Source: Rhodothermales bacterium (GTDB lineage Bacteria; Bacteroidota; Rhodothermia; Rhodothermales; JAHQVL01). From it: a DNA stretch of 64,000 nucleotides. Of the stretch, positions 1 through 64,000 are shown piece after piece (position 1 is the stretch's first letter; every line of letters begins with the position of its first letter). The notes under the pieces were generated by a model, which did not search any database, was not told the DNA's origin, and worked only from the letters and a program-made list of their open reading frames with translations. The position numbers and the translations under genes were made by a program. Location: the NCBI GenBank assembly GCA_041391505.1, contig JAWKNW010000002.1, positions 166,897 to 230,896 of the forward strand. Reading direction: 5' to 3'.

Positions 1-1061
1 GAAGGCCCGGCTTCGTAGTAGTCGGCGCCCATCATGACGGTATTTTTCAGCGTGCTGCGTTCGCCGACGATCGAGCGAATCCCGAGGACGCTGTGGTAGA
101 TCCGCGCGTTCGTCACGTTCGACCCTTCACAGATGATCGCGTCGTGGATGAGCGACCCGATGATCTTCGCCGGCGGCAACGCCTCCGCGCGCGTCCGCAT
201 GTGCAGGCACGAGGCGTGGAAATCGAAGGACGGCTTTGGCTGCGTCATCGCGATGTTGGCCGCGTGGTAGGAGCGAATGCTCCCCACGTCGCTCCAGTAC
301 CCGTCGAACGGGTAGCTCACCACCTTCCACAGGTCGAGCGCCGACGGGATGATGTCCTTCCCGAAATCGTGACGCGACCGGTCCTCGAGCAGGAGTTTGC
401 GCAGGACATCCTTCTTGAACAGGTAGATGCCCGTCGACGCCAGGTAGTGCCGGCCCGCCTGCTCCATCGCCGCCGTCACCGGACTCCGCAGCCCCGCAAG
501 TTGCGCCGGCGCCGGCTTCTCGCGAAATACGGTGATCGTGTCGTCGCCGGAGATCTGCATGATGCCGAAGGACGTCGCGTCCTCGGCCGTCACCGGCGTG
601 GTCGCCACGGTGATGTCGGCGTCCCGCTCCACGTGATGCCGATAGAGCGTCTCGTAGTCCATGTCGTAGATCTGATCGCCCGACAGGACCAGCACGTAGT
701 CGCCGGCGTGATGATCGAGATGGTGCAGGACCTGGCGGACGGCGTCGGCCGTGCCCCTGAACCAGTCGGACGAGTGCGGCGTCTGTTCGGCGGCCAGAAT
801 CGAGACGAAGCGATCGTCGTAGGCATCGAAACGATACGTTTCTGAAAGATGCCGATGCAGGCTCGCCGAGTTGAATTGCGTCAGGACGAAGATGCGCTCT
901 ATGCCCGAGCGCAGGCAGTTCGTGATGGGGATGTCCACCAGCCGGTATTTGCCGAGGAGCGATATGGCGGGCTTCGCGTGGGTTGCCGTCAACGGGAAAA
1001 GCCGTTTTCCGGCCCCGCCTCCGAGCACGACTGCGAGTACGTTGTTCATCGAATGACGCAT
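1..1061 (-). CDS. glgC: glucose-1-phosphate adenylyltransferase (partial, C-terminus beyond window edge)
   Basis: My own minus-strand translation from the ATG at 1061 gives MRHSMNNVLAVVLGGGAGKRLFPLTATHAKPAISLLGKYRLVDIPITNCLRSGIERIFVLTQFNSASLHRHL. This is the GGGxGxRLxPLT...KPA nucleotidyltransferase signature. I spot-checked the frame and it stays open to position 3 (...NVTNARIYHSVLGIRSIVGERSTLKNTVMMGADYYEAGP). It is missing from the ORF track because it has no stop in the window. The listed ORFs 127..1125(-) and 93..845(+) are shadow frames. Confidence 0.8.
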   Translation of the reverse strand, partial: MRHSMNNVLAVVLGGGAGKRLFPLTATHAKPAISLLGKYRLVDIPITNCLRSGIERIFVLTQFNSASLHRHLSETYRFDAYDDRFVSILAAEQTPHSSDWFRGTADAVRQVLHHLDHHAGDYVLVLSGDQIYDMDYETLYRHHVERDADITVATTPVTAEDATSFGIMQISGDDTITVFREKPAPAQLAGLRSPVTAAMEQAGRHYLASTGIYLFKKDVLRKLLLEDRSRHDFGKDIIPSALDLWKVVSYPFDGYWSDVGSIRSYHAANIAMTQPKPSFDFHASCLHMRTRAEALPPAKIIGSLIHDAIICEGSNVTNARIYHSVLGIRSIVGERSTLKNTVMMGADYYEAGP

Positions 1062-1531
1062 GATAACTGGTAAGAAAGAAGCTTCGTTGCCATGCCGATT
1101 TGCCACACGCGCCGGCGCTCGACACGAGCCCGGGACGGGGGGAGCCTACCGGGTGCCGGATCGGACGGATGCGTTCAAGGGGCGGCGGACCGGACAGGTG
1201 CCTTTTTCCACCACGGCGCCGGCAATCCCGAGGATTTTTCCCGTCTGGCCGTCACCGTGCATAGAACACACGTCGATTCAACGGCCGTGCCATCGTGTGC
1301 CGTAATCACGGATCTGTCCGTGAACGAACTGTTATGATAACATAACCATCCGCTACGCGAAGGCTGCGAGGGACGCCGGCGTCGGGTTGTGCAGGTTCCT
1401 CTCGGCACGACGCGACGGACGCCCCTACAGGCGCTCCATATGGCTCGAAGCGTACCCTCTCAACATCGACACCACCTCTGCATTCTAAAGTCAATCAGAT
1501 GCTGAGTTTATGGGCAGGCGAGGACGGCCCT

Positions 1532-3856
1532 TTAATGCAGCAGCAGTTCGCGCAGGGCGTCCGGACTTTCGCCTTCCATCCACTGCGGGAGGAAGGACGG
1601 GCGGTCGACGTGTCCGATGATGTGGGCGAGGATGCGCAGGTGCTGCCCGGGGCGTTCGAGGGGCGTGACCAGCAGGAGCGCCGCGAAGATGGGATCGGTG
1701 CTGCCTTCGGGGATTTCGGTGAACTCGGGGTCGGCGTGCATCTCGTCGTAGCGGATGCGCACGCCGCCGCTGCATCGTACGAGCATCAGTTCGGGGCGAT
1801 CGAGGCCGGCCAGGCGGCAGTGCGGCAGGACCACGCCGCGCGTCAGGGGCGTCGCGCCAAAGCGCGTGCCCTCCTGGAGGCCGCGCAGGATGTCTTCCTC
1901 GGCCGTGCCGAGACGGCCCGCGAGCCGGCTGGCGCCTTCCTCGAGGACGCGCGAGAAGGATTCGACCTTGATCATCTCGACAAAGCCGGCCGAGCGCACC
2001 ATCTCCTCATAGATGCGCTCGTCGCGCACGTCCTCCTCCTTGCGCTGCGGGGGCAGGAACGCCACGAAAACATCCCCCACCTCGGCCGTCGGCGTTTCGC
2101 CCACGACGAAGACGTCCAGACGTCCCTGCGGCTTGAGCAGGAGCAGGGGGATGACGTCGTCCTCGTACTCTTCCATCAGGGTATCGAAGTCGTCCGGCGT
2201 GTCGATGGCGAAGGCATGCAGCTCGCCGCCCTGCATGAGGCGCTGGCCCAGCGTGACGTGATCGGCCTTTTCGGAAAACAGCGGCCGGCCGCGCAGATGC
2301 AGCGGCAACATCCCGTGCCGGGTATCCCGGTCCTGCGTGCGGGAGACGAGCTGGTAGACTTCCGCGCTCTCGAACACCTCGGAAAAATGCAGCGTGGCCA
2401 GCGAGTTCACCTCGTCGTTGGGCGTCATCGCCAGCAACTTGCCGATCCCGCCCAGGTCCAGCTCGTCGAACGCCGTGTCCGACAAAGCGTCGGTGCACTG
2501 GGCGCGCACGCCCTGCTGACGCGCCTGCTCGATGTTTTTGGCATTGGCGTCGATGACGAGCACGTTGCGGCTGTGCTCCTGCACGATCTTCGCCAGCCGG
2601 ATGCTCCACGCGTTCGCGCCGAGGATGAGCAGCCCCTGCGGCGCCGGCTGCGCCAGCCCCAGGCGCCGCGCCAGCGGGCTGAGCGTCAACCCGTACACCG
2701 TCACCGTACCCACGATGACGAGGAAAACGATGGGCACCAGCGCATCGATCACGCCGGGGTAGATGGGCTCCAGACGGAACGCAAACAACGAAGCCACCGC
2801 CGCCGCGACGATCCCCCGCGGCGCCAGCCACGACAGGAACAGCTTCTCGCGCCATCCGAATCGGGACTGCACCAGCGAGGTAAAAACGGCTATCGGACGC
2901 ACGACGAGGATCAGGAAGGCCAGAAACAGCACCGCCCGCCAGCCGATGTAATCCAGCGCACTGATCTCCAGCCGGGCGCTGAGCAGGATGAACAGGGTCG
3001 CGATCAGCAGCACCTGGAGATCCTCCTTGAATTCGGTGATCCGCCTCACCGACACATAGGGCTGGTTGGCCAGCATGATCCCCATGAGCGTCGAGGTCAG
3101 CAGGCCCGATTCTTCCTGGAGGATGTTGGATAACTCGAAGGTGGCCAGGACGAGCATCAACGCGAAGGGGTTGAGCAGATAGTCCGGCACCAGCCGCCGG
3201 CGCAGGATGAGCAGCATCAGCGCCGCGCCGGTGATGCTCACGCCCAGGCTCACAAAAAACACGTTGAAGAGGCCGGCCAGGGCTTCCCAGACCGCCTCGC
3301 TGACGTGTTCGGCCTCGGCGCCGTTGAGCAGCACGATCGCCTCGAGAACGAGCACCGCCAGGATGGCGCCGGCGGGGTCGACGGTGATGCCCTCCCAGCG
3401 CGCAATGATGCCCACGCGACCGCTCGGCCGCACATGGCGCAGGAGCGGAATGACCACGGTAGGACCGGTCACGGTCAGGATGGCGCCGATCTGGATCGCC
3501 ATCCCGATGTTGAAACCGGCGATGTAATGCGCCCCGAGACTCGCCAGCACCCACGTCACCAGCACCCCGACCGTGATCAGGCTCACGACGGCCGCCCCGA
3601 CTTCCCGCAGGTCGCTCACCTTGAGGCTCAGCCCGCCCTCGAACAGAATCACCCCGATGGCGAGCGAAACGAACGCAAACACCCACTCGCCCTGCAGCGA
3701 GGCCGGCGACAGAAAACCCGTGACGGGGCCGGCCAGAAACCCCAGCAACAGCAGCAGCAGGATCGATGGCACCCGGACACGCCATGCAAGCCATTGCGCC
3801 CCGATACCGAGCACGAAGATGCTTACAATACCGAGAAGAATTTGCTCTACGGACAC
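1532..3856 (-). CDS. CPA1-type Na+(K+)/H+ antiporter fused to TrkA-N (RCK) and PTS-EIIA(type 2)-like domains
   Basis: 774-aa ORF. The N-terminal ~400 aa are polytopic and Na_H_exchanger-like (GPTVVIPLLRHV, ARWEGITVDPAGAIL). The middle has a Rossmann LILGANAWSIRLAKIV...VLVIDANAKNIEQA segment (TrkA-N-like). The C-terminus has ...GVVLPHCRLAGLDRPELMLVR..., typical of EIIA-2. Confidence 0.75.
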   Translation of the reverse strand: MSVEQILLGIVSIFVLGIGAQWLAWRVRVPSILLLLLLGFLAGPVTGFLSPASLQGEWVFAFVSLAIGVILFEGGLSLKVSDLREVGAAVVSLITVGVLVTWVLASLGAHYIAGFNIGMAIQIGAILTVTGPTVVIPLLRHVRPSGRVGIIARWEGITVDPAGAILAVLVLEAIVLLNGAEAEHVSEAVWEALAGLFNVFFVSLGVSITGAALMLLILRRRLVPDYLLNPFALMLVLATFELSNILQEESGLLTSTLMGIMLANQPYVSVRRITEFKEDLQVLLIATLFILLSARLEISALDYIGWRAVLFLAFLILVVRPIAVFTSLVQSRFGWREKLFLSWLAPRGIVAAAVASLFAFRLEPIYPGVIDALVPIVFLVIVGTVTVYGLTLSPLARRLGLAQPAPQGLLILGANAWSIRLAKIVQEHSRNVLVIDANAKNIEQARQQGVRAQCTDALSDTAFDELDLGGIGKLLAMTPNDEVNSLATLHFSEVFESAEVYQLVSRTQDRDTRHGMLPLHLRGRPLFSEKADHVTLGQRLMQGGELHAFAIDTPDDFDTLMEEYEDDVIPLLLLKPQGRLDVFVVGETPTAEVGDVFVAFLPPQRKEEDVRDERIYEEMVRSAGFVEMIKVESFSRVLEEGASRLAGRLGTAEEDILRGLQEGTRFGATPLTRGVVLPHCRLAGLDRPELMLVRCSGGVRIRYDEMHADPEFTEIPEGSTDPIFAALLLVTPLERPGQHLRILAHIIGHVDRPSFLPQWMEGESPDALRELLLH

Positions 3857-3997
3857 GACGAAGGGGGTCTACAGACGAAGAAGGACCGAACGAACCCGCC
3901 CGGGCCGTTCGGGCTCCATAATACGCAAAAGAGACCACGTTGCCGTGTTAATCCTTCGTGCAGGCGCGCGCCGATCCGGAGGTGCTCCGGCGCCGTT

Positions 3998-4993
3998 TCA
4001 GGCCGCCACGGCACGCTTCTCAAAGCCATGCGGATGCGCCCTGTGCCAGGCCCACGCGCTTTCCAGGATCTGCCGGAGTTCGGGGTACGCCGGCTTCCAC
4101 CCGAGCTCGCGCCGCACCCGGTCGCTGCCGGCGATCAGTGTCGCCGGATCGCCCGGACGCCGCGGCCCGATCTGGACGGGTATCGGATGGCCGGTCACCT
4201 CTCGTGCGGCCTCCACGACCTCCAGGATGCTGAATCCGTTGCCGTTGCCGAGGTTATAGGTGCGGCTACCGGCGTCCAGTGCACGAAGCGCCAGGATATG
4301 CGCCTGCGAGAGGTCCTTGATATGGACATAGTCGCGCACGCACGTCCCGTCGGGCGTGTCGTAGTCGTTCCCGTAGATCACCACATGATCCCGCTGCCCC
4401 AGCGCCACCTGCAGCACGATCGGGATGATGTGGGTTTCGGGGGTATGATCCTCGCCGTGATCGGCCGAGACCGCCCCGCACGCATTGAAGTAGCGCAGCG
4501 CGGCGTACCGCATGCCATAGACGCGGTCCATCCAGTGCAGCATCCGCTCCAGGATGTACTTCGACTCGCCGTACGGGCTGCCCGGCACGATCGGGGCCTC
4601 GGGCTCGATCGGCATCACCTCGGCGGCGCCGAACAGATTGGCCGTCGATGAGAGGATGAACTTGCGGACCCCGTGCGCGATGGCGCTCTCCAGAAGGTTC
4701 AACCCGTTCCGGATGTTGTCACCCAGATAGAGAAACGGCTTTTCCATCGACTCGCCCACCAGCGTGTGCGAGGCGAAATGCATGATGGCGTCGGGGCGAT
4801 GCGCCGCCATCGTGTCGTCCACCAGGGCGCGGTCGGCGAGGTCGCCCTCGACGAACACGGCGTCCGGATGGACGGCGGCGCGGTGGCCCTGGTACAGGTT
4901 GTCCAGCACGACGACGGCATCGCCGGCTTCGATGAGATCGCGAACCGCCGTGCTGCCGATATACCCGGCTCCGCCGGTGACGAGTATCTTCAT
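3998..4993 (-). CDS. galE: UDP-glucose 4-epimerase
   Basis: The internal ATG at 4993 gives [20 protein letters not shown]..., followed by [12 protein letters not shown] (YxxxK) and RYFNACGA. The protein is 331 aa. The upstream 132 codons of the listed ORF are Arg/Ser-rich junk. Confidence 0.9.
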
Positions 4994-5189
4994 GAGATGC
5001 CCTCTGGGATATGTTTCCGTGATGTGCGCCGGAACGATGGCCGGCAGGCGTCCACGCGGCCGGCGGGGAAAGAGGGGAAGTGCTGCCCGGATCTTCGATT
5101 CCGGAAAACGAACGCGCCCCGCCGCGAGCGGACGACTGGCAGTCGTCACATCGCGGCGGGGCGACGAAAGTTGCGGTGACGCGGACGCG

Positions 5190-6347
5190 TCAGCGCGTCG
5201 AGAACGTGAACGTGGTCGTGGTCCGGTACACCTGGCCCGGATCGAGCCGCGTCGAGGGGAAATCCGGCTTGTTCGGCGAGTCCGGAAAATGCTGCGTTTC
5301 GAGGCACAGCCCGTGGCGGAAGTCGTACGGCGTGCCGTCCGGAGCCTTGTACGCGCCGTCGAGGAAGTTGCCGGTGTAGAACTGCACACCGGGTTCGGTC
5401 GTGCGGACCGTCAGCACGCGGCCCGTGGACGGGGCATAGACTTCGGCGGCCAGCTGGAGCCCGTCGCCGTTCCGGTTGAGCACGAAGTTGTGGTCGTAGC
5501 CGCGGCCATAGGCGATCTGCTGGTTGTCCGCATCGATGCGCTCGCCGATCCGGTGCGCGGTGGTAAAATCGAACGGCGTGCCGGCCACGGGCGCGAGTTC
5601 GCCCGTCGGGATGAGGTTCTCATCCACCGGCGTGTACCGGTCGGCATTGATACGGATTTCGTGGTCGAGGATCGGCGTCTTCCCGCCGTCCTTCAGGTTG
5701 AAATAGGTGTGGTTCGTGAGGTTGACGACGGTCGGCTTGTCGGTCCGCGCCTCGTAGTCGAGCCGCAGCGTGTTGTCGTCGGTCAGCGTGTAGGTCACCT
5801 TCGCATCCAGCGTCCCCGGATACCCTTCCTCGCCGTCGGCGCTCCGGTACGAGAACTCGATCGCGACGCCGTCTTCCACGTTGATCGGCGTGGCGTCCCA
5901 CAGCTGCTTGTCGAATCCCTTGAGCCCGCCATGCAGGCTGTTCGGGCCGTTGTTGATGGGCAGGTTGTAGGTAGTCCCGTCCAGCGTGAACGAGCCTTTC
6001 CCGATGCGGTTGGCATACCGGCCGGCCACGGCGCCGAAGAACGGGCTACCGCCCAGATAGGCGTCGAGGTTGTCGTAACCGAGCGTCACCTCCCCCATCG
6101 CCCCCTTGCGGTCGGGCACCTTGATCGAGGTGATGATGGCGCCGTACGCCGTCAGCTGCACCTCCATCCCCCGGGTATTGACCAGCGTGTAGAGGCCGAC
6201 GTTGCGGCCGTCGGGCATGGTGCCGTAGGACGTGCTGATGATTTTGGGCAGATCGGTCGAAGACATATCGTCAGAGGATTGACAACTTGCTACGAGAAGG
6301 CTGCCGGCCAGGAGGACGGCGTACGAAGTGATGGCGCGACGTTTCAT
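5190..6347 (-). CDS. galM: aldose 1-epimerase (galactose mutarotase family) with lipoprotein signal peptide
   Basis: From the ATG at 6347: [25 protein letters not shown] (lipobox). Mutarotase motifs follow: [70 protein letters not shown]. Confidence 0.8.
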
Positions 6348-6414
6348 CGAGGTTGGATGCAGGTGGTCGGGTGAGGACGACGGCATGTTACGATACCCCG
6401 AGCAATTCTGCCAA

Positions 6415-6987
6415 TCACACGAGCAGGACGAGCAGGCTCCGCGGCCCGTGCGCTCCAAGAACGAGGGATTGTTCGATATCGGCCGTCTTCGACGGGCCGG
6501 CGATGAAGGCGCCGAAGCCGTCCTCGTCGATCCGGACGGCGGCATAGGCCGCGTGCATGTCGGCGACCAGCGCGCCGGCGTCCAGCACGATGACCAGATG
6601 CTGCGCGAGGAAGGGCGCGGCCCGGTGCACCATCCGCCGCTCGGGCATCCAGACGGCGCCGTTTTCCACGACGCCCAGCACGCCTTCGAGGACGAGCACG
6701 TCGACCGGGGCCAGATCGTGCGGGTCGGCTATCGCATCGAGCGAAAGCGTGCCGGCGATCTCGGGCACTGCGGAAGCCACGACCTTCGCGTCCGGGTAGA
6801 CCCGCCGCACGGCGTCGGCGATGCCGGCGCGCGCGACCTGCTCGGCGCGGCCGCCGATGGCGGCAACGGTCTCCATGAAGGCCGAGACGTCCGTGCTCGA
6901 CGAAAACGGCGCGACAGAACCGGGCAGCGGCGTCGCCGCCGGCTTGTGGGCGCGCACGGCGCTGAGGATGGCATCGCGGCTGTTCAT
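6415..6987 (-). CDS. lutC: lactate utilization protein C (LUD/YkgG family)
   Basis: 190 aa from the ATG at 6987 (MNSRDAILSAVRAHKP...). The start overlaps the lutB stop by 4 nt (ATGA). It is the last gene of a lutA-lutB-lutC order. Confidence 0.7.
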   Translation of the reverse strand: MNSRDAILSAVRAHKPAATPLPGSVAPFSSSTDVSAFMETVAAIGGRAEQVARAGIADAVRRVYPDAKVVASAVPEIAGTLSLDAIADPHDLAPVDVLVLEGVLGVVENGAVWMPERRMVHRAAPFLAQHLVIVLDAGALVADMHAAYAAVRIDEDGFGAFIAGPSKTADIEQSLVLGAHGPRSLLVLLV

Positions 6988-8345
6988 GTCGCTCTCCTGT
7001 TCTTGCGGTACCACTGCTGAAAACTCGTCGTCGCCGGCCCGGGCCACTCCCGATCCCGCCCCCAGGGCAGACGGCGGGTGATCCAGCCGGGCGCGACCCG
7101 CAGCAGGCGCCGCCCGATCGCGCCGGCCCACGAGAGCCGGCCGGCGCTGCGCAGCACCCATCCACCCATCTTCATCCCCATCGTTTTCCCCGCCGGCAGA
7201 TGGCCGGCCTGCACGACGAGCTGCCGCCAGCGATACAGCTGTTCGTGGATATCGATCTTGACCGGGCAGACGTCGCTGCACGACCCGCACAGCGTCGATG
7301 CAAACGGCAGGTCGGCGTGTTTCTGCAGATCCTTGCCGGGCGAAAGGATCGCGCCGATGGGTCCCGGGATCGTGGCCTGGTAGCTGTAGCCCCCGCTCCG
7401 GCGGTAAATGGGGCAGGTGTTCAGGCAGGCGCCGCAGCGGATGCATTTAAGGGACCGCCAGAAATCGGGCCGGCTCAGCTGCTCGGTGCGGCCGTTGTCC
7501 ACCAGCACCACGTGCAGCTCGGTCCCCGGCCTCGGGCGGGAGAAGTGCGACGTGTACACTGTCATGTGCTGCCCCGTGGCGCTGCGCGCCAGGAGCCGGG
7601 TAAACACGCCGAGGTCCTCGGCCCGGGGGATCAGCTTCTCGATGCCCATGCACGCGATGTGCACGCGCGCCAGGTGCACGCCCAGATCCGCGTTGCCCTC
7701 GTTGGTGCATACGACGAACCCGCCCGTCTCCGCCACCGCGAAGTTGACGCCGGTGATGGCCGCCTCCGCCCCCAGAAACCGGCTGCGGAGATGCTGGCGG
7801 GCGACTTCCGTGAGGTATTTCGGATCGGTCGCGCCGGCCTCCGAACCCAGCCTTTCGTGAAACAGCACGCCGATGTCTTCCTTCTTGAGGTGGATCGCCG
7901 GCATGACGATGTGGCTCGGGGGCTCCTCGAGCAGCTGCACGATGCGTTCGCCCAGATCGGTATCCACCACCTCCAGGCCGGCGGCTTCGAGATACGGATT
8001 CAGGTGGCACTCCTCGGTGAGCATCGACTTGCTCTTGACCAGGCGCTGCACGCCGTGCCGCTGGAGAATGTCGAGCACGATCCGGTTGTGCTCCGCCGCG
8101 TCGCGCGCCCAGTGCACCTGGATGCCGTTCGCCACCGCCCGGGCCTCGAATCGTTCGAGATAGGTGTCCAGGTTCGTCAGTGTGTGCTCCTTGATCTCCG
8201 AAGCGCGTTCGCGGAGCGCTTCCCACTCGGGCACGCTCTGGCTCGCCCGGTCCCGCTTCGCGCGAACGAACCAGATCGACTCGTCGTGCCAGTCGGTGCG
8301 GGCCTCATCGGCGATAAATCGGGCGGCGGCTTCGGAATGGGACAC
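6984..8345 (-). CDS. lutB: lactate utilization protein B (4Fe-4S, YkgF family)
   Basis: 453 aa. It carries CIRCGACLNTCPIY and CGSCSDVCPVKI ferredoxin-type clusters and an N-terminal LUD-like region (LVKSKSMLTEECHLNPYLE). Confidence 0.85.
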   Translation of the reverse strand: MSHSEAAARFIADEARTDWHDESIWFVRAKRDRASQSVPEWEALRERASEIKEHTLTNLDTYLERFEARAVANGIQVHWARDAAEHNRIVLDILQRHGVQRLVKSKSMLTEECHLNPYLEAAGLEVVDTDLGERIVQLLEEPPSHIVMPAIHLKKEDIGVLFHERLGSEAGATDPKYLTEVARQHLRSRFLGAEAAITGVNFAVAETGGFVVCTNEGNADLGVHLARVHIACMGIEKLIPRAEDLGVFTRLLARSATGQHMTVYTSHFSRPRPGTELHVVLVDNGRTEQLSRPDFWRSLKCIRCGACLNTCPIYRRSGGYSYQATIPGPIGAILSPGKDLQKHADLPFASTLCGSCSDVCPVKIDIHEQLYRWRQLVVQAGHLPAGKTMGMKMGGWVLRSAGRLSWAGAIGRRLLRVAPGWITRRLPWGRDREWPGPATTSFQQWYRKNRRAT

Positions 8346-8429
8346 AGGGATGGCTCAGGGCAAAATGAAACATGCAAAATGAATGCAAGGGCATCGATTA
8401 GCACAAATCGATGGAGGCAAGCCTCCCAA

Positions 8430-9197
8430 TTACGGACCTGGAACCTGCACCCTGGAACCTGCAACCTGCCCCGCAAGAATCTCCGCGACATGCAGGAAGC
8501 GGACCGGGCGACGCTCGCGCCGGCCGAGACCCTGCAGGTGCATCAGGCACGACATGTCGGTCCCTGTGATCACTTCCACGCCGTGACGCGCGTGATCGTT
8601 GAGCCGGTCGCGCCCCATCTTGACAGAGAGGGCTTCCTCGTTGACCGCAAAGGTGCCGCCGAACCCGCAGCATTCGTCGGATCGGTCGAGATCGACCAGT
8701 TCGATGCCCTCCACCATCTCGAGGAGCTGCCGCGGCTTGCTGTAGGCCGGCTCGTTCCGTTCCGAGCTTTTGCCCAGCCGCAGCCCGCGCAGCCCGTGAC
8801 AGCTTTCATGGATGCCCACCCGGTGCGGAAAGCGCGCATCGAGCCGGTCCACCCGGAGCACATCCACCAGAAACTGGCACAGCTCGTAGGTCCGGTCGTG
8901 CAGACGCTGCACCATCGCCGCGTCGCCCAGGCCGCCAAAATGCTCCTTGACATGCAGGACGCAGCTGCCCGACGGCGAAACGATATAATCGAACCGCCCG
9001 AACGTGTCCGCGAACCCCTCCATGATGGGGAGGCTCTGCGCCTCGAAGCCGGCATTCGCCAGCGGCTGTCCGCAGCACGTCTGGTTCTCCGGCACGGCGA
9101 CCGTGCACCCGAGCCGCTCCAGCAATCCCAGCGTCGCGATCGCGACGCCCGGATAAAACTGGTCGATGTAGCAGGGCACGAAGAGGGCTACGTTCAT
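8430..9197 (-). CDS. lutA: lactate utilization protein A ((Fe-S) oxidoreductase, CCG domain, YkgE family)
   Basis: MNVALFVPCYIDQFYPGVAIATLGLLERLGCTVAVPENQTCCGQPLANAG..., with a second CCG-type half (HESCHGLR...DECCGFGGTF). I prefer the ATG at 9197 over the TTG at 9218. Confidence 0.85.
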   Translation of the reverse strand: MNVALFVPCYIDQFYPGVAIATLGLLERLGCTVAVPENQTCCGQPLANAGFEAQSLPIMEGFADTFGRFDYIVSPSGSCVLHVKEHFGGLGDAAMVQRLHDRTYELCQFLVDVLRVDRLDARFPHRVGIHESCHGLRGLRLGKSSERNEPAYSKPRQLLEMVEGIELVDLDRSDECCGFGGTFAVNEEALSVKMGRDRLNDHARHGVEVITGTDMSCLMHLQGLGRRERRPVRFLHVAEILAGQVAGSRVQVPGP

Positions 9198-9216
9198 GGT
9201 TTCATGTTTAAGGCTC

Positions 9217-9251
9217 AAGGTTCAAGGATCTGACGTCTCCTTGAACCTTGA
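9217..9251 (-). promoter_or_regulatory. 13-bp-stem hairpin between the aldolase/SDR stop and the lutA start (no U-tract)
   Basis: caaggttcaagga (9217-9229), tctgacgtc, tccttgaaccttg (9239-9251). It lies 27 nt after the stop at 9278 and 20 nt before the ATG at 9197. Confidence 0.4.
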
Positions 9252-9277
9252 ACATAGAACCTTAAACCGTTCCGGCG

Positions 9278-11455
9278 TTACCGCCGGAAGGCATCCGCCA
9301 GCCCGCCATCGACATTGATGATCTGGCCGGTGGTTTTGGCGAGCCGGTCGCTGGCCAGGAGGAAGATGGCCTCCGACTGGTCGGCCGGAGTGATGGCTTT
9401 TTTGGTCAGGGTGCGCTGGCTGTAGAAGCCCGCGAGCTTGTCGCGCAGCGCTTCGGTGGTCTCGCGGTCGCTCCATTCGATCCCGTATTTGATCAGGGAG
9501 GCGATGACGCGGTCGCGCGGAAACATGGCGCTGCCGGCGACGACCGTGGCCGGCGCGACGCCGTTGACGCGCACCAGCGGCGCCAGCTCGATCGCGAGCT
9601 CGCGGATCAGGTGGTCCGATGCGGCCTTGCTGGCGTCGTAGGCGATGCTGCCGCGCTTGGCGACGACGGCGTTGACGCTGGTGGTGATGACCATGCTGCC
9701 GGACAGCCCCTGCGCCCGCCAGATGCCGGCGGCTTCCTCGGCGGCGATATTCGGGCCCATCGTGTTGACGGCGAAGGTCTTGGCCCACAGCTCGTCCGGG
9801 ATCCGCCCCGACGCGTCGGGGGCGACGTACAGGCCGGCGGTAAAGATCACGAGGTCGATGCCGCCGTAGGCCAGCACCGTCTGCCGCAGCGCGGCGGCCA
9901 CCGAGGCGCGGTTGGTCGCGTCGGCGGCCACGCCGATCGCGTCGCCGCAGCCCGAGATGCCGGTGCCGGCCACGCCGATCCCGAGGCCGACGCGGTCCAG
10001 GATGTCCAGAGCGGTCTGTTCGGCGGCCGCCTGCTGCAGATCTACCGACGCCACGACGGCGCCCTCGGCCACGAGCCGGCCGGCGACTTCCTTCCCGATC
10101 CCGCTGCCGGCGCCGAAGACGACGGCGATCCGGCGCGACAGCTCCTTCTCGCGCGGCATCCGCTTCAGTTTGGCCTCCTCGAGCGCCCAGTACTCGATGT
10201 CGAACGCCTCCTGACGGGGCAGCGCCGTGTAACGGTCCACCGCCTCCGCCCCGCGCATGACCTCGACGGCGCACTTGTAGAACTCGGCCGTGACGCGGGA
10301 TTCGCTTTTGGTCTTGCCCCACGCGACCATGCCCAGGCCCGGGATGAGCACGACCGTCGGGCTGCCGCCGCGCATCGCCGGCGAATCGGGGCGTTTGCAG
10401 GCGTTGTAATAGGCCGCGTAGTCATTCTGGTAGGCGGCGATGCCGTCTACGAGTTTCTGCTTGAGCGCATCGACCGACTCGCTGGCGGGGTCCCAGTCGA
10501 TGTACATCGGCTTGATCTTGGTGCGCAGGAAGTGGTCCGGGCACGAGGTGCCGAGTTCGGCGAGGCGGGGGGCGCCGACGGCGTTGACAAAATCGAGCAC
10601 GGCCGGATCGGCCTCGACGGTGGCGATCATGCGGTGCTCCTGCGCGAGCCGGCCACGGAGCCACGGCAGCAGGCCGGCGAGGATCTCCTCGCGATCGGCA
10701 TCCGCCATCGGCTTGAATTTCGCGCCGCCGAACACCGCCTGGCCGTTGTCGCGCGCGGCGAGAAACGCCGCCGCCTTGTCGATCAGTTCGAGGCTGAGCA
10801 GGTAACACGCCTTGTCGTCGTCCGCCCAGTTGATGAGGCCGTGGCCGCCCAGCATGACGCCCCGTGCGCTCGGATGCGCGCGGCATACCTCCTGCAGGGT
10901 GAGCCCGAGTTCAAAACCGGGGCGCTGCCAGTCGACCCAGATCACGTCGTCGCCGTACACCTCGCGCGTGAGCGCCGGCCCGTTCTGGGCGGTCGCCAGC
11001 GCGATGCACGCCACCGGGTGGGTGTGGTCGACATGCTTGAACGGCACGAAGCTGTGCAGCGGCGTATCGATCGACGAGGCGCGGGGGTTCAGGTTGAACG
11101 TGCAATGGCGGTACATGTCCACCATGGCGTCTTCCGCCGGCGTTTTGGGGCCGCGGGGGGTCATGCCGGCGTACACGTCCTGGAGGGCAATCAGCCGATC
11201 CTGATACAGCGACGCAAAGTTTTCCCGCTTCGACGTGCGCAGGTCGCCGCCCGACCCTTTCACCCAAAGGACCTCGACCGTCTCGCCGGTCATGGGGTCC
11301 GTTTCGGCCAGTTTGGCGGAGGTATTGCCGCCGCCGGTGTTTGTGATCCGCCAATCTTGGCCGAGCAGGTTGGAGCGATAGACGAGGCGTTCGACAGGGT
11401 CGAGACGATTCGCAACGGCGTCGTCCCAGAGGTTTTGCACGTGTTTCAAGTTCAT
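9278..11455 (-). CDS. rhaEW: bifunctional rhamnulose-1-phosphate aldolase / short-chain dehydrogenase (lactaldehyde dehydrogenase type)
   Basis: From the ATG at 11455: MNLKHVQNLWDDAVANRLDPVERLVYRSNLLGQDWRITNTGGGNTSAKL (class II aldolase/adducin N-terminus). The C-terminal ~250 aa are an SDR (VVFGAGSGIGKEVA..., YDASKAA). Context is next to rhaB and rhaI. Confidence 0.8.
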   Translation of the reverse strand: MNLKHVQNLWDDAVANRLDPVERLVYRSNLLGQDWRITNTGGGNTSAKLAETDPMTGETVEVLWVKGSGGDLRTSKRENFASLYQDRLIALQDVYAGMTPRGPKTPAEDAMVDMYRHCTFNLNPRASSIDTPLHSFVPFKHVDHTHPVACIALATAQNGPALTREVYGDDVIWVDWQRPGFELGLTLQEVCRAHPSARGVMLGGHGLINWADDDKACYLLSLELIDKAAAFLAARDNGQAVFGGAKFKPMADADREEILAGLLPWLRGRLAQEHRMIATVEADPAVLDFVNAVGAPRLAELGTSCPDHFLRTKIKPMYIDWDPASESVDALKQKLVDGIAAYQNDYAAYYNACKRPDSPAMRGGSPTVVLIPGLGMVAWGKTKSESRVTAEFYKCAVEVMRGAEAVDRYTALPRQEAFDIEYWALEEAKLKRMPREKELSRRIAVVFGAGSGIGKEVAGRLVAEGAVVASVDLQQAAAEQTALDILDRVGLGIGVAGTGISGCGDAIGVAADATNRASVAAALRQTVLAYGGIDLVIFTAGLYVAPDASGRIPDELWAKTFAVNTMGPNIAAEEAAGIWRAQGLSGSMVITTSVNAVVAKRGSIAYDASKAASDHLIRELAIELAPLVRVNGVAPATVVAGSAMFPRDRVIASLIKYGIEWSDRETTEALRDKLAGFYSQRTLTKKAITPADQSEAIFLLASDRLAKTTGQIINVDGGLADAFRR

Positions 11456-11498
11456 ATCGTCTGAAGGGCGGACGGCCGTCCGCCCGTACGGGAGCAAG

Positions 11499-12962
11499 TC
11501 AGGATTTCGGGGAGCGGGCAGCCGTCTGCCCGTACGTGGCGAGGTCGGAGGACCGCGCAGCCGCTTCGTGGAGGCTGAGGTCCGCCGGCAGGTCGCCCAT
11601 GGCGCGCGCCTGGATGAGCAGGTTGCCCAGCGCGGTCGCCTCGGCGGGGCCGGCGACGACGCGCCGGCCACACGCAGCCGCGGTGCAGGCGCACAGCAAG
11701 TCGTTTTGCGATCCACCACCGAACAGATGAATCGTGTCGATAGTTTCGCCCAGCACGTCCTCCAGGTCGAGCAGCGCGCGCCGATAGCTGTCGGCGATGC
11801 TTTCCAGCACGATGCGGGCGAGGACGCCGCGCGAAGCCGGGTCGGGCAGGCCGCGTTCGGTCAGCCAGCCGCGCAGGCGCGCCTCCATGCCGCCCCGCGC
11901 CAGGAACCGGTCGTCCTCGAGCGTGATGAGCGCCGGCGCCGGTCCGGCCGCGCGGGCTTCCTCGATCAGCGCCGCCCAGCTCAGCGCCTGCCCCGCCTCG
12001 TTCCATTCGCGCATGCACTCCTGGAGCGACCAGAGTCCGGTCAGGTTTTTCAGGAATCGGATGGTGCCATCGACGCCGGCCTCATGCGTGTAGCCCGCAC
12101 GCCGGGCCGCTTCCGTCACGAGCGGCGCCGTCCGCTCGACGCCGAGGAGCGACCAGGTGCCGCAGCTGATGTAGGCCCAATGCCCGGATGCCGGCGTGGC
12201 GGGCGCGGCGGCGACGGCGCATCCGGTGTCGTGCGAACAGGTGGCCACGACCTGCACGCCCGGGTCCGCATGCAGGGGTCCGAGCACGGTCCCCGACGGG
12301 ACGATCTCCGTCCACTGCCGCGCGTCGAGCCCGAAGGCGTCCATCAGGGGCCGGGCCCATCGCGGACGGCCGGCCTCCATCATCTGGCTGGTGCTCGCGA
12401 TCGAGATTTCCGTCTTGAGAACACCGCAAAGCCGGTAGTGGAGATAATCCGCCAGAAACGCGTGCCGATGCACGCGGCGCAGCGCCTCGGGATCGGAGGC
12501 CTGATCGGCCAGCACCTGGTAGAGGGTATTGAAGGGCAAAAACTGGATGCCCGTCTGCCGGTAGATCTCCGCCGCCGGCACGACCCCGAAGGCGCGATCC
12601 ATCATCCCGTGGGTGCGCGTGTCGCGGTAGCAGAACGGCCGGCGCAGCGGCCGGTCGTCCGCATCCAGCGGCACATAATCCACGCCCCAGGCATCGACGG
12701 AGACCGAGCGCAGCGCATCGGTGGCGTCCCGCGCGGTGCGGAAGCCGGCTTCGAGTTCGCGTTCGATGGTATCCAGATCCCAGTACAGCCGCTCGCCTTC
12801 CTCGACGATCGGCGTGACAAACCGGTGCACCTCTTCCAGATGCATCCGCTCCCCGTCCCAGATACCCAGCAGGGCCCGACTGCTCGACGCGCCGAGGTCG
12901 AATGCGAGATAGGCGGGGAGCGCGCGTTTCGAGGAGACGGACGAAAGGGCCTGAGGCATCAT
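11499..12962 (-). CDS. rhaB: rhamnulokinase (FGGY carbohydrate kinase)
   Basis: 487 aa with AFDLGASSSRALLG, WGVDYVPLD and HLFGGGSQNDLL, which are FGGY motifs. It sits between rhaI and the aldolase. Confidence 0.8.
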   Translation of the reverse strand: MMPQALSSVSSKRALPAYLAFDLGASSSRALLGIWDGERMHLEEVHRFVTPIVEEGERLYWDLDTIERELEAGFRTARDATDALRSVSVDAWGVDYVPLDADDRPLRRPFCYRDTRTHGMMDRAFGVVPAAEIYRQTGIQFLPFNTLYQVLADQASDPEALRRVHRHAFLADYLHYRLCGVLKTEISIASTSQMMEAGRPRWARPLMDAFGLDARQWTEIVPSGTVLGPLHADPGVQVVATCSHDTGCAVAAAPATPASGHWAYISCGTWSLLGVERTAPLVTEAARRAGYTHEAGVDGTIRFLKNLTGLWSLQECMREWNEAGQALSWAALIEEARAAGPAPALITLEDDRFLARGGMEARLRGWLTERGLPDPASRGVLARIVLESIADSYRRALLDLEDVLGETIDTIHLFGGGSQNDLLCACTAAACGRRVVAGPAEATALGNLLIQARAMGDLPADLSLHEAAARSSDLATYGQTAARSPKS

Positions 12963-12996
12963 GATCGGGCGCTACGCGGCATGCATCCTCACGCCG

Positions 12997-14280
12997 TCAC
13001 AGACTCTGGGGCGGCACATAGGCCGCGCTGTGACGCGATTCCGCGACCGCCTCACGGTACCCGGAATGCCGGAAGGCGAGCAGCGGATCGATGGCTCCGC
13101 CGGCGCGCCGGCGCGCCTCGGCGATCAGCGGGCGCACATCCGTTTCGAACGCGGTCTTCAGCGTCATTTCGGCCATCAGGACGTCGTTGGCGTCCTGATA
13201 GGCCGCCAGCGCCTCGCGGTCCACGAGGAGCGCCTTGGCATAGGCGCGCTGGAGCTCCTGCACGCTCTGCAGGAGCGCCTCGATCGGATCCTTGAGGTTG
13301 TGGCTCTGGTCGAGCATGTACGCCGGCCGGAAGTTCGGCACCCGGTCGTGCGCCGCATCCACGAGTTCGTTGAAGACCAGGAAGAGCTGGTAGGGCCGGA
13401 TGGAGCCCGTCGTCAGGTCGTCGTCGCCGTACTTGGAGTCGTTGAAGTGGAAGCCGCCCAGCTTGCCGGCCCCGATCAGCCGCGCGACGATCTGCTCGAT
13501 GTTCGCATTGGGCAGATGGTGCCCCAGATCCACCAGACAGAACGCCCGCTCGCCGAGCGCCGACGCGAGGAGGTAGGACGAACCCCAGTCCTGCACGACG
13601 GTCGAATAAAAAGCCGGCTCGTAGGGTTTGTGTTCGGTAAAGATCCGCCAGTCGGCGGGAAGGTGTGCGTAGATCGCGTGGAGGCTGGTGAGCGTGCGGT
13701 CGAAGCTCTTCCGGAGGCTCGATTGCCCCGGGAAGTTGCTCCCGTCGGCCAGCCAGACGGTGATCGCGTCCGACCCCAGCGTCTTGCCGACGTCGATGAC
13801 GTGCAGGTGATGATCGATCGCCTGGCGGCGGACGTCGGCGCTCGTGTGGCAGAGCGAGCCGAACTTGTAGCTGTGTTCCTGGCCGGCCTGATCCTGGAAG
13901 GTGTTCGAGTTCACCGCGTCGAAGCCCAGCCCGAGCGCGTCGGCGTGGGCCTTGAGGGCCGCCGGGTCCTCCGGCTCGTCCCACGGGATGTGGAGCGACA
14001 CCTTCGAGCAGGATCGCATCAGCTGGTGGATCAGCGCGATGTCCTCCATCTTCTCGTAGATGTCGCGCGGCTCGCCGATGCCGGGAAAGCGGCCGAAGCG
14101 CGTGCCGCCGGTGCCGAGCGCCCACGACGGGATCGCGACCTCGAAGTGTTGTACCGCCTCGATGATGGCGTCCAGGCTCACGCCCTGGCGCGCGAGTTGG
14201 TCGCCGAGATACCGGATGTCGGCATCATGGCCGACCTGCAGGCCGGCGTTCTGCCGCGCAATAAAATCTGCATGCAACAT
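12997..14280 (-). CDS. rhaI: L-rhamnose isomerase (Pseudomonas stutzeri / actinobacterial type, xylose-isomerase-like TIM barrel)
   Basis: 427 aa. From memory there are long matches to P. stutzeri L-RhI: PSWALGTGGTRFGRFPGIGEPR, SLHIPWD, GKLGGFHFNDSKYGDDDL, LFLVFNELVDA. Confidence 0.85.
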   Translation of the reverse strand: MLHADFIARQNAGLQVGHDADIRYLGDQLARQGVSLDAIIEAVQHFEVAIPSWALGTGGTRFGRFPGIGEPRDIYEKMEDIALIHQLMRSCSKVSLHIPWDEPEDPAALKAHADALGLGFDAVNSNTFQDQAGQEHSYKFGSLCHTSADVRRQAIDHHLHVIDVGKTLGSDAITVWLADGSNFPGQSSLRKSFDRTLTSLHAIYAHLPADWRIFTEHKPYEPAFYSTVVQDWGSSYLLASALGERAFCLVDLGHHLPNANIEQIVARLIGAGKLGGFHFNDSKYGDDDLTTGSIRPYQLFLVFNELVDAAHDRVPNFRPAYMLDQSHNLKDPIEALLQSVQELQRAYAKALLVDREALAAYQDANDVLMAEMTLKTAFETDVRPLIAEARRRAGGAIDPLLAFRHSGYREAVAESRHSAAYVPPQSL

Positions 14281-14283
14281 GGG

Positions 14284-14457
14284 TCACCCCTTTTTCTCAG
14301 TCATCCAGATCGGCGCGCTGCCAAACCAGAGCACCGTGCCGATCAGCATCAGGGTCGTGTGCTGCTCGATGGACATCGAGCCGCCGAAGACGAGGAACGC
14401 CGGCACGACCGTCAACCCGAGCCCGACCGCCGATACGATTTTTGCTATGCCTTTCAT
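14284..14457 (-). CDS. small (57 aa) two-TM membrane protein, translationally coupled to the upstream permease
   Basis: MKGIAKIVSAVGLGLTVVPAFLVFGGSMSIEQHTTLMLIGTVLWFGSAPIWMTEKKG. The ATG at 14457 overlaps the permease stop (ATGA), and the gene ends 4 nt before the rhaI start. Confidence 0.5.
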   Translation of the reverse strand: MKGIAKIVSAVGLGLTVVPAFLVFGGSMSIEQHTTLMLIGTVLWFGSAPIWMTEKKG

Positions 14458-15848
14458 ACCGTTTGTTGGATCGTGTTGTTCGATGTACGCTTCTGCTGCA
14501 CCCGGCTCAGGCCGATGTAGATGATCGTGGCGATAAACCACCCCGGCAGGCCCTTGAAGAAGATCTCGATCGGGAGCAGGAAGCAGATGAGCAGGGTGAC
14601 GCCCCAGCTGAGCGCTGCCGGCCAGCTGAACGAGAGCCCTTTCCATTCCGCGAAGTTGGACTGCAACCCGAGCCAGGGCAGGAGCCAGAAGTCGGCGAAG
14701 ATGACCGCGCCCATCGGCATGAGGAGCAGGCCGTAGAGGGCGACGAAGTCGAGCAGTTGCATCATCAGCGCCGGGAACAGCGCCGCGATGGTGGTGATGC
14801 CGCCGACCGCGAGCGTGACCTTCCACCGCTCCCAGTTCGGCGAGATCGTCTGAAGCGCGAGGCCAGCCCGGTAGATGGTCGGGTTCGCCGTCGTCCACCC
14901 GGCGATGATGACGCAGATCGCGCCGGCGATGCCGGCGCCGAGGAACGCGATCGGACCGGGGGTGATCTCGCTGCCGTTCTGAATCGCGAGGGCGACCAGG
15001 ATGCCCGACGCGATCCACGCGACGTAGTGGCCCAGGTACATGCCGAACGCGCTGAAGAATCCGTATTTCCAGGATTTGGCGTACCGGAGCAGCGTCATGT
15101 CCGCCATGCCGATGTGCATGGCCATGTTGGCGAACCAGGCGAAGAACATCACATGCCAGAACGTGAAGTGCACGCGGCCTTCCTGCGGCACGCCCGTCCA
15201 GATCTTGGTCTGCGCCACCTGCCAGAATTCGCCCGGGGAATGCACGCCGAGCTGCGGGAGCACCGCCACGCCGGCGGCGACGAAGACGAGAAACATCCAG
15301 GGGGCGGCGATCTTCGAGAAGGTGGCGATTTTTTCAAACCCCAGGATCGCCAGCGCCGTCACGACCGTTCCCACCAGCAGCACGACGACGACCCAGCCGG
15401 CCGAGTTGGGGTAGACGTCGGTCAGGCTCGGCATGTCCATCCCGAACGGCAGCCCGACGGCCGTCGCGGCCACCGAAATCATCGACCCCGCCAGGAAGCA
15501 AAACATCAGCGCATTCACGATGTTGTAGGCGAAGAGCAGATACGGGCCGGCAATCTTGCGCAGCTGCCAGTACAGATTCAGCCGGGTGCGCGTGGCGATG
15601 GGCGCCGTGATGAAGGCCCAGCTGAGCACGGCGAGCAGGTTGCCCACCAGCAGGCCGAGAAAGAGGTCGCCGGCGGCCACCCCGTGCGCGACAAACAGGG
15701 GGCCGATGACGAATTCCGTGCCGGCCACATGCTCCCCGGCATAAATGCCGATAAAACTGGATGCGCCCTGGAGACGGCCTTCGGATACCGGCTCGCGGTC
15801 GAATTCGTAGAGCGCGTCGAGCCGCTCGGCGACGGAGGATGTAGCCAT
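14454..15848 (-). CDS. APC-superfamily permease (NCS1 / cytosine-permease-like), candidate sugar transporter of the rhamnose cluster
   Basis: About 12 TM segments. The N-terminus reads MATSSVAERLDALYEFDREPVSEGRLQGASSFIGIYAGEHVAGTEFVIGPLF. I prefer the ATG at 15848 over the TTG at 15878. It is the first gene of the minus-strand array. Confidence 0.55.
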   Translation of the reverse strand: MATSSVAERLDALYEFDREPVSEGRLQGASSFIGIYAGEHVAGTEFVIGPLFVAHGVAAGDLFLGLLVGNLLAVLSWAFITAPIATRTRLNLYWQLRKIAGPYLLFAYNIVNALMFCFLAGSMISVAATAVGLPFGMDMPSLTDVYPNSAGWVVVVLLVGTVVTALAILGFEKIATFSKIAAPWMFLVFVAAGVAVLPQLGVHSPGEFWQVAQTKIWTGVPQEGRVHFTFWHVMFFAWFANMAMHIGMADMTLLRYAKSWKYGFFSAFGMYLGHYVAWIASGILVALAIQNGSEITPGPIAFLGAGIAGAICVIIAGWTTANPTIYRAGLALQTISPNWERWKVTLAVGGITTIAALFPALMMQLLDFVALYGLLLMPMGAVIFADFWLLPWLGLQSNFAEWKGLSFSWPAALSWGVTLLICFLLPIEIFFKGLPGWFIATIIYIGLSRVQQKRTSNNTIQQTV

Positions 15849-16226
15849 TCGAATACAGATTGCTCCTGATGAGGACAACGAGGAAACCGGTGGGCGCCGG
15901 CTCTGGTGGGTCAGTCGAACATAAATGATAGATTGGTGATTGCCAAGAACCGGAGGCCGTGAGGATCAAACTTGACGGAATGGGCGCGTAGCCTGCGGAA
16001 ACGTGTCTGAACGGTCGATACCCGGTACTGGATGGGGCGAGTTTGGCATTGTATTGGGACTTTCAGACCGCCACCGGATGTGAAGTGTCTGAAAAAATTG
16101 AATGGAGACGGTACATTTTTCATCCGTCAGGTGTCTAGTTCGTTACATGAACGTACCAACCTGTCGCCGCAGACCCAAAGGGTTTTCAAAACCCTTCGGG
16201 TCTCGGGCAGGCAGCCCGAAAACTCG

Positions 16227-16907
16227 ATGAAACGACTTCGCAACTTCTTCCTCACCGGCCTGCTCACCCTGTTGCCGATGTGGCTCGTTTGGATCGTGTT
16301 CAAGTTCGTCTTCGGCGTCCTGTCCGACGTGAGCAAGCCGCTCGTGGAGCCGATCCTCAACGTGATCGCGGAGTCTCACCCCGACCTGTTCTCCTGGCTC
16401 AACGAACCCGCCATCATGACCCTGGTCGCCCTGTTCGGGACGATCCTGCTCATCCTCTTCGTCGGCGCCCTGGCCCGCCGCGTCATCGGGCAGCGCCTCA
16501 TCGCCCTCTTCGAGAAGTTCATCACGCGCATCCCGCTCGTCAACACCATCTACGGCTCCACGCGCCAGCTGCTCGACCTGCTCCAGACCAAACCCGGCAG
16601 CACCCAGCGCGTCGTACTCATCGATTTCCCGCACTCGGAGATGAAATCGGTCGGCCTCGTCACCCGAACCCTGCGCGACAAGCACACAGGCCGCGAACTG
16701 GCCGCGGTGTATGTGCCTACCACCCCCAACCCGACCTCGGGCTATCTCGAGGTCGTTCCCGTCGAGCTGCTTACGCCGACGGACTGGACGGTGGACGAGG
16801 CGATGGCCTTCATCATCTCGGGCGGCGCCGTGAGTCGCAAGGAGATCCCGTTCTCGCGCAAGGATTCGCACCGCAAGGAAGAGGAGCCGGTCGCCTCGGC
16901 CGCCTGA
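16227..16907 (+). CDS. DUF502 family membrane protein
   Basis: From the ATG at 16227: MKRLRNFFLTGLLTLLPMWLVWIVF...ITRIPLVNTIYGSTRQLLD...VYVPTTPNPTSGYLEVVP, the characteristic DUF502 pattern. Confidence 0.7.
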   Translation: MKRLRNFFLTGLLTLLPMWLVWIVFKFVFGVLSDVSKPLVEPILNVIAESHPDLFSWLNEPAIMTLVALFGTILLILFVGALARRVIGQRLIALFEKFITRIPLVNTIYGSTRQLLDLLQTKPGSTQRVVLIDFPHSEMKSVGLVTRTLRDKHTGRELAAVYVPTTPNPTSGYLEVVPVELLTPTDWTVDEAMAFIISGGAVSRKEIPFSRKDSHRKEEEPVASAA

Positions 16908-16914
16908 CGCCGGC

Positions 16915-17718
16915 TCACTCGCCGGCCGGCACGTGCGCCACGATGCGCAGCGGCCCGCCGCTGCCACCCTTGATCTTCATCGGCAGCGCCACGACAAACG
17001 CCCCGACCTCCGGCAGCTGATCCAGGTTCGCCACATTCTCAAAGGCGGCCACATTCTCCGCAAACAGCGTCTGATGCGTCTCAAAAAGCGTCGATTGCCC
17101 GAAATCGATGCTCGGCGTATCGATGCCCACGGCGTGGATGTACCGGTTGGCGAGGAGCCAGCGCGCCGTCTCGGGATGGATGCCGGGGAAGTGCAGGTTC
17201 GCCACGCCCTCCGCCCCGCGAAGGGTCGTGCCCATGTACTGCTGCGCATCCGGCCAGTACCGGCCGTACCCGGTGCGGAACAGGAGGATGGCCTTATCGG
17301 GCAGCTGGCCATGGCGCGCCTCCCACGCCGTCACGTCGTCCACCCCGATCTGGTAGTCGCGGTCCGCCAGCGCCTTGTCCGACACGTCGATCACAAACGC
17401 CGGCCCGATCGTGTGCTTGAGCGGGATCTGCTCGGTAGACTGCTTGCCCTCCGCAAAATGCACCGGGGCGTCGAGGTGCGTCCCGCCGTGTTCGGCAGTC
17501 GAGATCGCGAACGCCGAATAATAAAAACCGGCCTCCGTCACCCCGGCGCTGACGGTGTCGATGCGAAAGGGTTCGGCCGTCGGCCAGTACAGTGTTTCGT
17601 CCGAGAAGGCGTATGAAAGATCGATCCACTCGCCGGCGAAGGGATCGGAAGGCGCCGGGGGCTGGCAGCCGGCCGCGAGGACCAGCACCACCAGCGAGGC
17701 GATTGCGTTGCGTAGCAT
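16915..17718 (-). CDS. cyclase family protein (kynurenine formamidase-like), lipoprotein
   Basis: MLRNAIASLVVLVLAAGCQ signal peptide and the HGGTHLDAPVHF metal-binding motif of the putative cyclase family. Confidence 0.75.
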   Translation of the reverse strand: MLRNAIASLVVLVLAAGCQPPAPSDPFAGEWIDLSYAFSDETLYWPTAEPFRIDTVSAGVTEAGFYYSAFAISTAEHGGTHLDAPVHFAEGKQSTEQIPLKHTIGPAFVIDVSDKALADRDYQIGVDDVTAWEARHGQLPDKAILLFRTGYGRYWPDAQQYMGTTLRGAEGVANLHFPGIHPETARWLLANRYIHAVGIDTPSIDFGQSTLFETHQTLFAENVAAFENVANLDQLPEVGAFVVALPMKIKGGSGGPLRIVAHVPAGE

Positions 17719-17959
17719 AACGGTCAGAGGCGGAAGGATAGGGGCGGTCAGGGCGGCAAGGTACGCCATTTTACCGGAATGCACGCATTACGCACGCGCC
17801 GGCCAGGGGAATCGCATTCTTGCCGTGGCCATGAGGAGCGTATGGGAATTTGGGTGCATGGGGGCATTTTTACCGCAAAACCTCCCATACCCCCATACTC
17901 CCAGACCGGGAGATGCTCACGTTTGAAGAGCATGCGATGGCCCTGACGCGCCGGCGCAC

Positions 17960-19558
<1,599 letters not shown>

Positions 19559-19784
19559 GAATCAACGAAGACCGGACGACCCATGCAACCGCCGCGGGGG
19601 CGCAGACGGGCGCTCCGGAGACCGTGTGACCGGGAGAGGCGAATCGACCTGCTCAGACCGCGTGGCCCCGGCGACGCGATCGACGTACGCAAAATCAGGA
19701 CCCCGGCCATAATACAACGCCATAAAAAAAGCGAGCAGACACGGGATGTGCCTGCTCGCTTCGCTATCGAACAATGTCCGGAAC

Positions 19785-20084
19785 TCAGTGGGCCAGGGTC
19801 GCCTGGGGGCGACTGCGCTTCGCGAGGTCGTCCAACGCTTGCTGATTCACCCGCACGCGAGTGGCGGCTTCGTGGAGCGCGGTCTCCGCGGCGAGAAAAC
19901 GCTCGGTGACCGAACGCACCGTGGCGCGCGGAGCGCGGCCGTAAATGTAGTTGATACTTACTTGTTCGGTCTGTGTCTTGAGTGTTTCATACCGGCGCCG
20001 GGCCGCTTCCAGCGCGCCGATGGAGGCATCGCGCATCGCGATGATCTGATTCCGGAGATGGGAATGCTGATCGGTTTTAATCAT
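19785..20084 (-). CDS. hypothetical 99-aa protein (helical)
   Basis: ATG preceded by AGGA about 7 nt upstream. I recognised no family. Confidence 0.4.
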   Translation of the reverse strand: MIKTDQHSHLRNQIIAMRDASIGALEAARRRYETLKTQTEQVSINYIYGRAPRATVRSVTERFLAAETALHEAATRVRVNQQALDDLAKRSRPQATLAH

Positions 20085-20437
20085 GCTCGTTCCTGTAAGA
20101 GGTGTGGGGGGGATACCTGACAGTGATCGCTACAGAGCCCCTACGGATAAGCGGAATGGCTTCGATGAGCCGACAGGCTACTTAAGAGGGCGGTAAAATG
20201 GACTACAAATCAGGTGCCAACTACCGGCAGGCGTATGGAAGGCGGGCAGGCCCGAACCCCGTGCCGTGAAACGAACAAACCGTGCAAAAATTATTTTATT
20301 TACTGTAAGCGCTTTTTTGATTTCAATTCCGACGGACACCCGCCGATCCCCTGTCCTTATTAATACAATTATTGCGTTTTCTATTCAAAACACCTACTAT
20401 TCGTATGTCTTAGCTATGCGGGTTTAAATACTCCAGG

Positions 20438-20480
20438 AAAGCCCGACCTGTCCCCAGCAGGTCGGGTTTTCTTTGTTTGA
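20438..20480 (+). terminator. intrinsic-terminator-like hairpin (plus-strand orientation)
   Basis: cccgacctg (20442-50), 7-nt loop, caggtcggg (20458-66), then ttttctttgttt. No annotated plus-strand gene lies upstream. Confidence 0.4.
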
Positions 20481-20523
20481 GACTCGCGCGATCCGGTCTC
20501 GCGCAGGGCGAACGAGTACGTCC

Positions 20524-21168
20524 CTATCGATTTCCTTTCTGGCGCGCGTACCGGACGTCGCACCCGTAGGGCTCGGTGCGCGGGATGGCTACCGGCCGAC
20601 CCGCCAGGGCGTCCTCGAGCGCGAGAGCCACGTAGTTCACGGCGTTCGGCAGCGTATCCTCGTTGGCTTTGGGCTGATCGTCCAGCGCGCCGGCGTAGAT
20701 GACGGCGCCCTCGGGGTCGATCACGAAGGCCTGCGGCGTAACCCGGGCGCCATAGGCGCGCCCCATCACTCCCTCCCCGTCGAGCAGGACGGCCGTCTGG
20801 CGGGCGCCGCGTTTCTGGAGCATGCTGTTCATCCGCTCGCGCGGCGCATTCCCCTGCCGGCCGGTGGCCGACGAGATCACCGAGAGCCAGACGACGCCGC
20901 GCTCGGTATAGGTTTTCTGCAGATCCTGCAAATAGCCCAGCTCATAGCGCATATCGACGTCAGAACAGGACAGGTTTGTCCACTCGAGCACCACATACGA
21001 ACCGGCATACTGCGAGAGGCTCTGGCGCTCCCCGCGGGAATCGAACACCTCGAACGCCGGCGCCCGCTCACCCGGCTTGATGTCGAATTCAGGGGCCTGC
21101 GCGCTGGAATCGGCATTCAGAAGGACAATCAGGGAGAACGCAAGGAGGCGTTGAAGCACCGTCTTCAT
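20524..21168 (-). CDS. thioredoxin-fold (redoxin/AhpC-TSA-like) secreted protein
   Basis: MKTVLQRLLAFSLIVLLNADSSAQA signal peptide. APAFEVFDSRGERQSLSQYAGSYVVLEWTNLSC...TPQAFVIDPEGAVIY is redoxin-like, but it has a single Cys instead of CxxC. Confidence 0.6.
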   Translation of the reverse strand: MKTVLQRLLAFSLIVLLNADSSAQAPEFDIKPGERAPAFEVFDSRGERQSLSQYAGSYVVLEWTNLSCSDVDMRYELGYLQDLQKTYTERGVVWLSVISSATGRQGNAPRERMNSMLQKRGARQTAVLLDGEGVMGRAYGARVTPQAFVIDPEGAVIYAGALDDQPKANEDTLPNAVNYVALALEDALAGRPVAIPRTEPYGCDVRYARQKGNR

Positions 21169-21523
21169 GGTCTTGTGCGTGTTTGGGAGGAGTGGATAAG
21201 GAGGGGCGTCACGCCATTCAGGCAAAAAGTCATCCCACTCGCGCGCCCTTCGCGGACGACGGGGAGCCACCCGTACCCATCGGCTCCCTAATCCTGGGTT
21301 AACACCACGGTTACGTTGCCTTCACAGCGGGGATCTATGTTGCTGCAGAGGCCTCGATATCCTTCCCTTCAATCGTCGCCTCTCTCCGTTGTGAATCGCG
21401 TACGGTTCGGACCTCTCCTGGATCACTTGCCTGTTTCGGGCGCCCCGGCATCCAGCAAGCTTTCGCCGGCTGTGCGCGATTAACCAGCGCCTCCTATCAC
21501 ACACCATAATCACCGCAGAAACC

Positions 21524-23416
21524 ATGAAACTGACGAGACTGCGTCGCGGCATTGCCGCCGCGCTCATGCTCTGCGCACCGTCGATGACGTACGCGCAATT
21601 CGTAACCCCCGAACCGGCCCAGATCACCGGCGACACGCCGGCCACCGATCGCGGCTGGAACGCACAACCCCTCTTCACCGTCGGCGAAAGCCTCGGCGGG
21701 TTTACGCCGACCGGTATTTTCGACGGCATCGGCGCGATCAAGGTAAGCCCCGATGTCGTCCGTTTTTTTGTGAACAATGAACTCGGTGAAGGCGCCGGCT
21801 ATCCCTATACGCTCGCGAACGGCACGTCGCTCAAGGGAGGCCGGGTCACCTATTTCGATATCGACGCCAACACGCGCCACGTCCTGGCAGCTGGCGCGGG
21901 ATACCACACGATCATCGACCGCGCCGGCGTGCCGGTGACGTCGGGTGCGCAGATCTGGCCAGGTAACGATTCCGACGAGGGATTGCGGCGCCTCTGCTCG
22001 AGCGGGCTCTTCACGGCAGGATCGTATAACCTCGTGGATGACATCTATTTCACTGGCGAGGAAACCGACGGTGGCCAGGAATTCGCGCTCGACGTGCACT
22101 CCGGCGTCCTCTACGCCGCGCCCTGGCTCGGCCGGGCCGCGTGGGAAAACCTGACGATGGTGGAGAGCGGCAACAAGAACATCGTGGCGATCCTGGCCGG
22201 CGATGACCGCGGCGGCGCCCCGCTCATCCTCTATCTCGGCCGCAAAAACGCGGTCGGCGACGGCAGCTTCCTCGATCGCAACGGCCTCGCCTTCGGCAAG
22301 CTCTATGTCTGGGTGGCCGACAGTGGCGACACGAGCCCGGAAGCGTTCAACGGCACCGGCACCTACCGGTCGGGCAAATTCGTCCAGATCGACCACTACG
22401 ATGCCAGCCAGGCCGGCATGAACGGGTACGACGAACAGGGGTTCGCAACGCAGGAAAAGCAGGACGAACTGGCGGCGGCCGTTGGCGCTTTCCGGTTCTC
22501 CCGTCCCGAGGACCTCGCTACGAATCCCCGCAACGGCTCCGAATTCGTGTTTGCCTCGACGGGCCGCGGCAGCCTCTTCCCGTCGGATGACTGGGGCACG
22601 TTGTACCGCGTCGACATCGACGTCCGCGCGCTCGCGGCGACCATCGAAATCCTCTACGACGGCGACGACGCCGGCGCCGGCCAGTTCGCCGGCCCCGATT
22701 TCGGCCTTCGCAGCCCGGACAACCTCGACTGGGCCGACAACGGGCTCATCTATGCCCAGGAGGACCGCTCGACGAGCATCGGCGTGTTCGGTGGCACGAG
22801 CGGCATGGAGGCGTCCATCTGGGAGATCAACCCCAAGACCGGCAAGCTGCGCCGGATCGCGCAGGTCGATCGTGCCCATGTACCGGCCGATCAGACCGAC
22901 ACCGATCCGACGGATATCGGCAACTGGGAAACCAGCGGCATTCTCGACGTGACGTCGCTGTTCAAGACCGCGAAAGGCGAGCGCCTCCTCGCGCTCGACG
23001 TACAGGCCCACAGCCTGTCCGACGGCCGCATCGCGGAGAACAACCTGGTGCAGGGCGGACAGTTGCTGCTCCTGAGCCGGTCGAAAGCCGAGACCGCCAG
23101 CAGCATGGATGCCGACGCCGAAGCCACGCTCCATGTCGCAGCCGAAACGCCGACCGCGTTCGACCTCGAGGCGAACTACCCGAATCCGTTCAACCCGACG
23201 ACGACCATCGCCTTTAGCCTGCCTGAAACGGCGCAGGTGCGCCTGACGGTGTTCGACGCGATCGGGCGGACCGTCGCCACCCTGGCATCCGGAGAACTGC
23301 CGGCCGGCCGCCATGAGGTGACATTCGACGCCACCGGCTTCGCCAGCGGCCTCTACTACTACCGCCTTGAGACGCCGTCTCACGCCGTCGTCCGGCAGAT
23401 GTCGCTGCTGAAATAA
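21524..23416 (+). CDS. secreted PhoX-like (DUF839) beta-propeller protein with T9SS C-terminal sorting domain
   Basis: Signal peptide [36 protein letters not shown] and GEETDGG resemble PhoX/DUF839. The C-terminus [36 protein letters not shown]...GLYYYRL is a Por secretion tail. The coding call is strong; the function is weaker. Confidence 0.55.
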
Positions 23417-23455
23417 CGCCGGCGTCCGGCATCACGAACCGCGGCAACCGCACGC

Positions 23456-23497
23456 AAAAGGGGCGCGACGTATCGTTCGCGCCCCTTTTGTTTTTTT
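23456..23497 (+). terminator. rho-independent terminator
   Basis: aaaaggggcgcga, cgtatcgt, tcgcgcccctttt, then g + 7 T. It lies 40 nt after the stop at 23416. Confidence 0.75.
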
Positions 23498-23609
23498 CAT
23501 ATTGCGTATACTGCAGCGTCCGAAGGGCATGGCGCCGGATGAGCCAGGAGCCTCCCCATCGTTGTATGCATCTAGAGCATCCCCACCAGGAACCAACAGC
23601 CACCCACCT

Positions 23610-23915
23610 ATGGCCACGATCAACATCCTTTTCGACAGCAACGGCAACCCGACGCCGGCCTCTTTCGCCATTCAGCCCGGCGACACCGTCGTCTTCGAGG
23701 CGGGCAGCGAAGACATCGTACTCTGCATGGATCCCGAAACGATCTTTGGCAGCGAGCGCATCGCCATTCCGGCCGGGACCAGCGTTGAGACGACCGTCCA
23801 GCCCGGTGCTTCGGGCGCGTTTTCCTTCACGAGCATCGCCGGCGACATCGAAGCCGAGTGCGGAGCGCGCGGCACGACGGGCGGCGAGGGGGGCGGCAAC
23901 GTCGGGGGACAATAA
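23610..23915 (+). CDS. hypothetical 101-aa protein with Gly-rich tail
   Basis: MATINILFDSNGNPTPASFAIQPGDTVVFEAG...GGEGGGNVGGQ. No family recognised. Confidence 0.4.
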   Translation: MATINILFDSNGNPTPASFAIQPGDTVVFEAGSEDIVLCMDPETIFGSERIAIPAGTSVETTVQPGASGAFSFTSIAGDIEAECGARGTTGGEGGGNVGGQ

Positions 23916-23930
23916 CACCCCCTGACAGGG

Positions 23931-26780
23931 TCAGCCCGGAGGCGCGCTCAACCCCGCGATGAGGTCCCCGTAGGCCGGCGCCGCGCGAAGCTCGTCCATC
24001 CACGCCGACGCTTCAAGCCGATCGGGGTCGTACCCGGCCTCGAATCCTTGGCGGAGATACCGCAGGGCATCGGCCCTGCGGCCGACAATCTCATAGGCAA
24101 TGCCGATCGAAACCAGCAGCTCGCCGGAGACCGGCTTCATGGCTTCGATGCGCGCGATGTAGCCCCCCATCGCGGCGCGGTCGCCCCGCTTGGCCGCCGC
24201 CTCGAGCCCCGACCGCAGCGCGCCCTCGTCCAGCGGGTTGATCTCCAGCCGGCGCCGGGTCAGCGCCTCGGTCGAATCCCAGGCGCGGCGCGCCCTCTCC
24301 GGTTCGCCGAGCCAGTGGTAGGCGTTGCCGAGCTGATCCCACGAGTCGAGCTGGGCATTCTGCAACGCCACCGAACGCTCGTAGTAGGCGGCCGCCTCGG
24401 CGAAGGCGTCGCGGGTGTAGGCGATGCCGCCGAGGTTGTTCAGGGCCAGCGCGCGGGCGGACACGGCGTTGGGGTTCACTTCCGCCGCTTTTTCGTACAG
24501 GGGCACCGCCTCATCGAGCCGGCCCAGCCGCTGGTACTGCACGGCCATGTTGTTGTACCCCCAGGGGTTGGTGGGGCGGAGGTCGATCACGTGCTGGTAC
24601 ATGGGGATGGCGTCGGCGTGCCGCCCCATCTCGTGATAGAGGTTGCCCAGCGCGAGATAATATTGCCAGTTATCCGGCCGGCGCTCGATCGCCTTCAGGT
24701 AAAACTCCTCGGCCTTGTCGTATTCGGCCATCGAGCGGTAGACGCGCCCCAGCTGGTACTGCGCCTCGACGTTCTCGCCGTCGAGCACGTACGCGCGCAG
24801 GAACTGGCGTTCCGCCTCGGTATAGTCGCCTGTATTCAGATAGATCATCCCCATGGTGAGGCGGACGGCTCCGAGGTCGTCGTCGTGCGCCACGGCCTGC
24901 CGGCCCAGCGAGACCGCCCGATCCATCCAGGCGCTGTTCTTGTCCAGCTCGTACTTCAGCACATAGGCTTCGGCCAGGCCGGCGTAGGCCAGCACGAAGC
25001 CGGAATCCTCCTTGAGCGCCAGACCAAACAGACTGATGGCGGCGTCGAGGTTGGTCTCGTCTTCGTACGCCTGCAGGTAGCCGCGCGCCCGCGTGTAATC
25101 GCGATAGGCCTCCGCGTCACTCGAGAACCCCGCGGTGAGGAACTGGGTCGTCTCCATGTTCAGCTTCACATCAAGCAGTTCCGCGAGGTTTTCCACGATG
25201 CGCTCCTCGAGACCGCCCATCTGCTCGGGCGCCACATCGATCACCCTGGAATTGACGATCGCGTTGGTGCCCGTGTCGATGAACTGGAGCACGAGCTGGA
25301 TCCCCCTCCCGCGCTGCTGCACGCTGCCGCTCAGCACGAGGTTGGCGTTGAGCCGCTCGGCGGCGGCCGAGGCCGAACGCACCCGCTCGGCCTGCACCTC
25401 GCTCGGCGACACGACGGCGAGCCGGCCGCGGTAGCGCTCCATCAGCGTCAGCTTGCCCGTGATGGTGTAGGCGAGACCGTTGACCAGGGCCGAGTCGACG
25501 CCGACCGCCGAAAACGGCAGCACGGCCAGCCGCACCTCATCCGATCCCAGGGCGGGGCGCGCCGGCCGGGCCCAGAGCCAGAACCCGATGCCGACGAGGG
25601 CTGCCAGCAGCAGAACGGCCGCTCCCTGCAGGGGCGTCACGCGGAGCCGGCGTGTCGGCGGCGCGGCAGGACGCTCGGCCGTCGACAAAGGCGGTGCGGC
25701 GGGCTCGCCCCGATCCAGCGCGTCGAGCGCATCGAGCACGTCCTGCGCCCGCGCGAAACGCCGATCCGGCTCCTTCTCAAGGCAGCGCAGGACGATGGCG
25801 TCCAGCCCGGCGGGCAGGTCGGGCCGGTGCGCGCTCGGGGGCTCGGGGTCTTCGTTGAGGATGCTGTAGATGACGGCCTGGTCGTAGTCGCCGGCGAACG
25901 GACGCGCCCCGGCAACCATCTCGTAGAGCACGACGCCGGCGGACCAGATGTCCGACCGGTGATCGACGCTTCCGCCCCGGGCCTGCTCCGGGCACATGTA
26001 CGCCACCGTCCCCATCGTCATGCCCGTGCGCGTCAGATCGACGCCCTGCATCTTCGCCAGCCCGAAGTCCAGGATTTTCACGGCGCCGACGGCCGTGAGA
26101 AACAGGTTATCCGGTTTGATGTCCCGATGGACGATCCCGTGTTCGTGGGCGTGCGCCAGACCGCGGAGCATCTGCCGGGCGAAGTCGATCGCTTCGGGAT
26201 ACGGCAGGTCGCGCTTCATCCGCGCCTTGAGGGTTTCACCCTCGTAGTAGCCCATCGCGATAAAATGTATCCCTTCCTCGGTTTCGTTGAACTCGAAGAT
26301 CGTGCAGATATTGGGATGATCGAGCAGCGACGCCGCCTGCGCTTCCTGCAAGAAGCGGCGCGACAACTCCTGGTCGCCGCGGCGTATCGTGGGGAGAAAC
26401 TTGAGCGCGGCGAGCCGATTGAGCCGGGTATCCCGGGCGAGGTACACCACCCCCATCCCGCCGGCGCCGAGCTCCCGCTCGATCTCGTACTGGTTCACCC
26501 GTTCCCCCGGCTGGAGGACGCCGTGGCGCAATGCGGCGGGTGCGGAGGGGCGCGTCGGACCCTGTTGCCCGGGGACGTGCCGGCGCATGCTATCGAAGTA
26601 TCCCGGAGCCGCCTCGTAGGCCTTGAGCATGCCGTCGAGTTCGGCGCGCATCGCGTCGTCGCCGGCACAGGCCTGATCCAGGTAGCTCGCCTGCTCCTGC
26701 CCCTCGAGCGCAAGAGCTTTCTCGAAGACCTGTTCGAGCCGGGTCCAGTCAGATGAGTCCATCGAATTAAGCCTCGCCAA
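23931..26780 (-). CDS. Ser/Thr protein kinase with TM segment and C-terminal TPR repeats
   Basis: GAGGMGVVYLARD, HRDIKPDNLFL, DFGLAK and APE-type motifs are present. The C-terminal ~450 aa contain repeated TPR-like units (YQLGRVYRSMAEYDKAEEFYLKAIE...). The start is either the TTG at 26780 or the ATG at 26762. Confidence 0.85.
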   Translation of the reverse strand: MARLNSMDSSDWTRLEQVFEKALALEGQEQASYLDQACAGDDAMRAELDGMLKAYEAAPGYFDSMRRHVPGQQGPTRPSAPAALRHGVLQPGERVNQYEIERELGAGGMGVVYLARDTRLNRLAALKFLPTIRRGDQELSRRFLQEAQAASLLDHPNICTIFEFNETEEGIHFIAMGYYEGETLKARMKRDLPYPEAIDFARQMLRGLAHAHEHGIVHRDIKPDNLFLTAVGAVKILDFGLAKMQGVDLTRTGMTMGTVAYMCPEQARGGSVDHRSDIWSAGVVLYEMVAGARPFAGDYDQAVIYSILNEDPEPPSAHRPDLPAGLDAIVLRCLEKEPDRRFARAQDVLDALDALDRGEPAAPPLSTAERPAAPPTRRLRVTPLQGAAVLLLAALVGIGFWLWARPARPALGSDEVRLAVLPFSAVGVDSALVNGLAYTITGKLTLMERYRGRLAVVSPSEVQAERVRSASAAAERLNANLVLSGSVQQRGRGIQLVLQFIDTGTNAIVNSRVIDVAPEQMGGLEERIVENLAELLDVKLNMETTQFLTAGFSSDAEAYRDYTRARGYLQAYEDETNLDAAISLFGLALKEDSGFVLAYAGLAEAYVLKYELDKNSAWMDRAVSLGRQAVAHDDDLGAVRLTMGMIYLNTGDYTEAERQFLRAYVLDGENVEAQYQLGRVYRSMAEYDKAEEFYLKAIERRPDNWQYYLALGNLYHEMGRHADAIPMYQHVIDLRPTNPWGYNNMAVQYQRLGRLDEAVPLYEKAAEVNPNAVSARALALNNLGGIAYTRDAFAEAAAYYERSVALQNAQLDSWDQLGNAYHWLGEPERARRAWDSTEALTRRRLEINPLDEGALRSGLEAAAKRGDRAAMGGYIARIEAMKPVSGELLVSIGIAYEIVGRRADALRYLRQGFEAGYDPDRLEASAWMDELRAAPAYGDLIAGLSAPPG

Positions 26781-27117
26781 TGGGCTTGCCGTCCAGTACG
26801 AAAGGCGATCAGAGCATGCAATATGCCCTTGATAATACGATATATCGGCGAAAAAAGGGCCGGTCGACGAAAAGAAGATGGCGCCGACGCGACGAAATGG
26901 CGCATCCCCCTGACAGGGATTTCCAGCGCGTTGCCGGACATACTGCCGGTAATGAATTGGCGGCTTTCCTCTATTTCGTCACCCTCAATTCTGGTGTAAT
27001 TTGCGGATGCACTTTCTTATAAGTAAGCAGCTCATTAAATACCGCAGAGCCGACCGATGCACCGCATCCTTCCCGGCCGACACATCCGTTACATACCCCA
27101 ATCTACCCCCAATCGTT

Positions 27118-28323
27118 ATGTTCAGACCCCTTCAAGCGCGTCACCGACGCGCCGGACTTCTCATTGCCCTCACGCTCACCGTCATCGGCGCGGTTCCGGT
27201 CCTCGCCCAGCAGGGCGGTGGCCGGCAATTTTCTGTCGAAATGACGTGTTTCCCGCCTCCGCCGGCACCCGGCGGCGTACCGGGCATCGGGCCGCCCCCG
27301 CCCTGCATCCTGCCGGTCGGCGTCGATACGCGTTTCGTCTCCCCGAACCCCACGGGCACGGCGCGCTTCCACGTCCGGGCCGACGGGACGACCAAGGTGA
27401 CGGTCGATCTCGAAGGGCTGGCGCCCGACCTGTCGCTGACGGTGTGGACGTCCTATTACTTCCCCGGCGGCCCGGCGCCGCACCCCCTGTTCGCGCCGAT
27501 CGGGCCCGGACTTCCGGCCATCGCCGGCGTCTCCGCGCCGCTCGCGCCGACCTATGCGGGGTTCACCGAAGGGCTCGGCCCCGAGCCCAACGAGTTTCAG
27601 CTCCTGCCCAACGGCAAGGCGCGGCTCGTCGTGGTGCTGGATTACAACCCGTTGCTGCCGGGCGAAGGCCCGCTGCGGAACGATCTCGTGATCACGAACC
27701 AGACCGACGCGCCCGCTGGCAGCGGCGTCGAGCAGCCCCTGTGCTGCTCGCCCACGCCGGCCGTGCAATCGGTGGGCGCCTCGTTCCTTCGCGTGTTCGA
27801 CCTGGAAACCGGGTTTCAGAAACTGGATGCCGACGGCCGGCCGATGCTGGTGCGAAGCCCGCTCCCGGTCGCCTTCCTGGCCGTCGTCGTCCATGTTGAC
27901 GATCAGACCCACGGCATCAACCCGGGCGTGCCGATTCTGCCGATCCCCGGCACCCCCGTCACCGCCGGCGACCACTTCCTGCTGGGCATCTTCGACGTGC
28001 GGGCGCACTACCCGTCCGCACCCGAAACGTCCCGCGCCGCCGCCGGCGTCTCCCCCGAAGGCTATATGCTCTCCGGCATTTACCCGAACCCGTTCAACCC
28101 AACAACAGCCTTTCAGCTTACCCTGGCTGAATCACAGCGCGTTCACATCGAGGTCTTCGACCTACTCGGCCGTTCTGTCGCCATGATACAGGACGGTGTG
28201 CTCGGCGCGAACGAGGAGCACGTCTTCTCGTTCGACGCCGGGCGCCTCGCGAGCGGACGCTATGTGCTGCGGGTGATGGGCGAAACGTTCGAGACGAGCC
28301 GGACGCTGACCCTGGCGAAATAG
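27118..28323 (+). CDS. hypothetical secreted protein with T9SS C-terminal sorting domain
   Basis: MFRPLQARHRRAGLLIALTLTVIGAVPVLAQ signal peptide and a Pro/Gly-rich body. The C-terminus is [36 protein letters not shown]...GRYVLRV. Confidence 0.7.
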   Translation: MFRPLQARHRRAGLLIALTLTVIGAVPVLAQQGGGRQFSVEMTCFPPPPAPGGVPGIGPPPPCILPVGVDTRFVSPNPTGTARFHVRADGTTKVTVDLEGLAPDLSLTVWTSYYFPGGPAPHPLFAPIGPGLPAIAGVSAPLAPTYAGFTEGLGPEPNEFQLLPNGKARLVVVLDYNPLLPGEGPLRNDLVITNQTDAPAGSGVEQPLCCSPTPAVQSVGASFLRVFDLETGFQKLDADGRPMLVRSPLPVAFLAVVVHVDDQTHGINPGVPILPIPGTPVTAGDHFLLGIFDVRAHYPSAPETSRAAAGVSPEGYMLSGIYPNPFNPTTAFQLTLAESQRVHIEVFDLLGRSVAMIQDGVLGANEEHVFSFDAGRLASGRYVLRVMGETFETSRTLTLAK

Positions 28324-28352
28324 CGCATCTTGCTGCCAGGGCGATTCGAATT

Positions 28353-28530
28353 GGGGATGGGATGCAGGATGGGGGATGCAAGATGCGGGATGCAGGATAA
28401 TTTGGTCAAAAACACAAGTCTTCGACAGACATCCTGCATCCAACATCCTGCATCCCCCATCCCCCATCCAGCATCTTGCATCCTGCATCCCCCATCCTAC
28501 ATCCTGCACCCCCCATCCCCCATCCATCCC
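28353..28530. repeat. imperfect long inverted repeat built from ggatg/gcagg words, between convergent genes
   Basis: Left arm ggggatgggatgcaggatgggggatgcaagatgcgggatgcaggat (28353-28398). A 32-nt AT-rich spacer follows. The right arm is atcctgcatcc...catcccccatcc... (28431-28530), containing reverse-complement copies of the same words. Confidence 0.6.
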
Positions 28531-29220
28531 TCACCCCGCGTAGCGCAGGATGCGGTGCGCCCGGCGCAGGGTCGCGGCTTCCAGTGCGCGGCGGATCTGC
28601 TCGCAATCCGCGTCATCGCCGGCATCCAGCATGCGCACGGCCTGCCGCCACACGTCCTCCCGCCATGCGGCGATGAGCCGCGAGAGCATCCATTCGTCCG
28701 CCGGCCCCATCAGCACGTCTACCAGCTGCATCAGCGGTTCTTCCGGTTCGATGATCGTATCCTGCACCACATCGATCGAGCGGCCGATCACGCGGTTCAC
28801 GGCGCAATGATCGGCGTAGCGGCGTTCGCGGAGGCCGGCCGGCGCATCGGTCCACTCGTCGCGCAGCACATCGACGAGCGTCAGCACCAGGTCGTAGTTG
28901 ATGTGCGCGTTGATGCCCAGCAGCAGCCGCTGCACAACGAAGAGGCGGTTGGCCATCGTACATTCGTGCGCGAATCGCCAGACCTCCGGCGTCGCCGTGG
29001 GGCGCGTATCGTAGGCATCCAGCGCATCGAAATAGTAGGCCGCGAACCGCTCGAGGAGGACGCGAACCCAGACCGGGTCGCCGAAGGTCCCGTCCTCGAG
29101 CGCGGCGAGCATGTTGCCCGTCATCAGCCGGTAGCAGCGCAGAAAGCCGGCGCGCGGATCGTCATCCATCCCCCAGCGCGCCAGCAGCCCCTCCATACGG
29201 TCGGTAACAGCAGACGTCAT
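28531..29220 (-). CDS. DUF5995-like hypothetical protein
   Basis: 229 aa from the ATG at 29220: MTSAVTDRMEGLLARWGMDDDPRAGFLRCYRLMTGNMLAAL...LLLGINAHINYDL. The family assignment is from memory only. Confidence 0.45.
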   Translation of the reverse strand: MTSAVTDRMEGLLARWGMDDDPRAGFLRCYRLMTGNMLAALEDGTFGDPVWVRVLLERFAAYYFDALDAYDTRPTATPEVWRFAHECTMANRLFVVQRLLLGINAHINYDLVLTLVDVLRDEWTDAPAGLRERRYADHCAVNRVIGRSIDVVQDTIIEPEEPLMQLVDVLMGPADEWMLSRLIAAWREDVWRQAVRMLDAGDDADCEQIRRALEAATLRRAHRILRYAG

Positions 29221-29300
29221 CGTTCCCGGTTGCTGATGTGTCGTGAAGGGGCGACACGAAAGGCATCCCCCCTTCCCGCAACATACGGGATGCGCCGGCG

Positions 29301-30926
29301 CTATTCCAGCACGAGATGCACGGCCTGCATCGGCTCGATGACAAACCGGAAGGCGTTGCCGGCGATATCCGCCACGTCGTCCTTCCGGATCACGAACGCG
29401 TTGCGGCTGTCGAATCCCCAGACTTCCGCGCCGGCGTAGGCGGCATCGCTCGTGATGGCGAAGTTCGTCCCGACGGCGCCGTCGCGGCTTTTGTTGATCA
29501 GCACCACGTGCAGCCGCGACGTCTCGGTCCCCTCGATCGCGGCGTAGACCGACAGCCGCCCCCGGTCGCCGGCCTCGGCGAAAACGCTCGTGTCGCCGAA
29601 ATGGCCGCCTACGTCGTCGTAGTTGCGATACAGCTTGAACGCGGCGGCGGCGAAGACGTCGTTCGCCTCGATCCCCCAGCGCGTCGCCAGGTAGACGCCG
29701 TATTTCCCGAACGCGCCGAGCACGTCCGCCTGGGCCAGTCCGCCGGAGATCGTGTGGCCGGCACCGTAGTCGTATTCGGTAACCGCCAGCTTCGTCCCGG
29801 GGTAGTGCGCGGCGATGGCGGATCGCAGCCGGGGCAGGATCGGCAGGAAGGCGCCGCAGCAGTCGGCGATCCAGCTCGTTTCGACGTACGAGAGGTCCCA
29901 CAACGTACGCGGGGCCTGCACGCGCGCCTCGACGTCGGCGTTCGAGACGCCGTCGCCGGTGATCCGGCTGCTGCCCTGCGCCTCGGGGTACCAGTGTACG
30001 TCGAGCACATCGAGCAGCCGGCGGCCCTGGCTTTGCTCGGCGAGGCGCATCTGCTCCAGATAATAGTCGATAAACCACGTCGCCCCCTGCCCCGCCTGCG
30101 CCCAGTCGGGGGCATCCTGCAGGTTCAGGTAGGCCCCGAAGCCGTAGAGCGCCGGCCCCAGGATCTCGGCGTCGGGGTCCACGTCCTTGACGGCCGACGC
30201 GACCGCGACGGACCGGTCGACGAGTTCGGCGGCGCCGAGCCGTTCGGGGTGGATGCGGACGTGAGTAAAGGGCCAGAGGGCCGGCTCGTTGTCCAGGCTG
30301 TAGAAGCGGACGCCGGACCCGCTCGCGGCCGTACCGTACCGGCGCACGAGGAAGGCGACCAGCTCGTCCAGGTACACGACGCCGTCGCGGAGATCGGGCG
30401 ACGCCGCGAAGGCCGCCGGCTTGCGGGGTTCCACCCGCACCCAGCGGTTGGAGGGCGCGGTTTCCGCCTCCGTGACCGTCCCGAAGTCGTCGGCGGACAC
30501 ATAGCCGGCCAGCTGGAGCGTGATGACGGAGTGCGCGCCCATCTGGAGCGACTGGTCGTGCCAGAAGGTGAGGGCGCGGCCCGGTTCGGTCTGCTCGGCA
30601 TTCGGGATGCCGAGGTACGACGGGATGAACTGATCGCTGGAATGCTGGAAGTCGCTGCCGGCGTTGGAGTAGTTGTTCTCCCAGTTATACCCCGTCATGC
30701 GATTGCCGCCCAGGCGGCGGACGGTCCAGACGCTGCCGTTCCGATCCTGGTTGGATCCGTAGATCAACGGGCTGATGGCTGTGTGCTGGGCATCGACGTC
30801 GATCGAGACGGCGACCTCGGCGACGACGTTCGCTTCGGGGTCGGGCTCGTTCGAGGAGGCGCCGTCGCAGCCGGCGGCGAGGCCGGCCAGCGCCAGGAGC
30901 GCGCAAAAGAGGCCTTGCGTGCGCAT
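29301..30926 (-). CDS. glycoside hydrolase family 44-like (endoglucanase/xyloglucanase), lipoprotein
   Basis: MRTQGLFCALLALAGLAAGCD lipobox. ISPLIYGSNQD...RLGGNRMTGYNWENNYSNAGSDF matches the GH44 N-terminal signature as I remember it. Confidence 0.6.
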   Translation of the reverse strand: MRTQGLFCALLALAGLAAGCDGASSNEPDPEANVVAEVAVSIDVDAQHTAISPLIYGSNQDRNGSVWTVRRLGGNRMTGYNWENNYSNAGSDFQHSSDQFIPSYLGIPNAEQTEPGRALTFWHDQSLQMGAHSVITLQLAGYVSADDFGTVTEAETAPSNRWVRVEPRKPAAFAASPDLRDGVVYLDELVAFLVRRYGTAASGSGVRFYSLDNEPALWPFTHVRIHPERLGAAELVDRSVAVASAVKDVDPDAEILGPALYGFGAYLNLQDAPDWAQAGQGATWFIDYYLEQMRLAEQSQGRRLLDVLDVHWYPEAQGSSRITGDGVSNADVEARVQAPRTLWDLSYVETSWIADCCGAFLPILPRLRSAIAAHYPGTKLAVTEYDYGAGHTISGGLAQADVLGAFGKYGVYLATRWGIEANDVFAAAAFKLYRNYDDVGGHFGDTSVFAEAGDRGRLSVYAAIEGTETSRLHVVLINKSRDGAVGTNFAITSDAAYAGAEVWGFDSRNAFVIRKDDVADIAGNAFRFVIEPMQAVHLVLE

Positions 30927-30999
30927 GAGGAAAACGGATGGGTTTCGAGGCGTGGGATGGGCCCGATCGCCGGCAAACCGCGTTCCACGATGCGCGTCC

Positions 31000-33120
31000 T
31001 CACAGGCCGGGCAGCATCGAGGCGCGGTAGCGATCGAAGTGGTTCGCTACACGCGATCTGGCCGAAAGGTCCCACAGGTTCGTGTCCAGCTCCCCGAGGG
31101 CGAGCACCGAGGTGATCCAGCTCTGCGTCCACCCCGTCTCGACGGCCCAGGCGCCCCAGCCGAGGTCCGCATTCGACGCCCAGTACTCCCAGCGGCGGTG
31201 GTCGAAGGCGCGGAACCAGGCGCCGTCCAGCTCCGGATGCTCGGGGGCCCGCACCTGGATGCGCATCAGAAACGCCGCGAGGCGGTCGCGGGCCTCGGCG
31301 AGCCGGCGGTCGCCCGTGGCGGCGGCGGCCTCGTGCAGCCCGAGGAAGGCGAAGTTCGACGTATACAGCATGTCGGCCACCGGATCCCCGTTCTCCTGGA
31401 TGAGGGGCGCCTCGGTGGTGCCGTAGTCGGCGTTCGACGCCGGCGGGCCGTAGCGCCCGTGCCCGGCCGATCCGAGTTCTTCCTGGATGGCGCCGGTCGG
31501 ACCCTGATGCGCCAGCAGATCGGCCGCGATCCGGTCGAGCCAGGCGCGGTGTTCGACCGTGTCGTCCACGCGGATGAGCCAGGCGAGCGGGAGGAGCATC
31601 CGGGCGCGCTCCTGCTGCAGCCCGTTGGTCCAGGTCCACTCGTCCGGATAGGCGGCCATCGTCAATTCGATGCCGCGCCGGGCGCGGTCGCGCAGGGGGG
31701 CGTAGCCGGTTTTGTCGTACAGCCAGAGGTACGCGCTCCACATCCACGACTCGTAGTGCGGGGCGTAATTGCGGCGGGACTGGTTGAAGTAATACCGCCA
31801 GCCGTTGCGGCGGATATCCGGCCCTTCGAGCCGGCCGCCCCGGAAGCCGTCGGGCCCGGTCGTGCGGTAGTTCGCGAGGATGGCCCGGAGCATCGCCTCG
31901 TCCCAGGCGGTGGTATCGAGGACCGCCGCCGTGGCGAGGGTGCCTAGGATGACGCGGGCGTTGTCGTCGCCGTAATGGACTTCGCGGTAGAGGGTATTCC
32001 ATCCGACGAGGCCATAATCCGGGCTCGCGGGATCGGCGCGCGTAGCCTGCTGCAGGGGGGAGCCGCGGTAGACGAATTCCTGGATATTGGCGGCGATCGG
32101 GGCGTAGTCCGGCGCGGCGCCCAGCCGGCTCGCGAGGGCCAGCGCCATCGCCGTCTCGCTGGCGCAGTCGGCGCGCAGCCACCACCGGGCGGCCTGCGAG
32201 CCGTCCCACCCGATGCGCGAGCTGAACCCTTCGAGGACACCCAGCGAGCCGTCGCCGCTGGCGAGGTCGAGCCCAGGCGCCGGCCCGGTGCGGTCGTCGA
32301 ACGCCTCGGCGGCATCGTAGCGGTCGGCCCACGAGGCATCCATGAGCATGCGGGCGTTGCGGTACCAGTCGGCCCCGCGGCGCACCGCCGAGCGGGCCGC
32401 ATCGGGAGGCAGCGTGGCATCGGATGCGTAAGTGGGATGGACGGCCGGCTCCCACTCGGGCAGCGTCACCCCGGCTTCCGGCGCCGCCCAGGCGAGGATG
32501 CGATTCCAGATCGTGGTCCACGCCTCGGCCGGGGCGTACCGCGCCGTGACGAACTGGCTGAGCTTGGTCGTGGCGATGAGCAGGCCGGCGTCGTCGGCCT
32601 CGAAGAGCACGGGCCAGGTCTCGGTATCCGCCAGGCCGAACACGGCGGACTCGAAGCCGGCGACCTTCGCCATCACCAGCCACGCGCTGTCCGCCCGGGC
32701 CGCCACGAACCGCCCGTCGTGGATCATCACGATGCGGTCGCGGGCGAGGCGCGGGCCGAACGCGTCCGTCGTCACGACGCCGCGCTCCCAGGCCGCGGTG
32801 CGGAGGGCGCCGGCGTCCTGGCCGGGGATCGACGCCGGGAATTCGACATAGACACGGAGCTGCTTGCGCGCCGCGGCCTCAAGCAGCGCCGGCGAGACCG
32901 TCGTCGGCCGGTCGGGGTACCCGTCCGCCAGCACGAGGACGCCGCCGCCCTCCGGCGCGGCGTCGATCGCCTGCGCCGGCGTGTCGACGCGGTGCACGGC
33001 GGGGCCGAGGATCCGGACGAGGTCGTTGTCGGCCGCGCCGCTGACGACGAGGGCCGGGGGCCGGCTGCAGCCGGCCATCGTAACGCACGCAACCAGCGCG
33101 AGGAGAAAACAAATGCGCAT
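31000..33120 (-). CDS. hypothetical 706-aa lipoprotein (possible carbohydrate-active enzyme)
   Basis: MRICFLLALVACVTMAGCS lipobox from the ATG at 33120. The body is Trp/Tyr-rich with no family I can name. Context is between GH44 and the Ig-repeat protein. Confidence 0.55.
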   Translation of the reverse strand: MRICFLLALVACVTMAGCSRPPALVVSGAADNDLVRILGPAVHRVDTPAQAIDAAPEGGGVLVLADGYPDRPTTVSPALLEAAARKQLRVYVEFPASIPGQDAGALRTAAWERGVVTTDAFGPRLARDRIVMIHDGRFVAARADSAWLVMAKVAGFESAVFGLADTETWPVLFEADDAGLLIATTKLSQFVTARYAPAEAWTTIWNRILAWAAPEAGVTLPEWEPAVHPTYASDATLPPDAARSAVRRGADWYRNARMLMDASWADRYDAAEAFDDRTGPAPGLDLASGDGSLGVLEGFSSRIGWDGSQAARWWLRADCASETAMALALASRLGAAPDYAPIAANIQEFVYRGSPLQQATRADPASPDYGLVGWNTLYREVHYGDDNARVILGTLATAAVLDTTAWDEAMLRAILANYRTTGPDGFRGGRLEGPDIRRNGWRYYFNQSRRNYAPHYESWMWSAYLWLYDKTGYAPLRDRARRGIELTMAAYPDEWTWTNGLQQERARMLLPLAWLIRVDDTVEHRAWLDRIAADLLAHQGPTGAIQEELGSAGHGRYGPPASNADYGTTEAPLIQENGDPVADMLYTSNFAFLGLHEAAAATGDRRLAEARDRLAAFLMRIQVRAPEHPELDGAWFRAFDHRRWEYWASNADLGWGAWAVETGWTQSWITSVLALGELDTNLWDLSARSRVANHFDRYRASMLPGL

Positions 33121-33645
33121 AACACCAGACGGGCGATCCATGAAAACGGCCACCGGAGCCTTCGCCCCGATGGCCGCTCTATCATAATCAACTCGCCGAC
33201 GAATCGCCACTCGGTGTTCCGCACGCGCTGTCCCGAGCAGGCGCCTGCGAAACGCATCGGAGAGTCGTGTCTGCATAGGCTCCGAAACCCGGCGGGCCGG
33301 CTCAAGCCGCCGCCGCTCGCCGCTTGGCATTTTTATTGCTTTTACTATAAGAAGCAAAACAAAATCACCCGGAGGAGAAGCCGGCCCGTCTGCCCCCCAT
33401 CGGCCTCAATTGCCCTCCTGACGTCGCTTCTGCATGCCATACCTCGAGCGATGCGGTTCCTGGAGCCGTGCCGTGCGCTCAAAAAAGTCCCAGAATACGA
33501 CGCGTCCAGTCTTCTTTTGAGATCGAAGCCGGCGCGTCACCACGTCATGCAGCGCGACCTCCCTGTTTCGCGTCATCCCCGAAAACAAGATGCCCTTCGG
33601 CCGAACGCGCGTTGCGCCGTGCCGAAGCCTAACCGATTCCATCGG

Positions 33646-36600
33646 ATGATATTGAAAGGAGCCCTCGCGGCTTTCACGATATTCACCCTCACTTTTTCGA
33701 CGGCCCAGGCGCAGTTTGGGGCGCAGATCACGTCGGAGCCCGTAACCTCGGCCGTCGTAGGTGAACTCTACCAGTACGACGTCGAAGCGACCGGCTTCCC
33801 GACGTTTTCCCTCAACGATGCCCCGGACGGCATGACGATCGACGCCCAGTCGGGCCTGATCGCCTGGGTGCCGGAAAAGGCCGGGGAATTCAACGTCGGC
33901 ATCACGGCGGACGCCCTGCTCGGCTCGGACACGCAGACCTTCGTGCTGACGGTCAGTGCGGCCCCGGAGGTGCCCGTGTTCATCTCCATGCCGCCGACCC
34001 AGGCCCGGGTGAACGAGGTGTATCAGTACGACGCGAACGCCTCGGGCAACCCCGAGCCGGATTATACGCTGACCGTCGCGCCGACCGGCATGAGCATCGA
34101 ACCCAAGACCGGCCTCGTGTCGTGGACGCCGGGCGCCGCCGGCGACGTGAATGTAACCATCCAGGCTAGCAACTCGGCCGGCTCGGTCACGCAGGCGTTT
34201 GTCATCTCGGTCGCGGAGGCGCTCTCCATCCCCCAGATCACCTCGACGGCGGTCACGTCGGTCACGCTGGGGCAGGACTACAGCTACGACGTCAACGCGA
34301 CGGGCAACCCCGCGCCGACGTTCAGCCTCTCGGAATCGCCGACCGGCATGACGATCGACGCCACCTCGGGCCTGATCACGTGGGCGCCCGACCAGGTCGG
34401 CCCGTACCCGGTCACCGTGGTCGCGACGAACTCCCAGGGCGCTGACAGCCAGACCTATACCCTGAACGTGGTCGAACCGCTCACGCGGCCGTCGATCACG
34501 TCCACCCCGGGGCTCACGGCCACGACGGGGCAGGCCTACAGCTACGATGTCAACGCGACCGGCAATCCCGCGCCGACCTATGCGCTGACCACGTCGCCTG
34601 CGGGCATGACGATCAATGCCTCCACCGGGGTCATCGCGTGGACGCCGTCGGCCACGGGCACCTTCAACGTGGCGCTGCGCGCTACGAATTCGCAGGGTGA
34701 AGACACCCAGTCCTTCTCGATCATCGTCAGCGCGCCGCTGGTGGCGCCGTCGATCACGTCCAACCCCGTCCGGAAGGCGACGGCCGGCCAGGCGTACAGC
34801 TACAACGTGAACGCCAACGGCAACCCGGACCCCGTGTATGCCCTCACGTCCGCGCCGGCGGGCATGACGATCAACAGCACGAACGGGGTGATCAACTGGA
34901 CGCCGTCCGAAGCCGGCCAGTTCTCGATCACGGTCGAGGCCTCCAACGAGGTCGGCAGCGACACACAGACCTTCGGCATCGACGTCAGCGAGCCGCTGGC
35001 CGCGCCGACGATTACGTCGACGCCATCCACGCAGACGTTTATCGGGCAGGAGTACAGCTATAACATCGAAGCGACGGGCAACCCCGCGCCGACCTACACG
35101 CTGACGTCGAAGCCGGACGACATGACGATCGACGCCGCGACCGGCGTCATCGCCTGGATGCCGCAGGTCACGGGCGCCTTCAACGTCTCCGTCCGCGCCA
35201 CCAACTCACAGGGCAGCGCCACCCAGCTCTTCACGATCAACGTCAGCCAGAGCCTGGCGGCGCCGTCTTTCTCGTCCACACCCGTCGAGACGGGCATCGT
35301 GAACCAGGCCTACCGCTACGACGCCGACGCCGTGGGCAACCCGGCGCCGACCTACACGCTGAAGACGGCCCCCGAGGGCATGACGATCGCCCCGACGACG
35401 GGCGTCGTCACGTGGACGCCGGCGGCGGCCGGCACGTATCCGGTGGTCATCGAAGCCGGCAACTCGCAGGGGACGGACGAGCAGACCTTCGATGTCGTGG
35501 TGGGCGAGCGGCTCACCGCGCCGGCGATCACCTCCGCGCCGCCAACGCAGACGATCGTCGACCTGCCCTACAGCTACGACGTCGCCGCCTCCGGCAACCC
35601 GGCCCCGACGTTCGCGCTCCTCGCCTCTCCGGCCGGCATGACGATCGACGCCGCCTCCGGCGTCATCTCCTGGACGCCCCGCGCCACGGGCAACTTCAAC
35701 GTATCCGTCCAGGCCGTCAACTCGCAGGGCAGCTCGAGCCAGCTCTTCACCCTCCGGGTCGAAAACGCGAGTTCGGTCGCGGTACTCCGTTCGCAGGAAA
35801 TCGAGATCATCTCGCCGACCTCGTATACATTCGCCGCCGTCATCAGCGCCAACGGCAGCCCTACCACGGTGACGTTCGAGTACGGGAAGGACAACGTCAA
35901 CGAGGCGTCCATCCTCGCGACGCCGACGCCCGTCGTCGGCATCGAAATCCCGATCGCCACGCGGGTCGACAACCTGGAGGAGGGCGCCACGTACCTGTTC
36001 CGGGTGGTGGCCGAGAACAACGCCGGCAAGACCACCGGCCCGGTGCAGTCGTTCACGACCTACCGGTCCAGCTACCAGATCTCGGCGGACCGCGCCTTCG
36101 GCAGCAAGCTGGACAGCCTCAGCTACCGCCTCTACAGCCTGCCCGGCGATGTCGACCTCAACGCCGGCCCCACGCTCGACGGGGTGCAGGGCACCGACTG
36201 GAATATCTACCGGGACAACGGACAGGCGGCTAATTATCTGGAAGCCTTCAACGGATCCAGCCAGTTCCGCTTCCGCCCGGGCCGCGCCTTCTGGATGCTG
36301 GCGAAGACGAACTGGACCGTCCCCGAGCAGACCGTTAACACGGTCGACCTCGACCGCGACGGCACCTACGACGTCCGCCTCCAGGCCGGCTGGAACCTGA
36401 TCGGCTCGCCGTTCCTCCTGCCACTGCCCTGGTCGACTGTCAAGCTCATGAATCCCGCCCTGCCGGCCACGGCCAAGCTGTGGGCGTTCGACGGCGCGTT
36501 CCGCGAAGCGACCACCATGGAGCCGTACAAGGGCTACTATGTATTCAACGACCAGGCGACGGCGCTGACGCTGGCGCTGCCCTACCCCGGCCTCTATCTC

Positions 36601-37395
36601 GATGCCGGCAAAACCGACGCAGGCAAGACGGGCGCCGGCAAAACAGGTGAGGCTTCGAAGCAGGTCGCCGCGGTGTCGGGCCCCCGCGCGCTCCGCCTCG
36701 TCGCCGCGACCGACAGCCTGGCCTCCGCCGCCGAGATCTACCTCAGCGACGACGCGCTGCGCGGGCTGGACCGGCTCGACCAGTATGCGCCGCACCAGGC
36801 GTTCGCCGGCCTCAGCCTGGTCGTGGAGCCGGCGTTCGCTACGCCCTACGGCGACTTCGCCCTCGAAGCCCGGCCCGAGATCGTCGACGGCGCGGTGTTC
36901 GACCTCGTCCTCAACGCGCCCGCCAGCCAGCGCGTCACGATCTCCACCGAAGGCCTCGCCGCCTTCGAGGACCAGCGCGTGGTGCTGATGGACCGCGCGA
37001 CCGGCGAGATGACCGACCTGCACGGCCGCCCGACGCTGTCGCTGCCCGCCGGCGCCGCGCAGCGCCGCTACCGCCTCCTCGTCGGCACCGACGCCTTCAT
37101 CGACGACCAGCAGGCCGAGCTGGCGCCCGAGACCTTCCAGCTGGCGCCGGCCTACCCGAATCCCTTCGCGCGGTCGACGACGATCGAATACAGCCTGGTC
37201 GAGGCCGGCGACGTCGAACTCGCCGTGTACGACGTGCTCGGGCGGGAAGTCGACGTGCTGGTGCGCGGCGCGCAGCCGGCCGGCTTCCACCAGGTCGTCT
37301 GGGACGGATCGAACGCCCCGAGCGGCATGTACGTGTTGCGCCTGAGCACGCCCTCCGGGCCGGCGCAGGTGCGCACGATGGTGAAGGTGGATTGA
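33646..37395 (+). CDS. 1249-aa cell-surface protein with about 11 tandem Ig-like (cadherin/He_PIG-type) domains, an FN3-like domain, and a T9SS C-terminal sorting domain
   Basis: MILKGALAAFTIFTLTFSTAQA signal peptide. An approximately 95-aa unit (ITS.P...A..GQ.YSYDVNATGNPAPTY.L...P.GMTID..TGVI.WTP...G.F.V.V.A.N..G...Q.F...V) repeats about 11 times. The C-terminus is YPNPFARSTTIEYSL...GMYVLRL. The upstream 557 codons of the listed ORF are a shadow of the 31000..33120(-) gene. Confidence 0.85.
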   Translation: MILKGALAAFTIFTLTFSTAQAQFGAQITSEPVTSAVVGELYQYDVEATGFPTFSLNDAPDGMTIDAQSGLIAWVPEKAGEFNVGITADALLGSDTQTFVLTVSAAPEVPVFISMPPTQARVNEVYQYDANASGNPEPDYTLTVAPTGMSIEPKTGLVSWTPGAAGDVNVTIQASNSAGSVTQAFVISVAEALSIPQITSTAVTSVTLGQDYSYDVNATGNPAPTFSLSESPTGMTIDATSGLITWAPDQVGPYPVTVVATNSQGADSQTYTLNVVEPLTRPSITSTPGLTATTGQAYSYDVNATGNPAPTYALTTSPAGMTINASTGVIAWTPSATGTFNVALRATNSQGEDTQSFSIIVSAPLVAPSITSNPVRKATAGQAYSYNVNANGNPDPVYALTSAPAGMTINSTNGVINWTPSEAGQFSITVEASNEVGSDTQTFGIDVSEPLAAPTITSTPSTQTFIGQEYSYNIEATGNPAPTYTLTSKPDDMTIDAATGVIAWMPQVTGAFNVSVRATNSQGSATQLFTINVSQSLAAPSFSSTPVETGIVNQAYRYDADAVGNPAPTYTLKTAPEGMTIAPTTGVVTWTPAAAGTYPVVIEAGNSQGTDEQTFDVVVGERLTAPAITSAPPTQTIVDLPYSYDVAASGNPAPTFALLASPAGMTIDAASGVISWTPRATGNFNVSVQAVNSQGSSSQLFTLRVENASSVAVLRSQEIEIISPTSYTFAAVISANGSPTTVTFEYGKDNVNEASILATPTPVVGIEIPIATRVDNLEEGATYLFRVVAENNAGKTTGPVQSFTTYRSSYQISADRAFGSKLDSLSYRLYSLPGDVDLNAGPTLDGVQGTDWNIYRDNGQAANYLEAFNGSSQFRFRPGRAFWMLAKTNWTVPEQTVNTVDLDRDGTYDVRLQAGWNLIGSPFLLPLPWSTVKLMNPALPATAKLWAFDGAFREATTMEPYKGYYVFNDQATALTLALPYPGLYLDAGKTDAGKTGAGKTGEASKQVAAVSGPRALRLVAATDSLASAAEIYLSDDALRGLDRLDQYAPHQAFAGLSLVVEPAFATPYGDFALEARPEIVDGAVFDLVLNAPASQRVTISTEGLAAFEDQRVVLMDRATGEMTDLHGRPTLSLPAGAAQRRYRLLVGTDAFIDDQQAELAPETFQLAPAYPNPFARSTTIEYSLVEAGDVELAVYDVLGREVDVLVRGAQPAGFHQVVWDGSNAPSGMYVLRLSTPSGPAQVRTMVKVD

Positions 37396-37506
37396 GCTTT
37401 ATCCCCCATTTTACATCCGCCGCTTGACGCGCCGGCTGCGTTCGCGTACTGTAGAGAACCGACTTTCTTCGTCGATTTCGCCCCGCCCACAGCCCGGACC
37501 TTCGGT

Positions 37507-38727
37507 ATGATGCATCGCGCCGCCATCGCCCTGCTGCTCACGACTACCCTCACCGCCGGCGCCGCGCTGGCGCAACCCGGCCGCGCCCCGGCCCTCCCCG
37601 ACGGATCCGCGAAGGCGCTGGTCGAAGGCACCTGTACCGTCTGCCACACGACGGCCAACATCAGCCAGTCCGCCGGCTACGATACGCCCACCCGCTGGCG
37701 CGAGGTGTTCTCGTCGATGGTGACCCTGCCCGACGCCCAGGCGACGGCGATCGCGGAATACCTGGCCGAGCATTTCCCCGAAAAGCCCGGCCGCCGGCCG
37801 ACGCTGGTGGACGGCCCCATCGAGATCGAGATCAAGGAATACCTCACCCCCACGCTCGGGCAGCGCACCCGCGACCCCATCGAGGCGCCGGACGGCGCGA
37901 TCTGGTGGACGGGGATGTGGGCCAGCCTCGTCGGACGCATGGATCCGGTCACGGGCGAGATGAAGGAATACAAGCTCCCGCCGGAGGCCCGGCCGCACAG
38001 CATCGTGCCGGACCCGAACGGCATCATCTGGTACACCGGCAACAACAACGGCACCATCGGCCGGTTGGACCCCGCGACGGGCGCCATCACCGAATACAAG
38101 ACGAAAGCCCGCGATCCGCACACGCCTACGTTCCACCCGAACGGCAAACTCTACTTCACGTCGCAGGGCGCCGGCATGCTCGGCCGGCTCGATCCCCGCA
38201 CCGGAGAACTCATCGAGGTCGACACCGAACCCCGCCCCTACGGCATCCAGGTGGCGCAGGACGGTACGCTGTGGGTGGCCTACAACGGCACCAACAAGCT
38301 CGGCGCGCTCGATCCCGAGACGATGGAAGTCCGCTACTACACCGTCCCGAACGAGCGCTCGCGCATCCGCCGGCTGGGGCTGACGAGCGACGGGATGGTC
38401 TGGTACGGAAACTCGACGATGGGCAAGATCGGCCGGCTCAACCCGGCGACGGGCGAGATCAAGGAATGGGATTCCCCGAGCGGCCCCACGTCGCACCCGT
38501 ACGCGATGGCCGTGATCGACGACAAGATCTGGTACAACGAGTCCGGCATGCGCCCCGACGCGCTCGTGCGCTTCGACCCCGAGACCGAGTCGTTTCAGAG
38601 CTGGGCAATCCCGTCCGGCGTGGGGATCATCCGGAATATGTGGGTGACGCGGGATGGCCGGCTCCTCATCCACCAGAGCAGCTCCAACCGACTGGGGATC
38701 GTGACGATCCAGGATCTGGTGAATTGA
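37507..38727 (+). CDS. secreted cytochrome c (CxxCH) fused to a Vgb (streptogramin lyase)-like beta-propeller
   Basis: Signal peptide, then the CTVCH heme-c site. Repeated ...G.IW(Y/W)TG..NG.IGRLDP.TG...EY blades follow, typical of Vgb-like propellers. Confidence 0.6.
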   Translation: MMHRAAIALLLTTTLTAGAALAQPGRAPALPDGSAKALVEGTCTVCHTTANISQSAGYDTPTRWREVFSSMVTLPDAQATAIAEYLAEHFPEKPGRRPTLVDGPIEIEIKEYLTPTLGQRTRDPIEAPDGAIWWTGMWASLVGRMDPVTGEMKEYKLPPEARPHSIVPDPNGIIWYTGNNNGTIGRLDPATGAITEYKTKARDPHTPTFHPNGKLYFTSQGAGMLGRLDPRTGELIEVDTEPRPYGIQVAQDGTLWVAYNGTNKLGALDPETMEVRYYTVPNERSRIRRLGLTSDGMVWYGNSTMGKIGRLNPATGEIKEWDSPSGPTSHPYAMAVIDDKIWYNESGMRPDALVRFDPETESFQSWAIPSGVGIIRNMWVTRDGRLLIHQSSSNRLGIVTIQDLVN

Positions 38728-38756
38728 CGGCAATAGTCCACAAGCAAGGCTACTAA

Positions 38757-39887
38757 ATGGCTAATCCAAAGCACCTGGAAATTTTCCAACGAGGAGCTCT
38801 AGAGTGGAATAGCTGGAGAAAAGGTACTGCAGAGTTCCCCGATCTATCCCACCACAGACTGGATGCTAAAGATTACAGTGGATGGGACTTTAACTACTCT
38901 GACCTTTCTTTTATTGACGCGTCAGGGGTTACTTTTGATAAATGCAGTTTTCTGGCGGCAAGACTGTCTGGCGCAAACCTTAGCCATTGCAGCATTATAC
39001 CCACCTCTCTTGTCAACACAAATCTCGAACATTGCGATCTATCGCATGCAATAATAGTTGGCGGCAATTTTCAAGATGCAAAGTTTGAAGACACGATATT
39101 AATAAAGACCAAATTCCAAGAAGGCGTTTGGGCAAGTCCAAATCAAGTAGCAGGCAAAGCTAGTACTGCTTTTATTGATTGCGATCTCAGTAGAGCTCAA
39201 TATCTTGAGACTTGTATTTTTGAAGGAAACGTAATTATTGACAACAGAACTCTTAATCGATCAGTCGATTTATCCACTACCTTCCTTTTAAACGCTGGAC
39301 TTTCAAAGGAAGAGGTCAGAAGTTACTCACACGATGCCTCAATAACGATCATATTCAAAGAGAGTAGCTGGAGAGACTTGGTGCCAATAGAGCACGCGCT
39401 CAGAATCATGGCAATCTATGAGAAGGATTTTGACATCGTCCGATCTGATGATAGGCTCATACTGAAACTGCAGAACCAGAATCAGCTAAATCAAGCACTC
39501 GAAACCATCGGCGCCCTTCTATCGGCACTTCAGGCCTCAAACAGAGATCAATTGTCTTCGATCCGCGTAACGCAAAGAGGATTACCGGATGCGGTCACAT
39601 CAAATGATGAACTCGCCTTTCTCCTCACCTTTTTAATTGACCTATACGAACAGGACAACCATCCGCAAGCTCTACTAGAAGTGGCGGGGAAAGGCATACT
39701 AGAGTCATCTGCGATTGGAAAGTTATTCCAAGGCTTTATTGATTGGACACACTCTCGCCTGAATCCTGACCCTGCCCGCGAAAAGGTCCAACAGATCTAT
39801 AAACGATGCAGAAAATTGTACCCTGAGTTGGACGAATTCAGAAGATTATCGGACTCAAGCACAGATCCAAAGAAACTCAACAGATAG
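38757..39887 (+). CDS. pentapeptide-repeat protein with unknown ~180-aa C-terminal domain (paralog of the 42501 TIR protein)
   Basis: N-terminus LEIFQRGALEWNSWRK followed by A(D/N)LS-type pentapeptide units (LSGANLSHCSI, NLEHCDLSHAII...). The gene is low-GC (about 45% against about 67% in the gene 30 nt upstream, hand counts of 60-nt samples). Confidence 0.8.
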   Translation: MANPKHLEIFQRGALEWNSWRKGTAEFPDLSHHRLDAKDYSGWDFNYSDLSFIDASGVTFDKCSFLAARLSGANLSHCSIIPTSLVNTNLEHCDLSHAIIVGGNFQDAKFEDTILIKTKFQEGVWASPNQVAGKASTAFIDCDLSRAQYLETCIFEGNVIIDNRTLNRSVDLSTTFLLNAGLSKEEVRSYSHDASITIIFKESSWRDLVPIEHALRIMAIYEKDFDIVRSDDRLILKLQNQNQLNQALETIGALLSALQASNRDQLSSIRVTQRGLPDAVTSNDELAFLLTFLIDLYEQDNHPQALLEVAGKGILESSAIGKLFQGFIDWTHSRLNPDPAREKVQQIYKRCRKLYPELDEFRRLSDSSTDPKKLNR

Positions 39888-39918
39888 ATTCGACCTGAGG
39901 GAGTAAACCCAAATAAAA

Positions 39919-39958
39919 ACAAGAGTGTGAGTCTCTGACTGACCTTGCACACTCTTGT
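39919..39958 (+). terminator. 11-bp-stem hairpin downstream of the pentapeptide gene (no clear U-tract)
   Basis: acaagagtgtg (39919-29), 18-nt loop, cacactcttgt (39948-58). Confidence 0.3.
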
Positions 39959-40097
39959 GATCATGTCAAGCTGAGACTCTTAGCCCTTCTTCGTCGGGCT
40001 TTCTTACCAGGCATGACAATGCTTTGGCGTAGAGTCAGCGAAAACTCGGGGACGGGAGGGCTTCAGGATGGCGCCGAGTGGTGTAGTTTCTAAAACG

Positions 40098-40247
40098 TCG
40101 TGTCATCCCGACCGCCCTCCCGTGCCCACGGGAGGAAGTGGAGGGACCTCCTTAAGTCTGGCAAGTTGCCAACCAGAAGGAGGTCTCTCCGCTACCGTCC
40201 CGGCTTGCGCCGGTACGTACGGTCGGGATGACAACGCATTTTTTTAT
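40098..40247 (+). other. about 150-nt highly structured element (multi-hairpin closed by a 12-bp stem, followed by T7); candidate ncRNA or MITE-like element
   Basis: Outer stem gtcatcccgacc (40102-13) pairs with ggtcgggatgac (40221-32), then cgcattttttta. Inner hairpins are cctcccgt/acgggagg, ggagggacctcc/ggaggtctctcc and ccgg-cttgcg-ccgg. Confidence 0.3.
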
Positions 40248-40340
40248 TCACACCACTCGGCGGCAAACCCCATATCGGTGTTTATGCTGATGCTCAATTT
40301 TTCGATCGAACGCTAGCTTATTTCTGCTGAGTATGATGCG

Positions 40341-41096
40341 TCAATCCGGATACGTTTTCAGCCGGATGTTGCGGTACTCGACCTTCATCGGCGGGCCGAC
40401 GTGCACCTGGACGGCGATCTGGCCGTCGACCGGCCGGCTCGGGTCGTCGTCGACCACGACGCTCATCACCTGCCCGTTGATCAGGTGGATCATCGTGTTG
40501 CCGCGCACGATCAGGTGGACGGCGTTCCAGCCGTCCGTCACCGCCTTCGCGAGTTCGTCGTTGTCTCCGATCTCCGACACGAGGATCGGCGTGCGCCCAC
40601 CGACCACGTGCGTGAGTTGCCCGCGCAGGGCGAGGAAGAGCCGGCCTTTCTCCTCGTAGTTGTTGCCGGCGTACCGTAGCGGCCCGTCGATGTCGCACTG
40701 GTAGCCGCGCATCGAAAATGCGTTCTCCGGCGTGACGGGGTCCGGAATGACCACGCTTCGGTAGTTGACGCCGCTGTTGCCCCGGTCGGTGATCCTGTAC
40801 TCGAGTTTCAGCTCGAAGTCCTTCGGCTTTCCCCCCTGCCAGATGATGAAGGTGTTGCTCTTGACGAGCGTCTCCGGCGTGATCTCGCCGACGAGGGCGC
40901 CGTTTTCGACGCGCCAGTGGGTGTCGTTGCCTTTCCAGCCGTCGAGGTTCTCGCCGTTGAAGATGGAGACGAAGCCCGGCTCGTCGCCGGCGACGGGCTC
41001 GGGGCGGTCGCTCTGTTTGGGGACGAACGGCTCGGCCTGGCCGTAGGCGGCCATCGCGAAGAAAAGGAGGAACGGATAGGTGAGGAGGCGTTTCAT
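40341..41096 (-). CDS. DUF1080 (3-keto-disaccharide hydrolase-like) secreted protein
   Basis: MKRLLTYPFLLFFAMAAYGQ signal peptide. FNGENLDGWKGNDTHWRVENGALVG...NSGVNYR...GQIAVQVHVGPPMKVEYRNIRLK is the classic DUF1080 pattern. High GC. Confidence 0.75.
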   Translation of the reverse strand: MKRLLTYPFLLFFAMAAYGQAEPFVPKQSDRPEPVAGDEPGFVSIFNGENLDGWKGNDTHWRVENGALVGEITPETLVKSNTFIIWQGGKPKDFELKLEYRITDRGNSGVNYRSVVIPDPVTPENAFSMRGYQCDIDGPLRYAGNNYEEKGRLFLALRGQLTHVVGGRTPILVSEIGDNDELAKAVTDGWNAVHLIVRGNTMIHLINGQVMSVVVDDDPSRPVDGQIAVQVHVGPPMKVEYRNIRLKTYPD

Positions 41097-41297
41097 GGGG
41101 GTCTCCGGGTTACGGCGCTCCACATAACATACAGCAGCGGACCCGCAATGCAACGCCTGGGGTGGAATGAAGCGGGCACCGATACCCGCCGGCATGGTGT
41201 TCATCTACCCAATCCTGCTGTACCTTCAGGGCCTCACCGTGGATAAAGAGTCATCTTTATGCCTGCTTCCGGAAACCCTCAAATGCAAAACCGCCGC

Positions 41298-41960
41298 ATG
41301 ACCGAACTCCACTGCAAGGGCATCATCTTCGACCTGGACGGCGTGCTGATCGACTCCGACATCGTGTCCAACCGGCACTGGAAGCGCTGGGCCGAGCTGA
41401 ACCAGGTTTCGTTCGAGCACATCGCGGCCATTCACCACGGCCTGCCCCCCGTCCGCACCGTCGCCGCCGTGGCGCCGCATCTCGACGCGGCCGCCGAGTC
41501 GAAAGTATTCGAGGAATGGGCAGCCACCGACATGGAGGACCTGAAGGTCTACGACGGAGCGCGCGCGCTGCTCGCCGGCCTGCCGGCAGGTCGCTGGGGC
41601 ATCGCCACCAGTTCCTTCAGGGGGCTGACCCTTTCCCGACTCCAGTTTCTCGGTCTGCCGGTACCCGACGCGCTCGTGACGGTCGACGATGTAAAAAACG
41701 GCAAACCGAGTCCTGACCCCTACCTCCTCGCCGCCGAGAAGCTCGGCCTTCCCCCTGCGCAATGCCTCGTCATCGAGGACGCGCCGGCAGGGATCCGGGC
41801 GGCGAAGACGGCGGGGGCGCGGGTGATCGCCGTGGCTTCGACCAATGAAGTGCCGGCGCTGCACGAGGCGGATTTTGTGGTGGGGGACTTGCGCGACGTT
41901 GCAGCAAGGGAAACAGCTCGCGGGATTGAAGTTTTGTTGTCAGCGTTGCTAGCGACATAG
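41298..41960 (+). CDS. HAD-superfamily hydrolase (beta-phosphoglucomutase/sugar phosphatase-like)
   Basis: GIIFDLDGVLIDS (DxDG motif I), ATSS, GKPSPDPYL, VIEDAPAGIRAAKTAGARVIAV. The start at 41298 (MTELHC) is preferred, but 41259 is possible. Confidence 0.75.
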   Translation: MTELHCKGIIFDLDGVLIDSDIVSNRHWKRWAELNQVSFEHIAAIHHGLPPVRTVAAVAPHLDAAAESKVFEEWAATDMEDLKVYDGARALLAGLPAGRWGIATSSFRGLTLSRLQFLGLPVPDALVTVDDVKNGKPSPDPYLLAAEKLGLPPAQCLVIEDAPAGIRAAKTAGARVIAVASTNEVPALHEADFVVGDLRDVAARETARGIEVLLSALLAT

Positions 41961-41973
41961 TGTCATCAACTGC

Positions 41974-42003
41974 CGAATACTGGACTGATATGTCCAGTAT
42001 TCG
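41974..42003 (+). terminator. perfect 12-bp-stem hairpin 14 nt after the HAD stop
   Basis: cgaatactggac, tgatat, gtccagtattcg. It lies exactly at the high-GC to low-GC transition. Confidence 0.4.
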
Positions 42004-42500
42004 AATACCGTTACAATACGACGATCCGAATTTCCAATTTCGTAAAGTTAACAGTGCTGGCCCTTGTCAGCTTATCATCTGAACGACGACATCATAGGCA
42101 CCTGATACGGGGTGCAGAGCAGCATCTCCCCGTAGTCACAAAAGGCTCTAAGGATTCAAGAGATGGGATAGTCACGAAGCGGTTGCTCTACTTTGGGTTA
42201 AGTGGGCACCGTTCAGCCTGACCCTTTCAGTAGTAGTGCATCATGATTTGACGCGCGGTCAAATCACATTTTGCTTTATCCAGAGCGGGATGTTTTCGCG
42301 CACCCCTATCTATGCGACACTGAATAATCCGCAACAACACCATGCACAATGCAATAGACGTCCATTGATAGATTCGAGCAATCATTGTTGACTTCGATCA
42401 TTTGCAAGATCTTGGACAACAATAGCTCATGCGTTCAAAATCCGCATTTATGATTAGTACCGAATGTAGACCGGAATTCTTAAAAGAATAATGAGGCTAT

Positions 42501-43556
42501 ATGCTACAGGCGATACCAGAACACGTTGAACTCCTCAACAGAGGGCCCGAGGCATGGAATGGCTGGAGACAAAATAATCAGACACAACCAGATCTACGTT
42601 TTACTGATTTGTCTGGACGAGATTTATCCGGATACAATCTTGAAAATGTATATCTCGAAGGCTGCAATCTAACCGAAGCAAGACTTGTTTCCCAGAACCT
42701 ACATCAGTCCCAGTTTCAATCAGCCCAACTTCTTCGGACGGACTTCACCGGCTCAGATCTTTCATATGCAGAGTTCTCACGCGCCTATCTCCATGGAGCC
42801 AAATTGGCTTCATGCAATCTAAATAATGCAGATCTCGAGGGGGCAATATTCTTGTTCAGCGATCTACGAGAATCACATCTTGACAAAGCCAGATTCGGCG
42901 ATACTATCTTATTCTCAAGTGACCTGTCCGGATGCAAAAGTCTCGACTCCATTATCCACTATTCGCCTAGCTCAGTCGACCACGGTACACTAAGTCTCTC
43001 TGGAGCACTGCCGCTGGCCTTTCTCAGAGGCGTGGGATTCCCGGACAATTACATTGATTATATCCCTGCATTATTCCATAACGCAATCCAGTTCTACTCG
43101 TGTTTCATCAGCCACTCAACAGAAGATCACGAGTTCGCGCGAAGACTTTATGCGGACTTACAAGACCAAGGCGTTAGATGCTATTATGCCCCCGTGGACA
43201 TGAAAGGCGGCAAGAAAACTCATGAGCAGATTGACCAAGGCATCAAGATGCACGACAAACTGGTATTAATCCTGAGTCCAGCGAGTATCACAAGCAAGTG
43301 GGTCGAAAGAGAAATACGCCGAGCGAGGCATCAGGAGGAGGAAGACGGAAAGAGACGACTTTTCCCTATTAGCTTAGTGCCATATAAAATGTTAAAAAAC
43401 TGGAAGCTCTTCGACTCTGACCTTGTCTTAGATCTCGCAGCCGAAATTCGCGAATATTACATACCTGATTTCACCGAATGGAAGTCACATGATAAGTACC
43501 ACAATGAATTCCAAAAACTGCTCAGGGACTTAAGACCTGATGAGGAGTCGATTTAA
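42501..43556 (+). CDS. pentapeptide-repeat protein with C-terminal TIR domain
   Basis: N-terminus VELLNRGPEAWNGWRQ followed by pentapeptide units (DLSGRDLSGYNLENVYLEGCNLTEARL...). The C-terminus is FYSCFISHSTEDHEFARRLYADLQDQGVRCYYAPVDMKGGKKTHEQI...LVLILSPASITSKWVEREI, a TIR_2-type core that includes the W..E putative catalytic Glu. Low GC. Confidence 0.85.
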   Translation: MLQAIPEHVELLNRGPEAWNGWRQNNQTQPDLRFTDLSGRDLSGYNLENVYLEGCNLTEARLVSQNLHQSQFQSAQLLRTDFTGSDLSYAEFSRAYLHGAKLASCNLNNADLEGAIFLFSDLRESHLDKARFGDTILFSSDLSGCKSLDSIIHYSPSSVDHGTLSLSGALPLAFLRGVGFPDNYIDYIPALFHNAIQFYSCFISHSTEDHEFARRLYADLQDQGVRCYYAPVDMKGGKKTHEQIDQGIKMHDKLVLILSPASITSKWVEREIRRARHQEEEDGKRRLFPISLVPYKMLKNWKLFDSDLVLDLAAEIREYYIPDFTEWKSHDKYHNEFQKLLRDLRPDEESI

Positions 43557-43750
43557 AATAAAGACTACACAAAGGGCATAAAATCACATCAAATTCAGTG
43601 TAGTCTAACTTCAATCGATATCACTCGCTCACACTTCCCGTGCACATGCACAGAAATTGCATTGCTCTTCGACGCATCCCATAAATGACTTACCACGCTA
43701 GGCATATTGGTAGGACCTTGGCATTTCCGGCGAGATGGGTGCACGCAAAC

Positions 43751-43790
43751 GCAAAAAAAACCCGAAGGGTCTTTGAGACCCTTCGGGTTT
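43751..43790 (-). terminator. strong rho-independent terminator (minus-strand orientation), inferred original tRNA-Lys terminator
   Basis: aaacccgaagggtc, tttga, gacccttcgggttt (43758-43790), with 8 A upstream on the plus strand (8 U on the minus strand). It lies directly downstream (in the minus sense) of the 14-nt tRNA 3-prime fragment at 43799-43812. Confidence 0.7.
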
Positions 43791-43798
43791 GAAATGCA

Positions 43799-43812
43799 GT
43801 GCCTCCGCAAGG
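43799..43812. repeat. attL-side direct repeat (copy of the tRNA-Lys 3-prime segment)
   Basis: gtgcctccgcaagg is identical to, and in the same orientation as, 59773-59786 inside tRNA-Lys. Flanking bases are partly similar (cag upstream, ct downstream). Confidence 0.6.
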
Positions 43813-44048
43813 GCTTACCCTGATTTACGCACGTCTGCGCCACTCCACACCTGTCCCGCTGAAACCCTTCGAAATCAAGGGCTTGCGGCAACACATCGCC
43901 TCACAGGATCAAATTTCGAAGGTCAATTCCCCGTAGGCTGCGCTCACATTACAGCCTACATTCTTCCACGCAAATATTTTTGGGAACATCCATTTGTTCG
44001 ACAAGGGAACAAGAAACCAATCCTTATAGAACCGCAGCCTTTGAACTT

Positions 44049-45047
44049 ATGTCGAGATTAACTGCAGAGTACTCAATTGACATCCCCAGTCCCTGCCTGA
44101 TACAGTGGCCGATAGATGAGACGCCTACGATTGACGCAACGATAGACGGCTTCTCTGTACGAATTGTACTGCAACCCGTAAAAGACTGGCGATTGACACA
44201 CAAGGAAGAGAACTACTATGTCACTAGCATTGACTCCCTTGAAATATTCGTTTCGCGCGAAGAAAACGAATCACCACCTCCTTCACGATTGAATGCAAAG
44301 GGAGGAACTGATTTTTCAGACCAATACCCTTTTATCAATGAACGTGCGACTCCTTATCGTGACATCGCTGTAAAGGCTGCCAATCGCCTGTTGAATTTCT
44401 ACAAATATCATCTCCATGCCCCATTGATAGAGCCTATTCCGGAGGGACACAATGGCTTTGCAAACCCTAGATGGTTCATCGATGATGACGAACAGATAGC
44501 TGGTAATAAGGTAACCTTCACAGTCGAATATGTAGCAGGGTTACATGGAGAGTTGAGAACGTATAAATTCAGGCCTGCAGATGAGTCTATTCTTCAGAAG
44601 TACCTGACCAATGTGCCGGACCATAGTCTAGCAGATGAGCTCTTGGCCGATGCGAAATCTGCATGGTTCGAGCACAATTATCGGAGAGCCGTGCTCGAAC
44701 TTGCCATTTGCGTGGAAGTCATGGTGAAGCGGAAATATTTTGAGAAGGCCTCACCAGCGGGAGCAGCATTTGATTACCTAGAGGACAAATCACAGATCAG
44801 AGTGCGTGTGTTGGATCTCATTGATAAAATAGCTTCTGAAGCTTTCAATCGCAGTTTCAAGAATGAGCACAAGAATGAATACAATCATATAGATGAGTTA
44901 TTCAGATGTCGCAACAAGATCGCTCATAGAGGAGAGTTGAAGTTTCGAAATGAAGCTGGTCAAACCGTTGAGGCCGATTCCGACATGGTGGCTCTTTGGT
45001 GGGAAGCTGCCTATTGCTTGAAGGACTGGCTCCATGAGTTATCCTAG
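44049..45047 (+). CDS. HEPN-domain protein (Rx4H), putative RNase; N-terminal ~200 aa unknown
   Basis: The C-terminal helical region reads LADELLADAKSAWFEHNYRRAVLELAICVEVMVKR...IDELFRCRNKIAHRGEL, where RNKIAH fits the HEPN Rx4-6H motif. The ATG at 44049 is preferred. Low GC. Confidence 0.55.
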   Translation: MSRLTAEYSIDIPSPCLIQWPIDETPTIDATIDGFSVRIVLQPVKDWRLTHKEENYYVTSIDSLEIFVSREENESPPPSRLNAKGGTDFSDQYPFINERATPYRDIAVKAANRLLNFYKYHLHAPLIEPIPEGHNGFANPRWFIDDDEQIAGNKVTFTVEYVAGLHGELRTYKFRPADESILQKYLTNVPDHSLADELLADAKSAWFEHNYRRAVLELAICVEVMVKRKYFEKASPAGAAFDYLEDKSQIRVRVLDLIDKIASEAFNRSFKNEHKNEYNHIDELFRCRNKIAHRGELKFRNEAGQTVEADSDMVALWWEAAYCLKDWLHELS

Positions 45048-45263
45048 CATTAAACTGGAGCATGTGGAGGCCATGCATCCGGGGAGGGGGGTACAAATCT
45101 CCAGCACTACCAGCCTCGGGACCGGCGGAGGCAGTCAAATTTTTACGCCGTCAGGTTTCCAGAATCGGTTTTCGCGGCCCAGGGCTCCCCCGTGAATCGC
45201 CGTTTTTCGTGCGGCCAGACGCGATCCACGCGATCCGGGGCCGATTCAAAACCACATTTTTTC

Positions 45264-45938
45264 ATGCCAAAACACCCCAAAAACTATATGAAAAAGCAGC
45301 AACTTTCGACCCTCATCCTGGACGTTCGCGAGCATCCGGCCGTCAAAACGGTGATCGATCGCCTGCGCCGGCTGAAGCAGGACATCCAGCGCCTCAACGA
45401 GATGGTGACCGAACGCCAGGCCCGGGCCACCGAGGCCCGCAAGACCCTGGGGCGCCTCGAGCTCGACGCGGCCATGGGGCGCGACGTCGACGCGGCGGCC
45501 CGCCAAGCGGCCATCCGCGACCTGCAGGCGGCCGAGGCCGACCTCGACGTGGTCACCGAGGAGGCCCAGCGCCGGGGCGGCATCTCGGTCGACGTCGCTG
45601 CCGAGATCGGGCCGGCGATCGAGGAGGCCGGCCGGGAGGCCACCGAGCTCCTGGATCCGGTGCTCCGCGCTCTGACCCAGCAGTACACCGACGGCCTGGC
45701 AATGATGGCATCAGCGGGGCGCGATCTCCACGAGATCTACGGCGCGCTCAGTCACAGCATGCAGGCGACCCATCGGAAGTACGGGGTGCACCAGAACATC
45801 CGCACCCCGCACGACACGCCCGTGCTCGCGATTGGCACCCTCGGCTACGAGGGCGTGTTGCAAGTGATGGAGAATCACCTCCGGACGCTGCGCGCGATGG
45901 GGTACACGGCCACCCAGACGGAGGAGAGCCATGTCTGA
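45264..45938 (+). CDS. hypothetical phage-like protein (coiled-coil N-terminus; possible scaffold-like)
   Basis: 224 aa, high GC. The stop overlaps the start of the prohead protease gene (45931). No family recognised. Confidence 0.5.
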   Translation: MPKHPKNYMKKQQLSTLILDVREHPAVKTVIDRLRRLKQDIQRLNEMVTERQARATEARKTLGRLELDAAMGRDVDAAARQAAIRDLQAAEADLDVVTEEAQRRGGISVDVAAEIGPAIEEAGREATELLDPVLRALTQQYTDGLAMMASAGRDLHEIYGALSHSMQATHRKYGVHQNIRTPHDTPVLAIGTLGYEGVLQVMENHLRTLRAMGYTATQTEESHV

Positions 45939-46605
45939 GAAAGACCTCGAACGGCGCTATTATACCGTCCAACTCCGGGGCGGCCGTGGCCAGAAGACGA
46001 TCACTGGCTATGCGGCCGTGTTCAACGAGCGGAGCCAGGACCTGGGCGGCTTCATGGAGGTGATCCGCCCGGGCGCCTTCCGCCAGGCGATCCTGACGTC
46101 CGACGTCCGCGCGTTGTGGAATCACGACCAGAAGCTGGTCCTGGGGCGCACGAAGGCGGGCACCCTGAAGCTGGCCGAGGACGATCGCGGTCTCCGCATC
46201 GAGCTCGTGCCGCCGGAGAGCCCGATCGGCCAGAACGCGGTCGAGGCCATCGGCCGGGGCGATGTCGATCAGATGTCCTTCGCGTTCTCGGTGGGTAAGG
46301 ATGCCTGGACGAGCCTCGAGGACGGCCGCCAGCTGCGCGAGATCCTGAGCATCAAGCAGCTCTTCGACGTCTCGCCGGTCACGTTTCCCGCATACGCCCA
46401 GACCGACGTCTCCGTCTCTGTACGCAACTTGATGCGGCGCATCCAGACCGATCCCGCGTACGCGGAGCGACTGCGGCGCCTCGAGGCGGCGGAGCGCGGC
46501 AGCGCCTGGGACGGAGCGCCGCGCCGGCCGGCGATGTCGGACGCGCAGAAGATAGCGCAGATGCGGCGCCGGCTCGCCCTGGCCGAGCGCGGCATCGACC
46601 TTTGA
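45931..46605 (+). CDS. HK97-family phage prohead protease
   Basis: ITGYAAVFNERSQDLGGFMEVIRPGAFRQAI....VRALWNHDQKLVLGRT..GTLKL.EDDRGL...GDVDQMSFAF...DVSPVTFPAY, the Peptidase_S78/U35 pattern. Confidence 0.8.
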   Translation: MSEKDLERRYYTVQLRGGRGQKTITGYAAVFNERSQDLGGFMEVIRPGAFRQAILTSDVRALWNHDQKLVLGRTKAGTLKLAEDDRGLRIELVPPESPIGQNAVEAIGRGDVDQMSFAFSVGKDAWTSLEDGRQLREILSIKQLFDVSPVTFPAYAQTDVSVSVRNLMRRIQTDPAYAERLRRLEAAERGSAWDGAPRRPAMSDAQKIAQMRRRLALAERGIDL

Positions 46606-47114
46606 CGGAGACAACCATGGGAAGACGAGGCCCGGCGCCGAAGCCGACGAAACTCAAACTTCTGCAGGGGACGTACCGGAAGGACCGCGCGAACACGAAC
46701 GAGCCGGAGCCCGAGGCGGCCGTGCCCAAGTGCCCCTCCTTTCTCAAGGGCGAGGCGCGCCGGGAATGGCGCCGGATCGTGCCCGAGCTGCAGGAGATGG
46801 GTCTACTCTCCCGGATCGATCGCGCGGCGCTGTGCGGCTATTGCGCGAGTTGGGAGACCCTGGTGGAATCAGACAAGGTGATCAGCGCCGAGGGCAGGAC
46901 GATCGTGAACGCGAAGGGCCAACTTGTTGCGCACCCGGAGATGGCCATCCGGAGCCGAGCGATGGACCAACTGCGCGGCTACATGGTCGAGTTCGGGATG
47001 ACGCCGGCGAGCCGGGCGCGGATCCACGTGCCGGAAAAGGGCAATCTCGCGAATCCGTTCGCCGACATCCTGAAGGACGCGGACGAGAAGGGTCCGGGGC
47101 CGGAGGCGCGATGA
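46602..47114 (+). CDS. phage terminase small subunit, P27 family
   Basis: GRRGPAPKPTKLKLLQGTYRKDR...P.FL...AR.EW.RIVPEL..MGLLSRIDRAAL..YC..W.......I...G........G....P......R....QLR.Y..EFGMTPASR matches the P27 TerS family. Confidence 0.8.
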   Translation: MTETTMGRRGPAPKPTKLKLLQGTYRKDRANTNEPEPEAAVPKCPSFLKGEARREWRRIVPELQEMGLLSRIDRAALCGYCASWETLVESDKVISAEGRTIVNAKGQLVAHPEMAIRSRAMDQLRGYMVEFGMTPASRARIHVPEKGNLANPFADILKDADEKGPGPEAR

Positions 47115-47584
47115 TTTACAGGTTCGGGGCGCCGGAGGCGGTCTACCGCGCGGTGGAGGACATGGCCTGGTGGGTGACGCTCGATCTGGGGCTGAGAGAG
47201 GCGGGCGATCCGCTCCCGATTCCGATTGCGTTCTGGAAGCGGGAGCGGATCGCCGACGTCGTGCGGAGGCAAGGGGGACAAGGCAAGGGAACGATCGGGC
47301 TCTACTGGCCCGACGAGGACCGGATAACGATCTGCGACGACCTCACCCCACGGGAGGCGGCCACGGTCACGGCGCACGAGCTGCGGCATGCCTGGCAGTA
47401 TCGGCACTGGAACGCGGTGTCGATCGCGGAGACGAGCGCGATCGAGCGCGACGCGCGGGCCTACGAGAGGCAGGCTGTGGGGCGATTCTACCAGGCGGAG
47501 CACCGCGAGAAGCCGGCTACAATCTGGTCGAGAGTGTGCGATTGGATGGTGGCGGCCCCTCAGATAGTCAACCTAATCCCCTAA
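47111..47584 (+). CDS. HExxH-motif protein (putative zinc metallopeptidase), coupled to terS
   Basis: 157 aa. TAHELRHAWQY contains HExxH. The ATG at 47111 overlaps the terS stop (ATGA). Confidence 0.5.
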   Translation: MIYRFGAPEAVYRAVEDMAWWVTLDLGLREAGDPLPIPIAFWKRERIADVVRRQGGQGKGTIGLYWPDEDRITICDDLTPREAATVTAHELRHAWQYRHWNAVSIAETSAIERDARAYERQAVGRFYQAEHREKPATIWSRVCDWMVAAPQIVNLIP

Positions 47585-48245
47585 CCATGGTCGAAGATAG
47601 CGGACAAAGGACTACAAGCAGCTTAATCACCTCCCGCAATAGCACGCCACAACTCTCCCCGTACCTCACTGCATCGATTAGAACTGCTGCAGCAAGTTGA
47701 AAAAGAGTTAGATGGAACATGATCATCATCCATGTCGCTTTTCGAGGTCGCTCATTCTTGAGTGCTTCGAAGTATTCATGCCTGAAATCAGCCAGGGCCG
47801 GGTCGAAGGCAAGCACGCGTGTTTTTTCGGGGAGTAGAAAATTTGCTATGCGCCATGCCAACTGACCAGGGGGCTTATGCAGGCGTTTCGGCTCCGTGGT
47901 CGATGGTTGCCCACTAGCCGAGATGCGGAACGATGCGGCATAGTGATCTAGAGAATAGAGGAAGAAAGCCTTAAACCCCTGGGACCGCTCAGGAAGGTTA
48001 TCCTTTTCGAGCTCATGAGCCAGTTCCGCGCGCATCTCAACCAAGCCCGTGAGTACAGGCCTGATAGGATCAAACTCTTCAAGGGTCATTTTCCCGCTGC
48101 TGTAGAGGGCGTATGCATCAAATGCACACACAAGAGCTCTTGATACGAACTCATCATCGTTGTCGATGCATGACAGCGAAGGGTCCTGATTAGTGAGTGA
48201 GCCGATTTCGGCAATCAGTTCTTCCTTTGAGGGCAGTGTCTTCAT
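47568..48245 (-). CDS. hypothetical 225-aa protein with C-terminal TM segment(s), PadR-coupled
   Basis: The ATG at 48245 overlaps the PadR stop (ATGA). The segment LLPEKTRVLAFDPALADFRHEYFEA followed by the hydrophobic WMMIMFHLTLFQLAAAVLI resembles the prefix domain often encoded after PadR genes. Low GC. Confidence 0.5.
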   Translation of the reverse strand: MKTLPSKEELIAEIGSLTNQDPSLSCIDNDDEFVSRALVCAFDAYALYSSGKMTLEEFDPIRPVLTGLVEMRAELAHELEKDNLPERSQGFKAFFLYSLDHYAASFRISASGQPSTTEPKRLHKPPGQLAWRIANFLLPEKTRVLAFDPALADFRHEYFEALKNERPRKATWMMIMFHLTLFQLAAAVLIDAVRYGESCGVLLREVIKLLVVLCPLSSTMVRGLG

Positions 48246-48544
48246 AGTCCGGCAAAGTGAGCGTTCAGCGCCTGAAGTGATGCCATCCAGTGAGTTAAAA
48301 CGCGTGAACCGTCGGCAGTCAGCTGGTAAAGACGTCGTGCTGGACCCATCTCTCCTGGTTTCGATTCAGCCAACCAAGAACGGACAAACCCTTTTTTCTC
48401 AAGACGACTCAATGTGACATAGATAGTACCACGCTTTAGATGTCCCCCAGAATCATCGACAAGTTCCAGACCGTAAGCTTTCTGCTTTGTCGTAAGTAGC
48501 TGAAGGATGATAGCCTCTTTAGGGCTGAGTGAATGTGATTTCAT
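48242..48544 (-). CDS. PadR-family transcriptional regulator
   Basis: MKSHSLSPKEAIILQLLTTKQKAYGLELVDDSGGHLKRGTIYVTLSRLEKKGFVRSW......GPARRLYQLTADG, the winged-helix PadR pattern. The ATG at 48544 is preferred. Confidence 0.8.
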   Translation of the reverse strand: MKSHSLSPKEAIILQLLTTKQKAYGLELVDDSGGHLKRGTIYVTLSRLEKKGFVRSWLAESKPGEMGPARRLYQLTADGSRVLTHWMASLQALNAHFAGL

Positions 48545-48731
48545 GGCGGCGTTGACTCGTTTCGGGATAAGGGTAATATATCTTATTTTGTAAGACATGT
48601 CAAGAGGCAATAGTCCTCCAACACTGACACGCTGAAAAAATGCCCGTCGGGCGGGCTAACGTCAAAGGCGCATCTGGTGTATCTTGGTGATAAGTACCTC
48701 AACAGGGTGAATTACAATTGCCGAGCGAACA

Positions 48732-49535
48732 ATGAAGCTGCATAAGTGGGAAGAGGAAATCTTCTTCAGCACCGTCCGCATAACAATCGAAGACAGTCAT
48801 GGAGAAGATCTTTCGGTCGGCACCGGCTTCATTATGGGCGTCCCGATCACAAATGAGAAGGGCGACGATAAAGATACTGTCGTGCTCGTTTCCTGCCGGC
48901 ATGTCTTTGAAGAAGCCAATAAGCCGATCAGCCTTAAATTTCACCAGGCGAAGCCAGACAAGAGTGGCCCGCAACTCGGCAGCACACCCATACCTCTAAC
49001 CGAGAATTTCGGCGACCACTATTTGCCTCACCCGAACCCCAAAATAGATCTCGCTTGCATAGGTGCCGTTGGCTTGCGATTCCGCGATGACATCTTTTTT
49101 CGATACGTCGGCCCCGGCATCTTGGCAGACCTCACAGAAGATGATATCTATGCGGGCAAAGAGGTGTTGTTCGTTGGTTATCCGGATGGGCAGTATGATT
49201 GGAGCCACAATCTCCCCATCATGAGGTTTGGACACATCGCGACAGTACCAAGCGTCGATTTTCGTGGCGAGCAGGCCTTTCTAATTGATGCACCAGTGTT
49301 TGAAGGATCGAGTGGCAGCGCTGTCTTTAGCATCATCGACGGCAAATATAGGCTCGTTGGTGTAGTGACCGATACGCTGTTCAAGGAGGACAAAGACCGA
49401 TCCAGCGGCCTAAATATCTCATACAGACATTACCTGCACTTGGGGCTGGTACTAAAGTCGACTCTGATCTATGAGTTGCTTGAACATCTCGTGAAAGAGC
49501 AATTTCCTGGCTTTAGTCTCGGAGTTCCGAGATAA
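48732..49535 (+). CDS. cytoplasmic trypsin-like serine protease (Trypsin_2/S1-like)
   Basis: No signal peptide. Candidate triad: His in VLVSCRHVF, Asp in KIDLACIG, Ser in FEGSSGSAVF. GTGFIMG is an N-terminal beta-barrel motif. It is divergent from the PadR operon. Low GC. Confidence 0.7.
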   Translation: MKLHKWEEEIFFSTVRITIEDSHGEDLSVGTGFIMGVPITNEKGDDKDTVVLVSCRHVFEEANKPISLKFHQAKPDKSGPQLGSTPIPLTENFGDHYLPHPNPKIDLACIGAVGLRFRDDIFFRYVGPGILADLTEDDIYAGKEVLFVGYPDGQYDWSHNLPIMRFGHIATVPSVDFRGEQAFLIDAPVFEGSSGSAVFSIIDGKYRLVGVVTDTLFKEDKDRSSGLNISYRHYLHLGLVLKSTLIYELLEHLVKEQFPGFSLGVPR

Positions 49536-49628
49536 AGATCATGGTCTATTTTTGAGTTCTTCGCTGAAGGTCGCGGGGCTTTTTCGTTCGGACACACTCG
49601 AAAGTGGGGCCATACGGTCATGATGCCG

Positions 49629-50282
49629 TTAAGACGGTCGCCTTACTCCATGACCCTTTCCGTTATCCCAAATCAACCCGTCACGGATATCGATCAAACT
49701 ATTCATGTTTTCCTCCTGCACTGTACGCAGAAGCGCGAAGGTGCGCACTTTGGCTCCGGGATAGACTTGCTTGATGAGGCGAGCACACGCTAAAAGGGTG
49801 CTTCCTCTGGTCACGATATCGTCAACGATCGTGATCGAATCGGAGAAGAGCAGTGTCTCGAGGACAGACATGGTCTCCATATGGGACGCAACCGTTGGCC
49901 GTTCATCTCCCCTGCCCTTCGCAAATGAGGAAGATTTGGGGACTGCATAATCCCTTTTCAGGAGCAGGAGCATCTCGGATCCGACGCCATTTTCAATGAG
50001 CGCCTGGCAGAGTAGTTTTGCTGGCCAGACTGTGTCATCGGAAATGAGCGGAGTACTGCGAGGTACAGGTACGAGCACCGTGCCGGCGTGCAGAAACGTG
50101 CTCAGCGGTGGCTCGTGAATATGTTTCCGAATCGATTGGGCAACGATTCTCAGCTCCTCTATTTTTCCAAACTTGACCGCACTCATCGCCTTGCGCGATC
50201 GCTCAATAAGATATGATTCTCCCCTCGGGGAATAAGCCAGATATGACGCGTATTCAATGCTAGAGCGAGAACGGTTCTGCAT
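49629..50282 (-). CDS. ComF-like phosphoribosyltransferase-domain protein (ShosT-like)
   Basis: SITIVDDIVTRGSTLLA is the PRPP-binding loop of type I PRTases, and VLVPVPRS is a ComF-family motif. It overlaps the upstream DprA-like gene by 23 nt. Confidence 0.7.
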   Translation of the reverse strand: MQNRSRSSIEYASYLAYSPRGESYLIERSRKAMSAVKFGKIEELRIVAQSIRKHIHEPPLSTFLHAGTVLVPVPRSTPLISDDTVWPAKLLCQALIENGVGSEMLLLLKRDYAVPKSSSFAKGRGDERPTVASHMETMSVLETLLFSDSITIVDDIVTRGSTLLACARLIKQVYPGAKVRTFALLRTVQEENMNSLIDIRDGLIWDNGKGHGVRRPS

Positions 50283-50943
50283 CGGTTCGCTCCGGCATCT
50301 CGGCTAGAATGTGGTCCATGTTGCCCCTGGAGAGCATGATCGCGCCGTACTTCATCATCTCCTTCGGCCAGTTCAATTCAGGGTTGGTCAGGACGGACTC
50401 CATTATGAGGAGCTGGCGGCCAAGCCTGAGTGTCTCTTTGGCCTGGTGAAGTGTGCCGCTGTTCTCCGTTGCCTCGACAATGACGGTCGCATCGGTCAAA
50501 AGCGACATCGTCAGATTTCGCATCGGGAAATTGGACCGCTTCATCGGATATCCGATCGGGAACTGAGAAACCGCCAGGTGATCGCGCATGATGCGCTCCT
50601 GTAATGATCGATTCTTAGGCGGATAGAATTCGTCCAGCGGAGTGCCAAGAACAGCTATCGTATTCCCTCCCTCACTGATCGCGGTCTCGTGTGCTGCAGT
50701 ATCAATCCCCTCCGCCAGACCACTCACCACGGTGATTCCGTGACGGACGAGTGCCTTGGTGACGAGTTCGGCGCGCTTTAGCCCTTCGGGTGTCGCCTTC
50801 CTGGAGCCAACAACGGAAATCCGAGATCCTCTCCTACACAGATCGATATCGCCCGCAGCATACAGCACAGTGAGCTGGCGCTTTGACTCCTCCTTATTGA
50901 GTGTCCCCAGCAACTCAGCGATCGTGAATTCCATCGTTTCCAT
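50260..50943 (-). CDS. DprA/Smf-like Rossmann (SLOG) protein (ShosA-like)
   Basis: ISVVGSRKATPEGLKRAELVTKALVRHGITVVSGLAEGIDTAAHETAISEGGNTIAVLGTPLDEFYPPKNRSLQERI is the DprA core signature. There are no C-terminal DprA winged-helix or N-terminal SAM extensions (227 aa). Confidence 0.8.
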   Translation of the reverse strand: METMEFTIAELLGTLNKEESKRQLTVLYAAGDIDLCRRGSRISVVGSRKATPEGLKRAELVTKALVRHGITVVSGLAEGIDTAAHETAISEGGNTIAVLGTPLDEFYPPKNRSLQERIMRDHLAVSQFPIGYPMKRSNFPMRNLTMSLLTDATVIVEATENSGTLHQAKETLRLGRQLLIMESVLTNPELNWPKEMMKYGAIMLSRGNMDHILAEMPERTDAEPFSL

Positions 50944-51335
50944 CGTCGTGCACCAGAAGTAGATTTCTTGTGTCGGTCATTGAGAGGAGCGGGCTCCTGG
51001 TGGTCTCAATGGCCTGTGGAGAGCAAGGATCAAGCTCCTGCACGGCAGTGCCAACCATATGTCATACATATATTTGACGTATGGCACATGTTTTTGTTAC
51101 CGGGGTAATATCGTCCATCGATTGATTGGAATACAGGGGGCGGATGCCTTGATTTTGTGAAGTGTTCAATTTGCGCCAAAGGTTGATTCCGCCGTGTGAA
51201 CATGCCGGCCGGGCCGTCGCGCACATACGTGTTTGCGCGCGAACATAGTCAGCCCATTGATGCCGGCAGCCAGGTTTCGGGGTCGCGTCCACAATAACGG
51301 CACATTGACAATCTCGTCCGATTCACCGTGCACAT

Positions 51336-51373
51336 CGGAAAAAGCAAAAGCGCGCCGAACCTCGCCGGCGCGC
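51336..51373 (-). terminator. rho-independent terminator ending the five-gene minus-strand operon
   Basis: gcgcgccg (51350-57), 8-nt loop, cggcgcgc (51366-73). On the minus strand it is followed by cttttgcttttt. It lies 19 nt after the stop at 51392. Confidence 0.6.
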
Positions 51374-51391
51374 CCTTGCGCTGAATCGGAT

Positions 51392-51592
51392 TCACCCATT
51401 GCACGCACATCCAGCTCCTGTCCTGCAGATCGTATCCTTGTCGATGCATGAGTCTCCGCAGGCCTTCCCCTTGCGGCAGACTTTGCAGCATGCACCTCCC
51501 TCCAAGGTATCGCAAGCAGGAAGTACACTCATGGACGCGAAAGCAATCAGGAGGAATGCCCCGATCCTGATGCATGATTTGACTTTGCGCAT
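51392..51592 (-). CDS. small Cys-rich lipoprotein (66 aa)
   Basis: MRKVKSCIRIGAFLLIAFASMSVLPAC lipobox, then GGACCKVCRKGKACGDSCIDKDTICRTGAGCACNG (8 Cys in about 31 residues). Confidence 0.6.
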   Translation of the reverse strand: MRKVKSCIRIGAFLLIAFASMSVLPACDTLEGGACCKVCRKGKACGDSCIDKDTICRTGAGCACNG

Positions 51593-51679
51593 GACGCTCT
51601 CCCAACGTGGACGGCAACATGCGCTGTTGACCACCTTTCTCGTCGTCGCGTGAGTGCCGGCGCCCGAAAAGGCGCATTC

Positions 51680-52006
51680 CTACTTCCGCTTCTTCCGTGC
51701 CCGGTAGGCCGCCTGGCGGCAGGCATCGGAGCAGTACCTCCCCTGCCCCGCTGGATTCGAGCACTTCACCCAGGCGCACACCTTGCGATCGTTCGGAGCG
51801 TACGTGCCCGCCCGCTTTCTCTCCGCGTCCGCCAGGCGCCGGCATTCGGCGTGATACCGCTTCTGCTTGCCCGTGAGCGGCTGGCCGCACCGGACGCATG
51901 GATAGGCTGTCGTACGCTTGCCAGCCCGGGCCGGCGGCGCGGCCACGACGGCTGCGGATCCTTGGGACTTACGGGCCCCCTCTTCAGGGCTCCCCTGCCC
52001 CATCAC
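51680..52006 (-). CDS. zinc-ribbon-like basic protein (108 aa)
   Basis: CVRCGQPL...YHAECRR and CAWVKCSNP...YCSDACRQAAYRARKKRK. The start overlaps the upstream gene stop (ATGA). Confidence 0.5.
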   Translation of the reverse strand: MMGQGSPEEGARKSQGSAAVVAAPPARAGKRTTAYPCVRCGQPLTGKQKRYHAECRRLADAERKRAGTYAPNDRKVCAWVKCSNPAGQGRYCSDACRQAAYRARKKRK

Positions 52007-52791
52007 TCCCCCGGCTCACCCGGCGTGACGTCGATGACGCTGTGATCGATCTCCCCGCCCTTGCTTCCACTATCGCCCGAATGCGGCGGCAGCTGGAGCG
52101 ATCCGAGGCCGAACCACTTCGATGTCAGCTTCGCCGCGCGCTCTACCGGCACACCGATGGACTTGAGCAGATACGGAAGCTCGATGCGCGCCGACTTCTT
52201 GAGCAGACTCCGAGTCCGGCGCGCCATCGACTCCTTCCAGAGCAGATCCATCCGCTGGTGCTGCACGTGCGCCTTGAGCCGGCGGATGTTGCGCCGGTTG
52301 TCGAGCGCCAGCTGCTTCCTGTCCACGACCTCGAGGCGGCCCTCCACCTCCGTCATGTGCTCGGCGCCCGTAGCCTTCCGATCGGCGTTCGTGATCGGAT
52401 CCACGGCCTGGATGAGGAACGCGAAGAGGAACATGCACGGTGCCGACGTCGGCATGATCCAGGCATAGTAGGTGGAGGTCCACCCCCCTGCCCCGCCCTG
52501 CGCCTGAGCAAGGATGCCGGCCGTCGCGAAGAACATGGCGAACAGCCCGGCCCAGAGCGAGACCCGAAGCATCGGGCCGATCAGGCGTCCGTCCTTCCAG
52601 TGCTGGTATACCGCCCAGAGCATGAGCTCCACCGAGAGGATACCGACCAGCACGAAGACGAAGAAGACGACGTTGCCGCTGTGAGTGAAGGCGTTCACCG
52701 TGTTGTGTGCGCCGGAGTACAGGAGGAACAGCAGATGGATCTTATCCAGCGCCGGCATCTCCCGGTTAAGTGTTGCTTTTTCCTGTGACAT
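52003..52791 (-). CDS. hypothetical membrane protein (4-5 TM N-terminal, coiled-coil C-terminal)
   Basis: 262 aa with hydrophobic segments (IHLLFLLYSGAH, VVFFVFVLVGILSVELMLWAV, VSLWAGLFAMFFATAGIL, CMFLFAFLIQAV), then a charged helical region. Confidence 0.55.
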   Translation of the reverse strand: MSQEKATLNREMPALDKIHLLFLLYSGAHNTVNAFTHSGNVVFFVFVLVGILSVELMLWAVYQHWKDGRLIGPMLRVSLWAGLFAMFFATAGILAQAQGGAGGWTSTYYAWIMPTSAPCMFLFAFLIQAVDPITNADRKATGAEHMTEVEGRLEVVDRKQLALDNRRNIRRLKAHVQHQRMDLLWKESMARRTRSLLKKSARIELPYLLKSIGVPVERAAKLTSKWFGLGSLQLPPHSGDSGSKGGEIDHSVIDVTPGEPGE

Positions 52792-52894
52792 GCTTCGAAA
52801 TGTGTTACAGTTTTCTTAGGTGTCGGGAAACTGTCACGCCTGGGCGCCATGGGGCGGGACGCGCAGGCGTTACGGTCGACATCGGGAAGGGGAG

Positions 52895-53371
52895 TCAGGA
52901 GTTGGAGGCGGCAGCGGCGAGCGCCGGCGATGCGGGCGCCATGCCGGCGGCCGAGTAGGGCGCCGCGCGCTCCTCGTAGCGATCGAAGAGCCAGGAGCCG
53001 GCGGCCGTAAGCTGCTCGTAGAGCGAGCGCTGGTAGCGGATCGTCCGGTTCTCGCAGAAGGCGACACGCGAGCCATCGTAAACGACGTGCTTGGTCCACT
53101 CGTGGGCGATGCCTTCGTAGCCCGGGCCGGCGATGCGGTGCACGTTGTCCGCATCCCCGGGGAGCCGGACCTTGAGGGGCTCGAGCTCGCGGTACATATT
53201 GGCTTCGACCATCATGCTGCGCTGATCTTCGACGATCACGTGATCCGGGTGCTCGGTGACGCGGCGTTCATGGATGCAGCCTTCGTAGCCCGGGCCGAAA
53301 AACTTGAGGAGCGGCTTTTCGTTGAGCCGGCGGACGATGGGGGCGGACGGGGTGTGCTTGATCGATTTCAT
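52895..53371 (-). CDS. hypothetical 158-aa protein with duplicated GPGYEG motif
   Basis: FFGPGYEGCIHERRV and IAGPGYEGIAHEWTK suggest an internal duplication. No family recognised. Confidence 0.45.
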   Translation of the reverse strand: MKSIKHTPSAPIVRRLNEKPLLKFFGPGYEGCIHERRVTEHPDHVIVEDQRSMMVEANMYRELEPLKVRLPGDADNVHRIAGPGYEGIAHEWTKHVVYDGSRVAFCENRTIRYQRSLYEQLTAAGSWLFDRYEERAAPYSAAGMAPASPALAAAASNS

Positions 53372-53417
53372 ATCGGGATACCTGTCGGAATTCGGGACGT
53401 GGAAGAGGGAGGGCGGC

Positions 53418-53792
53418 TCAGCGGCCGACGTGGATGGTGTGGCGGTAGCGGCCTGGCGTCATGCCGGCGGCGCGGGCCTGGGGGTCGCGCTCGAGCGGCT
53501 GGAGGCGAGCTGGGCGGACATAGACCGGGCGGCCCTTCGCCACGACGCGCTCGACGCGGGAGAGGGGGAGCCAGAGCACGCGGCCGGCGCCGGCGTCCCA
53601 GATGGCCAGGGCATCGCGCGTCGCCTGGCCGGCCGGAAGGCAGGCGAGGGAGGAGGCGAGCGGATCGTAGTACGCCAGGAGCCGGCGGAGCCGTGTGGCG
53701 TGCCTCACGTAGAGGACGAGCAGGGTGTAGGGAGCTGCTGCGATCGCGGCGAATACCGGCAGGGCAACAGGCGAGAAGGAGATGCGTTGCAT
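53418..53792 (-). CDS. hypothetical 124-aa protein with N-terminal TM segment
   Basis: The ATG at 53792 is preceded by GGAG 6 nt upstream. MQRISFSPVALPVFAAIAAAPYTLLVLYV. Confidence 0.45.
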   Translation of the reverse strand: MQRISFSPVALPVFAAIAAAPYTLLVLYVRHATRLRRLLAYYDPLASSLACLPAGQATRDALAIWDAGAGRVLWLPLSRVERVVAKGRPVYVRPARLQPLERDPQARAAGMTPGRYRHTIHVGR

Positions 53793-53905
53793 GAAGGTCT
53801 CCAAGTTGGGTTAACAGCTTGATTGGGGACAATTGGCCGTTCGGTGTTCTCAGCACCGGGCGGCCTTTTTCGTTTGAATGCCGTATTATACCAGGATTTT
53901 CTTTA

Positions 53906-53928
53906 CTTGTCAAGAATTACTTGACAAG
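53906..53928. promoter_or_regulatory. perfect 9-bp inverted repeat (candidate operator) in the divergent switch region
   Basis: cttgtcaag, aatta, cttgacaag. It contains TTGACA and lies 35 nt upstream of the XRE ATG (53963) and about 115 nt from the divergent minus-strand operon start. Confidence 0.5.
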
Positions 53929-53962
53929 AGTACAAGATAATTTTAACTTGGTATCAATTTTC

Positions 53963-54253
53963 ATGGACGGACCCTTTCAGCTAGTCTCTGGCGAACTCAT
54001 GGACAGCAAGACGATGGCGCAAATGTGCCGAACGCTCCGAGCGATCAAGAAGTGGACGCAGGAGCAAGTGGCGGATCACCTGGAATCTCGATTGGAGAGA
54101 AAGGTGAGCAAGCAGAGTATTTCTTATGCGGAGAACCCGGAATACCCAGGGCTTGATAAGCTTCGCGTGCAGATCATAGAGGAATTGAGCGGGCGGCAAG
54201 TTGAGGGGCCATTCTGGCGACTCAAGGATGAGCCGGCGGAGGTGGAGGGATGA
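53963..54253 (+). CDS. XRE-family helix-turn-helix regulator
   Basis: LRAIKKWTQEQVADHLESRLERKVSKQSISYAENPE is an HTH_3-like pattern. 96 aa. Confidence 0.65.
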   Translation: MDGPFQLVSGELMDSKTMAQMCRTLRAIKKWTQEQVADHLESRLERKVSKQSISYAENPEYPGLDKLRVQIIEELSGRQVEGPFWRLKDEPAEVEG

Positions 54254-55026
54254 AGCCGATCAAGCACGTGCCCGCCCAGGTGCCACGATCGCTCGGCATT
54301 GTGAATCCGGACGATGTCGATGATCTCTGGCAAGCAGGAGGTCCGCCCGGCACGATCGTGAAGGCCTTTGATGCGCGCATCGAATCGGTCTGGGATCAAT
54401 ACGTCGAGATGGCGAAGACTCGCGGCGTCATGGAGCTCCAGTCGGCGCGCGAAGTCTTGATCCGTTGGCGGGCCCAGCTCGAGAAGGATTTCTGGGAATA
54501 CCAGGAATACGATCCGTACGTCCTCGAAACGAACGCGAAGGAAAGGGCTCGCGATGGGGCGGAAGAACCCTCTGAAGCTCAGAGGCGGCTGGAAGAGTAC
54601 CGGGCGGGCCTGTACGAAAAAGCACTCGTCGGATACAAGGAGACCGAATTCCGGTTGAGCGTCCTGGAGAATGTGCTCTGGCGCCTGATCATGTTCGGCC
54701 AGCTGGAGCCCTATGGCCGTGTCGACAAGAAAACACGGCGGGTGATAGCGAGCGACGATGCCGCGAAGGCGAGCCAGGGGGAGAAGGTGGAGTGGGTACG
54801 GGCCTATATCGAGTCGAATCCGCTACTGTTGAACATCTCCACGAATGCGGACCTGTTCCGGGCGACGGCCAAGTTCAAGGACCTAGGTATCGATGAGAGC
54901 ACGATCCCGAAGGGCGTGAGGGGATACTTCAAATCGATAGGCCATCCGATGCCCAGGACACCCTCGAAATTCAAGCAATATTTCGGTATTCAGCCAAGCG
55001 AGGACAGGAAAATTCGGGAAAATTAG
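54250..55026 (+). CDS. hypothetical 258-aa protein (island regulatory/replication module)
   Basis: The ATG overlaps the XRE stop (ATGA). Charged helical protein, no family recognised. Confidence 0.55.
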   Translation: MKPIKHVPAQVPRSLGIVNPDDVDDLWQAGGPPGTIVKAFDARIESVWDQYVEMAKTRGVMELQSAREVLIRWRAQLEKDFWEYQEYDPYVLETNAKERARDGAEEPSEAQRRLEEYRAGLYEKALVGYKETEFRLSVLENVLWRLIMFGQLEPYGRVDKKTRRVIASDDAAKASQGEKVEWVRAYIESNPLLLNISTNADLFRATAKFKDLGIDESTIPKGVRGYFKSIGHPMPRTPSKFKQYFGIQPSEDRKIREN

Positions 55027-55102
55027 GGATTTCCCGTTTCGTCCTGTGCTGAACCGAGAAAGCGTGCCTAGCTTGTTTCGCAACGAACAAACCAAAGGAC
55101 AG

Positions 55103-55297
55103 ATGGAACGCCGAAAACCACGTAGAAAATACTCATATCACCTGGGCGTGCGACTCACCCGGGACATCGAGGAAGCGCTGGCCGCCGAGGCAAACGCGCG
55201 CGGGCTGGACATGTCGGAAGTAGTCCGAGACCTGCTCAAGAAGGAGCTGATCGAGAGCCGGAGCCAGACGCATCGTCTGGCTGAGTTGGCGCAATGA
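55103..55297 (+). CDS. ribbon-helix-helix (CopG/Arc-like) protein
   Basis: YSYHLGVRLTRDIEEALAAEANARGLDMSEVVRDLLKKEL fits beta-alpha-alpha RHH. 64 aa. Confidence 0.6.
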   Translation: MERRKPRRKYSYHLGVRLTRDIEEALAAEANARGLDMSEVVRDLLKKELIESRSQTHRLAELAQ

Positions 55298-55417
55298 AGA
55301 AGGCCCGCGCCGGCGGCAACCGGTTCGGGCCAGATGTCGATTGAGCTACCTTTTTCATGAAAGAAATCGGGCCGACTGCCCTGAAAAGACGTCGGCCCGA
55401 AAAAGCAAAATCAACAG

Positions 55418-57295
55418 ATGAAATGTAAGCCAGAACCGTCAAAAAAACAACTTCACCTCAACGCCGGTGCAAGGCGGGCCATCCTTCGACTCTTAGCGGG
55501 GCAGGCACCGAACGGAACGCGACCCGATAGCTGCGGCGACTACGCCGAGCTCGTCAGGCAAGTTTACGACGCATACGAATTGGGCGGATCCGATCCGGCG
55601 CGCGACGTCATCGAGCTGGCAGCTGTATCGGATGACACGCTTTTGCGGCTGATGATGGAGGCCGAGCAACTCGCGGAAGCCGAGAGCCTTCGAGATGACT
55701 TGCCGACACTACCGGCCGCCGCTTTCGAGAAATTGCCTGCGATTATCAGCGAATGCTGCGAGAATCTCGACAGGTGGTTCGAGCGAGATGCGTTTCTAAC
55801 CGGAGCATTAGGCACGATCAGTTCCCTTCTCCCCAAGGTCCGATTTCGGTACGGGAAAAAACTGTACAGCGCTCATTTGTTTTTTTTCGTTCTGGCGGAG
55901 GCAGGAAGGGGGAAGGGTGTGCTGACACATTCTCTCGCTCTAGCCGATCTGGTTGACGAATACCTAGTGAGCTGTAGTGACCGTGCGAAGAGCGAGTGGG
56001 ACGAGGCCGTCCGAGCATACGATACAGCGAAGCGCTCAAAGCGACTTGCACTCACCGACCCAGATCCACCAGGCCCGAAACCGCCTGAGCTCCTTCTCCG
56101 AGCGGCGGAGGACACCAATCTTCCTGTTCTGTACCAAAACCTGGCAGCGAATCGCGAGGGCATCCTGATCGGCGCGACGGAGGCAGATATCCTGAGTCAA
56201 GCAAACAAAAGGGGCGACTTCGGCGGCTTCAGCGCGCTTTTCCGGCAAGCTTTTGAGCATGAACGCGCCCAGAAAGCAACAAAAACGGAAGGCACGGTCA
56301 GGGTACATGAGCCACGCATAGCGCTGGTGCTGTCTGGAACCCGCGACCAATTCGCCCCACTGGTGGAGAGTGTCGAAAACGGGCTGTTTTCGAGATTCGC
56401 AGTGTACCGGTTCTCAGCGCCCCTGGAGTATCGATCGCAGCGGCCGCGCCCGGAGGATGTCGCCTTCGTGAAGGCCATCGAGAAGGCGAAGGAGCGGCTC
56501 CTGGCTTTGTACAAGATCCTGGCGACGAGAGAAGAGCCGCTCTATGTGGACATGCCGGCGGCGCGATGGGAGAAAATTGACCAGGCATTCCAGCAGCTCT
56601 TCAATTCAACACTTCGCGACGCGGGGGCGCCCGGTGAACTGGCCGCATCAATATTTAGAGGTGTCGTCATCGCCTTCCGGATCGCAACGATCCTGACGGT
56701 ACTCAGACGCTTTGAGGAGGGTATTCCGCTGGAACGTGTGGCCTCACTGGAGGTGGGGCAGCAAGATGCGGAAGCGGCAACAGCCCTCGCGTTCGTTTAC
56801 GTCGAGCAGGCCATGCGCCAGGCGCTTGATATGCTTCAAAGCCGAGACGCAGACAACGTACTCTCAGCGATCGCCGAGTCCGCAGGATCCGGCCGGCTTA
56901 CCGGCCAGCAACAGTCCCTACTGCAGATGCTACCGGACGAATTTGGCAGGAAGGAAGCCGTAGAAGTTGGGCGAACTCTGGGGGCCGGAACGAGGAGTGT
57001 GGACAGGTGGATTCGTGCGTGGTCAGAAGGCCCGGACGCACTACTCGTCCGCCAGAGGCATGGGGGGTATGTCAAAAGTGGCAATATCGTCAATTCCTGC
57101 GATTCTGAGCCAATTTCGCAGAATAGCGCAGAAATACCCCGTGGCATAAGTGGCAATATTGCCACTTATGAAATTGAGCAAAAACCCTCAAATCGGGCTG
57201 ATTTGGGGGAATATGACGGTTTTGCCGATTTTGCCACAGGTGGTGCCCCTTCCCTGGACGCAGACAATAAGGAGGGTGAAAAATGTCCGTTTTGA
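55418..57295 (+). CDS. large replication-associated protein (DUF3987-like; primase/helicase-associated family of mobile elements)
   Basis: 625 aa. Its position between the regulators and the integrase is that of satellite/ICE replication proteins. FFFVLAEAGRGKGVLTH and IALVLSGT resemble DUF3987 as I remember it. No canonical Walker A was seen. Confidence 0.4.
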   Translation: MKCKPEPSKKQLHLNAGARRAILRLLAGQAPNGTRPDSCGDYAELVRQVYDAYELGGSDPARDVIELAAVSDDTLLRLMMEAEQLAEAESLRDDLPTLPAAAFEKLPAIISECCENLDRWFERDAFLTGALGTISSLLPKVRFRYGKKLYSAHLFFFVLAEAGRGKGVLTHSLALADLVDEYLVSCSDRAKSEWDEAVRAYDTAKRSKRLALTDPDPPGPKPPELLLRAAEDTNLPVLYQNLAANREGILIGATEADILSQANKRGDFGGFSALFRQAFEHERAQKATKTEGTVRVHEPRIALVLSGTRDQFAPLVESVENGLFSRFAVYRFSAPLEYRSQRPRPEDVAFVKAIEKAKERLLALYKILATREEPLYVDMPAARWEKIDQAFQQLFNSTLRDAGAPGELAASIFRGVVIAFRIATILTVLRRFEEGIPLERVASLEVGQQDAEAATALAFVYVEQAMRQALDMLQSRDADNVLSAIAESAGSGRLTGQQQSLLQMLPDEFGRKEAVEVGRTLGAGTRSVDRWIRAWSEGPDALLVRQRHGGYVKSGNIVNSCDSEPISQNSAEIPRGISGNIATYEIEQKPSNRADLGEYDGFADFATGGAPSLDADNKEGEKCPF

Positions 57296-58017
57296 TCGCC
57301 CCCCAAATCGCCATCCGAGACCGCCTCACTGCCTTCGTCGAAACCGAAGAATGGCGCGCCTTCTTCGTGAGCCAGAACGAGCGCCGATTGATCACCTGGA
57401 CGGGCCTCCGCGAGCTCATCGAGCTGCCCGCACCGGTTGGCCTGGCCACTACGCCCGAGGCCTTCATGCGTGCCCTGGTTGGGAAGGGGAGTGCGCGTGC
57501 GAAGCGGTACGCGGCGGACAAGCTGCGCCGAGCGCCTCGGCCTGTTGCCGGCGGCAACGCCACACAGTTCCTCCAGCTGGGCGAGGCCGAGCGCGCGCAC
57601 TCCGCGCCGGCGAAGGAGGGCGGCCGTTGGCTGGCACTCGCTCAGTACGCCATCGAGGCCGGACCGAACCGCGCGAAGCCGGCGGAGCGGTATTTCATCC
57701 CGGCGCTCCTCGAGTTCGGGAAGCCCGTGCCGGCGTCCGCCATGCTCGTCCGGGTGCGACGCACCATGTACCGTTTCGACTCGCTTGAGCACTGGCTTCG
57801 CTACAGGGGGCATGGCGGCTGCCAGCTGGATGGGCGTCACCTGGCGGCGCTCGGCTTCGGCGATCTGGCCGCGTTCGCAACCAAGCACGTGCCGGCGGCG
57901 CCCCGCGTGCTGGACGATCGAACGGAGCCCGGCGAGCTCCTGAAAGACGCGTGCGACGTGCTCACGCTAGAGCCGCCGGCGTTCGATTGGGAGTCCACGG
58001 AAAGAAATGCAGCGTGA
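57283..58017 (+). CDS. hypothetical 244-aa protein
   Basis: Overlaps the upstream gene by 13 nt. High GC, no family recognised. Confidence 0.45.
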   Translation: MSVLIAPQIAIRDRLTAFVETEEWRAFFVSQNERRLITWTGLRELIELPAPVGLATTPEAFMRALVGKGSARAKRYAADKLRRAPRPVAGGNATQFLQLGEAERAHSAPAKEGGRWLALAQYAIEAGPNRAKPAERYFIPALLEFGKPVPASAMLVRVRRTMYRFDSLEHWLRYRGHGGCQLDGRHLAALGFGDLAAFATKHVPAAPRVLDDRTEPGELLKDACDVLTLEPPAFDWESTERNAA

Positions 58018-58027
58018 GGGGGCGTCA

Positions 58028-58474
58028 ATGCGAATCGCGATGAACAACCACACCCCGCATACCGACCCTGCTGGCGCCTTCTACGAAGCGATCGCGGACG
58101 TCGTGGTGCGCAAGCTGATGGAGGAGATTGGGCGCGCGAGCCTGGGCGGCGAGCCTACGGATGGCCTGGCGATCGAGAAACTGGGCGGCCGAGGCCTGGA
58201 CCTTATGCGCGCCTACTCCGCAAAGGAAGTAGCCGAGCTACTGGGCACCAGTCGCGTCGAATCCGTCTATGAGATACCAGAGAACGAACTGCCACGCGTG
58301 CGGCGAATCGGGAAGAGCTTTGGGTATCTTGGGATCAACGTACTTTGCTACATGGCCGGCCGGCCGCCGGTCGACATAGACGCGGCCATCGAGGAATACA
58401 GGAAACGTCTCACCGAAGGGCGGGGCAACGTCCTGCCGATGGGGCTCACCGAAGGACTTACCCGGGTGCTGTGA
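58028..58474 (+). CDS. excisionase / AlpA-like HTH DNA-binding protein
   Basis: YSAKEVAELLGTSRVESVYEIPENELPRVRRIGKSFGY is a MerR/excisionase-type HTH. It sits immediately upstream of the integrase with a TGATG stop/start overlap. Confidence 0.55.
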   Translation: MRIAMNNHTPHTDPAGAFYEAIADVVVRKLMEEIGRASLGGEPTDGLAIEKLGGRGLDLMRAYSAKEVAELLGTSRVESVYEIPENELPRVRRIGKSFGYLGINVLCYMAGRPPVDIDAAIEEYRKRLTEGRGNVLPMGLTEGLTRVL

Positions 58475-59694
58475 TGCCGTACAAGCGAGAGGGCTCTCCC
58501 TACTATCAGATCCGCCGTCGTAGGCTCGCGGGCTATGGCGACACCGGTGTGCTCTCCTCCAAGGTGGGGAGCAAGAAGCTGGCGCGCGACATGGAGCGCG
58601 TCCTCGAGGAGCTCGCGCACAAGGCACTGGAGGACGCCTCATGGTATGGCCTGCTTGACGCGGTATGCCGGGAGAAGACGGTGCCGATGCCCGACCTGCT
58701 GAAGGCGCGCAATATCGGGACGCTCGAGGGGCTGAAGCGAAGCCTCACCGATCCCACGCTCACGGAAGCGGTCGCGGCGTATCAGCGCGCGGCGCCGCAG
58801 AACCGATCGGCGATCATTGGCCTGCGCATGCTGATGCGTTACGCGCCGGCCGGGATGCGCCTGGGCGATCTCACATCGAGGACGATCACCAAGCTTTGTA
58901 TCGAGGCGGAGGAGGACGGGCGCAAGCGCAACACGGTCCGGCGATCGATGCTGCGCGGCATCTCGCTCCTCCTGCGCTTTCACATCGGCAACGCGGAGCG
59001 TAATCGGATCTTCGCCGATGTCGTCTTCCACGGGGAGAACGACACGAGGGAAGTGCACCTCACGCCGGCGGAGCTGCGGCGACTATTCACCGCGATGAAG
59101 GAACTGGGATATGCCGAGCTCGGCACGATCGTCCGCACGGCGCTGCTCACCTCGGCCGATCGCGGCGTGCTCCTGGCGGGGCAGAACATGGGGCAGCAGC
59201 TGCGAGGCCTGCGCGTGCGGGACCTCACGATCTATCTCGACTCCCAGAGCGGGGAGTACAGCGGCGAGGTGTTCCTGCACGACACCAAGGCGAAGAACCG
59301 GAGCCGGAGCGTGCCGCTCACCGATAGCTTGTGCCGGGAGCTGCTCGTCTGCTGCAAGGGGAAGGATCCGGACAGTACCGTGTTCGAAATGAAGTATCAG
59401 CAGCTGGACTTCCAGTGGAAGGCGGCGCGGCGCCAGGCGGGCCTGAAGGGCATCCGCTTCAAGGACCTGCGCGCCCAGACCGCGATATACGCCGAGGAGG
59501 CAGGCATCCCGATCACGGTGGCGCAGAAGACGCTCGGACACAGCAACGAGATGATGACGCGTCGCTATCAGCAGCGCGCGGCCGTGCTCAGCATTGACCA
59601 GGCCCAGGCCATCGAGTCCGCGATGTTTGCCGAGGATGAAGAAAACGGCGCGATCGAAAGTAAAAACAAGCGCTCACAACCGGGCCAACAATGA
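58474..59694 (+). CDS. int: tyrosine recombinase / phage integrase
   Basis: 406 aa from the ATG at 58474. The catalytic region includes LLTSADRG, ...FLHDTKAKNRSRSVPL, FKDLRAQTAIYAEEAGI, LGHSNEMMTRRY (R...HxxR...Y pattern). It is adjacent to the tRNA 3-prime end. Confidence 0.85.
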   Translation: MPYKREGSPYYQIRRRRLAGYGDTGVLSSKVGSKKLARDMERVLEELAHKALEDASWYGLLDAVCREKTVPMPDLLKARNIGTLEGLKRSLTDPTLTEAVAAYQRAAPQNRSAIIGLRMLMRYAPAGMRLGDLTSRTITKLCIEAEEDGRKRNTVRRSMLRGISLLLRFHIGNAERNRIFADVVFHGENDTREVHLTPAELRRLFTAMKELGYAELGTIVRTALLTSADRGVLLAGQNMGQQLRGLRVRDLTIYLDSQSGEYSGEVFLHDTKAKNRSRSVPLTDSLCRELLVCCKGKDPDSTVFEMKYQQLDFQWKAARRQAGLKGIRFKDLRAQTAIYAEEAGIPITVAQKTLGHSNEMMTRRYQQRAAVLSIDQAQAIESAMFAEDEENGAIESKNKRSQPGQQ

Positions 59695-59770
59695 CGGAAT
59701 CGACCACAAACAAGAATCCCCGCAACCACATGCATCGCATGGAGTTACGGGGATCATACCGGGCAATCAG

Positions 59771-59846
<76 letters not shown>

Positions 59847-60025
59847 TTGAGGGTTTAAGGGGCCAGGTTTGAGGTTCAACGTACCCTCGTTGAACCCGGT
59901 GCCTGAAACCTCGAACCGTCGACAGGCCCCTACCACGTCTGAACCCGCCGGCTGTTCCTGCACCGGAAACCTCCCCACCCGGTATTCCGTGCAATCTTTG
60001 ACATCTCTTCATAGACCCAGCCCCC

Positions 60026-60364
60026 ATGCGCCCCATCGCCGCCGTCATCCTGCTCGCCCTGGCCCTCGCCGGCTGCGCCAAAAAGCCGTTCGACCGGGAC
60101 GCGACGCCGGAAACGAGCGTCGAGGTCCAGAACAACAACTTCTACGACATGAACCTCTATATCGTCCGCGCCGGCCAGCGGACGCGCCTCGGGTTCATCA
60201 ACAGCGGGCAAACCCGCACCTTCCGCATCCCCGTCTACCTCGCCGAAGGCAGCACCCGCATCCAGTTCCTCGCCGACCCCGTCGGCGGCAACCGGACGCC
60301 GACCACCCAGGAAATCTTCGTCACCCCCGGAGAGACCGTCCGGCTGGTGATACCGAGTTTTTAG
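60026..60364 (+). CDS. hypothetical lipoprotein (112 aa)
   Basis: MRPIAAVILLALALAGCAKK lipobox. High GC. Confidence 0.6.
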   Translation: MRPIAAVILLALALAGCAKKPFDRDATPETSVEVQNNNFYDMNLYIVRAGQRTRLGFINSGQTRTFRIPVYLAEGSTRIQFLADPVGGNRTPTTQEIFVTPGETVRLVIPSF

Positions 60365-60366
60365 TG

Positions 60367-60909
60367 GGGAGGGGTTTTACGGGGCGTGCCGGACTCGGGG
60401 AGGATTGCCGGGCTCAATGAGGGGTGCCAGACTCGGGGAGGTTTGCCGGGCTCAATGACGGGTGCCAGACTCGGGGAGGATTGCCGGACTCGGGGAGGAT
60501 TGCCGGACTCAATGAGGGGTGCCAGGCTCGGGGAGGTTTGCCGGGCTCGGGGAGGTTTGCCGGACTCGGGGAGGATTGCCGGACTCGGGGAGGATTGCCG
60601 GGCTCGAGGAGGATTGCCGGACTCGGGGAGGATTGCCGGACTCGGGGAGGATTGCCGGACTCGGGGAGGATTGCCGGACTCGGGGAGGTTTGCCGGGCTC
60701 GGGGAGGTTTGCCGGGCTCGGGGAGGTTTGCCGGGCTCGGGGAGGTTTGCCGGGCTCGGGGAGGTTTGCCGGGCTCGGGGAGGGTTTGCCGGGCTCGGGG
60801 AGGTTTGCCGGGCTCGGGGAGGTTTGCCGGACTCAATGAGTGGTGCCAGGCTCGGGGAGGATTGCCGGACTCAATGAGTGGTGCCAGGCTCGAGGAGGTT
60901 TCTCGACTC
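60367..60909. repeat. tandem array of a 19-nt unit (about 27 full copies, three sequence variants)
   Basis: The units are ggggaggattgccggactc, ggggaggtttgccgggctc and aatgaggggtgccagactc, arranged head-to-tail without spacers. The variants cluster in blocks. All six frames are open, and the period is not a multiple of 3. Confidence 0.9.
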
Positions 60910-61009
60910 CCGGTCGCTGACGCGACCGTCCGCTCGAAATGACATCGTGGGATATGGCCCTCATTCGCCTCACCCCACCCATGACCAATGACCAGTGACC
61001 AATGACAGC

Positions 61010-61105
61010 GAGCGCAGCGAGCCTCCTGACCACGAGCGCAGCGAGCCTCCTGACCGCGAGCGCAGCGAGCCCCCTGACAGCGAGCGCAGCGAGCCTCTTG
61101 ACCGC
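61010..61105. repeat. 4 x 24-nt tandem repeat, flanked by tgaccaa/tgaccag heptamer repeats and a duplicated gcacaacgtgcg palindrome
   Basis: The unit gagcgcagcgagcctcctgaccgc occurs 4 times with 1-3 substitutions (61010-33, 61034-57, 61058-81, 61082-105). The heptamers lie at 60981-61006. Confidence 0.85.
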
Positions 61106-61295
61106 GCACAACGTGCGCAAACGCCCCCCGAGCACACAACGTGCGAAATGCCTATCTTGGAAAGAAGTGCAGGACGGGAGTCCTACCCACTATAGACTCC
61201 CGTCCTTTGAAAGACATGCGTTCGGAAAGATGTGCCTTTTTCCGTTCGTTCGTTGTTAATATCGCACCCGCTTACAGACCCTCCTATAGGGGGTT

Positions 61296-62708
61296 ATGCG
61301 CGATTTGCTGCGATTAAAAACCCCTACACCCCTGTCTGGAAAAGCGCACGTGTCGACGGACCTTTCCCTCCCTGAACTCGCCGGCGCGCTGCGCGCGGGC
61401 CGCCTGACGAGCCGCCAGCTCGTCGCCTCCGCGCTGGAGCGCATCCTCGACCCTGCCGGCGAAGGCTCGCGCGCCTTCCTGCACGTCAACGACGTCGCCG
61501 CCCTCGAGGCCGCCGACCGGGCCGACGCCATGCTGGCCGCCGGCCGGCATGGGCTGCCGCTCCTCGGGCTGCCGATCTCCATCAAGGACCTGTTCGATGT
61601 CGAGGGCGAAACCACGCGCGCCGGCTCGGTGCTGCTCGCCGACGCCCCGCCGGCCGACCACGACGCGCCGGCCATCGCCCGGCTCCGCGCCGCGGGGGCG
61701 ATCTTTATCGGGCGGACCAACATGACGGAGTTCGCTTTCTCGGGCCTCGGCCTCAACCCCCACTACGGCACGCCGGCGGCGCCGTACGACCGCGCACACG
61801 TCCGCCGCATCCCCGGAGGCTCCACCTCGGGCGGGGCGGTGTCGGTGGCGGACGGAATGGCGGTGGCAGCCATCGGGACGGACACCGGGGGCTCGACGCG
61901 CATCCCGCCGGCGTTCTGCGGCGTCACGGGCTTCAAGCCGACCGCCCGGCGCATCCCCACCGCCGGCGTCTTCCCCCTCGCGCCCAGCCTCGACTCGGTC
62001 GGCCCCATCGGGCGGAGCGTGGCCTGCTGCGCGCTGCTGGATCAGATCATGAGCGGGGCGCCGGTCCGCGACCTCGACCCCATCCCGCTGCGCGGCCTCA
62101 CCTTCCTGGCGCCGTCGAACCTCGTGCTGGACGACCTCGACGCCGCCGTCGCCAGCGGCTTCCTGCGCGCACGCGCCCGCATGGCCGATGCCGGCGCGAC
62201 GATCGTCGATCGCCGGCTCGACGCGCTCGACCTGCTCGCCGAAGGCCGTAAACACGGCGGGATGGCCCCCGTCGAGGCCTATGCCGTGCACCGGGCCTGG
62301 TACCACACCCAGCAGGACGCCTACGACCCGCGCGTGCATGTCCGCATGGCGCCCGGGGTGGACCTGCTGGCGGTGGACTACATCGACCTGCTCGCCAGCC
62401 GCCGGCGCCTCATCGAACACGCCGCCGCCGAGCTGGCCGGCTACGACGCCGTCATCCTCCCCACCGTCCCCTGCCTCCCGCCGCCCATCGCCGAGATCGA
62501 GGAGGGCGACGACGCGCACTACTTCGCGATCAACGCCCGCGCACTCCGCAACACGTCGATCATCAACGCGCTCGACGGCTGCGCCCTGACCATCCCGTGC
62601 AGCCGGCCCGGGTCGCCGCCCGCCGGCCTGATGGTCGCCGGCCTCGCGATGCAGGACGAACGCATCCTCGGGATCGGCGCGAGCATCGAGGCGGTGCTGC
62701 GGGGCTGA
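61296..62708 (+). CDS. amidase-signature family amidase
   Basis: GLPISIKDLFDVEG, GGSTSGGAVSVADGMAVAAIGTDTGGSTRIPPAFCGVTGFKPT is the AS-family GGSS(G/S)G and Ser-cisSer-Lys region. Confidence 0.8.
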   Translation: MRDLLRLKTPTPLSGKAHVSTDLSLPELAGALRAGRLTSRQLVASALERILDPAGEGSRAFLHVNDVAALEAADRADAMLAAGRHGLPLLGLPISIKDLFDVEGETTRAGSVLLADAPPADHDAPAIARLRAAGAIFIGRTNMTEFAFSGLGLNPHYGTPAAPYDRAHVRRIPGGSTSGGAVSVADGMAVAAIGTDTGGSTRIPPAFCGVTGFKPTARRIPTAGVFPLAPSLDSVGPIGRSVACCALLDQIMSGAPVRDLDPIPLRGLTFLAPSNLVLDDLDAAVASGFLRARARMADAGATIVDRRLDALDLLAEGRKHGGMAPVEAYAVHRAWYHTQQDAYDPRVHVRMAPGVDLLAVDYIDLLASRRRLIEHAAAELAGYDAVILPTVPCLPPPIAEIEEGDDAHYFAINARALRNTSIINALDGCALTIPCSRPGSPPAGLMVAGLAMQDERILGIGASIEAVLRG

Positions 62709-62858
62709 GCGGCTCCCCCGGGGCTAACGCATCGCTAGCCGGGTGCTTCCACGCATCGGGCCACAACGTTCACACATTTCTCACATATAGACGCGAACCC
62801 TTTTCGCGCAAAGCGCCGTTTAGCTGAGCTTCTGCCGATCCACTTCGCCGTCGCTCGT

Positions 62859-64000
62859 ATGCTACTCGACCAGACTTCCTCTTCGCAGCCCCTCAATTTC
62901 TGGGCGGAGCTGCGGGACATGTTTATGGGCAAACGGCGGGATTTCACCACCGGAAGCCTGGGCCGCGCGATCGTCCTGCTCGCCATTCCGATGGTGCTGG
63001 AGATGATCATGCAGTCGATCTTCGGCGTGGTCGACGTGTTTTTCGTCGGCAAGCTGGGAGCGGACGCGGTCGCCGCCGTGGGGATGACCGATTCGTTGAT
63101 GGTGCTGCTGTTCGCGATCGGCATGGGCATCGCCATGGCGGCCGCCGCGATGGTGGCGCGACGGATCGGCGAGAAAAAGCACGAGGAAGCCGGCGTCGCC
63201 GCGGTGCAGGCGCTGGTGCTCGGCGCGCTCGTCTCCATCCCCGTCGCCGTGCTGGGCGTGATCTTCGCGCCCGAGCTGCTCGGGCTCATGGGTGCGAGCG
63301 AGAGCGTCGTCGCGGTCGGCAGCGGCTACTGCGCCATCGCGTTCGGCACGAACACCCTCATCCTGTACCTGTTCATTATCAACGCGGTCTTCCGCGGCGC
63401 CGGCGACGCCGTCAAGGCGATGCGCGTGTTGTGGCTGGCCAACATCCTCAACATCATCCTGGACCCCGCCTTTATCTTCGGGTGGGGGCCGATCCCCGAG
63501 ATGGGCGTCACGGGCGCCGCCGTCGCCACGGCCATCGGGCGCGGCATCGGCGTCGCCTACCAGATCTCGCAGCTGATCAAGGGCACGGGGCACCTGACCG
63601 TGCACCGCGAGCAGCTCCGGATCAACCTGGACATCATGCGCCGGCTCCTGCGCGTGTCCATGCCGGGCATGATCCAGTACATGATCGGCACGGCCAGCTG
63701 GATGCTCATCTTCCGCATCCAGGCGTCGTTTGGCAGCGACGCCCTCGCAGGCTACACCATCGCCATCCGCATCATTCTCTTCGCGCTGATGCCCTCCTGG
63801 GGGGTCGGCAATGCGGCGGCGACGCTGGTGGGGCAGAACCTGGGCGCGCGGCAGCCGGACCGGGCGGAGCGCGCCGTATGGTTCGCGTGCTGGACCAACG
63901 TCGCCTTCCTGGGCGTGGTCGCCATCGCCATGTTCGTGTTCAGCGAACCGCTGATCCGCATCTTCACCGACATCCCCACGGCCGTGGCCTACGGGGTGGA
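62859..64000 (+). CDS. MATE-family efflux transporter (partial, continues beyond window)
   Basis: My own translation from the ATG at 62859: MLLDQTSSSQPLNFWAELRDMFMGKRRDFTTGSLGRAIVLLAIPMVLEMIMQSIFGVVDVFFVGKLGADAVAAVG...NAVFRGAGDA...GAAVATAIGRG. It is not in the ORF track because it has no stop in the window. Confidence 0.8.
   Translation, partial: MLLDQTSSSQPLNFWAELRDMFMGKRRDFTTGSLGRAIVLLAIPMVLEMIMQSIFGVVDVFFVGKLGADAVAAVGMTDSLMVLLFAIGMGIAMAAAAMVARRIGEKKHEEAGVAAVQALVLGALVSIPVAVLGVIFAPELLGLMGASESVVAVGSGYCAIAFGTNTLILYLFIINAVFRGAGDAVKAMRVLWLANILNIILDPAFIFGWGPIPEMGVTGAAVATAIGRGIGVAYQISQLIKGTGHLTVHREQLRINLDIMRRLLRVSMPGMIQYMIGTASWMLIFRIQASFGSDALAGYTIAIRIILFALMPSWGVGNAAATLVGQNLGARQPDRAERAVWFACWTNVAFLGVVAIAMFVFSEPLIRIFTDIPTAVAYGV

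Follow-up and report, generated by a model that had tools for sequence, protein, structure and literature searches.

The product of a gene in a Rhodothermales bacterium ends in a domain that stands where a related protein, encoded in the same stretch of DNA, carries a TIR domain. What this domain is, and what it might do there, was studied in a window of 64,000 nucleotides (the whole stretch of DNA analysed). The gene, ORF A (376 aa; positions 38757 to 39887, + strand), and its relative ORF B (351 aa; 42501 to 43556, + strand) had been described in a first-pass annotation as paralogs that share a pentapeptide-repeat (PRP) sensor and differ in an exchanged C-terminal effector. Both genes were found as described, and so were their motifs, i.e., GALEWNSWRK and GPEAWNGWRQ, EDTILI and GDTILF, and the linkers STTFLLNAGLSKEEVRSY and LPLAFLRGVGFPDNYIDY in ORF A and ORF B, respectively. 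The reading that we favour, at about even confidence, is that ORF A encodes a horizontally acquired single-gene conflict (anti-mobile-element) protein. It would belong to a modular family, and its C-terminal domain, here termed X, would stand in for TIR as an output without catalysis.

The ATG of ORF A is located 29 nt downstream of the stop codon of the upstream gene on the same strand. The protein begins with MANPKHLEIFQRGALEWNSWRK, immediately past an in-frame stop codon; this N-terminal two-helix cap (N-cap; residues 1-24; 38757 to 38828, + strand) contains the motif common to PRP-TIR and PRP-X proteins, and its helices (residues 4-12 and 14-23) were modelled by AF2 with a pLDDT of about 90. 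It is followed by a pentapeptide-repeat β-helix (residues about 25-147; 38829 to 39197, + strand), which was recognised in Pfam (Pentapeptide, E = 1.7e-10; Pentapeptide_4, E = 8e-10), among pentapeptide-repeat entries of the PDB and in the model. The Pfam scores lie above the gathering thresholds (40.7 bits vs 20.2 for PF00805; 39.1 vs 38 for PF13599). This β-helix is short and partly degenerate, and was modelled at pLDDT 80-93, the loop formed by residues 128-134 being of low confidence. The C-cap/linker (residues 148-192, QYLETCIFEGNVIIDNRTLNRSVDLSTTFLLNAGLSKEEVRSY; 39198 to 39332, + strand), which aligns with 18 other PRP-X and PRP-TIR linkers, forms short helices at residues 163-190 in the model. 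Its residues 150-182 fit the block L(E/D)(T/S)C.H....ID..TL..S..LP..FL.G.G(L/V) derived from the 19 sequences; ORF A keeps the invariant residues L, T, F and L and has Ser at the Pro position of 'LP'. Domain X (residues 193-376; 39333 to 39884, + strand), which is supported by its phmmer family, alignments and the AF2 model, is unannotated: searches of Pfam, PADLOC, NCBIfam and the PDB with ORF A returned pentapeptide matches only, and residues about 190-376 matched nothing.

Among sequencing runs, ORF A was matched in DNA runs only. A scan for promoters and terminators around ORF A, which does not model Bacteroidota-type promoters, returned sites no more often than in shuffled sequence. No RNA family of Rfam was detected around ORF A or ORF B, the sole match being a sub-threshold one to NsiR1 at positions 43752-43810.

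ORF B contains the same N-cap, PRP and C-cap module, followed by a TIR domain (TIR_2, E = 1.2e-21, residues 199-293), and shows 50% identity to the PRP-TIR protein P0015 along its entire length. A TIR match was found for ORF B but not for ORF A in Pfam, NCBIfam and PADLOC; in this respect the two C-termini are as the first-pass annotation had stated. In BLASTP, residues 2-182 of ORF A aligned with residues 4-180 of ORF B (E = 1e-15, 27% identity), and no significant similarity was detected past the shared module. The claim that the two proteins resemble each other beyond generic repeats before they diverge was borne out by this alignment, which includes both the N-cap and the C-cap/linker. Across 19 PRP-X and PRP-TIR proteins the N-cap aligns to the consensus MANPxHLxxLxxGxxxWNxWR and the C-cap/linker, of roughly 50 residues, to L-E/D-T/S-C-x-H...ID..TL..S..LP..FL.G.GLSEE. 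By these alignments, the likeness of ORF A and ORF B exceeds that of generic pentapeptide repeats and the module is specific to one family.

The C-terminal repertoire of this capped module, for which the first-pass annotation had predicted exchanged effectors, was assessed among its homologues. TIR followed the module in 10 of the 22 matches of the module search, X followed it in ORF A, P0024-29, P0032 and P0036, and at least three other unannotated C-termini were seen. A homologue search with a 56-residue linker profile returned only fragments of 38-100 residues, which were of no use for tallying C-terminal domains. Swapping at the C-terminus, with X in the place of TIR, is well supported. 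The exchange is not a local one, however. In reciprocal searches with the N-terminal modules, ORF B ranked 14th among the matches of ORF A, and ORF A ranked 29th among those of ORF B. The two genes, only 27% identical in the module, are separately acquired members of the family and not mutual nearest relatives, and the term 'paralog' is therefore too strong. What stands of the proposed interchangeable effectors on a shared sensor is the variable C-terminus of a common module; the word 'sensor' is an assumption about that module.

Both genes differ strongly in base composition from their surroundings (GC content of 43.7% for ORF A and 45.8% for ORF B, vs 64-67% for flanking genes) and are separated by 2613 bp. 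ORF A occupies a low-GC segment of about 1.3 kb (38728 to 40040; the right boundary is approximate) between genes for a Vgb-lyase-like protein and a 3-keto-disaccharide hydrolase, and this insertion holds no second gene. In the closest genome, a Rhodothermales MAG (L001) whose products of the flanking genes show about 80% amino-acid identity, the Vgb-lyase-like, 3-keto-disaccharide hydrolase, HAD and tRNA-Lys genes are contiguous and neither insertion is present; the spacing between the first two genes is 257 bp there vs 1614 bp in the window. Two low-GC islets 2.6 kb apart had been reported, and the compositions and the distance were confirmed. ORF B is not a lone islet, however: it shares its low-GC block with ORF C (355 aa; 43980 to 45047, + strand), and together they form the left end of an island of about 17.8 kb (41961 to 59770), integrated at the 3' end of tRNA-Lys, with an integrase gene, DUF3987 and other genes to their right. 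A chimeric assembly was considered as the source of the GC jump and rejected, since the junctions are covered by independent contigs from three wastewater metagenome runs (X1-X3). No second att copy of the 3' end of tRNA-Lys was detected by a 24-nt probe at up to 3 mismatches, and the surroundings of ORF A yielded neither target-site duplications nor terminal repeats. ORF A and ORF B are real low-GC insertions that were acquired horizontally. ORF C is weakly HEPN-like and contains the motif RCRNKIAH; it is treated here as context and not counted as a component of the system.

An exhaustive phmmer pass with X over 1.84 billion cluster representatives, drawn from about 15 billion proteins, returned 13 other clusters (E = 4e-29 to 3e-4). 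The closest similarity was seen with P0024-P0029 (E = 4e-29 to 7e-11), covering residues about 2-180 of the 191-residue query. Pattern-limited DNA scans added two further members at three loci, so that the family amounts to about 16 sequences. A DNA scan of genome, metagenome and viral contigs with one profile found nothing, only one further metagenome scan added loci, the REC-X fusion coming from it, and an X-profile homologue search with word-index candidate selection recovered only ORF A itself and P0034. No match to X was found in Pfam, NCBIfam, PADLOC or the sequences of the PDB, whether a single sequence, all 14 members or a profile served as the query. The distribution of the family is extremely sparse and patchy. 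Judged by its alignments, X is a real, conserved domain of a tiny family. It is always C-terminal, behind pentapeptide repeats, behind LRR (P0031, P0034) or, in the fusion from the metagenome DNA scan, behind a response-regulator receiver (L089/L091; Response_reg, E = 6e-25), which places it in an output position, as is the case for TIR.

The AF2 model of X (pLDDT 74, pTM 0.70; the same fold in two runs) predicts a ferredoxin-like β-α-β-β-α-β unit (residues about 194-281) and a helical bundle (residues about 283-366). The domain had been described as helical; the model makes it α/β plus helical instead. Foldseek searches of the PDB and BFVD with this model gave nothing below E = 0.01, only generic, partial ferredoxin- or RRM-like matches, the best of which, all non-significant, were Mesd, LsrG and MzrA (TM 0.46-0.59 on the target, E = 0.05-0.2). 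As the helical half was modelled at low confidence (pLDDT 40-60), such fold searches could miss a relative.

Conserved positions of X are mostly hydrophobic, to which D47, R48, S55, D64, E74, E80, E94, R111 and R165 are added. Characteristic of the family are WG, G37, S55, D64, E74, G79-E80, E94, R111 and a C-terminal tail LP...QLPPA; this tail is missing from ORF A. ORF A is the most divergent member: it retains F15, W20, L23, P25, A29, L30, D47, R48, L53, L63, L73, L105, G136, I162, R165 and P186 and carries other residues at about 11 of the family's conserved positions (G21R, L36Y, G37E, K44R, S55N, D64E, E74Q, G79D, E80Q, E94A and R111L), so that its activity may be weakened. The alignment of 16 sequences contains no conserved His, Cys or Lys and no triad-like pattern of His, Cys, Ser or Lys. 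X is acidic (pI 4.5-5.9 in 13 of 14 members), and has neither transmembrane nor strongly amphipathic hydrophobic segments.

These properties bear on the main idea of the first-pass annotation, namely that X is a new catalytic or directly toxic effector which, upon triggering of the PRP part, kills or arrests the cell. The position of X on the same module as TIR, and also behind LRR and REC, speaks for such an effector, as do the conserved polar positions D47, R48, D64, E94, R111 and R165 and the defence-type neighbourhoods described below. Yet no feature of X points to an enzymatic effector: it shows no triad-like pattern, it matches no enzyme or pore-former by fold or profile, it has no membrane-spanning or strongly amphipathic hydrophobic segment, and several of the conserved polar residues are missing from ORF A. 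The lack of conserved catalytic residues in the 16 aligned sequences is weak negative evidence. We consider a toxic effector unlikely; X has the look of an output or adaptor domain that is not an enzyme, and does not resemble a recognisable toxin.

The genes encoding X sit in mobile or defence-type neighbourhoods. In three of the five contexts with enough flanking sequence (the window, L081 and L082-85) TIR genes are present within 5 kb of X genes. At L081, two PRP-X genes in tandem are clustered with a PRP-TIR gene and at least four other PRP genes. P0029, like ORF A a 44% GC gene in a 67% GC Rhodothermales genome, adjoins genes for a TIR-CHAT-STAND protein and a DUF4062-TPR protein. P0035 adjoins a RES-Xre toxin-antitoxin pair and an IS21 element, and P0036 a DUF433/DUF5615 pair and a transposase gene. 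The context of L086 shows no defence neighbours, and no TIR gene was found nearby at L086, L087 or the P0036 contig. A conserved partner gene beside X genes was not detected, as the neighbours share no BLAST or Pfam similarity with each other.

The proximity of TIR genes suggests, by co-occurrence only, a partnership: ORF A could be a degenerate protein that functions solely together with TIR proteins (ORF B or STAND-TIR), serving as their decoy, their regulator or their companion in hetero-oligomers by way of its PRP/C-cap module or of X. The tandem PRP-X genes beside PRP-TIR at L081, the short, degenerate PRP of ORF A and its changes at conserved X positions are in line with this proposal. 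Against it stand the separate insertions and low module identity of ORF A and ORF B and the three X contexts without a nearby TIR gene. Moreover, PRP-X genes move singly, and defence islands would give chance co-occurrence. An obligate dependence on TIR proteins therefore seems improbable to us.

A further explanation is that PRP-X proteins have no immune function. In that case X would serve routine signal transduction, of the kind found in two-component systems, as an output or adaptor domain, and the mobility of ORF A, an accessory gene with a regulatory role, would be coincidental. The REC-X fusion could equally mean ordinary two-component signalling; the absence of toxin features from X and the unremarkable neighbourhood of L086 would also fit. 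This explanation is made doubtful by the strongly foreign GC content of ORF A and its absence from a close relative, by the homology of its N-terminal module with that of TIR proteins, by the repeated presence of toxin-antitoxin, transposase, TIR or STAND genes as neighbours, and by the extremely sparse, patchy family.

That X is a divergent TRADD-N (RRM-like) plus Death-like adaptor, as in bacterial systems where TRADD-N is linked with PRP and bDLD3 (PMC7159879, PMC8195603), is very improbable and largely refuted, for although the order of secondary structure elements is the same (β-α-β-β-α-β, then helices), hhalign gave a probability of 1.3% against 12 bacterial TRADD-N sequences and of 0.6% for the helical half against 12 bDLD3 sequences, the β2-β3 turn reads S/N-x-D-R in place of the invariant Gly-Ser of TRADD-N, the domain order is reversed, and no TRADD entry was present among the 50 Foldseek matches listed. 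These TRADD-N/Death-like systems (Kaur, Burroughs, Iyer and Aravind 2020-2021) are modular conflict proteins in which RRM-like and helical adaptors are combined with repeats and variable effectors including TIR; ORF A differs from them by its N-terminal PRP and by the lack of profile similarity.

We infer a defence role for ORF A as a single-gene conflict protein with the following mechanism. The PRP module would provide a rigid, possibly DNA-mimicking surface that binds an invader-derived or invader-perturbed protein, or mediates assembly. Binding or assembly would alter the state of the C-terminal domain, upon which X would act non-catalytically, through oligomerisation or through association with a partner protein, and, unlike TIR, would not degrade a metabolite. 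More tentatively, X might be a new immune output that is interchangeable with TIR behind at least the capped PRP module, LRR and REC and that works by a new, non-NADase mechanism, e.g., by assembling with itself upon triggering or by sequestering a factor of the host or the phage. In that case, PRP-X and PRP-TIR proteins would be sensors encoded by one gene each, with a PRP surface for the recognition of proteins from invaders.

One recognition module with swappable outputs is a familiar theme of prokaryotic immunity, and the architecture itself is unsurprising. New are the definition of the capped PRP module as a specific, recurrent carrier, mostly of TIR, and the delineation, for the first time, of the extremely rare X domain of about 180 residues, which no current library annotates. 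If X is a functional immune output, a non-enzymatic mechanism would operate at a position usually held by NADases; if it is a mere adaptor of ordinary signalling, the gain would be a minor one in annotation. The pair of PRP-TIR and PRP-X proteins would offer a clean system for asking what pentapeptide β-helices sense.

The closest known relatives of ORF A are the PRP-TIR proteins (ORF B, P0003, P0005, P0007, P0009, P0015 and others), which have a homologous N-cap, β-helix and C-cap/linker, are of the same size overall and likewise occur patchily, as single mobile genes. Their C-terminus is a TIR domain, predicted to be an NAD+-consuming or signal-making enzyme, whereas ORF A has X, with no similarity to TIR, in its place. 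The database names of these uncharacterised PRP-TIR proteins go no further than 'pentapeptide repeat' or 'TIR domain' protein. A demonstrated defence function was found for no PRP-TIR or PRP-X member in the literature searched. The TIR domain of ORF B matches ThsB-type (Thoeris) and other defence TIR models, a likeness confined to ORF B; ORF A matched none of the families in PADLOC-DB 2.0 at E ≤ 0.01, and no ThsA-type gene (SIR2 or Macro, SLOG) was present beside ORF A or ORF B among the ORFs examined.

HalA of the Hailong system, in which PRP is fused to an ion-channel effector, acts against phages (PMC13586616, PMC13276650) and is a precedent for the joining of PRP to an anti-phage effector. 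Both HalA and ORF A bear PRP, but the NCBIfam HalA match of ORF A is weak and confined to the repeats (E = 0.0012; 18 bits vs a cutoff of 250), which places ORF A outside the Hailong family. HalA forms a channel in the membrane and acts together with the nucleotidyltransferase HalB, whereas ORF A has neither a transmembrane segment nor a HalB-like neighbour. With Qnr, MfpA and AlbG, ORF A shares the right-handed quadrilateral β-helix. Through mimicry of DNA these proteins bind gyrase, which may set a precedent for contacts between PRP surfaces and DNA-processing enzymes. Unlike ORF A they are stand-alone PRPs of about 200 residues with no output domain, and the scores of ORF A against the Qnr/MfpA models of NCBIfam (14-27 bits vs cutoffs of 240-500) fall far short of membership. 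The first half of X has the β-α-β-β-α-β topology of ACT/RAM-like and other small ferredoxin-fold regulatory domains. There is no sequence match or significant structural match between them, and X extends beyond this unit by a helical half, which is also conserved, and by a proline motif at its C-terminus.

ORF A (38757-39887, plus strand, 376 aa) and ORF B (42501-43556, plus strand, 351 aa) are both intact genes encoding pentapeptide-repeat (PRP) proteins. BLASTP aligned residues 2-182 of ORF A with residues 4-180 of ORF B (E 1e-15, 27% identity) and found no similarity past these points, which bears out the first-pass annotation in its claim of a shared module followed by divergence. As it had also proposed, Pfam assigned a TIR domain to ORF B (TIR_2, E 1.2e-21, residues 199-293) besides pentapeptide families, and pentapeptide families only to ORF A, whose C-terminal domain (hereafter X) is unannotated. 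The TIR of ORF B grouped with defence-type TIRs in PADLOC and NCBIfam, where ORF A obtained only repeat matches far under the cutoffs. Judged from the sequences, the similarity exceeds that of generic pentapeptide repeats: the start MANPxHLxILxxGVxxWNxWR was present in all 22 database relatives of ORF A, and the roughly 50 residues that follow the repeats, T.F.D.DLS...GL(E/D)(T/S)C.H....ID..TL..S..LP..FL.G.G(L/V), could be aligned in 19 PRP-X and PRP-TIR proteins including ORFs A and B. An AF2 model of full-length ORF A (pLDDT 75) comprised four parts, namely a two-helix N-cap (residues 4-23), a beta-helix (residues about 28-160), short C-cap helices (163-190) and a separate C-terminal domain (194-366).

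The N-cap/PRP/C-cap module is a specific one which recombines with different C-terminal domains, TIR being the commonest. The closest sequence relatives of ORF A are uncharacterised PRP-TIR proteins, and no description of such proteins as a defence family was found in the literature searched. Many predicted proteins of 38-100 aa in public collections (P0039-P0075) consist of the PRP C-cap/linker block only, some extending into the beginning of a TIR; broken or truncated PRP-TIR genes are their probable source. The designation of ORFs A and B as paralogs did not hold. ORF B ranked 14th among matches of the ORF A N-module and ORF A 29th for that of ORF B, of which P0015 is a full-length relative (50% identical). 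The two belong to the same module family, but are separately acquired insertions and not mutual nearest relatives. The suggested swapping of effectors is therefore retained at the level of the family, where the module is combined with TIR, X and others, but not as a local duplication.

Both genes lie in low-GC inserts, as had been noted before. GC content was 43.7% for ORF A, 45.8% for ORF B and 45.3% for ORF C, compared with 64-67% for flanking genes and about 67% for the window. The genomes closest in the flanking genes are Rhodothermales MAGs; the nearest, L001 (76-83% amino-acid identity), lacks both ORFs and has the contiguous order T9SS protein, Vgb-like, 3-keto-disaccharide hydrolase, HAD and tRNA-Lys. 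The window likewise encodes a large protein whose C-terminal sorting domain was judged by eye to be of T9SS type. The Vgb-hydrolase spacer measures 1614 bp in the window versus 257 bp in L001, and the distance from HAD to tRNA-Lys 17.8 kb versus about 150 bp. Gene order and spacer difference identify ORF A as a single-gene insertion of about 1.3 kb, i.e. a recent horizontal acquisition. A chimeric assembly was excluded by Logan contigs of three independent wastewater runs, which cross the Vgb/ORF A, ORF A/hydrolase and HAD/island junctions with no mismatches.

The ORF A ATG is immediately preceded by an in-frame TAA and lies 29 nt (38725-38759) from the stop codon of the Vgb-lyase-like gene upstream on the same strand; the start codon is right, since the N-terminus MANPKHLEIF... 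fits the family consensus. A promoter scan, in which Bacteroidota-type promoters are not modelled, detected no promoter-like site upstream, and transcription of ORF A is likely to occur by read-through from the Vgb-lyase-like host gene. The spacer 3' of ORF A holds a long imperfect palindrome (40048-40265; 46-nt arms with 76% complementarity, nested 31-nt and 14-nt arms) with no Rfam match, which may be a host REP-like element.

An exhaustive phmmer search with ORF A residues 186-376 against 1.84 billion cluster representatives found X in only 13 other clusters (E 4e-29 to 3e-4), mostly singletons and always at the C-terminus. One singleton, MDZ4700227.1 from another Rhodothermales, is annotated just as "pentapeptide repeat-containing protein". 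X follows the same capped PRP module in P0024-29, P0032 and P0036, an uncapped PRP in P0035, LRRs in P0031 and P0034 and an unrecognised region in P0033; a metagenome scan added a fusion to a response-regulator receiver (REC-X; L089/L091, Response_reg E 6e-25). X is a rare alternative C-terminal domain that is also found after LRR and REC modules. The AF2 model built from the 14-sequence alignment (pLDDT 74, pTM 0.70) showed the order beta1-alpha1-beta2-beta3-alpha2-beta4(-beta5) followed by four or five helices, as did the full-length run; the earlier description of the domain as helical applies to its second part and not to its first. With Foldseek, neither PDB nor BFVD yielded a match under E 0.01, and what appeared were generic small domains of ferredoxin/RRM-like type only; Pfam on all members and the X profile against PDB sequences gave no match either.

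Conservation in X concerns chiefly hydrophobic core residues and, beyond these, W20, P25, D47-R48 (in the beta2-beta3 turn), S55, D64, E74, G79-E80, E94, R111, G136, R165 and a C-terminal LP...QLPPA motif; the alignment contains no conserved His, Cys or Lys. Of all members ORF A diverges most, being off consensus at about 11 conserved positions and lacking the tail motif. Thirteen of 14 X domains have an acidic pI of 4.5-5.9, and TM-grade hydrophobic stretches are absent, which argues against nucleic-acid binding and membrane insertion.

X genes were surveyed in other loci. The first 15 kb (1-15000) of L081, a 199 kb contig of 45% GC, carry at least seven PRP genes with different C-termini beside an HTH_17 gene: P0028 and P0025, which are PRP-X genes in tandem, one PRP-TIR and at least four others, including TM-containing C-termini and, in two, a further alpha/beta region that is unannotated. 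The PRP-TIR occupies two minus-strand ORFs (3569-4192 and 2619-3467), owing to a frameshift or to an error of long-read assembly. In a second Rhodothermales lineage (L082-L085) the PRP-X gene P0029 (L082 8814-10046) stands at 44% GC where its surroundings have about 67%, and has only 27% identity to ORF A in X, which suggests that PRP-X was imported repeatedly from low-GC donors. A DUF4062-TPR protein gene is found 1.2 kb away from P0029, a gene for a 1460-aa TIR-CHAT-AAA16-TPR protein is directly adjacent, and a transposase is near. P0035 (L087) follows a Xre-RES toxin-antitoxin pair near a RecQ-like helicase and an IS21 element, and P0036 adjoins a DUF433/DUF5615 pair and a transposase fragment. 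In L089 (864-1346, 1300-1887) REC-X adjoins a DUF4209 protein (E 4e-12, RNRMAH motif) and, judged by eye, an IS200-like transposase; L086 had no telling neighbours. TIR genes occurred near X genes in three of five informative contexts. From these surroundings, X genes sit in variable, mobile, defence-type regions; BLAST and Pfam revealed no conserved partner gene among the neighbours. Proteins of 170-200 aa adjoin X genes in three unrelated loci (L081 11523-12035, minus strand; L082 10323-10925; L091 1191-1715). Each has one N-terminal TM-like hydrophobic stretch by eye and a beta-rich-looking region, and they share no BLAST or Pfam similarity. Their presence could be due to chance, or they could represent a partner that has diverged strongly.

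Architecturally and functionally, ORF A is comparable to the "constant module plus variable effector" proteins (Kaur, Burroughs, Iyer, Aravind) and to the HalA-type PRP-effector fusions of Hailong; when tested for membership, it could be placed neither in Hailong, Qnr/MfpA, Thoeris or TRADD-N nor under any PADLOC model. Gene context and precedents such as the PRP-bearing HalA point to a family acting in conflicts with mobile elements, in which the PRP module would serve recognition or assembly. X would then provide a non-catalytic output via oligomerisation or partner binding, as suggested by its position in the protein, the absence of catalytic signatures, its acidity, its ACT-like first half and the conserved short C-terminal motif. 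We give this composite reading an even chance. A genuinely toxic or enzymatic X, in line with the novel effector that the first-pass annotation had considered, is unlikely, the conservation pattern leaning against an enzyme. It is also improbable that ORF A is degenerate and solely a decoy or regulator of TIR proteins, and doubtful that X is a signalling adaptor outside immunity. Homology to TRADD-N/Death-like domains, rejected by hhalign against alignments from the PMC8195603 supplement, is extremely improbable. What emerges is a new and very rare domain within a known kind of modular architecture, a finding that would gain weight if X were a functional immune output.

An island of about 17.8 kb (41961-59770), absent from L001, is located at the 3' end of tRNA-Lys(ctt) (59771-59846, minus strand) and has ORFs B and C at its far end. 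It also encodes an integrase (58345-59691), a DUF3987 protein (55418-57295), a trypsin-like peptidase (48732-49535), a DUF6782 metallopeptidase-like protein (46730-47584) and a lone S78 prohead protease (45931-46605), and looks like a satellite or decayed prophage. A 24-nt probe allowing up to 3 mismatches found no second att copy. Within the island a DprA/SLOG-like gene (50260-50943) adjoins a phosphoribosyltransferase-like gene (49629-50282), both on the minus strand, a pairing that recalls nucleotide-centred conflict systems. ORF C (43980-45047, plus strand, 355 aa) lies directly 3' of ORF B in the same low-GC block; it has weak HEPN matches (RiboL-PSP E 0.0027, Swt1 E 0.032) and an RCRNKIAH motif, and might either partner ORF B or constitute a second effector. 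Just past tRNA-Lys are two tandem arrays, one of 19 nt (60387-60872; 25.5 copies, 85% matches) and one of 24 nt (61003-61106; 4.3 copies), and a similar repeat tract occupies this site in L001.

Follow-up and report, generated by a model that had tools for sequence, protein, structure and literature searches.

The 64,000-nucleotide stretch of DNA analysed here (the window) carries, at positions 42501–43556 of the forward strand, an intact gene for a 351-residue protein in which pentapeptide repeats are fused to a TIR domain (PRP-TIR). Such a fusion had been described in a first-pass annotation, and it is borne out by the open reading frame list, Pfam matches to Pentapeptide and TIR_2, an AlphaFold2 (AF2) model and full-length homologs at 40–51% identity. 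The reading frame comprises 351 codons with an ATG start and a GAGG Shine–Dalgarno sequence 7–10 nt 5′ of it, and the strings that the annotation had quoted (LPLAFLRGVGFPDNYIDY, FISHSTEDHEFA and SKWVEREI) are all found in the translation. From the N to the C terminus, the protein consists of a helical cap, approximately 24 pentapeptide repeats, a 48-aa helical linker and a TIR_2 domain. Both domain types score above their Pfam cut-offs, with 79.7 bits for Pentapeptide over aa ~30–150 (cut-off 20.2, E 1e-22), 54.1 bits for Pentapeptide_4 (cut-off 38), 77.9 bits for TIR_2 over aa 202–293 (cut-off 28, E 1e-21) and 33.6 bits for TIR (cut-off 21.3).

Structure prediction, which the annotation had proposed as a check alongside Pfam, likewise gives a beta-helix and a TIR fold. 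The AF2 model, for which an alignment of 30 homologs was the input, has a mean pLDDT of 86 and a pTM of 0.64, and the geometry between the domains is not fixed by it. The N-terminal cap (aa 1–27, 42501–42581, plus strand as for all parts of the gene) carries the motif EHVELLNRGPEAWNGWR, has W19 and N20 invariant in the 30-member alignment and is modelled as helices at aa 6–13 and 16–25 (pLDDT 86–96). The right-handed beta-helix of pentapeptide repeats follows (aa 28–150, 42582–42950; Pfam, AF2 and Foldseek), with a pLDDT of ~96 over aa 30–160, a net charge of −7 and a pI of 4.76. The repeats had been recognized from the start, but their length, initially put at about 150 aa, is nearer 120–125 aa. 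The conserved linker HYSPSSVDHGTLSLSGALPLAFLRGVGFPDNYIDYIPAL, modelled with three short helices at aa 161–191, leads into a flexible tether (aa 192–198; 42951–43094 in all), and pLDDT falls to ~55 at aa 190–200. The TIR domain (aa 199–345, 43095–43535) is AbTir/TcpB-like by Pfam TIR_2 and PDB sequence matches and is modelled at pLDDT 65–92 as alternating strands and helices in a flavodoxin-like alpha/beta fold; W267 (codon 43299–43301) and the catalytic-type E271 (codon 43311–43313) form the WxxxE motif of its helix alphaC. A Foldseek search with the model returned pentapeptide proteins on top (E 4e-9) and nearly throughout the top 49, apart from chains of NleL, a protein that itself contains a beta-helix domain of pentapeptides. 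The TIR part matched the TIR domain of TLR15 at E 1e-4.

The gene has a GC content of 45.8% (GC3 47%), compared with 64–66% (GC3 79–89%) for host genes and 66% for the genome. Upstream of it lies a 540-bp spacer of 44% GC (41961–42500), which holds a promoter-like site (42413–42441) and the Shine–Dalgarno sequence and no conserved ORF. The left edge of this low-GC islet is marked by a perfect 12-bp hairpin with a 6-nt loop (41974–41985/41992–42003), 14 nt past the stop codon of a HAD hydrolase gene. The best relative of the HAD protein in the genome collection is only 47% identical, and the host is therefore without a near neighbour in that collection.

Downstream of the gene, an intrinsic terminator with a 15-bp perfect stem and a T-run lies on the minus strand (43790–43758), in the orientation of a tRNA gene from which it has been displaced. 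At 8 nt from it, and 243 bp from the end of the PRP-TIR gene, is an att copy, GTGCCTCCGCAAGG, corresponding to 14 bp of the tRNA-Lys 3′ end (43799–43812). The other att copy (59773–59786) is in tRNA-Lys(CTT) (59771–59846, minus strand), which adjoins an integrase gene (58345–59694). GTGCCTCCGCAAGG occurs exactly twice in the window and no copies are expected in shuffles; together with the adjoining tRNA-oriented terminator, this rules out a chance repeat. The sole Rfam match in 38000–46000, to NsiR1, is sub-threshold and corresponds to the terminator hairpin.

Between the att copies lies a 16-kb integrative, satellite-like element with a tyrosine integrase beside the tRNA, a DUF3987 protein, a small terminase, a prohead protease, the Shosta system (ShosA/ShosT), a trypsin-like PDC-S45 candidate and, at its far end, a HEPN-like ORF (43980–45047) with an Rx4H motif and a low GC content like that of the PRP-TIR gene. 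The islet had been described as bounded by the hairpin and the displaced terminator. The left bound stands, but the low-GC stretch runs past the terminator to ~45100. Because the first cargo gene of the island is equally GC-poor, the right boundary is set by the att copy and the terminator and not by composition. The att copy and the strong opposite-strand terminator also rule out that PRP-TIR and the HEPN-like gene form one operon.

Since the att copy marks the far junction of the island, the PRP-TIR gene lies just outside it. Its placement outside the present satellite at the same tRNA-Lys hotspot, as originally annotated, agrees with this junction and with the displaced terminator; before the element arrived, the gene stood tail-to-tail with tRNA-Lys, ~240 bp apart. 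The hotspot position fits an accessory, mobile gene, and PRP-TIR may be what is left of the cargo of an element that integrated earlier. A low-GC islet standing alone at a tRNA hotspot, without an integrase of its own and behind a 540-bp spacer in which no gene is recognisable, could also be the leftover of a decayed mobile element, silent or useless in its host. We consider this very unlikely, given that the reading frame is intact, that every residue invariant in the other 29 members of the alignment is kept and that the gene has a good Shine–Dalgarno sequence and a promoter-like site.

Family and conservation

Among 5.8 billion protein clusters searched, 2,647 match PRP-TIR at E ≤ 1e-5, and the best 120 of these are nearly all full-length PRP-TIR proteins (40–51% identity, >90% coverage). 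A genome scan with one genome per species yielded at least 493 loci, mostly in Acidobacteriota (Terriglobia, Pyrinomonadaceae and Bryobacteraceae); Verrucomicrobiota, Planctomycetota, Nitrospirota, Chloroflexota and Deltaproteobacteria are other hosts among the loci listed. The annotation had missed this very large family. Databases label such proteins just ‘TIR domain/Pentapeptide repeats’.

Across the 30-member alignment 45 positions are invariant, among them S157, T163, S167, F174, L175, G177 and G179 in the linker and F202, I203 and S204 (betaA), G237 and K239 (BB loop), W267 and E271 in the TIR domain; a conserved C-terminal block of the family reads EIREY-IPDF-W-H. Mean pairwise identity is 70% in the TIR core (gaps 6%), 64% in the rest of the TIR domain, 55% in the almost gap-free linker and 44% in the repeats (gaps 49%), where the repeat consensus itself raises the value. 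Repeat domains in the family are 102–237 aa long and comprise 20 to 47 repeats, with a median charge of −7.5 (range +1 to −18) and a median pI of 4.6. Sensor–effector proteins typically look like this, with the head free to vary and the catalytic tail conserved.

Catalytic motif and related TIR domains

W267 and E271 are invariant in the 30 full-length homologs, and the W...E motif is also kept in 57 TIR domains of the same clade that carry other heads. In SKWVEREI, the two residues align with the W and E of ‘DWTNYELDG’ in AbTIR and ‘QWPARELDG’ in TcpB, and that Glu is the catalytic one of bacterial TIR NADases. The Glu expected for NAD-cleaving TIRs is hence retained, as the annotation had stated. 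In bacterial TIRs that have this Glu, self-association of the TIR domains switches on cleavage or cyclisation of NAD+.

The nearest TIRs in the PDB, by profile and sequence searches, are TcpB/BtpA, BtTIR, AbTIR and TIR-STING. The closest solved sequences (TcpB/BtpA 4lzp, BtTIR 7uxr, AbTIR 7uwg and 8g83, and 4lqc from the same set) match at E 8e-9 to 2e-7, and the betaA FISH(S/A) motif, the BB-loop Gly and the W...E pair align. They differ from PRP-TIR in having coiled-coil or other N-terminal parts and no beta-helix, and identity in the TIR core is ~30%. By profile, WxxxE motif and modelled fold, the TIR domain of PRP-TIR is of the class predicted to be NADase-competent.

That the closest solved TIRs include TcpB and AbTIR brings up a secreted or injected effector used against other cells, in the manner of Brucella TcpB/BtpA or AbTir. 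Type III effectors PipB and PipB2 contain pentapeptide repeats, and NCBIfam gives weak PipB matches, but these are far below the cut-off (40 bits versus 274). Furthermore, the protein has no signal peptide, there is no secretion-system gene nearby and no conserved secretion-related neighbour, and the hosts are free-living soil bacteria. We regard this explanation as extremely improbable.

Searching with the TIR domain only (aa 196–351, filter-free HMMER) gave 13,353 representative clusters at E ≤ 1e-3 and 611 at E ≤ 1e-30. Among the best 150 relatives approximately 81 have a pentapeptide head, and some of the others are fragments. The other heads in this set are TPR (4), CHAT (2), LuxR-type HTH (2), caspase, protein kinase, KAP NTPase, PAS and a second TIR. 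These partner domains are used by the prokaryotic ‘conflict systems’ of Kaur et al., who also count pentapeptide repeats as one of the modules that form superstructures in them (PMC7159879, PMC8195603).

Genomic neighbourhoods

Neighbourhoods were compared by clustering all ORFs of at least 70 aa within 5 kb at 80 loci and in the window. No conserved partner gene was found, given that the largest non-self (non-antisense) neighbour cluster is present in at most 7 of the 81 loci, and a conserved small, antitoxin-like ORF (30–130 aa, within 900 bp) is likewise absent across loci. The absence of a partner gene such as ThsA-like or STING-like, noted earlier for this locus, holds in the window, and no conserved neighbour takes that place across the 80 loci. 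The 150 immediate neighbours match 125 Pfam families, most commonly PRP-TIR copies (5), UvrD-type helicases (3) and SmpB, resolvase and Fic (2 each), and the 147 second neighbours match 188 families, mainly metabolic. PADLOC found nothing on the neighbours beyond TIR paralogs and UvrD-like helicase look-alikes. The enrichment of homologs in defence islands that the annotation had raised was not seen in raw counts among these 297 nearest neighbours. PRP-TIR genes are not visibly concentrated in defence islands.

Seven contexts have proper gene calls. Two show plain housekeeping surroundings (L161, L166), one is an islet of small hypothetical genes (L163), three have toxin–antitoxin genes close by (L164, L165, L167) and one is a prophage end (L168). 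At this last locus, the closest homolog (P0002) directly follows the prophage integrase, itself preceded by ERF, YqaJ and DUF4224 genes, with tRNA-His/Arg/Pro 84 bp beyond the homolog. Two IS256 elements split a PRP-TIR copy on plasmid pSR-5 of Skermanella rosea. Sequenced phages carry only free-standing pentapeptide proteins and none has the full fusion. At 14 other loci the GC content of the gene falls short of that of its flanks by at least 6 points, in an islet of 1.0–3.1 kb that often holds the gene alone, and in most Acidobacteriaceae its GC content is host-like. Tandem paralogs are found at approximately nine loci, and in several Acidobacteriaceae a pair whose TIRs are of different subtypes lies ~1.4 kb downstream of smpB. 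Without a conserved partner and in mobile contexts, the PRP-TIR gene thus appears self-sufficient and mobile, and the single-gene low-GC islets argue that it works alone after transfer.

At one further locus (L077) the gene is 527 bp from tRNA-Lys(CTT), tail-to-tail as in the ancestral state of the window. Adjacency to tRNA genes was rejected as a family trait, given that a tRNA lies within 5 kb in 6 of 80 loci, which is approximately background. The tRNA proximity seen in the window, at L077 and at L168 is anecdotal.

Several of these observations speak for a resident cellular function outside immunity, such as NAD-linked stress or developmental signalling, or the modulation of a DNA enzyme by a pentapeptide protein whose TIR would serve for assembly. 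The GC content of many homologs matches that of the host, their neighbours are housekeeping genes, and the locus downstream of smpB is lineage-conserved. The pentapeptide proteins HetL, Qnr and MfpA have regulatory or protective roles that would offer a model, with NCBIfam matches well below cut-off. However, the locations are patchy and not syntenic, the gene is found in low-GC single-gene islets and on a prophage and a plasmid, the tandem paralogs diversify, a variable head sits on a conserved catalytic TIR, and the TIR clade has heads typical of conflict systems. We therefore judge a resident function unlikely, though it is to be taken seriously.

Comparison with known systems

The annotation knew of no characterised defence system with this architecture, and we found none either: the literature searched contains no characterised pentapeptide–TIR protein, and PADLOC matches the TIR part only. 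The best matches in the defence and phage libraries are PADLOC PDC-S66 and phrog_15646, which resemble PRP-TIR in having a C-terminal TIR, in a protein of ~290 aa. Only profile positions 147–240 of 282 of PDC-S66 match, all in the TIR part, and because its first 146 positions have no match in the pentapeptide head, PRP-TIR is not a PDC-S66 member. TIR effectors of CBASS, Pycsar and type III CRISPR were rejected as well, given that PRP-TIR has no STING, SAVED or CARF domain and the SAVED_TIR model matches only aa 199–290.

The closest functional parallel is with the single-protein TIR systems of E. coli, TIR–TPR and TIR-only proteins among them, whose protection against phage requires the active site of the TIR (Wang et al. 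2024, PMC11350192). Like PRP-TIR, they consist of one polypeptide with no partner gene, and their non-TIR part, where present, presumably senses a phage component. None of them has a pentapeptide head, and the PRP-TIR family is found mainly in Acidobacteriota. By analogy, PRP-TIR is predicted to work like these single-protein defence systems. A precedent for pentapeptide repeats in a defence effector is HalA of the Hailong system (PMC13586616, PMC13276650), which pairs them with a potassium-channel domain. HalA forms a channel in the membrane and acts together with a nucleotidyltransferase, HalB, whereas PRP-TIR is without a membrane segment, a channel domain or HalB.

Thoeris ThsB is a TIR protein with a catalytic Glu like that of PRP-TIR, and weak ThsB_TIR and PADLOC ThsB matches (22.8 bits versus a cut-off of 21.2; E 2.5e-11) raise the reading that PRP-TIR makes a messenger of the cADPR type, to which an effector encoded at another place in the genome would respond. 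AbTir-type TIRs make cADPR isomers, which would agree with such a role. Membership in Thoeris itself was rejected, with no ThsA and with NCBIfam Thoeris models at 22.6 bits versus a cut-off of 220. As for a ThsB-kind signal generator outside Thoeris, no ThsA-like or other conserved partner adjoins the gene in the window or at the 80 loci, and the single-gene low-GC islets argue for a gene that works alone. This makes the messenger reading quite improbable.

Interpretation

We take PRP-TIR to be an intact member, gained by horizontal transfer, of a large and uncharacterised family of proteins that join both parts in a single polypeptide. Our main reading of its function, to which we assign a probability of roughly 0.5, draws on sequence comparison and the structural model and is that PRP-TIR would act as a single-polypeptide sensor–effector, with a TIR NADase providing abortive-infection-type immunity. 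The repeat rod would be the sensing or scaffolding part and the TIR domain the effector, a division consistent with the asymmetry between the conserved TIR (70% identity) and the length-variable repeats (44%). In the resting state PRP-TIR would be inactive. An invader-derived ligand on the rod, possibly a phage protein that normally binds DNA and takes the acidic rod for it, would bring TIR domains together; the assembled TIRs would then hydrolyse or cyclise NAD+, and the resulting depletion would arrest the infected cell. The neighbours count against the immune reading, being mostly metabolic or housekeeping and without a defence-island signature, as do the host-like GC in most Acidobacteriaceae, the lineage-conserved spot near smpB, the absence of the full fusion from sequenced phages and the modest pLDDT of the modelled TIR.

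TIR domains are shared by the innate immune systems of bacteria, plants and animals, and how sensors of very different kinds activate them is still under active study. The PRP-TIR family, with thousands of members and abundant in soil Acidobacteriota, joins a known class of TIR effector to a beta-helix head. The phages of Acidobacteriota have, to our knowledge, hardly been studied by experiment. Should the family prove immune, it would be a new sensor class for single-gene TIR systems; should it not, a NAD-linked function resident in a major soil phylum would be indicated. At 351 aa, PRP-TIR would be a compact model for TIR activation.

The only well-documented activities of pentapeptide beta-helices that we know of are DNA mimicry and peptide binding. 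The DNA-mimic proteins Qnr, MfpA and AlbG share their fold with the repeats of PRP-TIR, whose net charge of −7 may give them a similarly acidic surface, and the annotation had proposed a DNA-mimic domain that gates the TIR. This was not established: the acidic charge, which by itself does not demonstrate mimicry, is the only feature in its favour, and the Qnr and MfpA models are far below their cut-offs (36.3 bits versus 240 and 22.3 versus 360), which rejects membership in either. In a more specific form of the idea, the acidic rod would be a DNA decoy along which phage DNA-binding proteins crowd, so as to assemble an active TIR NADase. The ligands would be polymerase, topoisomerase, nuclease or anti-restriction factors, and the length of the rod would set the number bound. 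We think this decidedly unlikely; if true, such a one-protein ‘bait-and-kill’ sensor would so far be without a described counterpart.

A second pentapeptide head

The window encodes a second pentapeptide-head protein of 376 aa (38757–39887, plus strand), which the annotation had missed, 2.6 kb upstream of PRP-TIR in a low-GC islet of its own (1.3 kb, 44% GC). No convincing direct repeats or target-site duplications flank either this islet or that of PRP-TIR. The head has the same WNSWR cap, pentapeptide repeats and FLxxxG-type linker as PRP-TIR, with 27% identity over 190 aa (E 1e-15), and its nearest relatives include PRP-TIR proteins. The helical C-terminal half (~190 aa) has no detectable homolog and no family match, and a single-sequence model is uninformative at a pLDDT of 34. 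The protein fits, and supports, an arrangement in which one head is wired to different tails, and under the decoy idea, if true, it would be the same sensor wired to a new effector. It is the most unusual thing in the region.

The window encodes a second protein (38757-39887, + strand) with the same type of head as PRP-TIR, the pentapeptide-repeat and TIR fusion, comprising the N-terminal cap, the pentapeptide repeats and the linker. The C-terminal half of this protein is a helical orphan of approximately 190 aa, for which zero homologs were found among the 5.8 billion proteins searched and which is matched by none of Pfam, PADLOC, NCBIfam and PHROG. Its gene occupies a separate 1.3-kb islet with a GC content of 44%, beginning 30 bp past the stop codon of a Vgb-lyase-like gene. 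Nested inverted repeats lie at 40048-40265, between the first low-GC islet and a 3-keto-disaccharide hydrolase gene, with outer arms of 46 nt (76%), inner arms of 31 nt (77%) and an extra 14-nt pair. They have no match in Rfam and may represent a MITE, a REP-like element or a structured RNA.

The tRNA-Lys(CTT) gene harbours a 16-kb satellite-like integrative element (43813-59772). Encoded within it are an integrase, a DUF3987 protein, a small terminase and a prohead protease S78. The element also holds the Shosta system genes ShosT (49629-50282) and ShosA (50260-50943), both of which lie on the minus strand, and, at 48732-49535, a trypsin-like PDC-S45 candidate. At the att-distal end of this island, the cargo gene is a low-GC (45%) HEPN-like ORF (43980-45047, + strand), which has an Rx4H motif reading RNKIAH and a weak RiboL-PSP-HEPN match. 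Its GC and GC3 equal those of both pentapeptide genes in the window, and from this likeness all three genes may share one donor.

Among the relatives, three proteins (P0122, P0124 and P0126) have the cap and pentapeptide head seen in PRP-TIR but end in a different C-terminal domain, which carries GRFGGGG...IIFDFERP...DLSGPSVPQEL and is unrecognised by Pfam. This domain is a further tail on the PRP-TIR kind of head.

Several Acidobacteriaceae loci (L004, L024, L053, L054 and L164) encode two tandem PRP-TIR paralogs on one strand with different TIR subtypes, located approximately 1.4 kb downstream of smpB. The tail of one paralog reads '...WECFDAD...EIREY' and that of the other '...DDAVM...AWAADIR', and the two may form a heteromeric pair. 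At L164, one PRP-TIR copy is broken into separate pentapeptide and TIR ORFs. On the Skermanella rosea plasmid pSR-5 (L169; NZ_CP086116.1, 4853-8609), the PRP-TIR gene is split by two IS256 transposase genes, and a recombinase and an additional pentapeptide protein are encoded in the vicinity.

Just upstream of PRP-TIR in nine Acidobacteriaceae loci (L006, L007, L019, L032, L038, L039, L051, L067 and L078) we found a short sequence with the translation MRDVQGSPLPRDLACFRDATDD..., apparently a conserved, non-coding repeat and not a gene. In the window itself, six head-to-tail copies of the 19-nt unit TGCCGGRCTCRRKGAGGNT are located at 60387-60498, a short distance upstream of the region that holds the tRNA-Lys gene.

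Follow-up and report, generated by a model that had tools for sequence, protein, structure and literature searches.

The region of interest lies between positions 47,568 and 49,535 of the 64-kb Rhodothermales stretch that was analyzed (here termed the window) and contains three open reading frames (ORFs). On the reverse strand, a gene for a PadR-like regulator of 100 amino acids (aa) (48242-48544) is followed by a gene for a 225-aa protein (47568-48245), referred to here as the partner; the PadR stop codon and the partner start codon overlap as ATGA (cTATGAag). A spacer of 187 nt (48545-48731) separates PadR from a divergent forward-strand gene encoding a 267-aa protease (48732-49535). This layout had been described in an initial annotation of the locus and is borne out by the ORF coordinates and the overlap sequence. 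The same annotation placed the genes in a low-GC block adjoining a DprA/PRTase pair, and this also holds: GC content is 46 to 56% between 47.5 and 51.4 kb, compared to 65 to 70% in the flanks. An Rfam scan of 47 to 51.5 kb returned no matches.

The DprA/PRTase pair (49629-50943, reverse strand) comprises a PRTase gene matching ShosT (49629-50282; PADLOC ShosT, E = 1.9e-19; Pfam Pribosyltran) and a DprA-like gene matching ShosA (50260-50943; PADLOC ShosA, E = 7.7e-73; Pfam DNA_processg_A, E = 5e-53). The two ORFs are adjacent with a 23-nt overlap, and by these profile matches the pair is a Shosta system. All of these genes appear to be carried by a putative integrative satellite-like element of ~16 kb at a tRNA-Lys gene (43799-59846), recognized from its element genes and a repeat of the tRNA 3' end. 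Besides the tRNA-Lys gene itself (59771-59846), it includes an integrase gene (58345-59694) and a DUF3987 gene (55418-57295), and it also encodes an S78 prohead protease and a small terminase. The 14-nt 3' end of tRNA-Lys, GTGCCTCCGCAAGG, recurs at 43799-43812; since such a repeat is expected ~0.05 times by chance, the element boundary at 43799 is tentative. A search of IMG/VR with the backbone DUF6782 protein found no relatives of the satellite.

The protease contains a Trypsin_2 domain (PF13365; 33.1 bits against a cut-off of 27.6; E = 1.1e-7). The His/Asp/Ser triad proposed for it, H57 (SCRHVF), D106 (IDLACI) and S194 (GSSGSAVF), is invariant across 15 homologs. The AF2 model (pLDDT 87.5, pTM 0.87) has a chymotrypsin double β-barrel fold, and Foldseek ranked DegQ and DegS at the top with a probability of 1.00, with thrombin and others also matched. 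By hydropathy, neither a signal peptide nor a transmembrane (TM) segment was found in the protease (maximum KD19 1.17, with an acidic N-terminus) or in any of the 15 homologs, and residues 5 to 20 are packed inside the modeled fold. The earlier description of a signal-less, intracellular trypsin-fold protein is thus upheld by hydropathy, AF2 and Foldseek alike. The best structural matches belong to the HtrA family (DegS, DegQ, DegP; Foldseek E ~4e-8, TM score ~0.5), with which the modeled protease shares the chymotrypsin fold and triad. In contrast to that family, it lacks a signal peptide and a PDZ domain, is ~17% identical in sequence, and is distributed in a patchy, mobile manner unlike that of housekeeping orthologs.

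The initial annotation could not map the protease to any named system, a statement that is now outdated. The PADLOC profile PDC-S45 (model PDLC05022) matched it with an E value of 1.8e-43 (146.5 bits) across profile positions 11 to 216 of 293 (70%), a match scored independently of PADLOC's own coverage cut-offs, and on this evidence the protease is a member of an already catalogued candidate defense family. Systems of the PDC class trace back to genes found inside BREX, DISARM or type I restriction-modification (R-M) loci; 145 are listed as candidates pending validation, a status that applies to most PDCs (10.1101/2024.01.29.577857). The window protease differs from the profile in its C-terminal ~60 residues, which are unaligned, and from the typical setting in that its gene lies between the PadR cassette and Shosta rather than embedded in R-M, BREX or DISARM. 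Weaker but significant PADLOC matches of the protease domain were to the LmuA protease of Lamassu (1.2e-7) and the class XI UG/Abi reverse transcriptase-protease (RT-Protease_XI, 4.6e-6), which are likewise cytoplasmic trypsin-fold enzymes of conflict systems. Those proteins act with a sensor, fused or as a separate partner (SMC-like LmuB/C or a reverse transcriptase), whereas the window protease is a bare domain.

The 80 genome loci with protease homologs span very diverse phyla; 89 matches come from prophages and viral contigs, and 19 records from plasmids. On small plasmids, the gene has just a resolvase or transposase for a neighbor. The closest relative of the window protease (68% aa identity) has a different upstream gene, and nucleotide homology between the two loci is limited to 48732-49364, starting at the ATG. 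Clustering of 534 neighboring proteins yielded 439 clusters, the largest of which covered six loci of one lineage, and a larger set of 857 neighbors yielded 653 clusters headed by serine recombinases and phage tail-like proteins. No conserved neighbor was found across 159 loci, as expected of a single-gene family such as PDC-S45. Among 147 immediate neighbors, the commonest Pfam families were R-M methylases, helicases, type ISP, resolvase and HNH, and PadR was absent from the top 25 families. Type III R-M genes flank the protease on both sides in six Poribacteria loci, which are not phylogenetically independent; type ISP genes occur in four loci, and other methylases are also present. The family resembles PDC-S45 in the strength of the profile match, in its single-gene organization and in its carriage by prophages and plasmids, and possibly in its placement near or within R-M systems. 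We considered whether the protease is linked to Shosta and rejected this, as a ShosA-like gene lies near the protease in only 1 of 164 loci. Together, the family match, fold and neighborhoods support a PDC-S45-type serine protease with a trypsin fold that is cytoplasmic, stands alone and is predicted to be proteolytically active.

Whether the protease serves defense is less secure. The earlier proposal of a defense cargo is favored in so far as the protease adjoins defense genes, Shosta in the window and R-M systems across the family, but this is guilt by association only. An alternative hypothesis is that the enzyme serves the mobile element itself, for example in the processing of the element's own or phage proteins, in counter-defense or in superinfection exclusion by some other route, or is a neutral passenger. 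The family does travel with mobile elements, being found in prophages and viral contigs, in a PHROG family (PHROG 7688, E = 3.6e-32) and on plasmids beside recombinases, and PDC-S45 members remain candidates. A distant subclade also sits within a CbbQ/NorQ-NorD(vWA)-BMC-like-protease gene set, and the protease fold has therefore been reused in other contexts. However, with its S78 prohead protease the element is already supplied with a protease of its own, the gene lies in a low-GC cargo block outside the conserved backbone, the domain is most similar to the defense-associated PDC-S45, LmuA and RT-protease, and the family is often found beside or inside R-M systems, in part within one lineage. 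We consider a role outside defense unlikely, while giving it some weight.

The second unit is formed by PadR and its partner. The regulator belongs to PF03551 (E = 5.9e-12; 45.8 bits against a cut-off of 27). The 225-aa protein matched nothing in Pfam, NCBIfam, PADLOC or PHROGs; a word-index search for its relatives recovered only the protein itself, and it was an exhaustive HMMER search that yielded 219 remote homologs, which align solely at residues ~105 to 190. This defines a conserved C-terminal helical module of ~80 aa (about 47646-47885, reverse strand) with the consensus PPGxxLxxxAxFLxSxKTxxxVFxPxxADxQxEYFEALxxGRxxKARW, preceded in the window protein by ~105 unique residues and, across the family, by variable N-termini. 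Three AF2 helices of the partner (residues 128-137, 140-163 and 167-194) are predicted with pLDDT above 90. A search of the PDB with the model gave nothing meaningful, and a profile search of the PDB gave chance matches only. The C-terminal hydrophobic segment noted earlier is present, as the last helix reaches a KD19 of 1.94 at residues 172 to 190. Many relatives have a less hydrophobic helix at this position (KD 1.1 to 1.8), which makes insertion of the partner into the membrane uncertain.

Outside the window, 11 informative loci encode the module, and 10 of them have a PadR gene immediately upstream of it in the same orientation (L082, L083, L085, L086, L087, L088, L089, L090, L092 and L178), as does the window. 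An HMM of these regulators shows that they form one dedicated PadR subfamily; the window PadR is 51% identical to that of L083. In three of the ten loci, the end of the PadR gene shares 4 nt with the start of the longest module ORF. From these profiles and linkages, the PadR-partner pair is a conserved, previously undescribed family outside Pfam and NCBIfam. Two of 30 module members carry a helix-turn-helix (HTH) domain, LuxR or sigma70_r4, fused N-terminal to the module; such Rosetta-stone fusions suggest an interaction between HTH domains and the module. In L092/L093, the module heads a Clp_N-TM-β-propeller protein, which fits a transducer role.

A close known precedent is the HAAS-PadR dyad, in which a stand-alone PadR is always found beside an α-helical partner linked to membrane or sensor domains, and which has been put forward as a one-step substitute for two-component signaling (PMC11237479). 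The window family is alike in being encoded beside a stand-alone PadR. We did not adopt HAAS membership for the partner, however, as no Pfam, PDB-profile or Foldseek match pointed to it. The HAAS Pfam families (DUF1700, DUF1129, DUF1048) did not match the 225-aa query at E ≤ 0.01 and were absent among the best 25 of 40 Pfam families matched at E ≤ 1 by 30 module members, and neither the profile search of the PDB nor the Foldseek search of the partner model recovered the DUF1048 structure 2O3L. The motif also differs: PPG...ADxQxEYFEAL...KARW is conserved here, in place of the GxP kink that HAAS has in helix 3. Three helices are predicted in the partner as well, but the PPG lies ahead of helix 1, and helix 3 has no conserved GxP. 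Finally, most members of the partner family have the module at the C-terminus, unlike HAAS. The pair also does not resemble BlaI/BlaR1, as the partner has no Pfam domain (neither M56 peptidase nor sensor) and the Penicillinase_R match of PadR (3e-4) falls below the cut-off.

A consensus scan placed a sigma-70-like promoter, TTGACA-17-TATATT (11 of 12 matches), upstream of PadR at 48575-48603 on the reverse strand, and equivalent TTGACA/-10 elements lie upstream of PadR in L082, L083, L085, L086 and L088. Within the promoter spacer is a palindrome, TCTTA-N5-TAAGA (48581-48595), which occurs once in 64 kb (0.04 expected). With arms of 5 bp, it was missed by a generic inverted-repeat scan and detected by a custom scan and cross-locus comparison. 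Five other cassette loci have related TCTTAC-N5-GTAAGA palindromes 28 to 46 nt upstream of PadR; that of the window has a spacer 2 bp shorter and lies within the promoter spacer, not downstream of the -10 element. From its sequence and position, we infer that the palindrome is a putative operator to which PadR may bind in autorepression. Between this promoter and the protease start codon, the consensus scan marked a terminator-like GC hairpin with a T-run (48642-48656, reverse strand), which, if functional as a terminator, argues for separate transcription units. A second such hairpin and T-run, likewise placed by consensus scan only, begins 24 nt past the protease stop codon (49559-49578, forward strand).

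The cassette could itself be a small conflict module, in which PadR holds a membrane-damaging partner off until infection or loss of the element derepresses it, as in abortive infection or addiction. Its own promoter contains the only operator-like site in the window, and the partner is therefore the only visible output; the window protein also has a hydrophobic C-terminal helix, and N-termini vary within the family. Defense or mobile settings are seen at the window, at L083 (among TIR and PDC-S66 genes), at L178 (beside type I R-M) and at L085 (near a NikA-like gene). Yet defense-type neighbors were found at only ~4 of the 11 loci, and a search of IMG/VR viral contigs did not recover the cassette. 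The fusions to LuxR or sigma70 HTH domains and to a Clp_N-TM-propeller protein speak for a transducer with a regulatory function and against a toxin, and the conserved positions hold charged or aromatic residues (D, E, Y, K, W), such as a protein-protein interface would have. A conflict module of this kind is, in our judgment, decidedly unlikely. A bolder proposal is that the pair represents a new mobile class of conflict or signaling system with a non-HAAS, membrane-associated partner, prone to reside in defense islands (window, L083, L178), that senses infection or envelope perturbation and might gate the protease here; this broader reading we hold to be similarly unlikely.

Adjacency in the window had suggested that all three genes might form one regulated protease-based system for defense or abortive infection. 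In such a system, a phage-triggered protease might cleave PadR or its partner and so derepress a membrane effector, or PadR might control the protease promoter. The genes are indeed adjacent and divergent in one low-GC block beside Shosta, and the cassette lies near defense genes elsewhere (TIR/PDC-S66 in L083; type I R-M in L178). Protease-activated latent effectors are also an established defense design: in protease-proenzyme modules (trypsin-MBL, nuclease-protease), a trypsin-like protease likewise acts in an antiviral context, and these modules require an adjacent, co-evolving latent effector and sensor (PMC12642450, PMC12799240). No such effector (MBL, Pepco, EACC1 or nuclease) was found among the neighbors in the window, where the known MBL, α/β-hydrolase, Pepco and EACC1 partners are all absent, nor is there a conserved neighbor in the protease family that could fill this role.

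Co-occurrence argues more directly against a three-gene system. Using tblastn and HMM searches, no PadR or module relative was found within 6 to 8 kb of the protease at any of 164 homologous loci (1.89 Mb), with a PadR HMM that was built from six sequences but proved able to pick up a divergent second PadR in L090. The 51%-identical protease relative has no PadR nearby, and the closest relative has different flanks, with homology beginning at the ATG. Conversely, none of the 11 other cassette loci has a related cytoplasmic protease. A cassette-protease link through the S8 subtilase at L086 was rejected, as that enzyme carries a signal peptide and is secreted. The protease family is thus not repeatedly found beside a PadR-TM pair, and the three-gene system fails this check. 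Given also that the PadR promoter holds the only operator-like palindrome and that a terminator-like hairpin lies between the units, we regard a single regulated system as very improbable. What is supported instead is the fallback of the initial annotation, a stand-alone protease beside a PadR that would regulate its own partner, in view of the 0/164 linkage, the absence of a conserved protease neighbor and the PadR gene that precedes the module in 10 of 11 loci. We consider it probable that two independent cargo units and Shosta lie side by side in a low-GC hotspot of the tRNA-Lys satellite-like element.

We speculate that, as independent cargo, the protease would act as a latent stand-alone effector or sensor with no dedicated partner gene and, by consensus, its own terminator. 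During phage infection, it might be engaged directly by a phage-derived protein or by a host protein that has been perturbed, and could then cleave phage or essential host proteins and so block phage production, by direct interference or abortive infection, as the putative basis of anti-phage activity. The bare protease has no visible sensor or inhibitor, and the stand-alone model leaves its activation step unexplained. PadR, for its part, would repress its own operon through the TCTTA-N5-TAAGA palindrome and, being translationally coupled to the partner through ATGA, would form with it an autonomous two-gene regulatory pair. The partner, if membrane associated, may bind PadR and modulate it upon a signal sensed by the variable N-terminal region, by analogy to HAAS-PadR dyads and to anti-sigma/sigma pairs. 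PadR could nevertheless influence the divergent protease promoter, 137 to 150 nt away, by local co-option.

These results remove a false lead, in that the PadR-TM-protease architecture is best read as juxtaposed hotspot cargo and not as a system. They also add comparative support to PDC-S45 as a single-gene family that rides prophages, plasmids and R-M islands; a bare cytoplasmic trypsin-fold protease, if it defends alone, would be mechanistically informative on latency and triggering. The PadR-partner pair is the newer item, with its partner motif, dedicated PadR subfamily and candidate operator, and it may extend PadR-based one-step signaling pairs beyond HAAS.

The three genes that the initial annotation had combined into one protease-based module are best read as two independent units, a PDC-S45-type protease and a putatively autorepressed pair of a PadR gene and its partner, an interpretation that we consider likely. 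The predicted layout is exactly as first described, with a 225-aa partner protein (47568-48245, minus strand), a 100-aa PadR protein (48242-48544, minus strand; PF03551), and, across a divergent spacer of 187 nt, a 267-aa protease (48732-49535, plus strand; Trypsin_2). In the minus-strand sequence ...GGACTATGAAGACA..., the stop TGA of PadR and the ATG that follows share bases, in agreement with the proposed ATGA coupling. The low-GC block extends from ~47.5 to 51.4 kb at 46-56% GC compared to 65-70% in the flanks, and the adjoining DprA/PRTase pair matches ShosA (7.7e-73) and ShosT (1.9e-19) in PADLOC and is therefore a Shosta system. A high-GC DUF6782 gene (putative metallopeptidase; 47126-47584, plus strand) is convergent with the partner gene, overlaps its 3' end by 17 nt, and appears to be part of the backbone of the surrounding element.

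In a Pfam profile search the 267-aa protein scored above the Trypsin_2 threshold, and the suspected His/Asp/Ser triad (H57, D106, S194) is unchanged across 15 homologs. The AF2 model is confident (pLDDT 87.5, pTM 0.87), with DegQ and DegS as its best structural matches. Because hydropathy revealed no N-terminal hydrophobic stretch or transmembrane (TM) segment in the protease or its homologs (maximum KD19, 1.17), and residues 5 to 20 lie inside the modeled fold, the suggested lack of a signal peptide holds, and a cytoplasmic location is well supported within the limits of the hydropathy test. The initial annotation could not map the module to a named system, but the protease matches PADLOC model PDC-S45 (E = 1.8e-43) as well as PHROG 7688 (3.6e-32); in PADLOC, LmuA and RT-protease are more weakly similar in their protease domains. 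PDC systems owe their candidacy to embedding within BREX, DISARM, and type I restriction-modification (R-M) loci (guilt-by-embedding), and 145 of them, S45 among them, were released before experimental test (10.1101/2024.01.29.577857). According to a 2026 survey, validation is still pending for most PDCs, and the one paper found naming S45 reports just a PADLOC hit in Sinorhizobium prophages. We propose that the protease would be a latent, stand-alone cytoplasmic serine protease acting as a single-gene anti-phage effector.

Protease loci were drawn from very diverse genomes (n = 80; Poribacteria, Chloroflexota, CPR, Firmicutes, Proteobacteria, and a Nitrosotenuis archaeon), from viral or prophage contigs in IMG/VR (n = 80), and from plasmid records (19 matches). 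The initial annotation had named missing linkage to PadR and partner genes as evidence against its model, and across 164 protease loci tblastn returned no match to the window PadR, the 225-aa protein, or ShosT, and a match to ShosA in one; HMMs of the cassette PadR and the partner module likewise found nothing in 9,346 ORFs (1.89 Mb) of protease loci. A single module built from the three adjacent genes is therefore very improbable. In the closest relative (P0002; 68% amino acid identity), nucleotide similarity to the window covers 48732-49364 only, inside the protease ORF, and the preceding gene encodes an unrelated protein of 198 aa; a 51% relative on an 8.1-Mb contig has no PadR nearby. Protease neighbors do not cluster (534 neighbors fell into 439 clusters, and 857 into 653 in a second set), and the largest groups are serine recombinases, prophage tail-like genes, and synteny restricted to single lineages. 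Small plasmids of Acinetobacter and Moraxella carry the protease as a lone gene adjoining a recombinase or transposase. Among 147 immediate neighbors, R-M components are the commonest Pfam and PADLOC families, including type ISP and, in six loci, a type III methylase, with a large R-M gene on either side of the protease; resolvases and HNH proteins also occur, and the 25 families listed do not include PadR. That the protease serves the mobile element in a non-defense function is unlikely in our judgment.

Four Poribacteria loci (L017, L025, L028, and L031) have the protease homolog directly flanked on both sides by large genes of type III R-M (~850 aa and ~620-660 aa), which is literally the kind of embedding by which PDC candidates were defined; the same R-M families are present in L030 and L036, also from Poribacteria. 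On one prophage contig (L155; 6001-6594 and 8560-9078), a protease homolog (33% identity) and a ShosA-like gene (50% identity) lie ~2 kb apart and convergent, as in the window, the sole such case among the 164 loci. A distant subclade (28-30% identity; L075-L079 and L095, from Nitrosomonas, Acidiphilium, and Nitrobacter plasmid NC_007959) shares a conserved four-gene set in which the protease comes last, after CbbQ/NorQ AAA+, NorD-like vWA (~785 aa), and a protein of ~210 aa that matches a BMC domain; the set looks like a MoxR-vWA-type system employing the same protease fold.

The PadR, a clear PF03551 member, and its partner form, as judged from sequence, an autonomous, conserved cassette. 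Among 11 informative loci (L082, L083, L085, L086, L087, L088, L089, L090, L092, L178, and L179), 10 have a PadR gene directly upstream of the module gene on the same strand, three of them with a 4-nt overlap between the PadR stop and the longest module ORF, like the window; the exception, L179, is an 80-aa truncated remnant. Cassette PadRs belong to one subfamily, with 51% identity to the window PadR, and in five cassettes a common TTGACA/-10 promoter precedes a TCTTAC-N5-GTAAGA palindrome. In the window, a strong predicted promoter (TTGACA-17-TATATT, 48603->48575, minus strand) carries TCTTA-N5-TAAGA inside its spacer (48581-48595), the only occurrence in 64 kb against 0.04 expected, and a window scan found no related site near the protease. 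A terminator-like hairpin (48642-48656, minus strand) lies between the divergent units. PadR would thereby repress its own operon. All cassette loci examined lack a related cytoplasmic protease. At L086 an S8 subtilase adjoins the cassette, but its signal peptide ruled it out as a counterpart.

The C-terminal hydrophobic segment noted earlier in the partner is a single strongly hydrophobic helix (residues 172-190; KD19, 1.94). Searches with this protein in Pfam, NCBIfam, PADLOC, PHROGs, and the word index gave nothing, and exhaustive HMMER recovered 219 distant relatives, all aligning at residues ~105-190 only. This ~80-residue module (consensus PPGxxLxxxAxFLxSxKTxxxVFxPxxADxQxEYFEALxxGRxxKARWxRVRY) is predicted by AF2 as three helices (pLDDT >90) with the hydrophobic helix last; N-terminal regions are unrelated among module proteins, many with an extra TM helix. 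LuxR or sigma70_r4 HTH domains are fused to it in 2 of 30 members, and in L092/L093 (3875-5782) it stands at the N-terminus of a protein of ~600 aa that also contains Clp_N, a TM helix, and a beta-propeller-like, probably extracytoplasmic domain, suggesting that the pair has a transmembrane sensor form. These fusions and this architecture point to a regulatory role, in which the module would act together with an HTH protein at or close to the membrane. We propose that the module would bind PadR and link it to a membrane-proximal signal. Among published concepts, the HAAS-PadR dyad (PMC11237479) comes closest; Pfam, PDB profile, and Foldseek searches found nothing in sequence or fold to indicate HAAS membership, and we therefore term the pair analogous to that dyad, not a member. 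Some cassettes lie near defense genes (TIR/PDC-S66 in L083, complete type I R-M in L178), but 11 loci are too small a sample for enrichment to be claimed. We doubt that the cassette itself is an abortive-infection-like or addiction-like module. Both this role and a non-defense protease are alternative functions of single units, compatible with independence.

The cargo putatively lies inside a ~16-kb element integrated at tRNA-Lys, with genes for an integrase, a DUF3987 protein, a small terminase, an S78 prohead protease, and the DUF6782 protein, and no recognizable capsid or portal gene. A 14-nt exact repeat of the tRNA-Lys(CTT) 3' end (GTGCCTCCGCAAGG) occurs at 43799-43812, tentatively the distal att site, and at 59773-59786; the repeats would delimit the element. 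An IMG/VR search with the DUF6782 protein found no related elements for hotspot comparison. At the left end, a low-GC 355-aa ORF (43980-45047, plus strand) has a weak, below-cutoff RiboL-PSP HEPN match (E = 0.0027) and no PADLOC or PHROG matches; it may be a further cargo effector. Immediately beyond the putative att site, a low-GC, ThsB-like pentapeptide-repeat and TIR protein (42501-43556, plus strand; 351 aa; PDC-S66, 5.3e-16) shares 40% full-length identity with one in metagenome locus L083 (499-1572), located 1.1 kb upstream of the cassette; this co-occurrence, in two cases only, may reflect cargo common to such hotspots, or chance. A pentapeptide-repeat protein of 376 aa (38757-39887, plus strand) is encoded in a second low-GC island (GC 0.44); host-like genes of high GC (3-keto-disaccharide hydrolase, HAD hydrolase) lie between this island and the element.

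As first framed, the three-gene finding is mostly ordinary. The protease adds a new member to a candidate family already catalogued, whereas the PadR-partner family, a previously undescribed variant among PadR-based pairs, is the part most worth pursuing.
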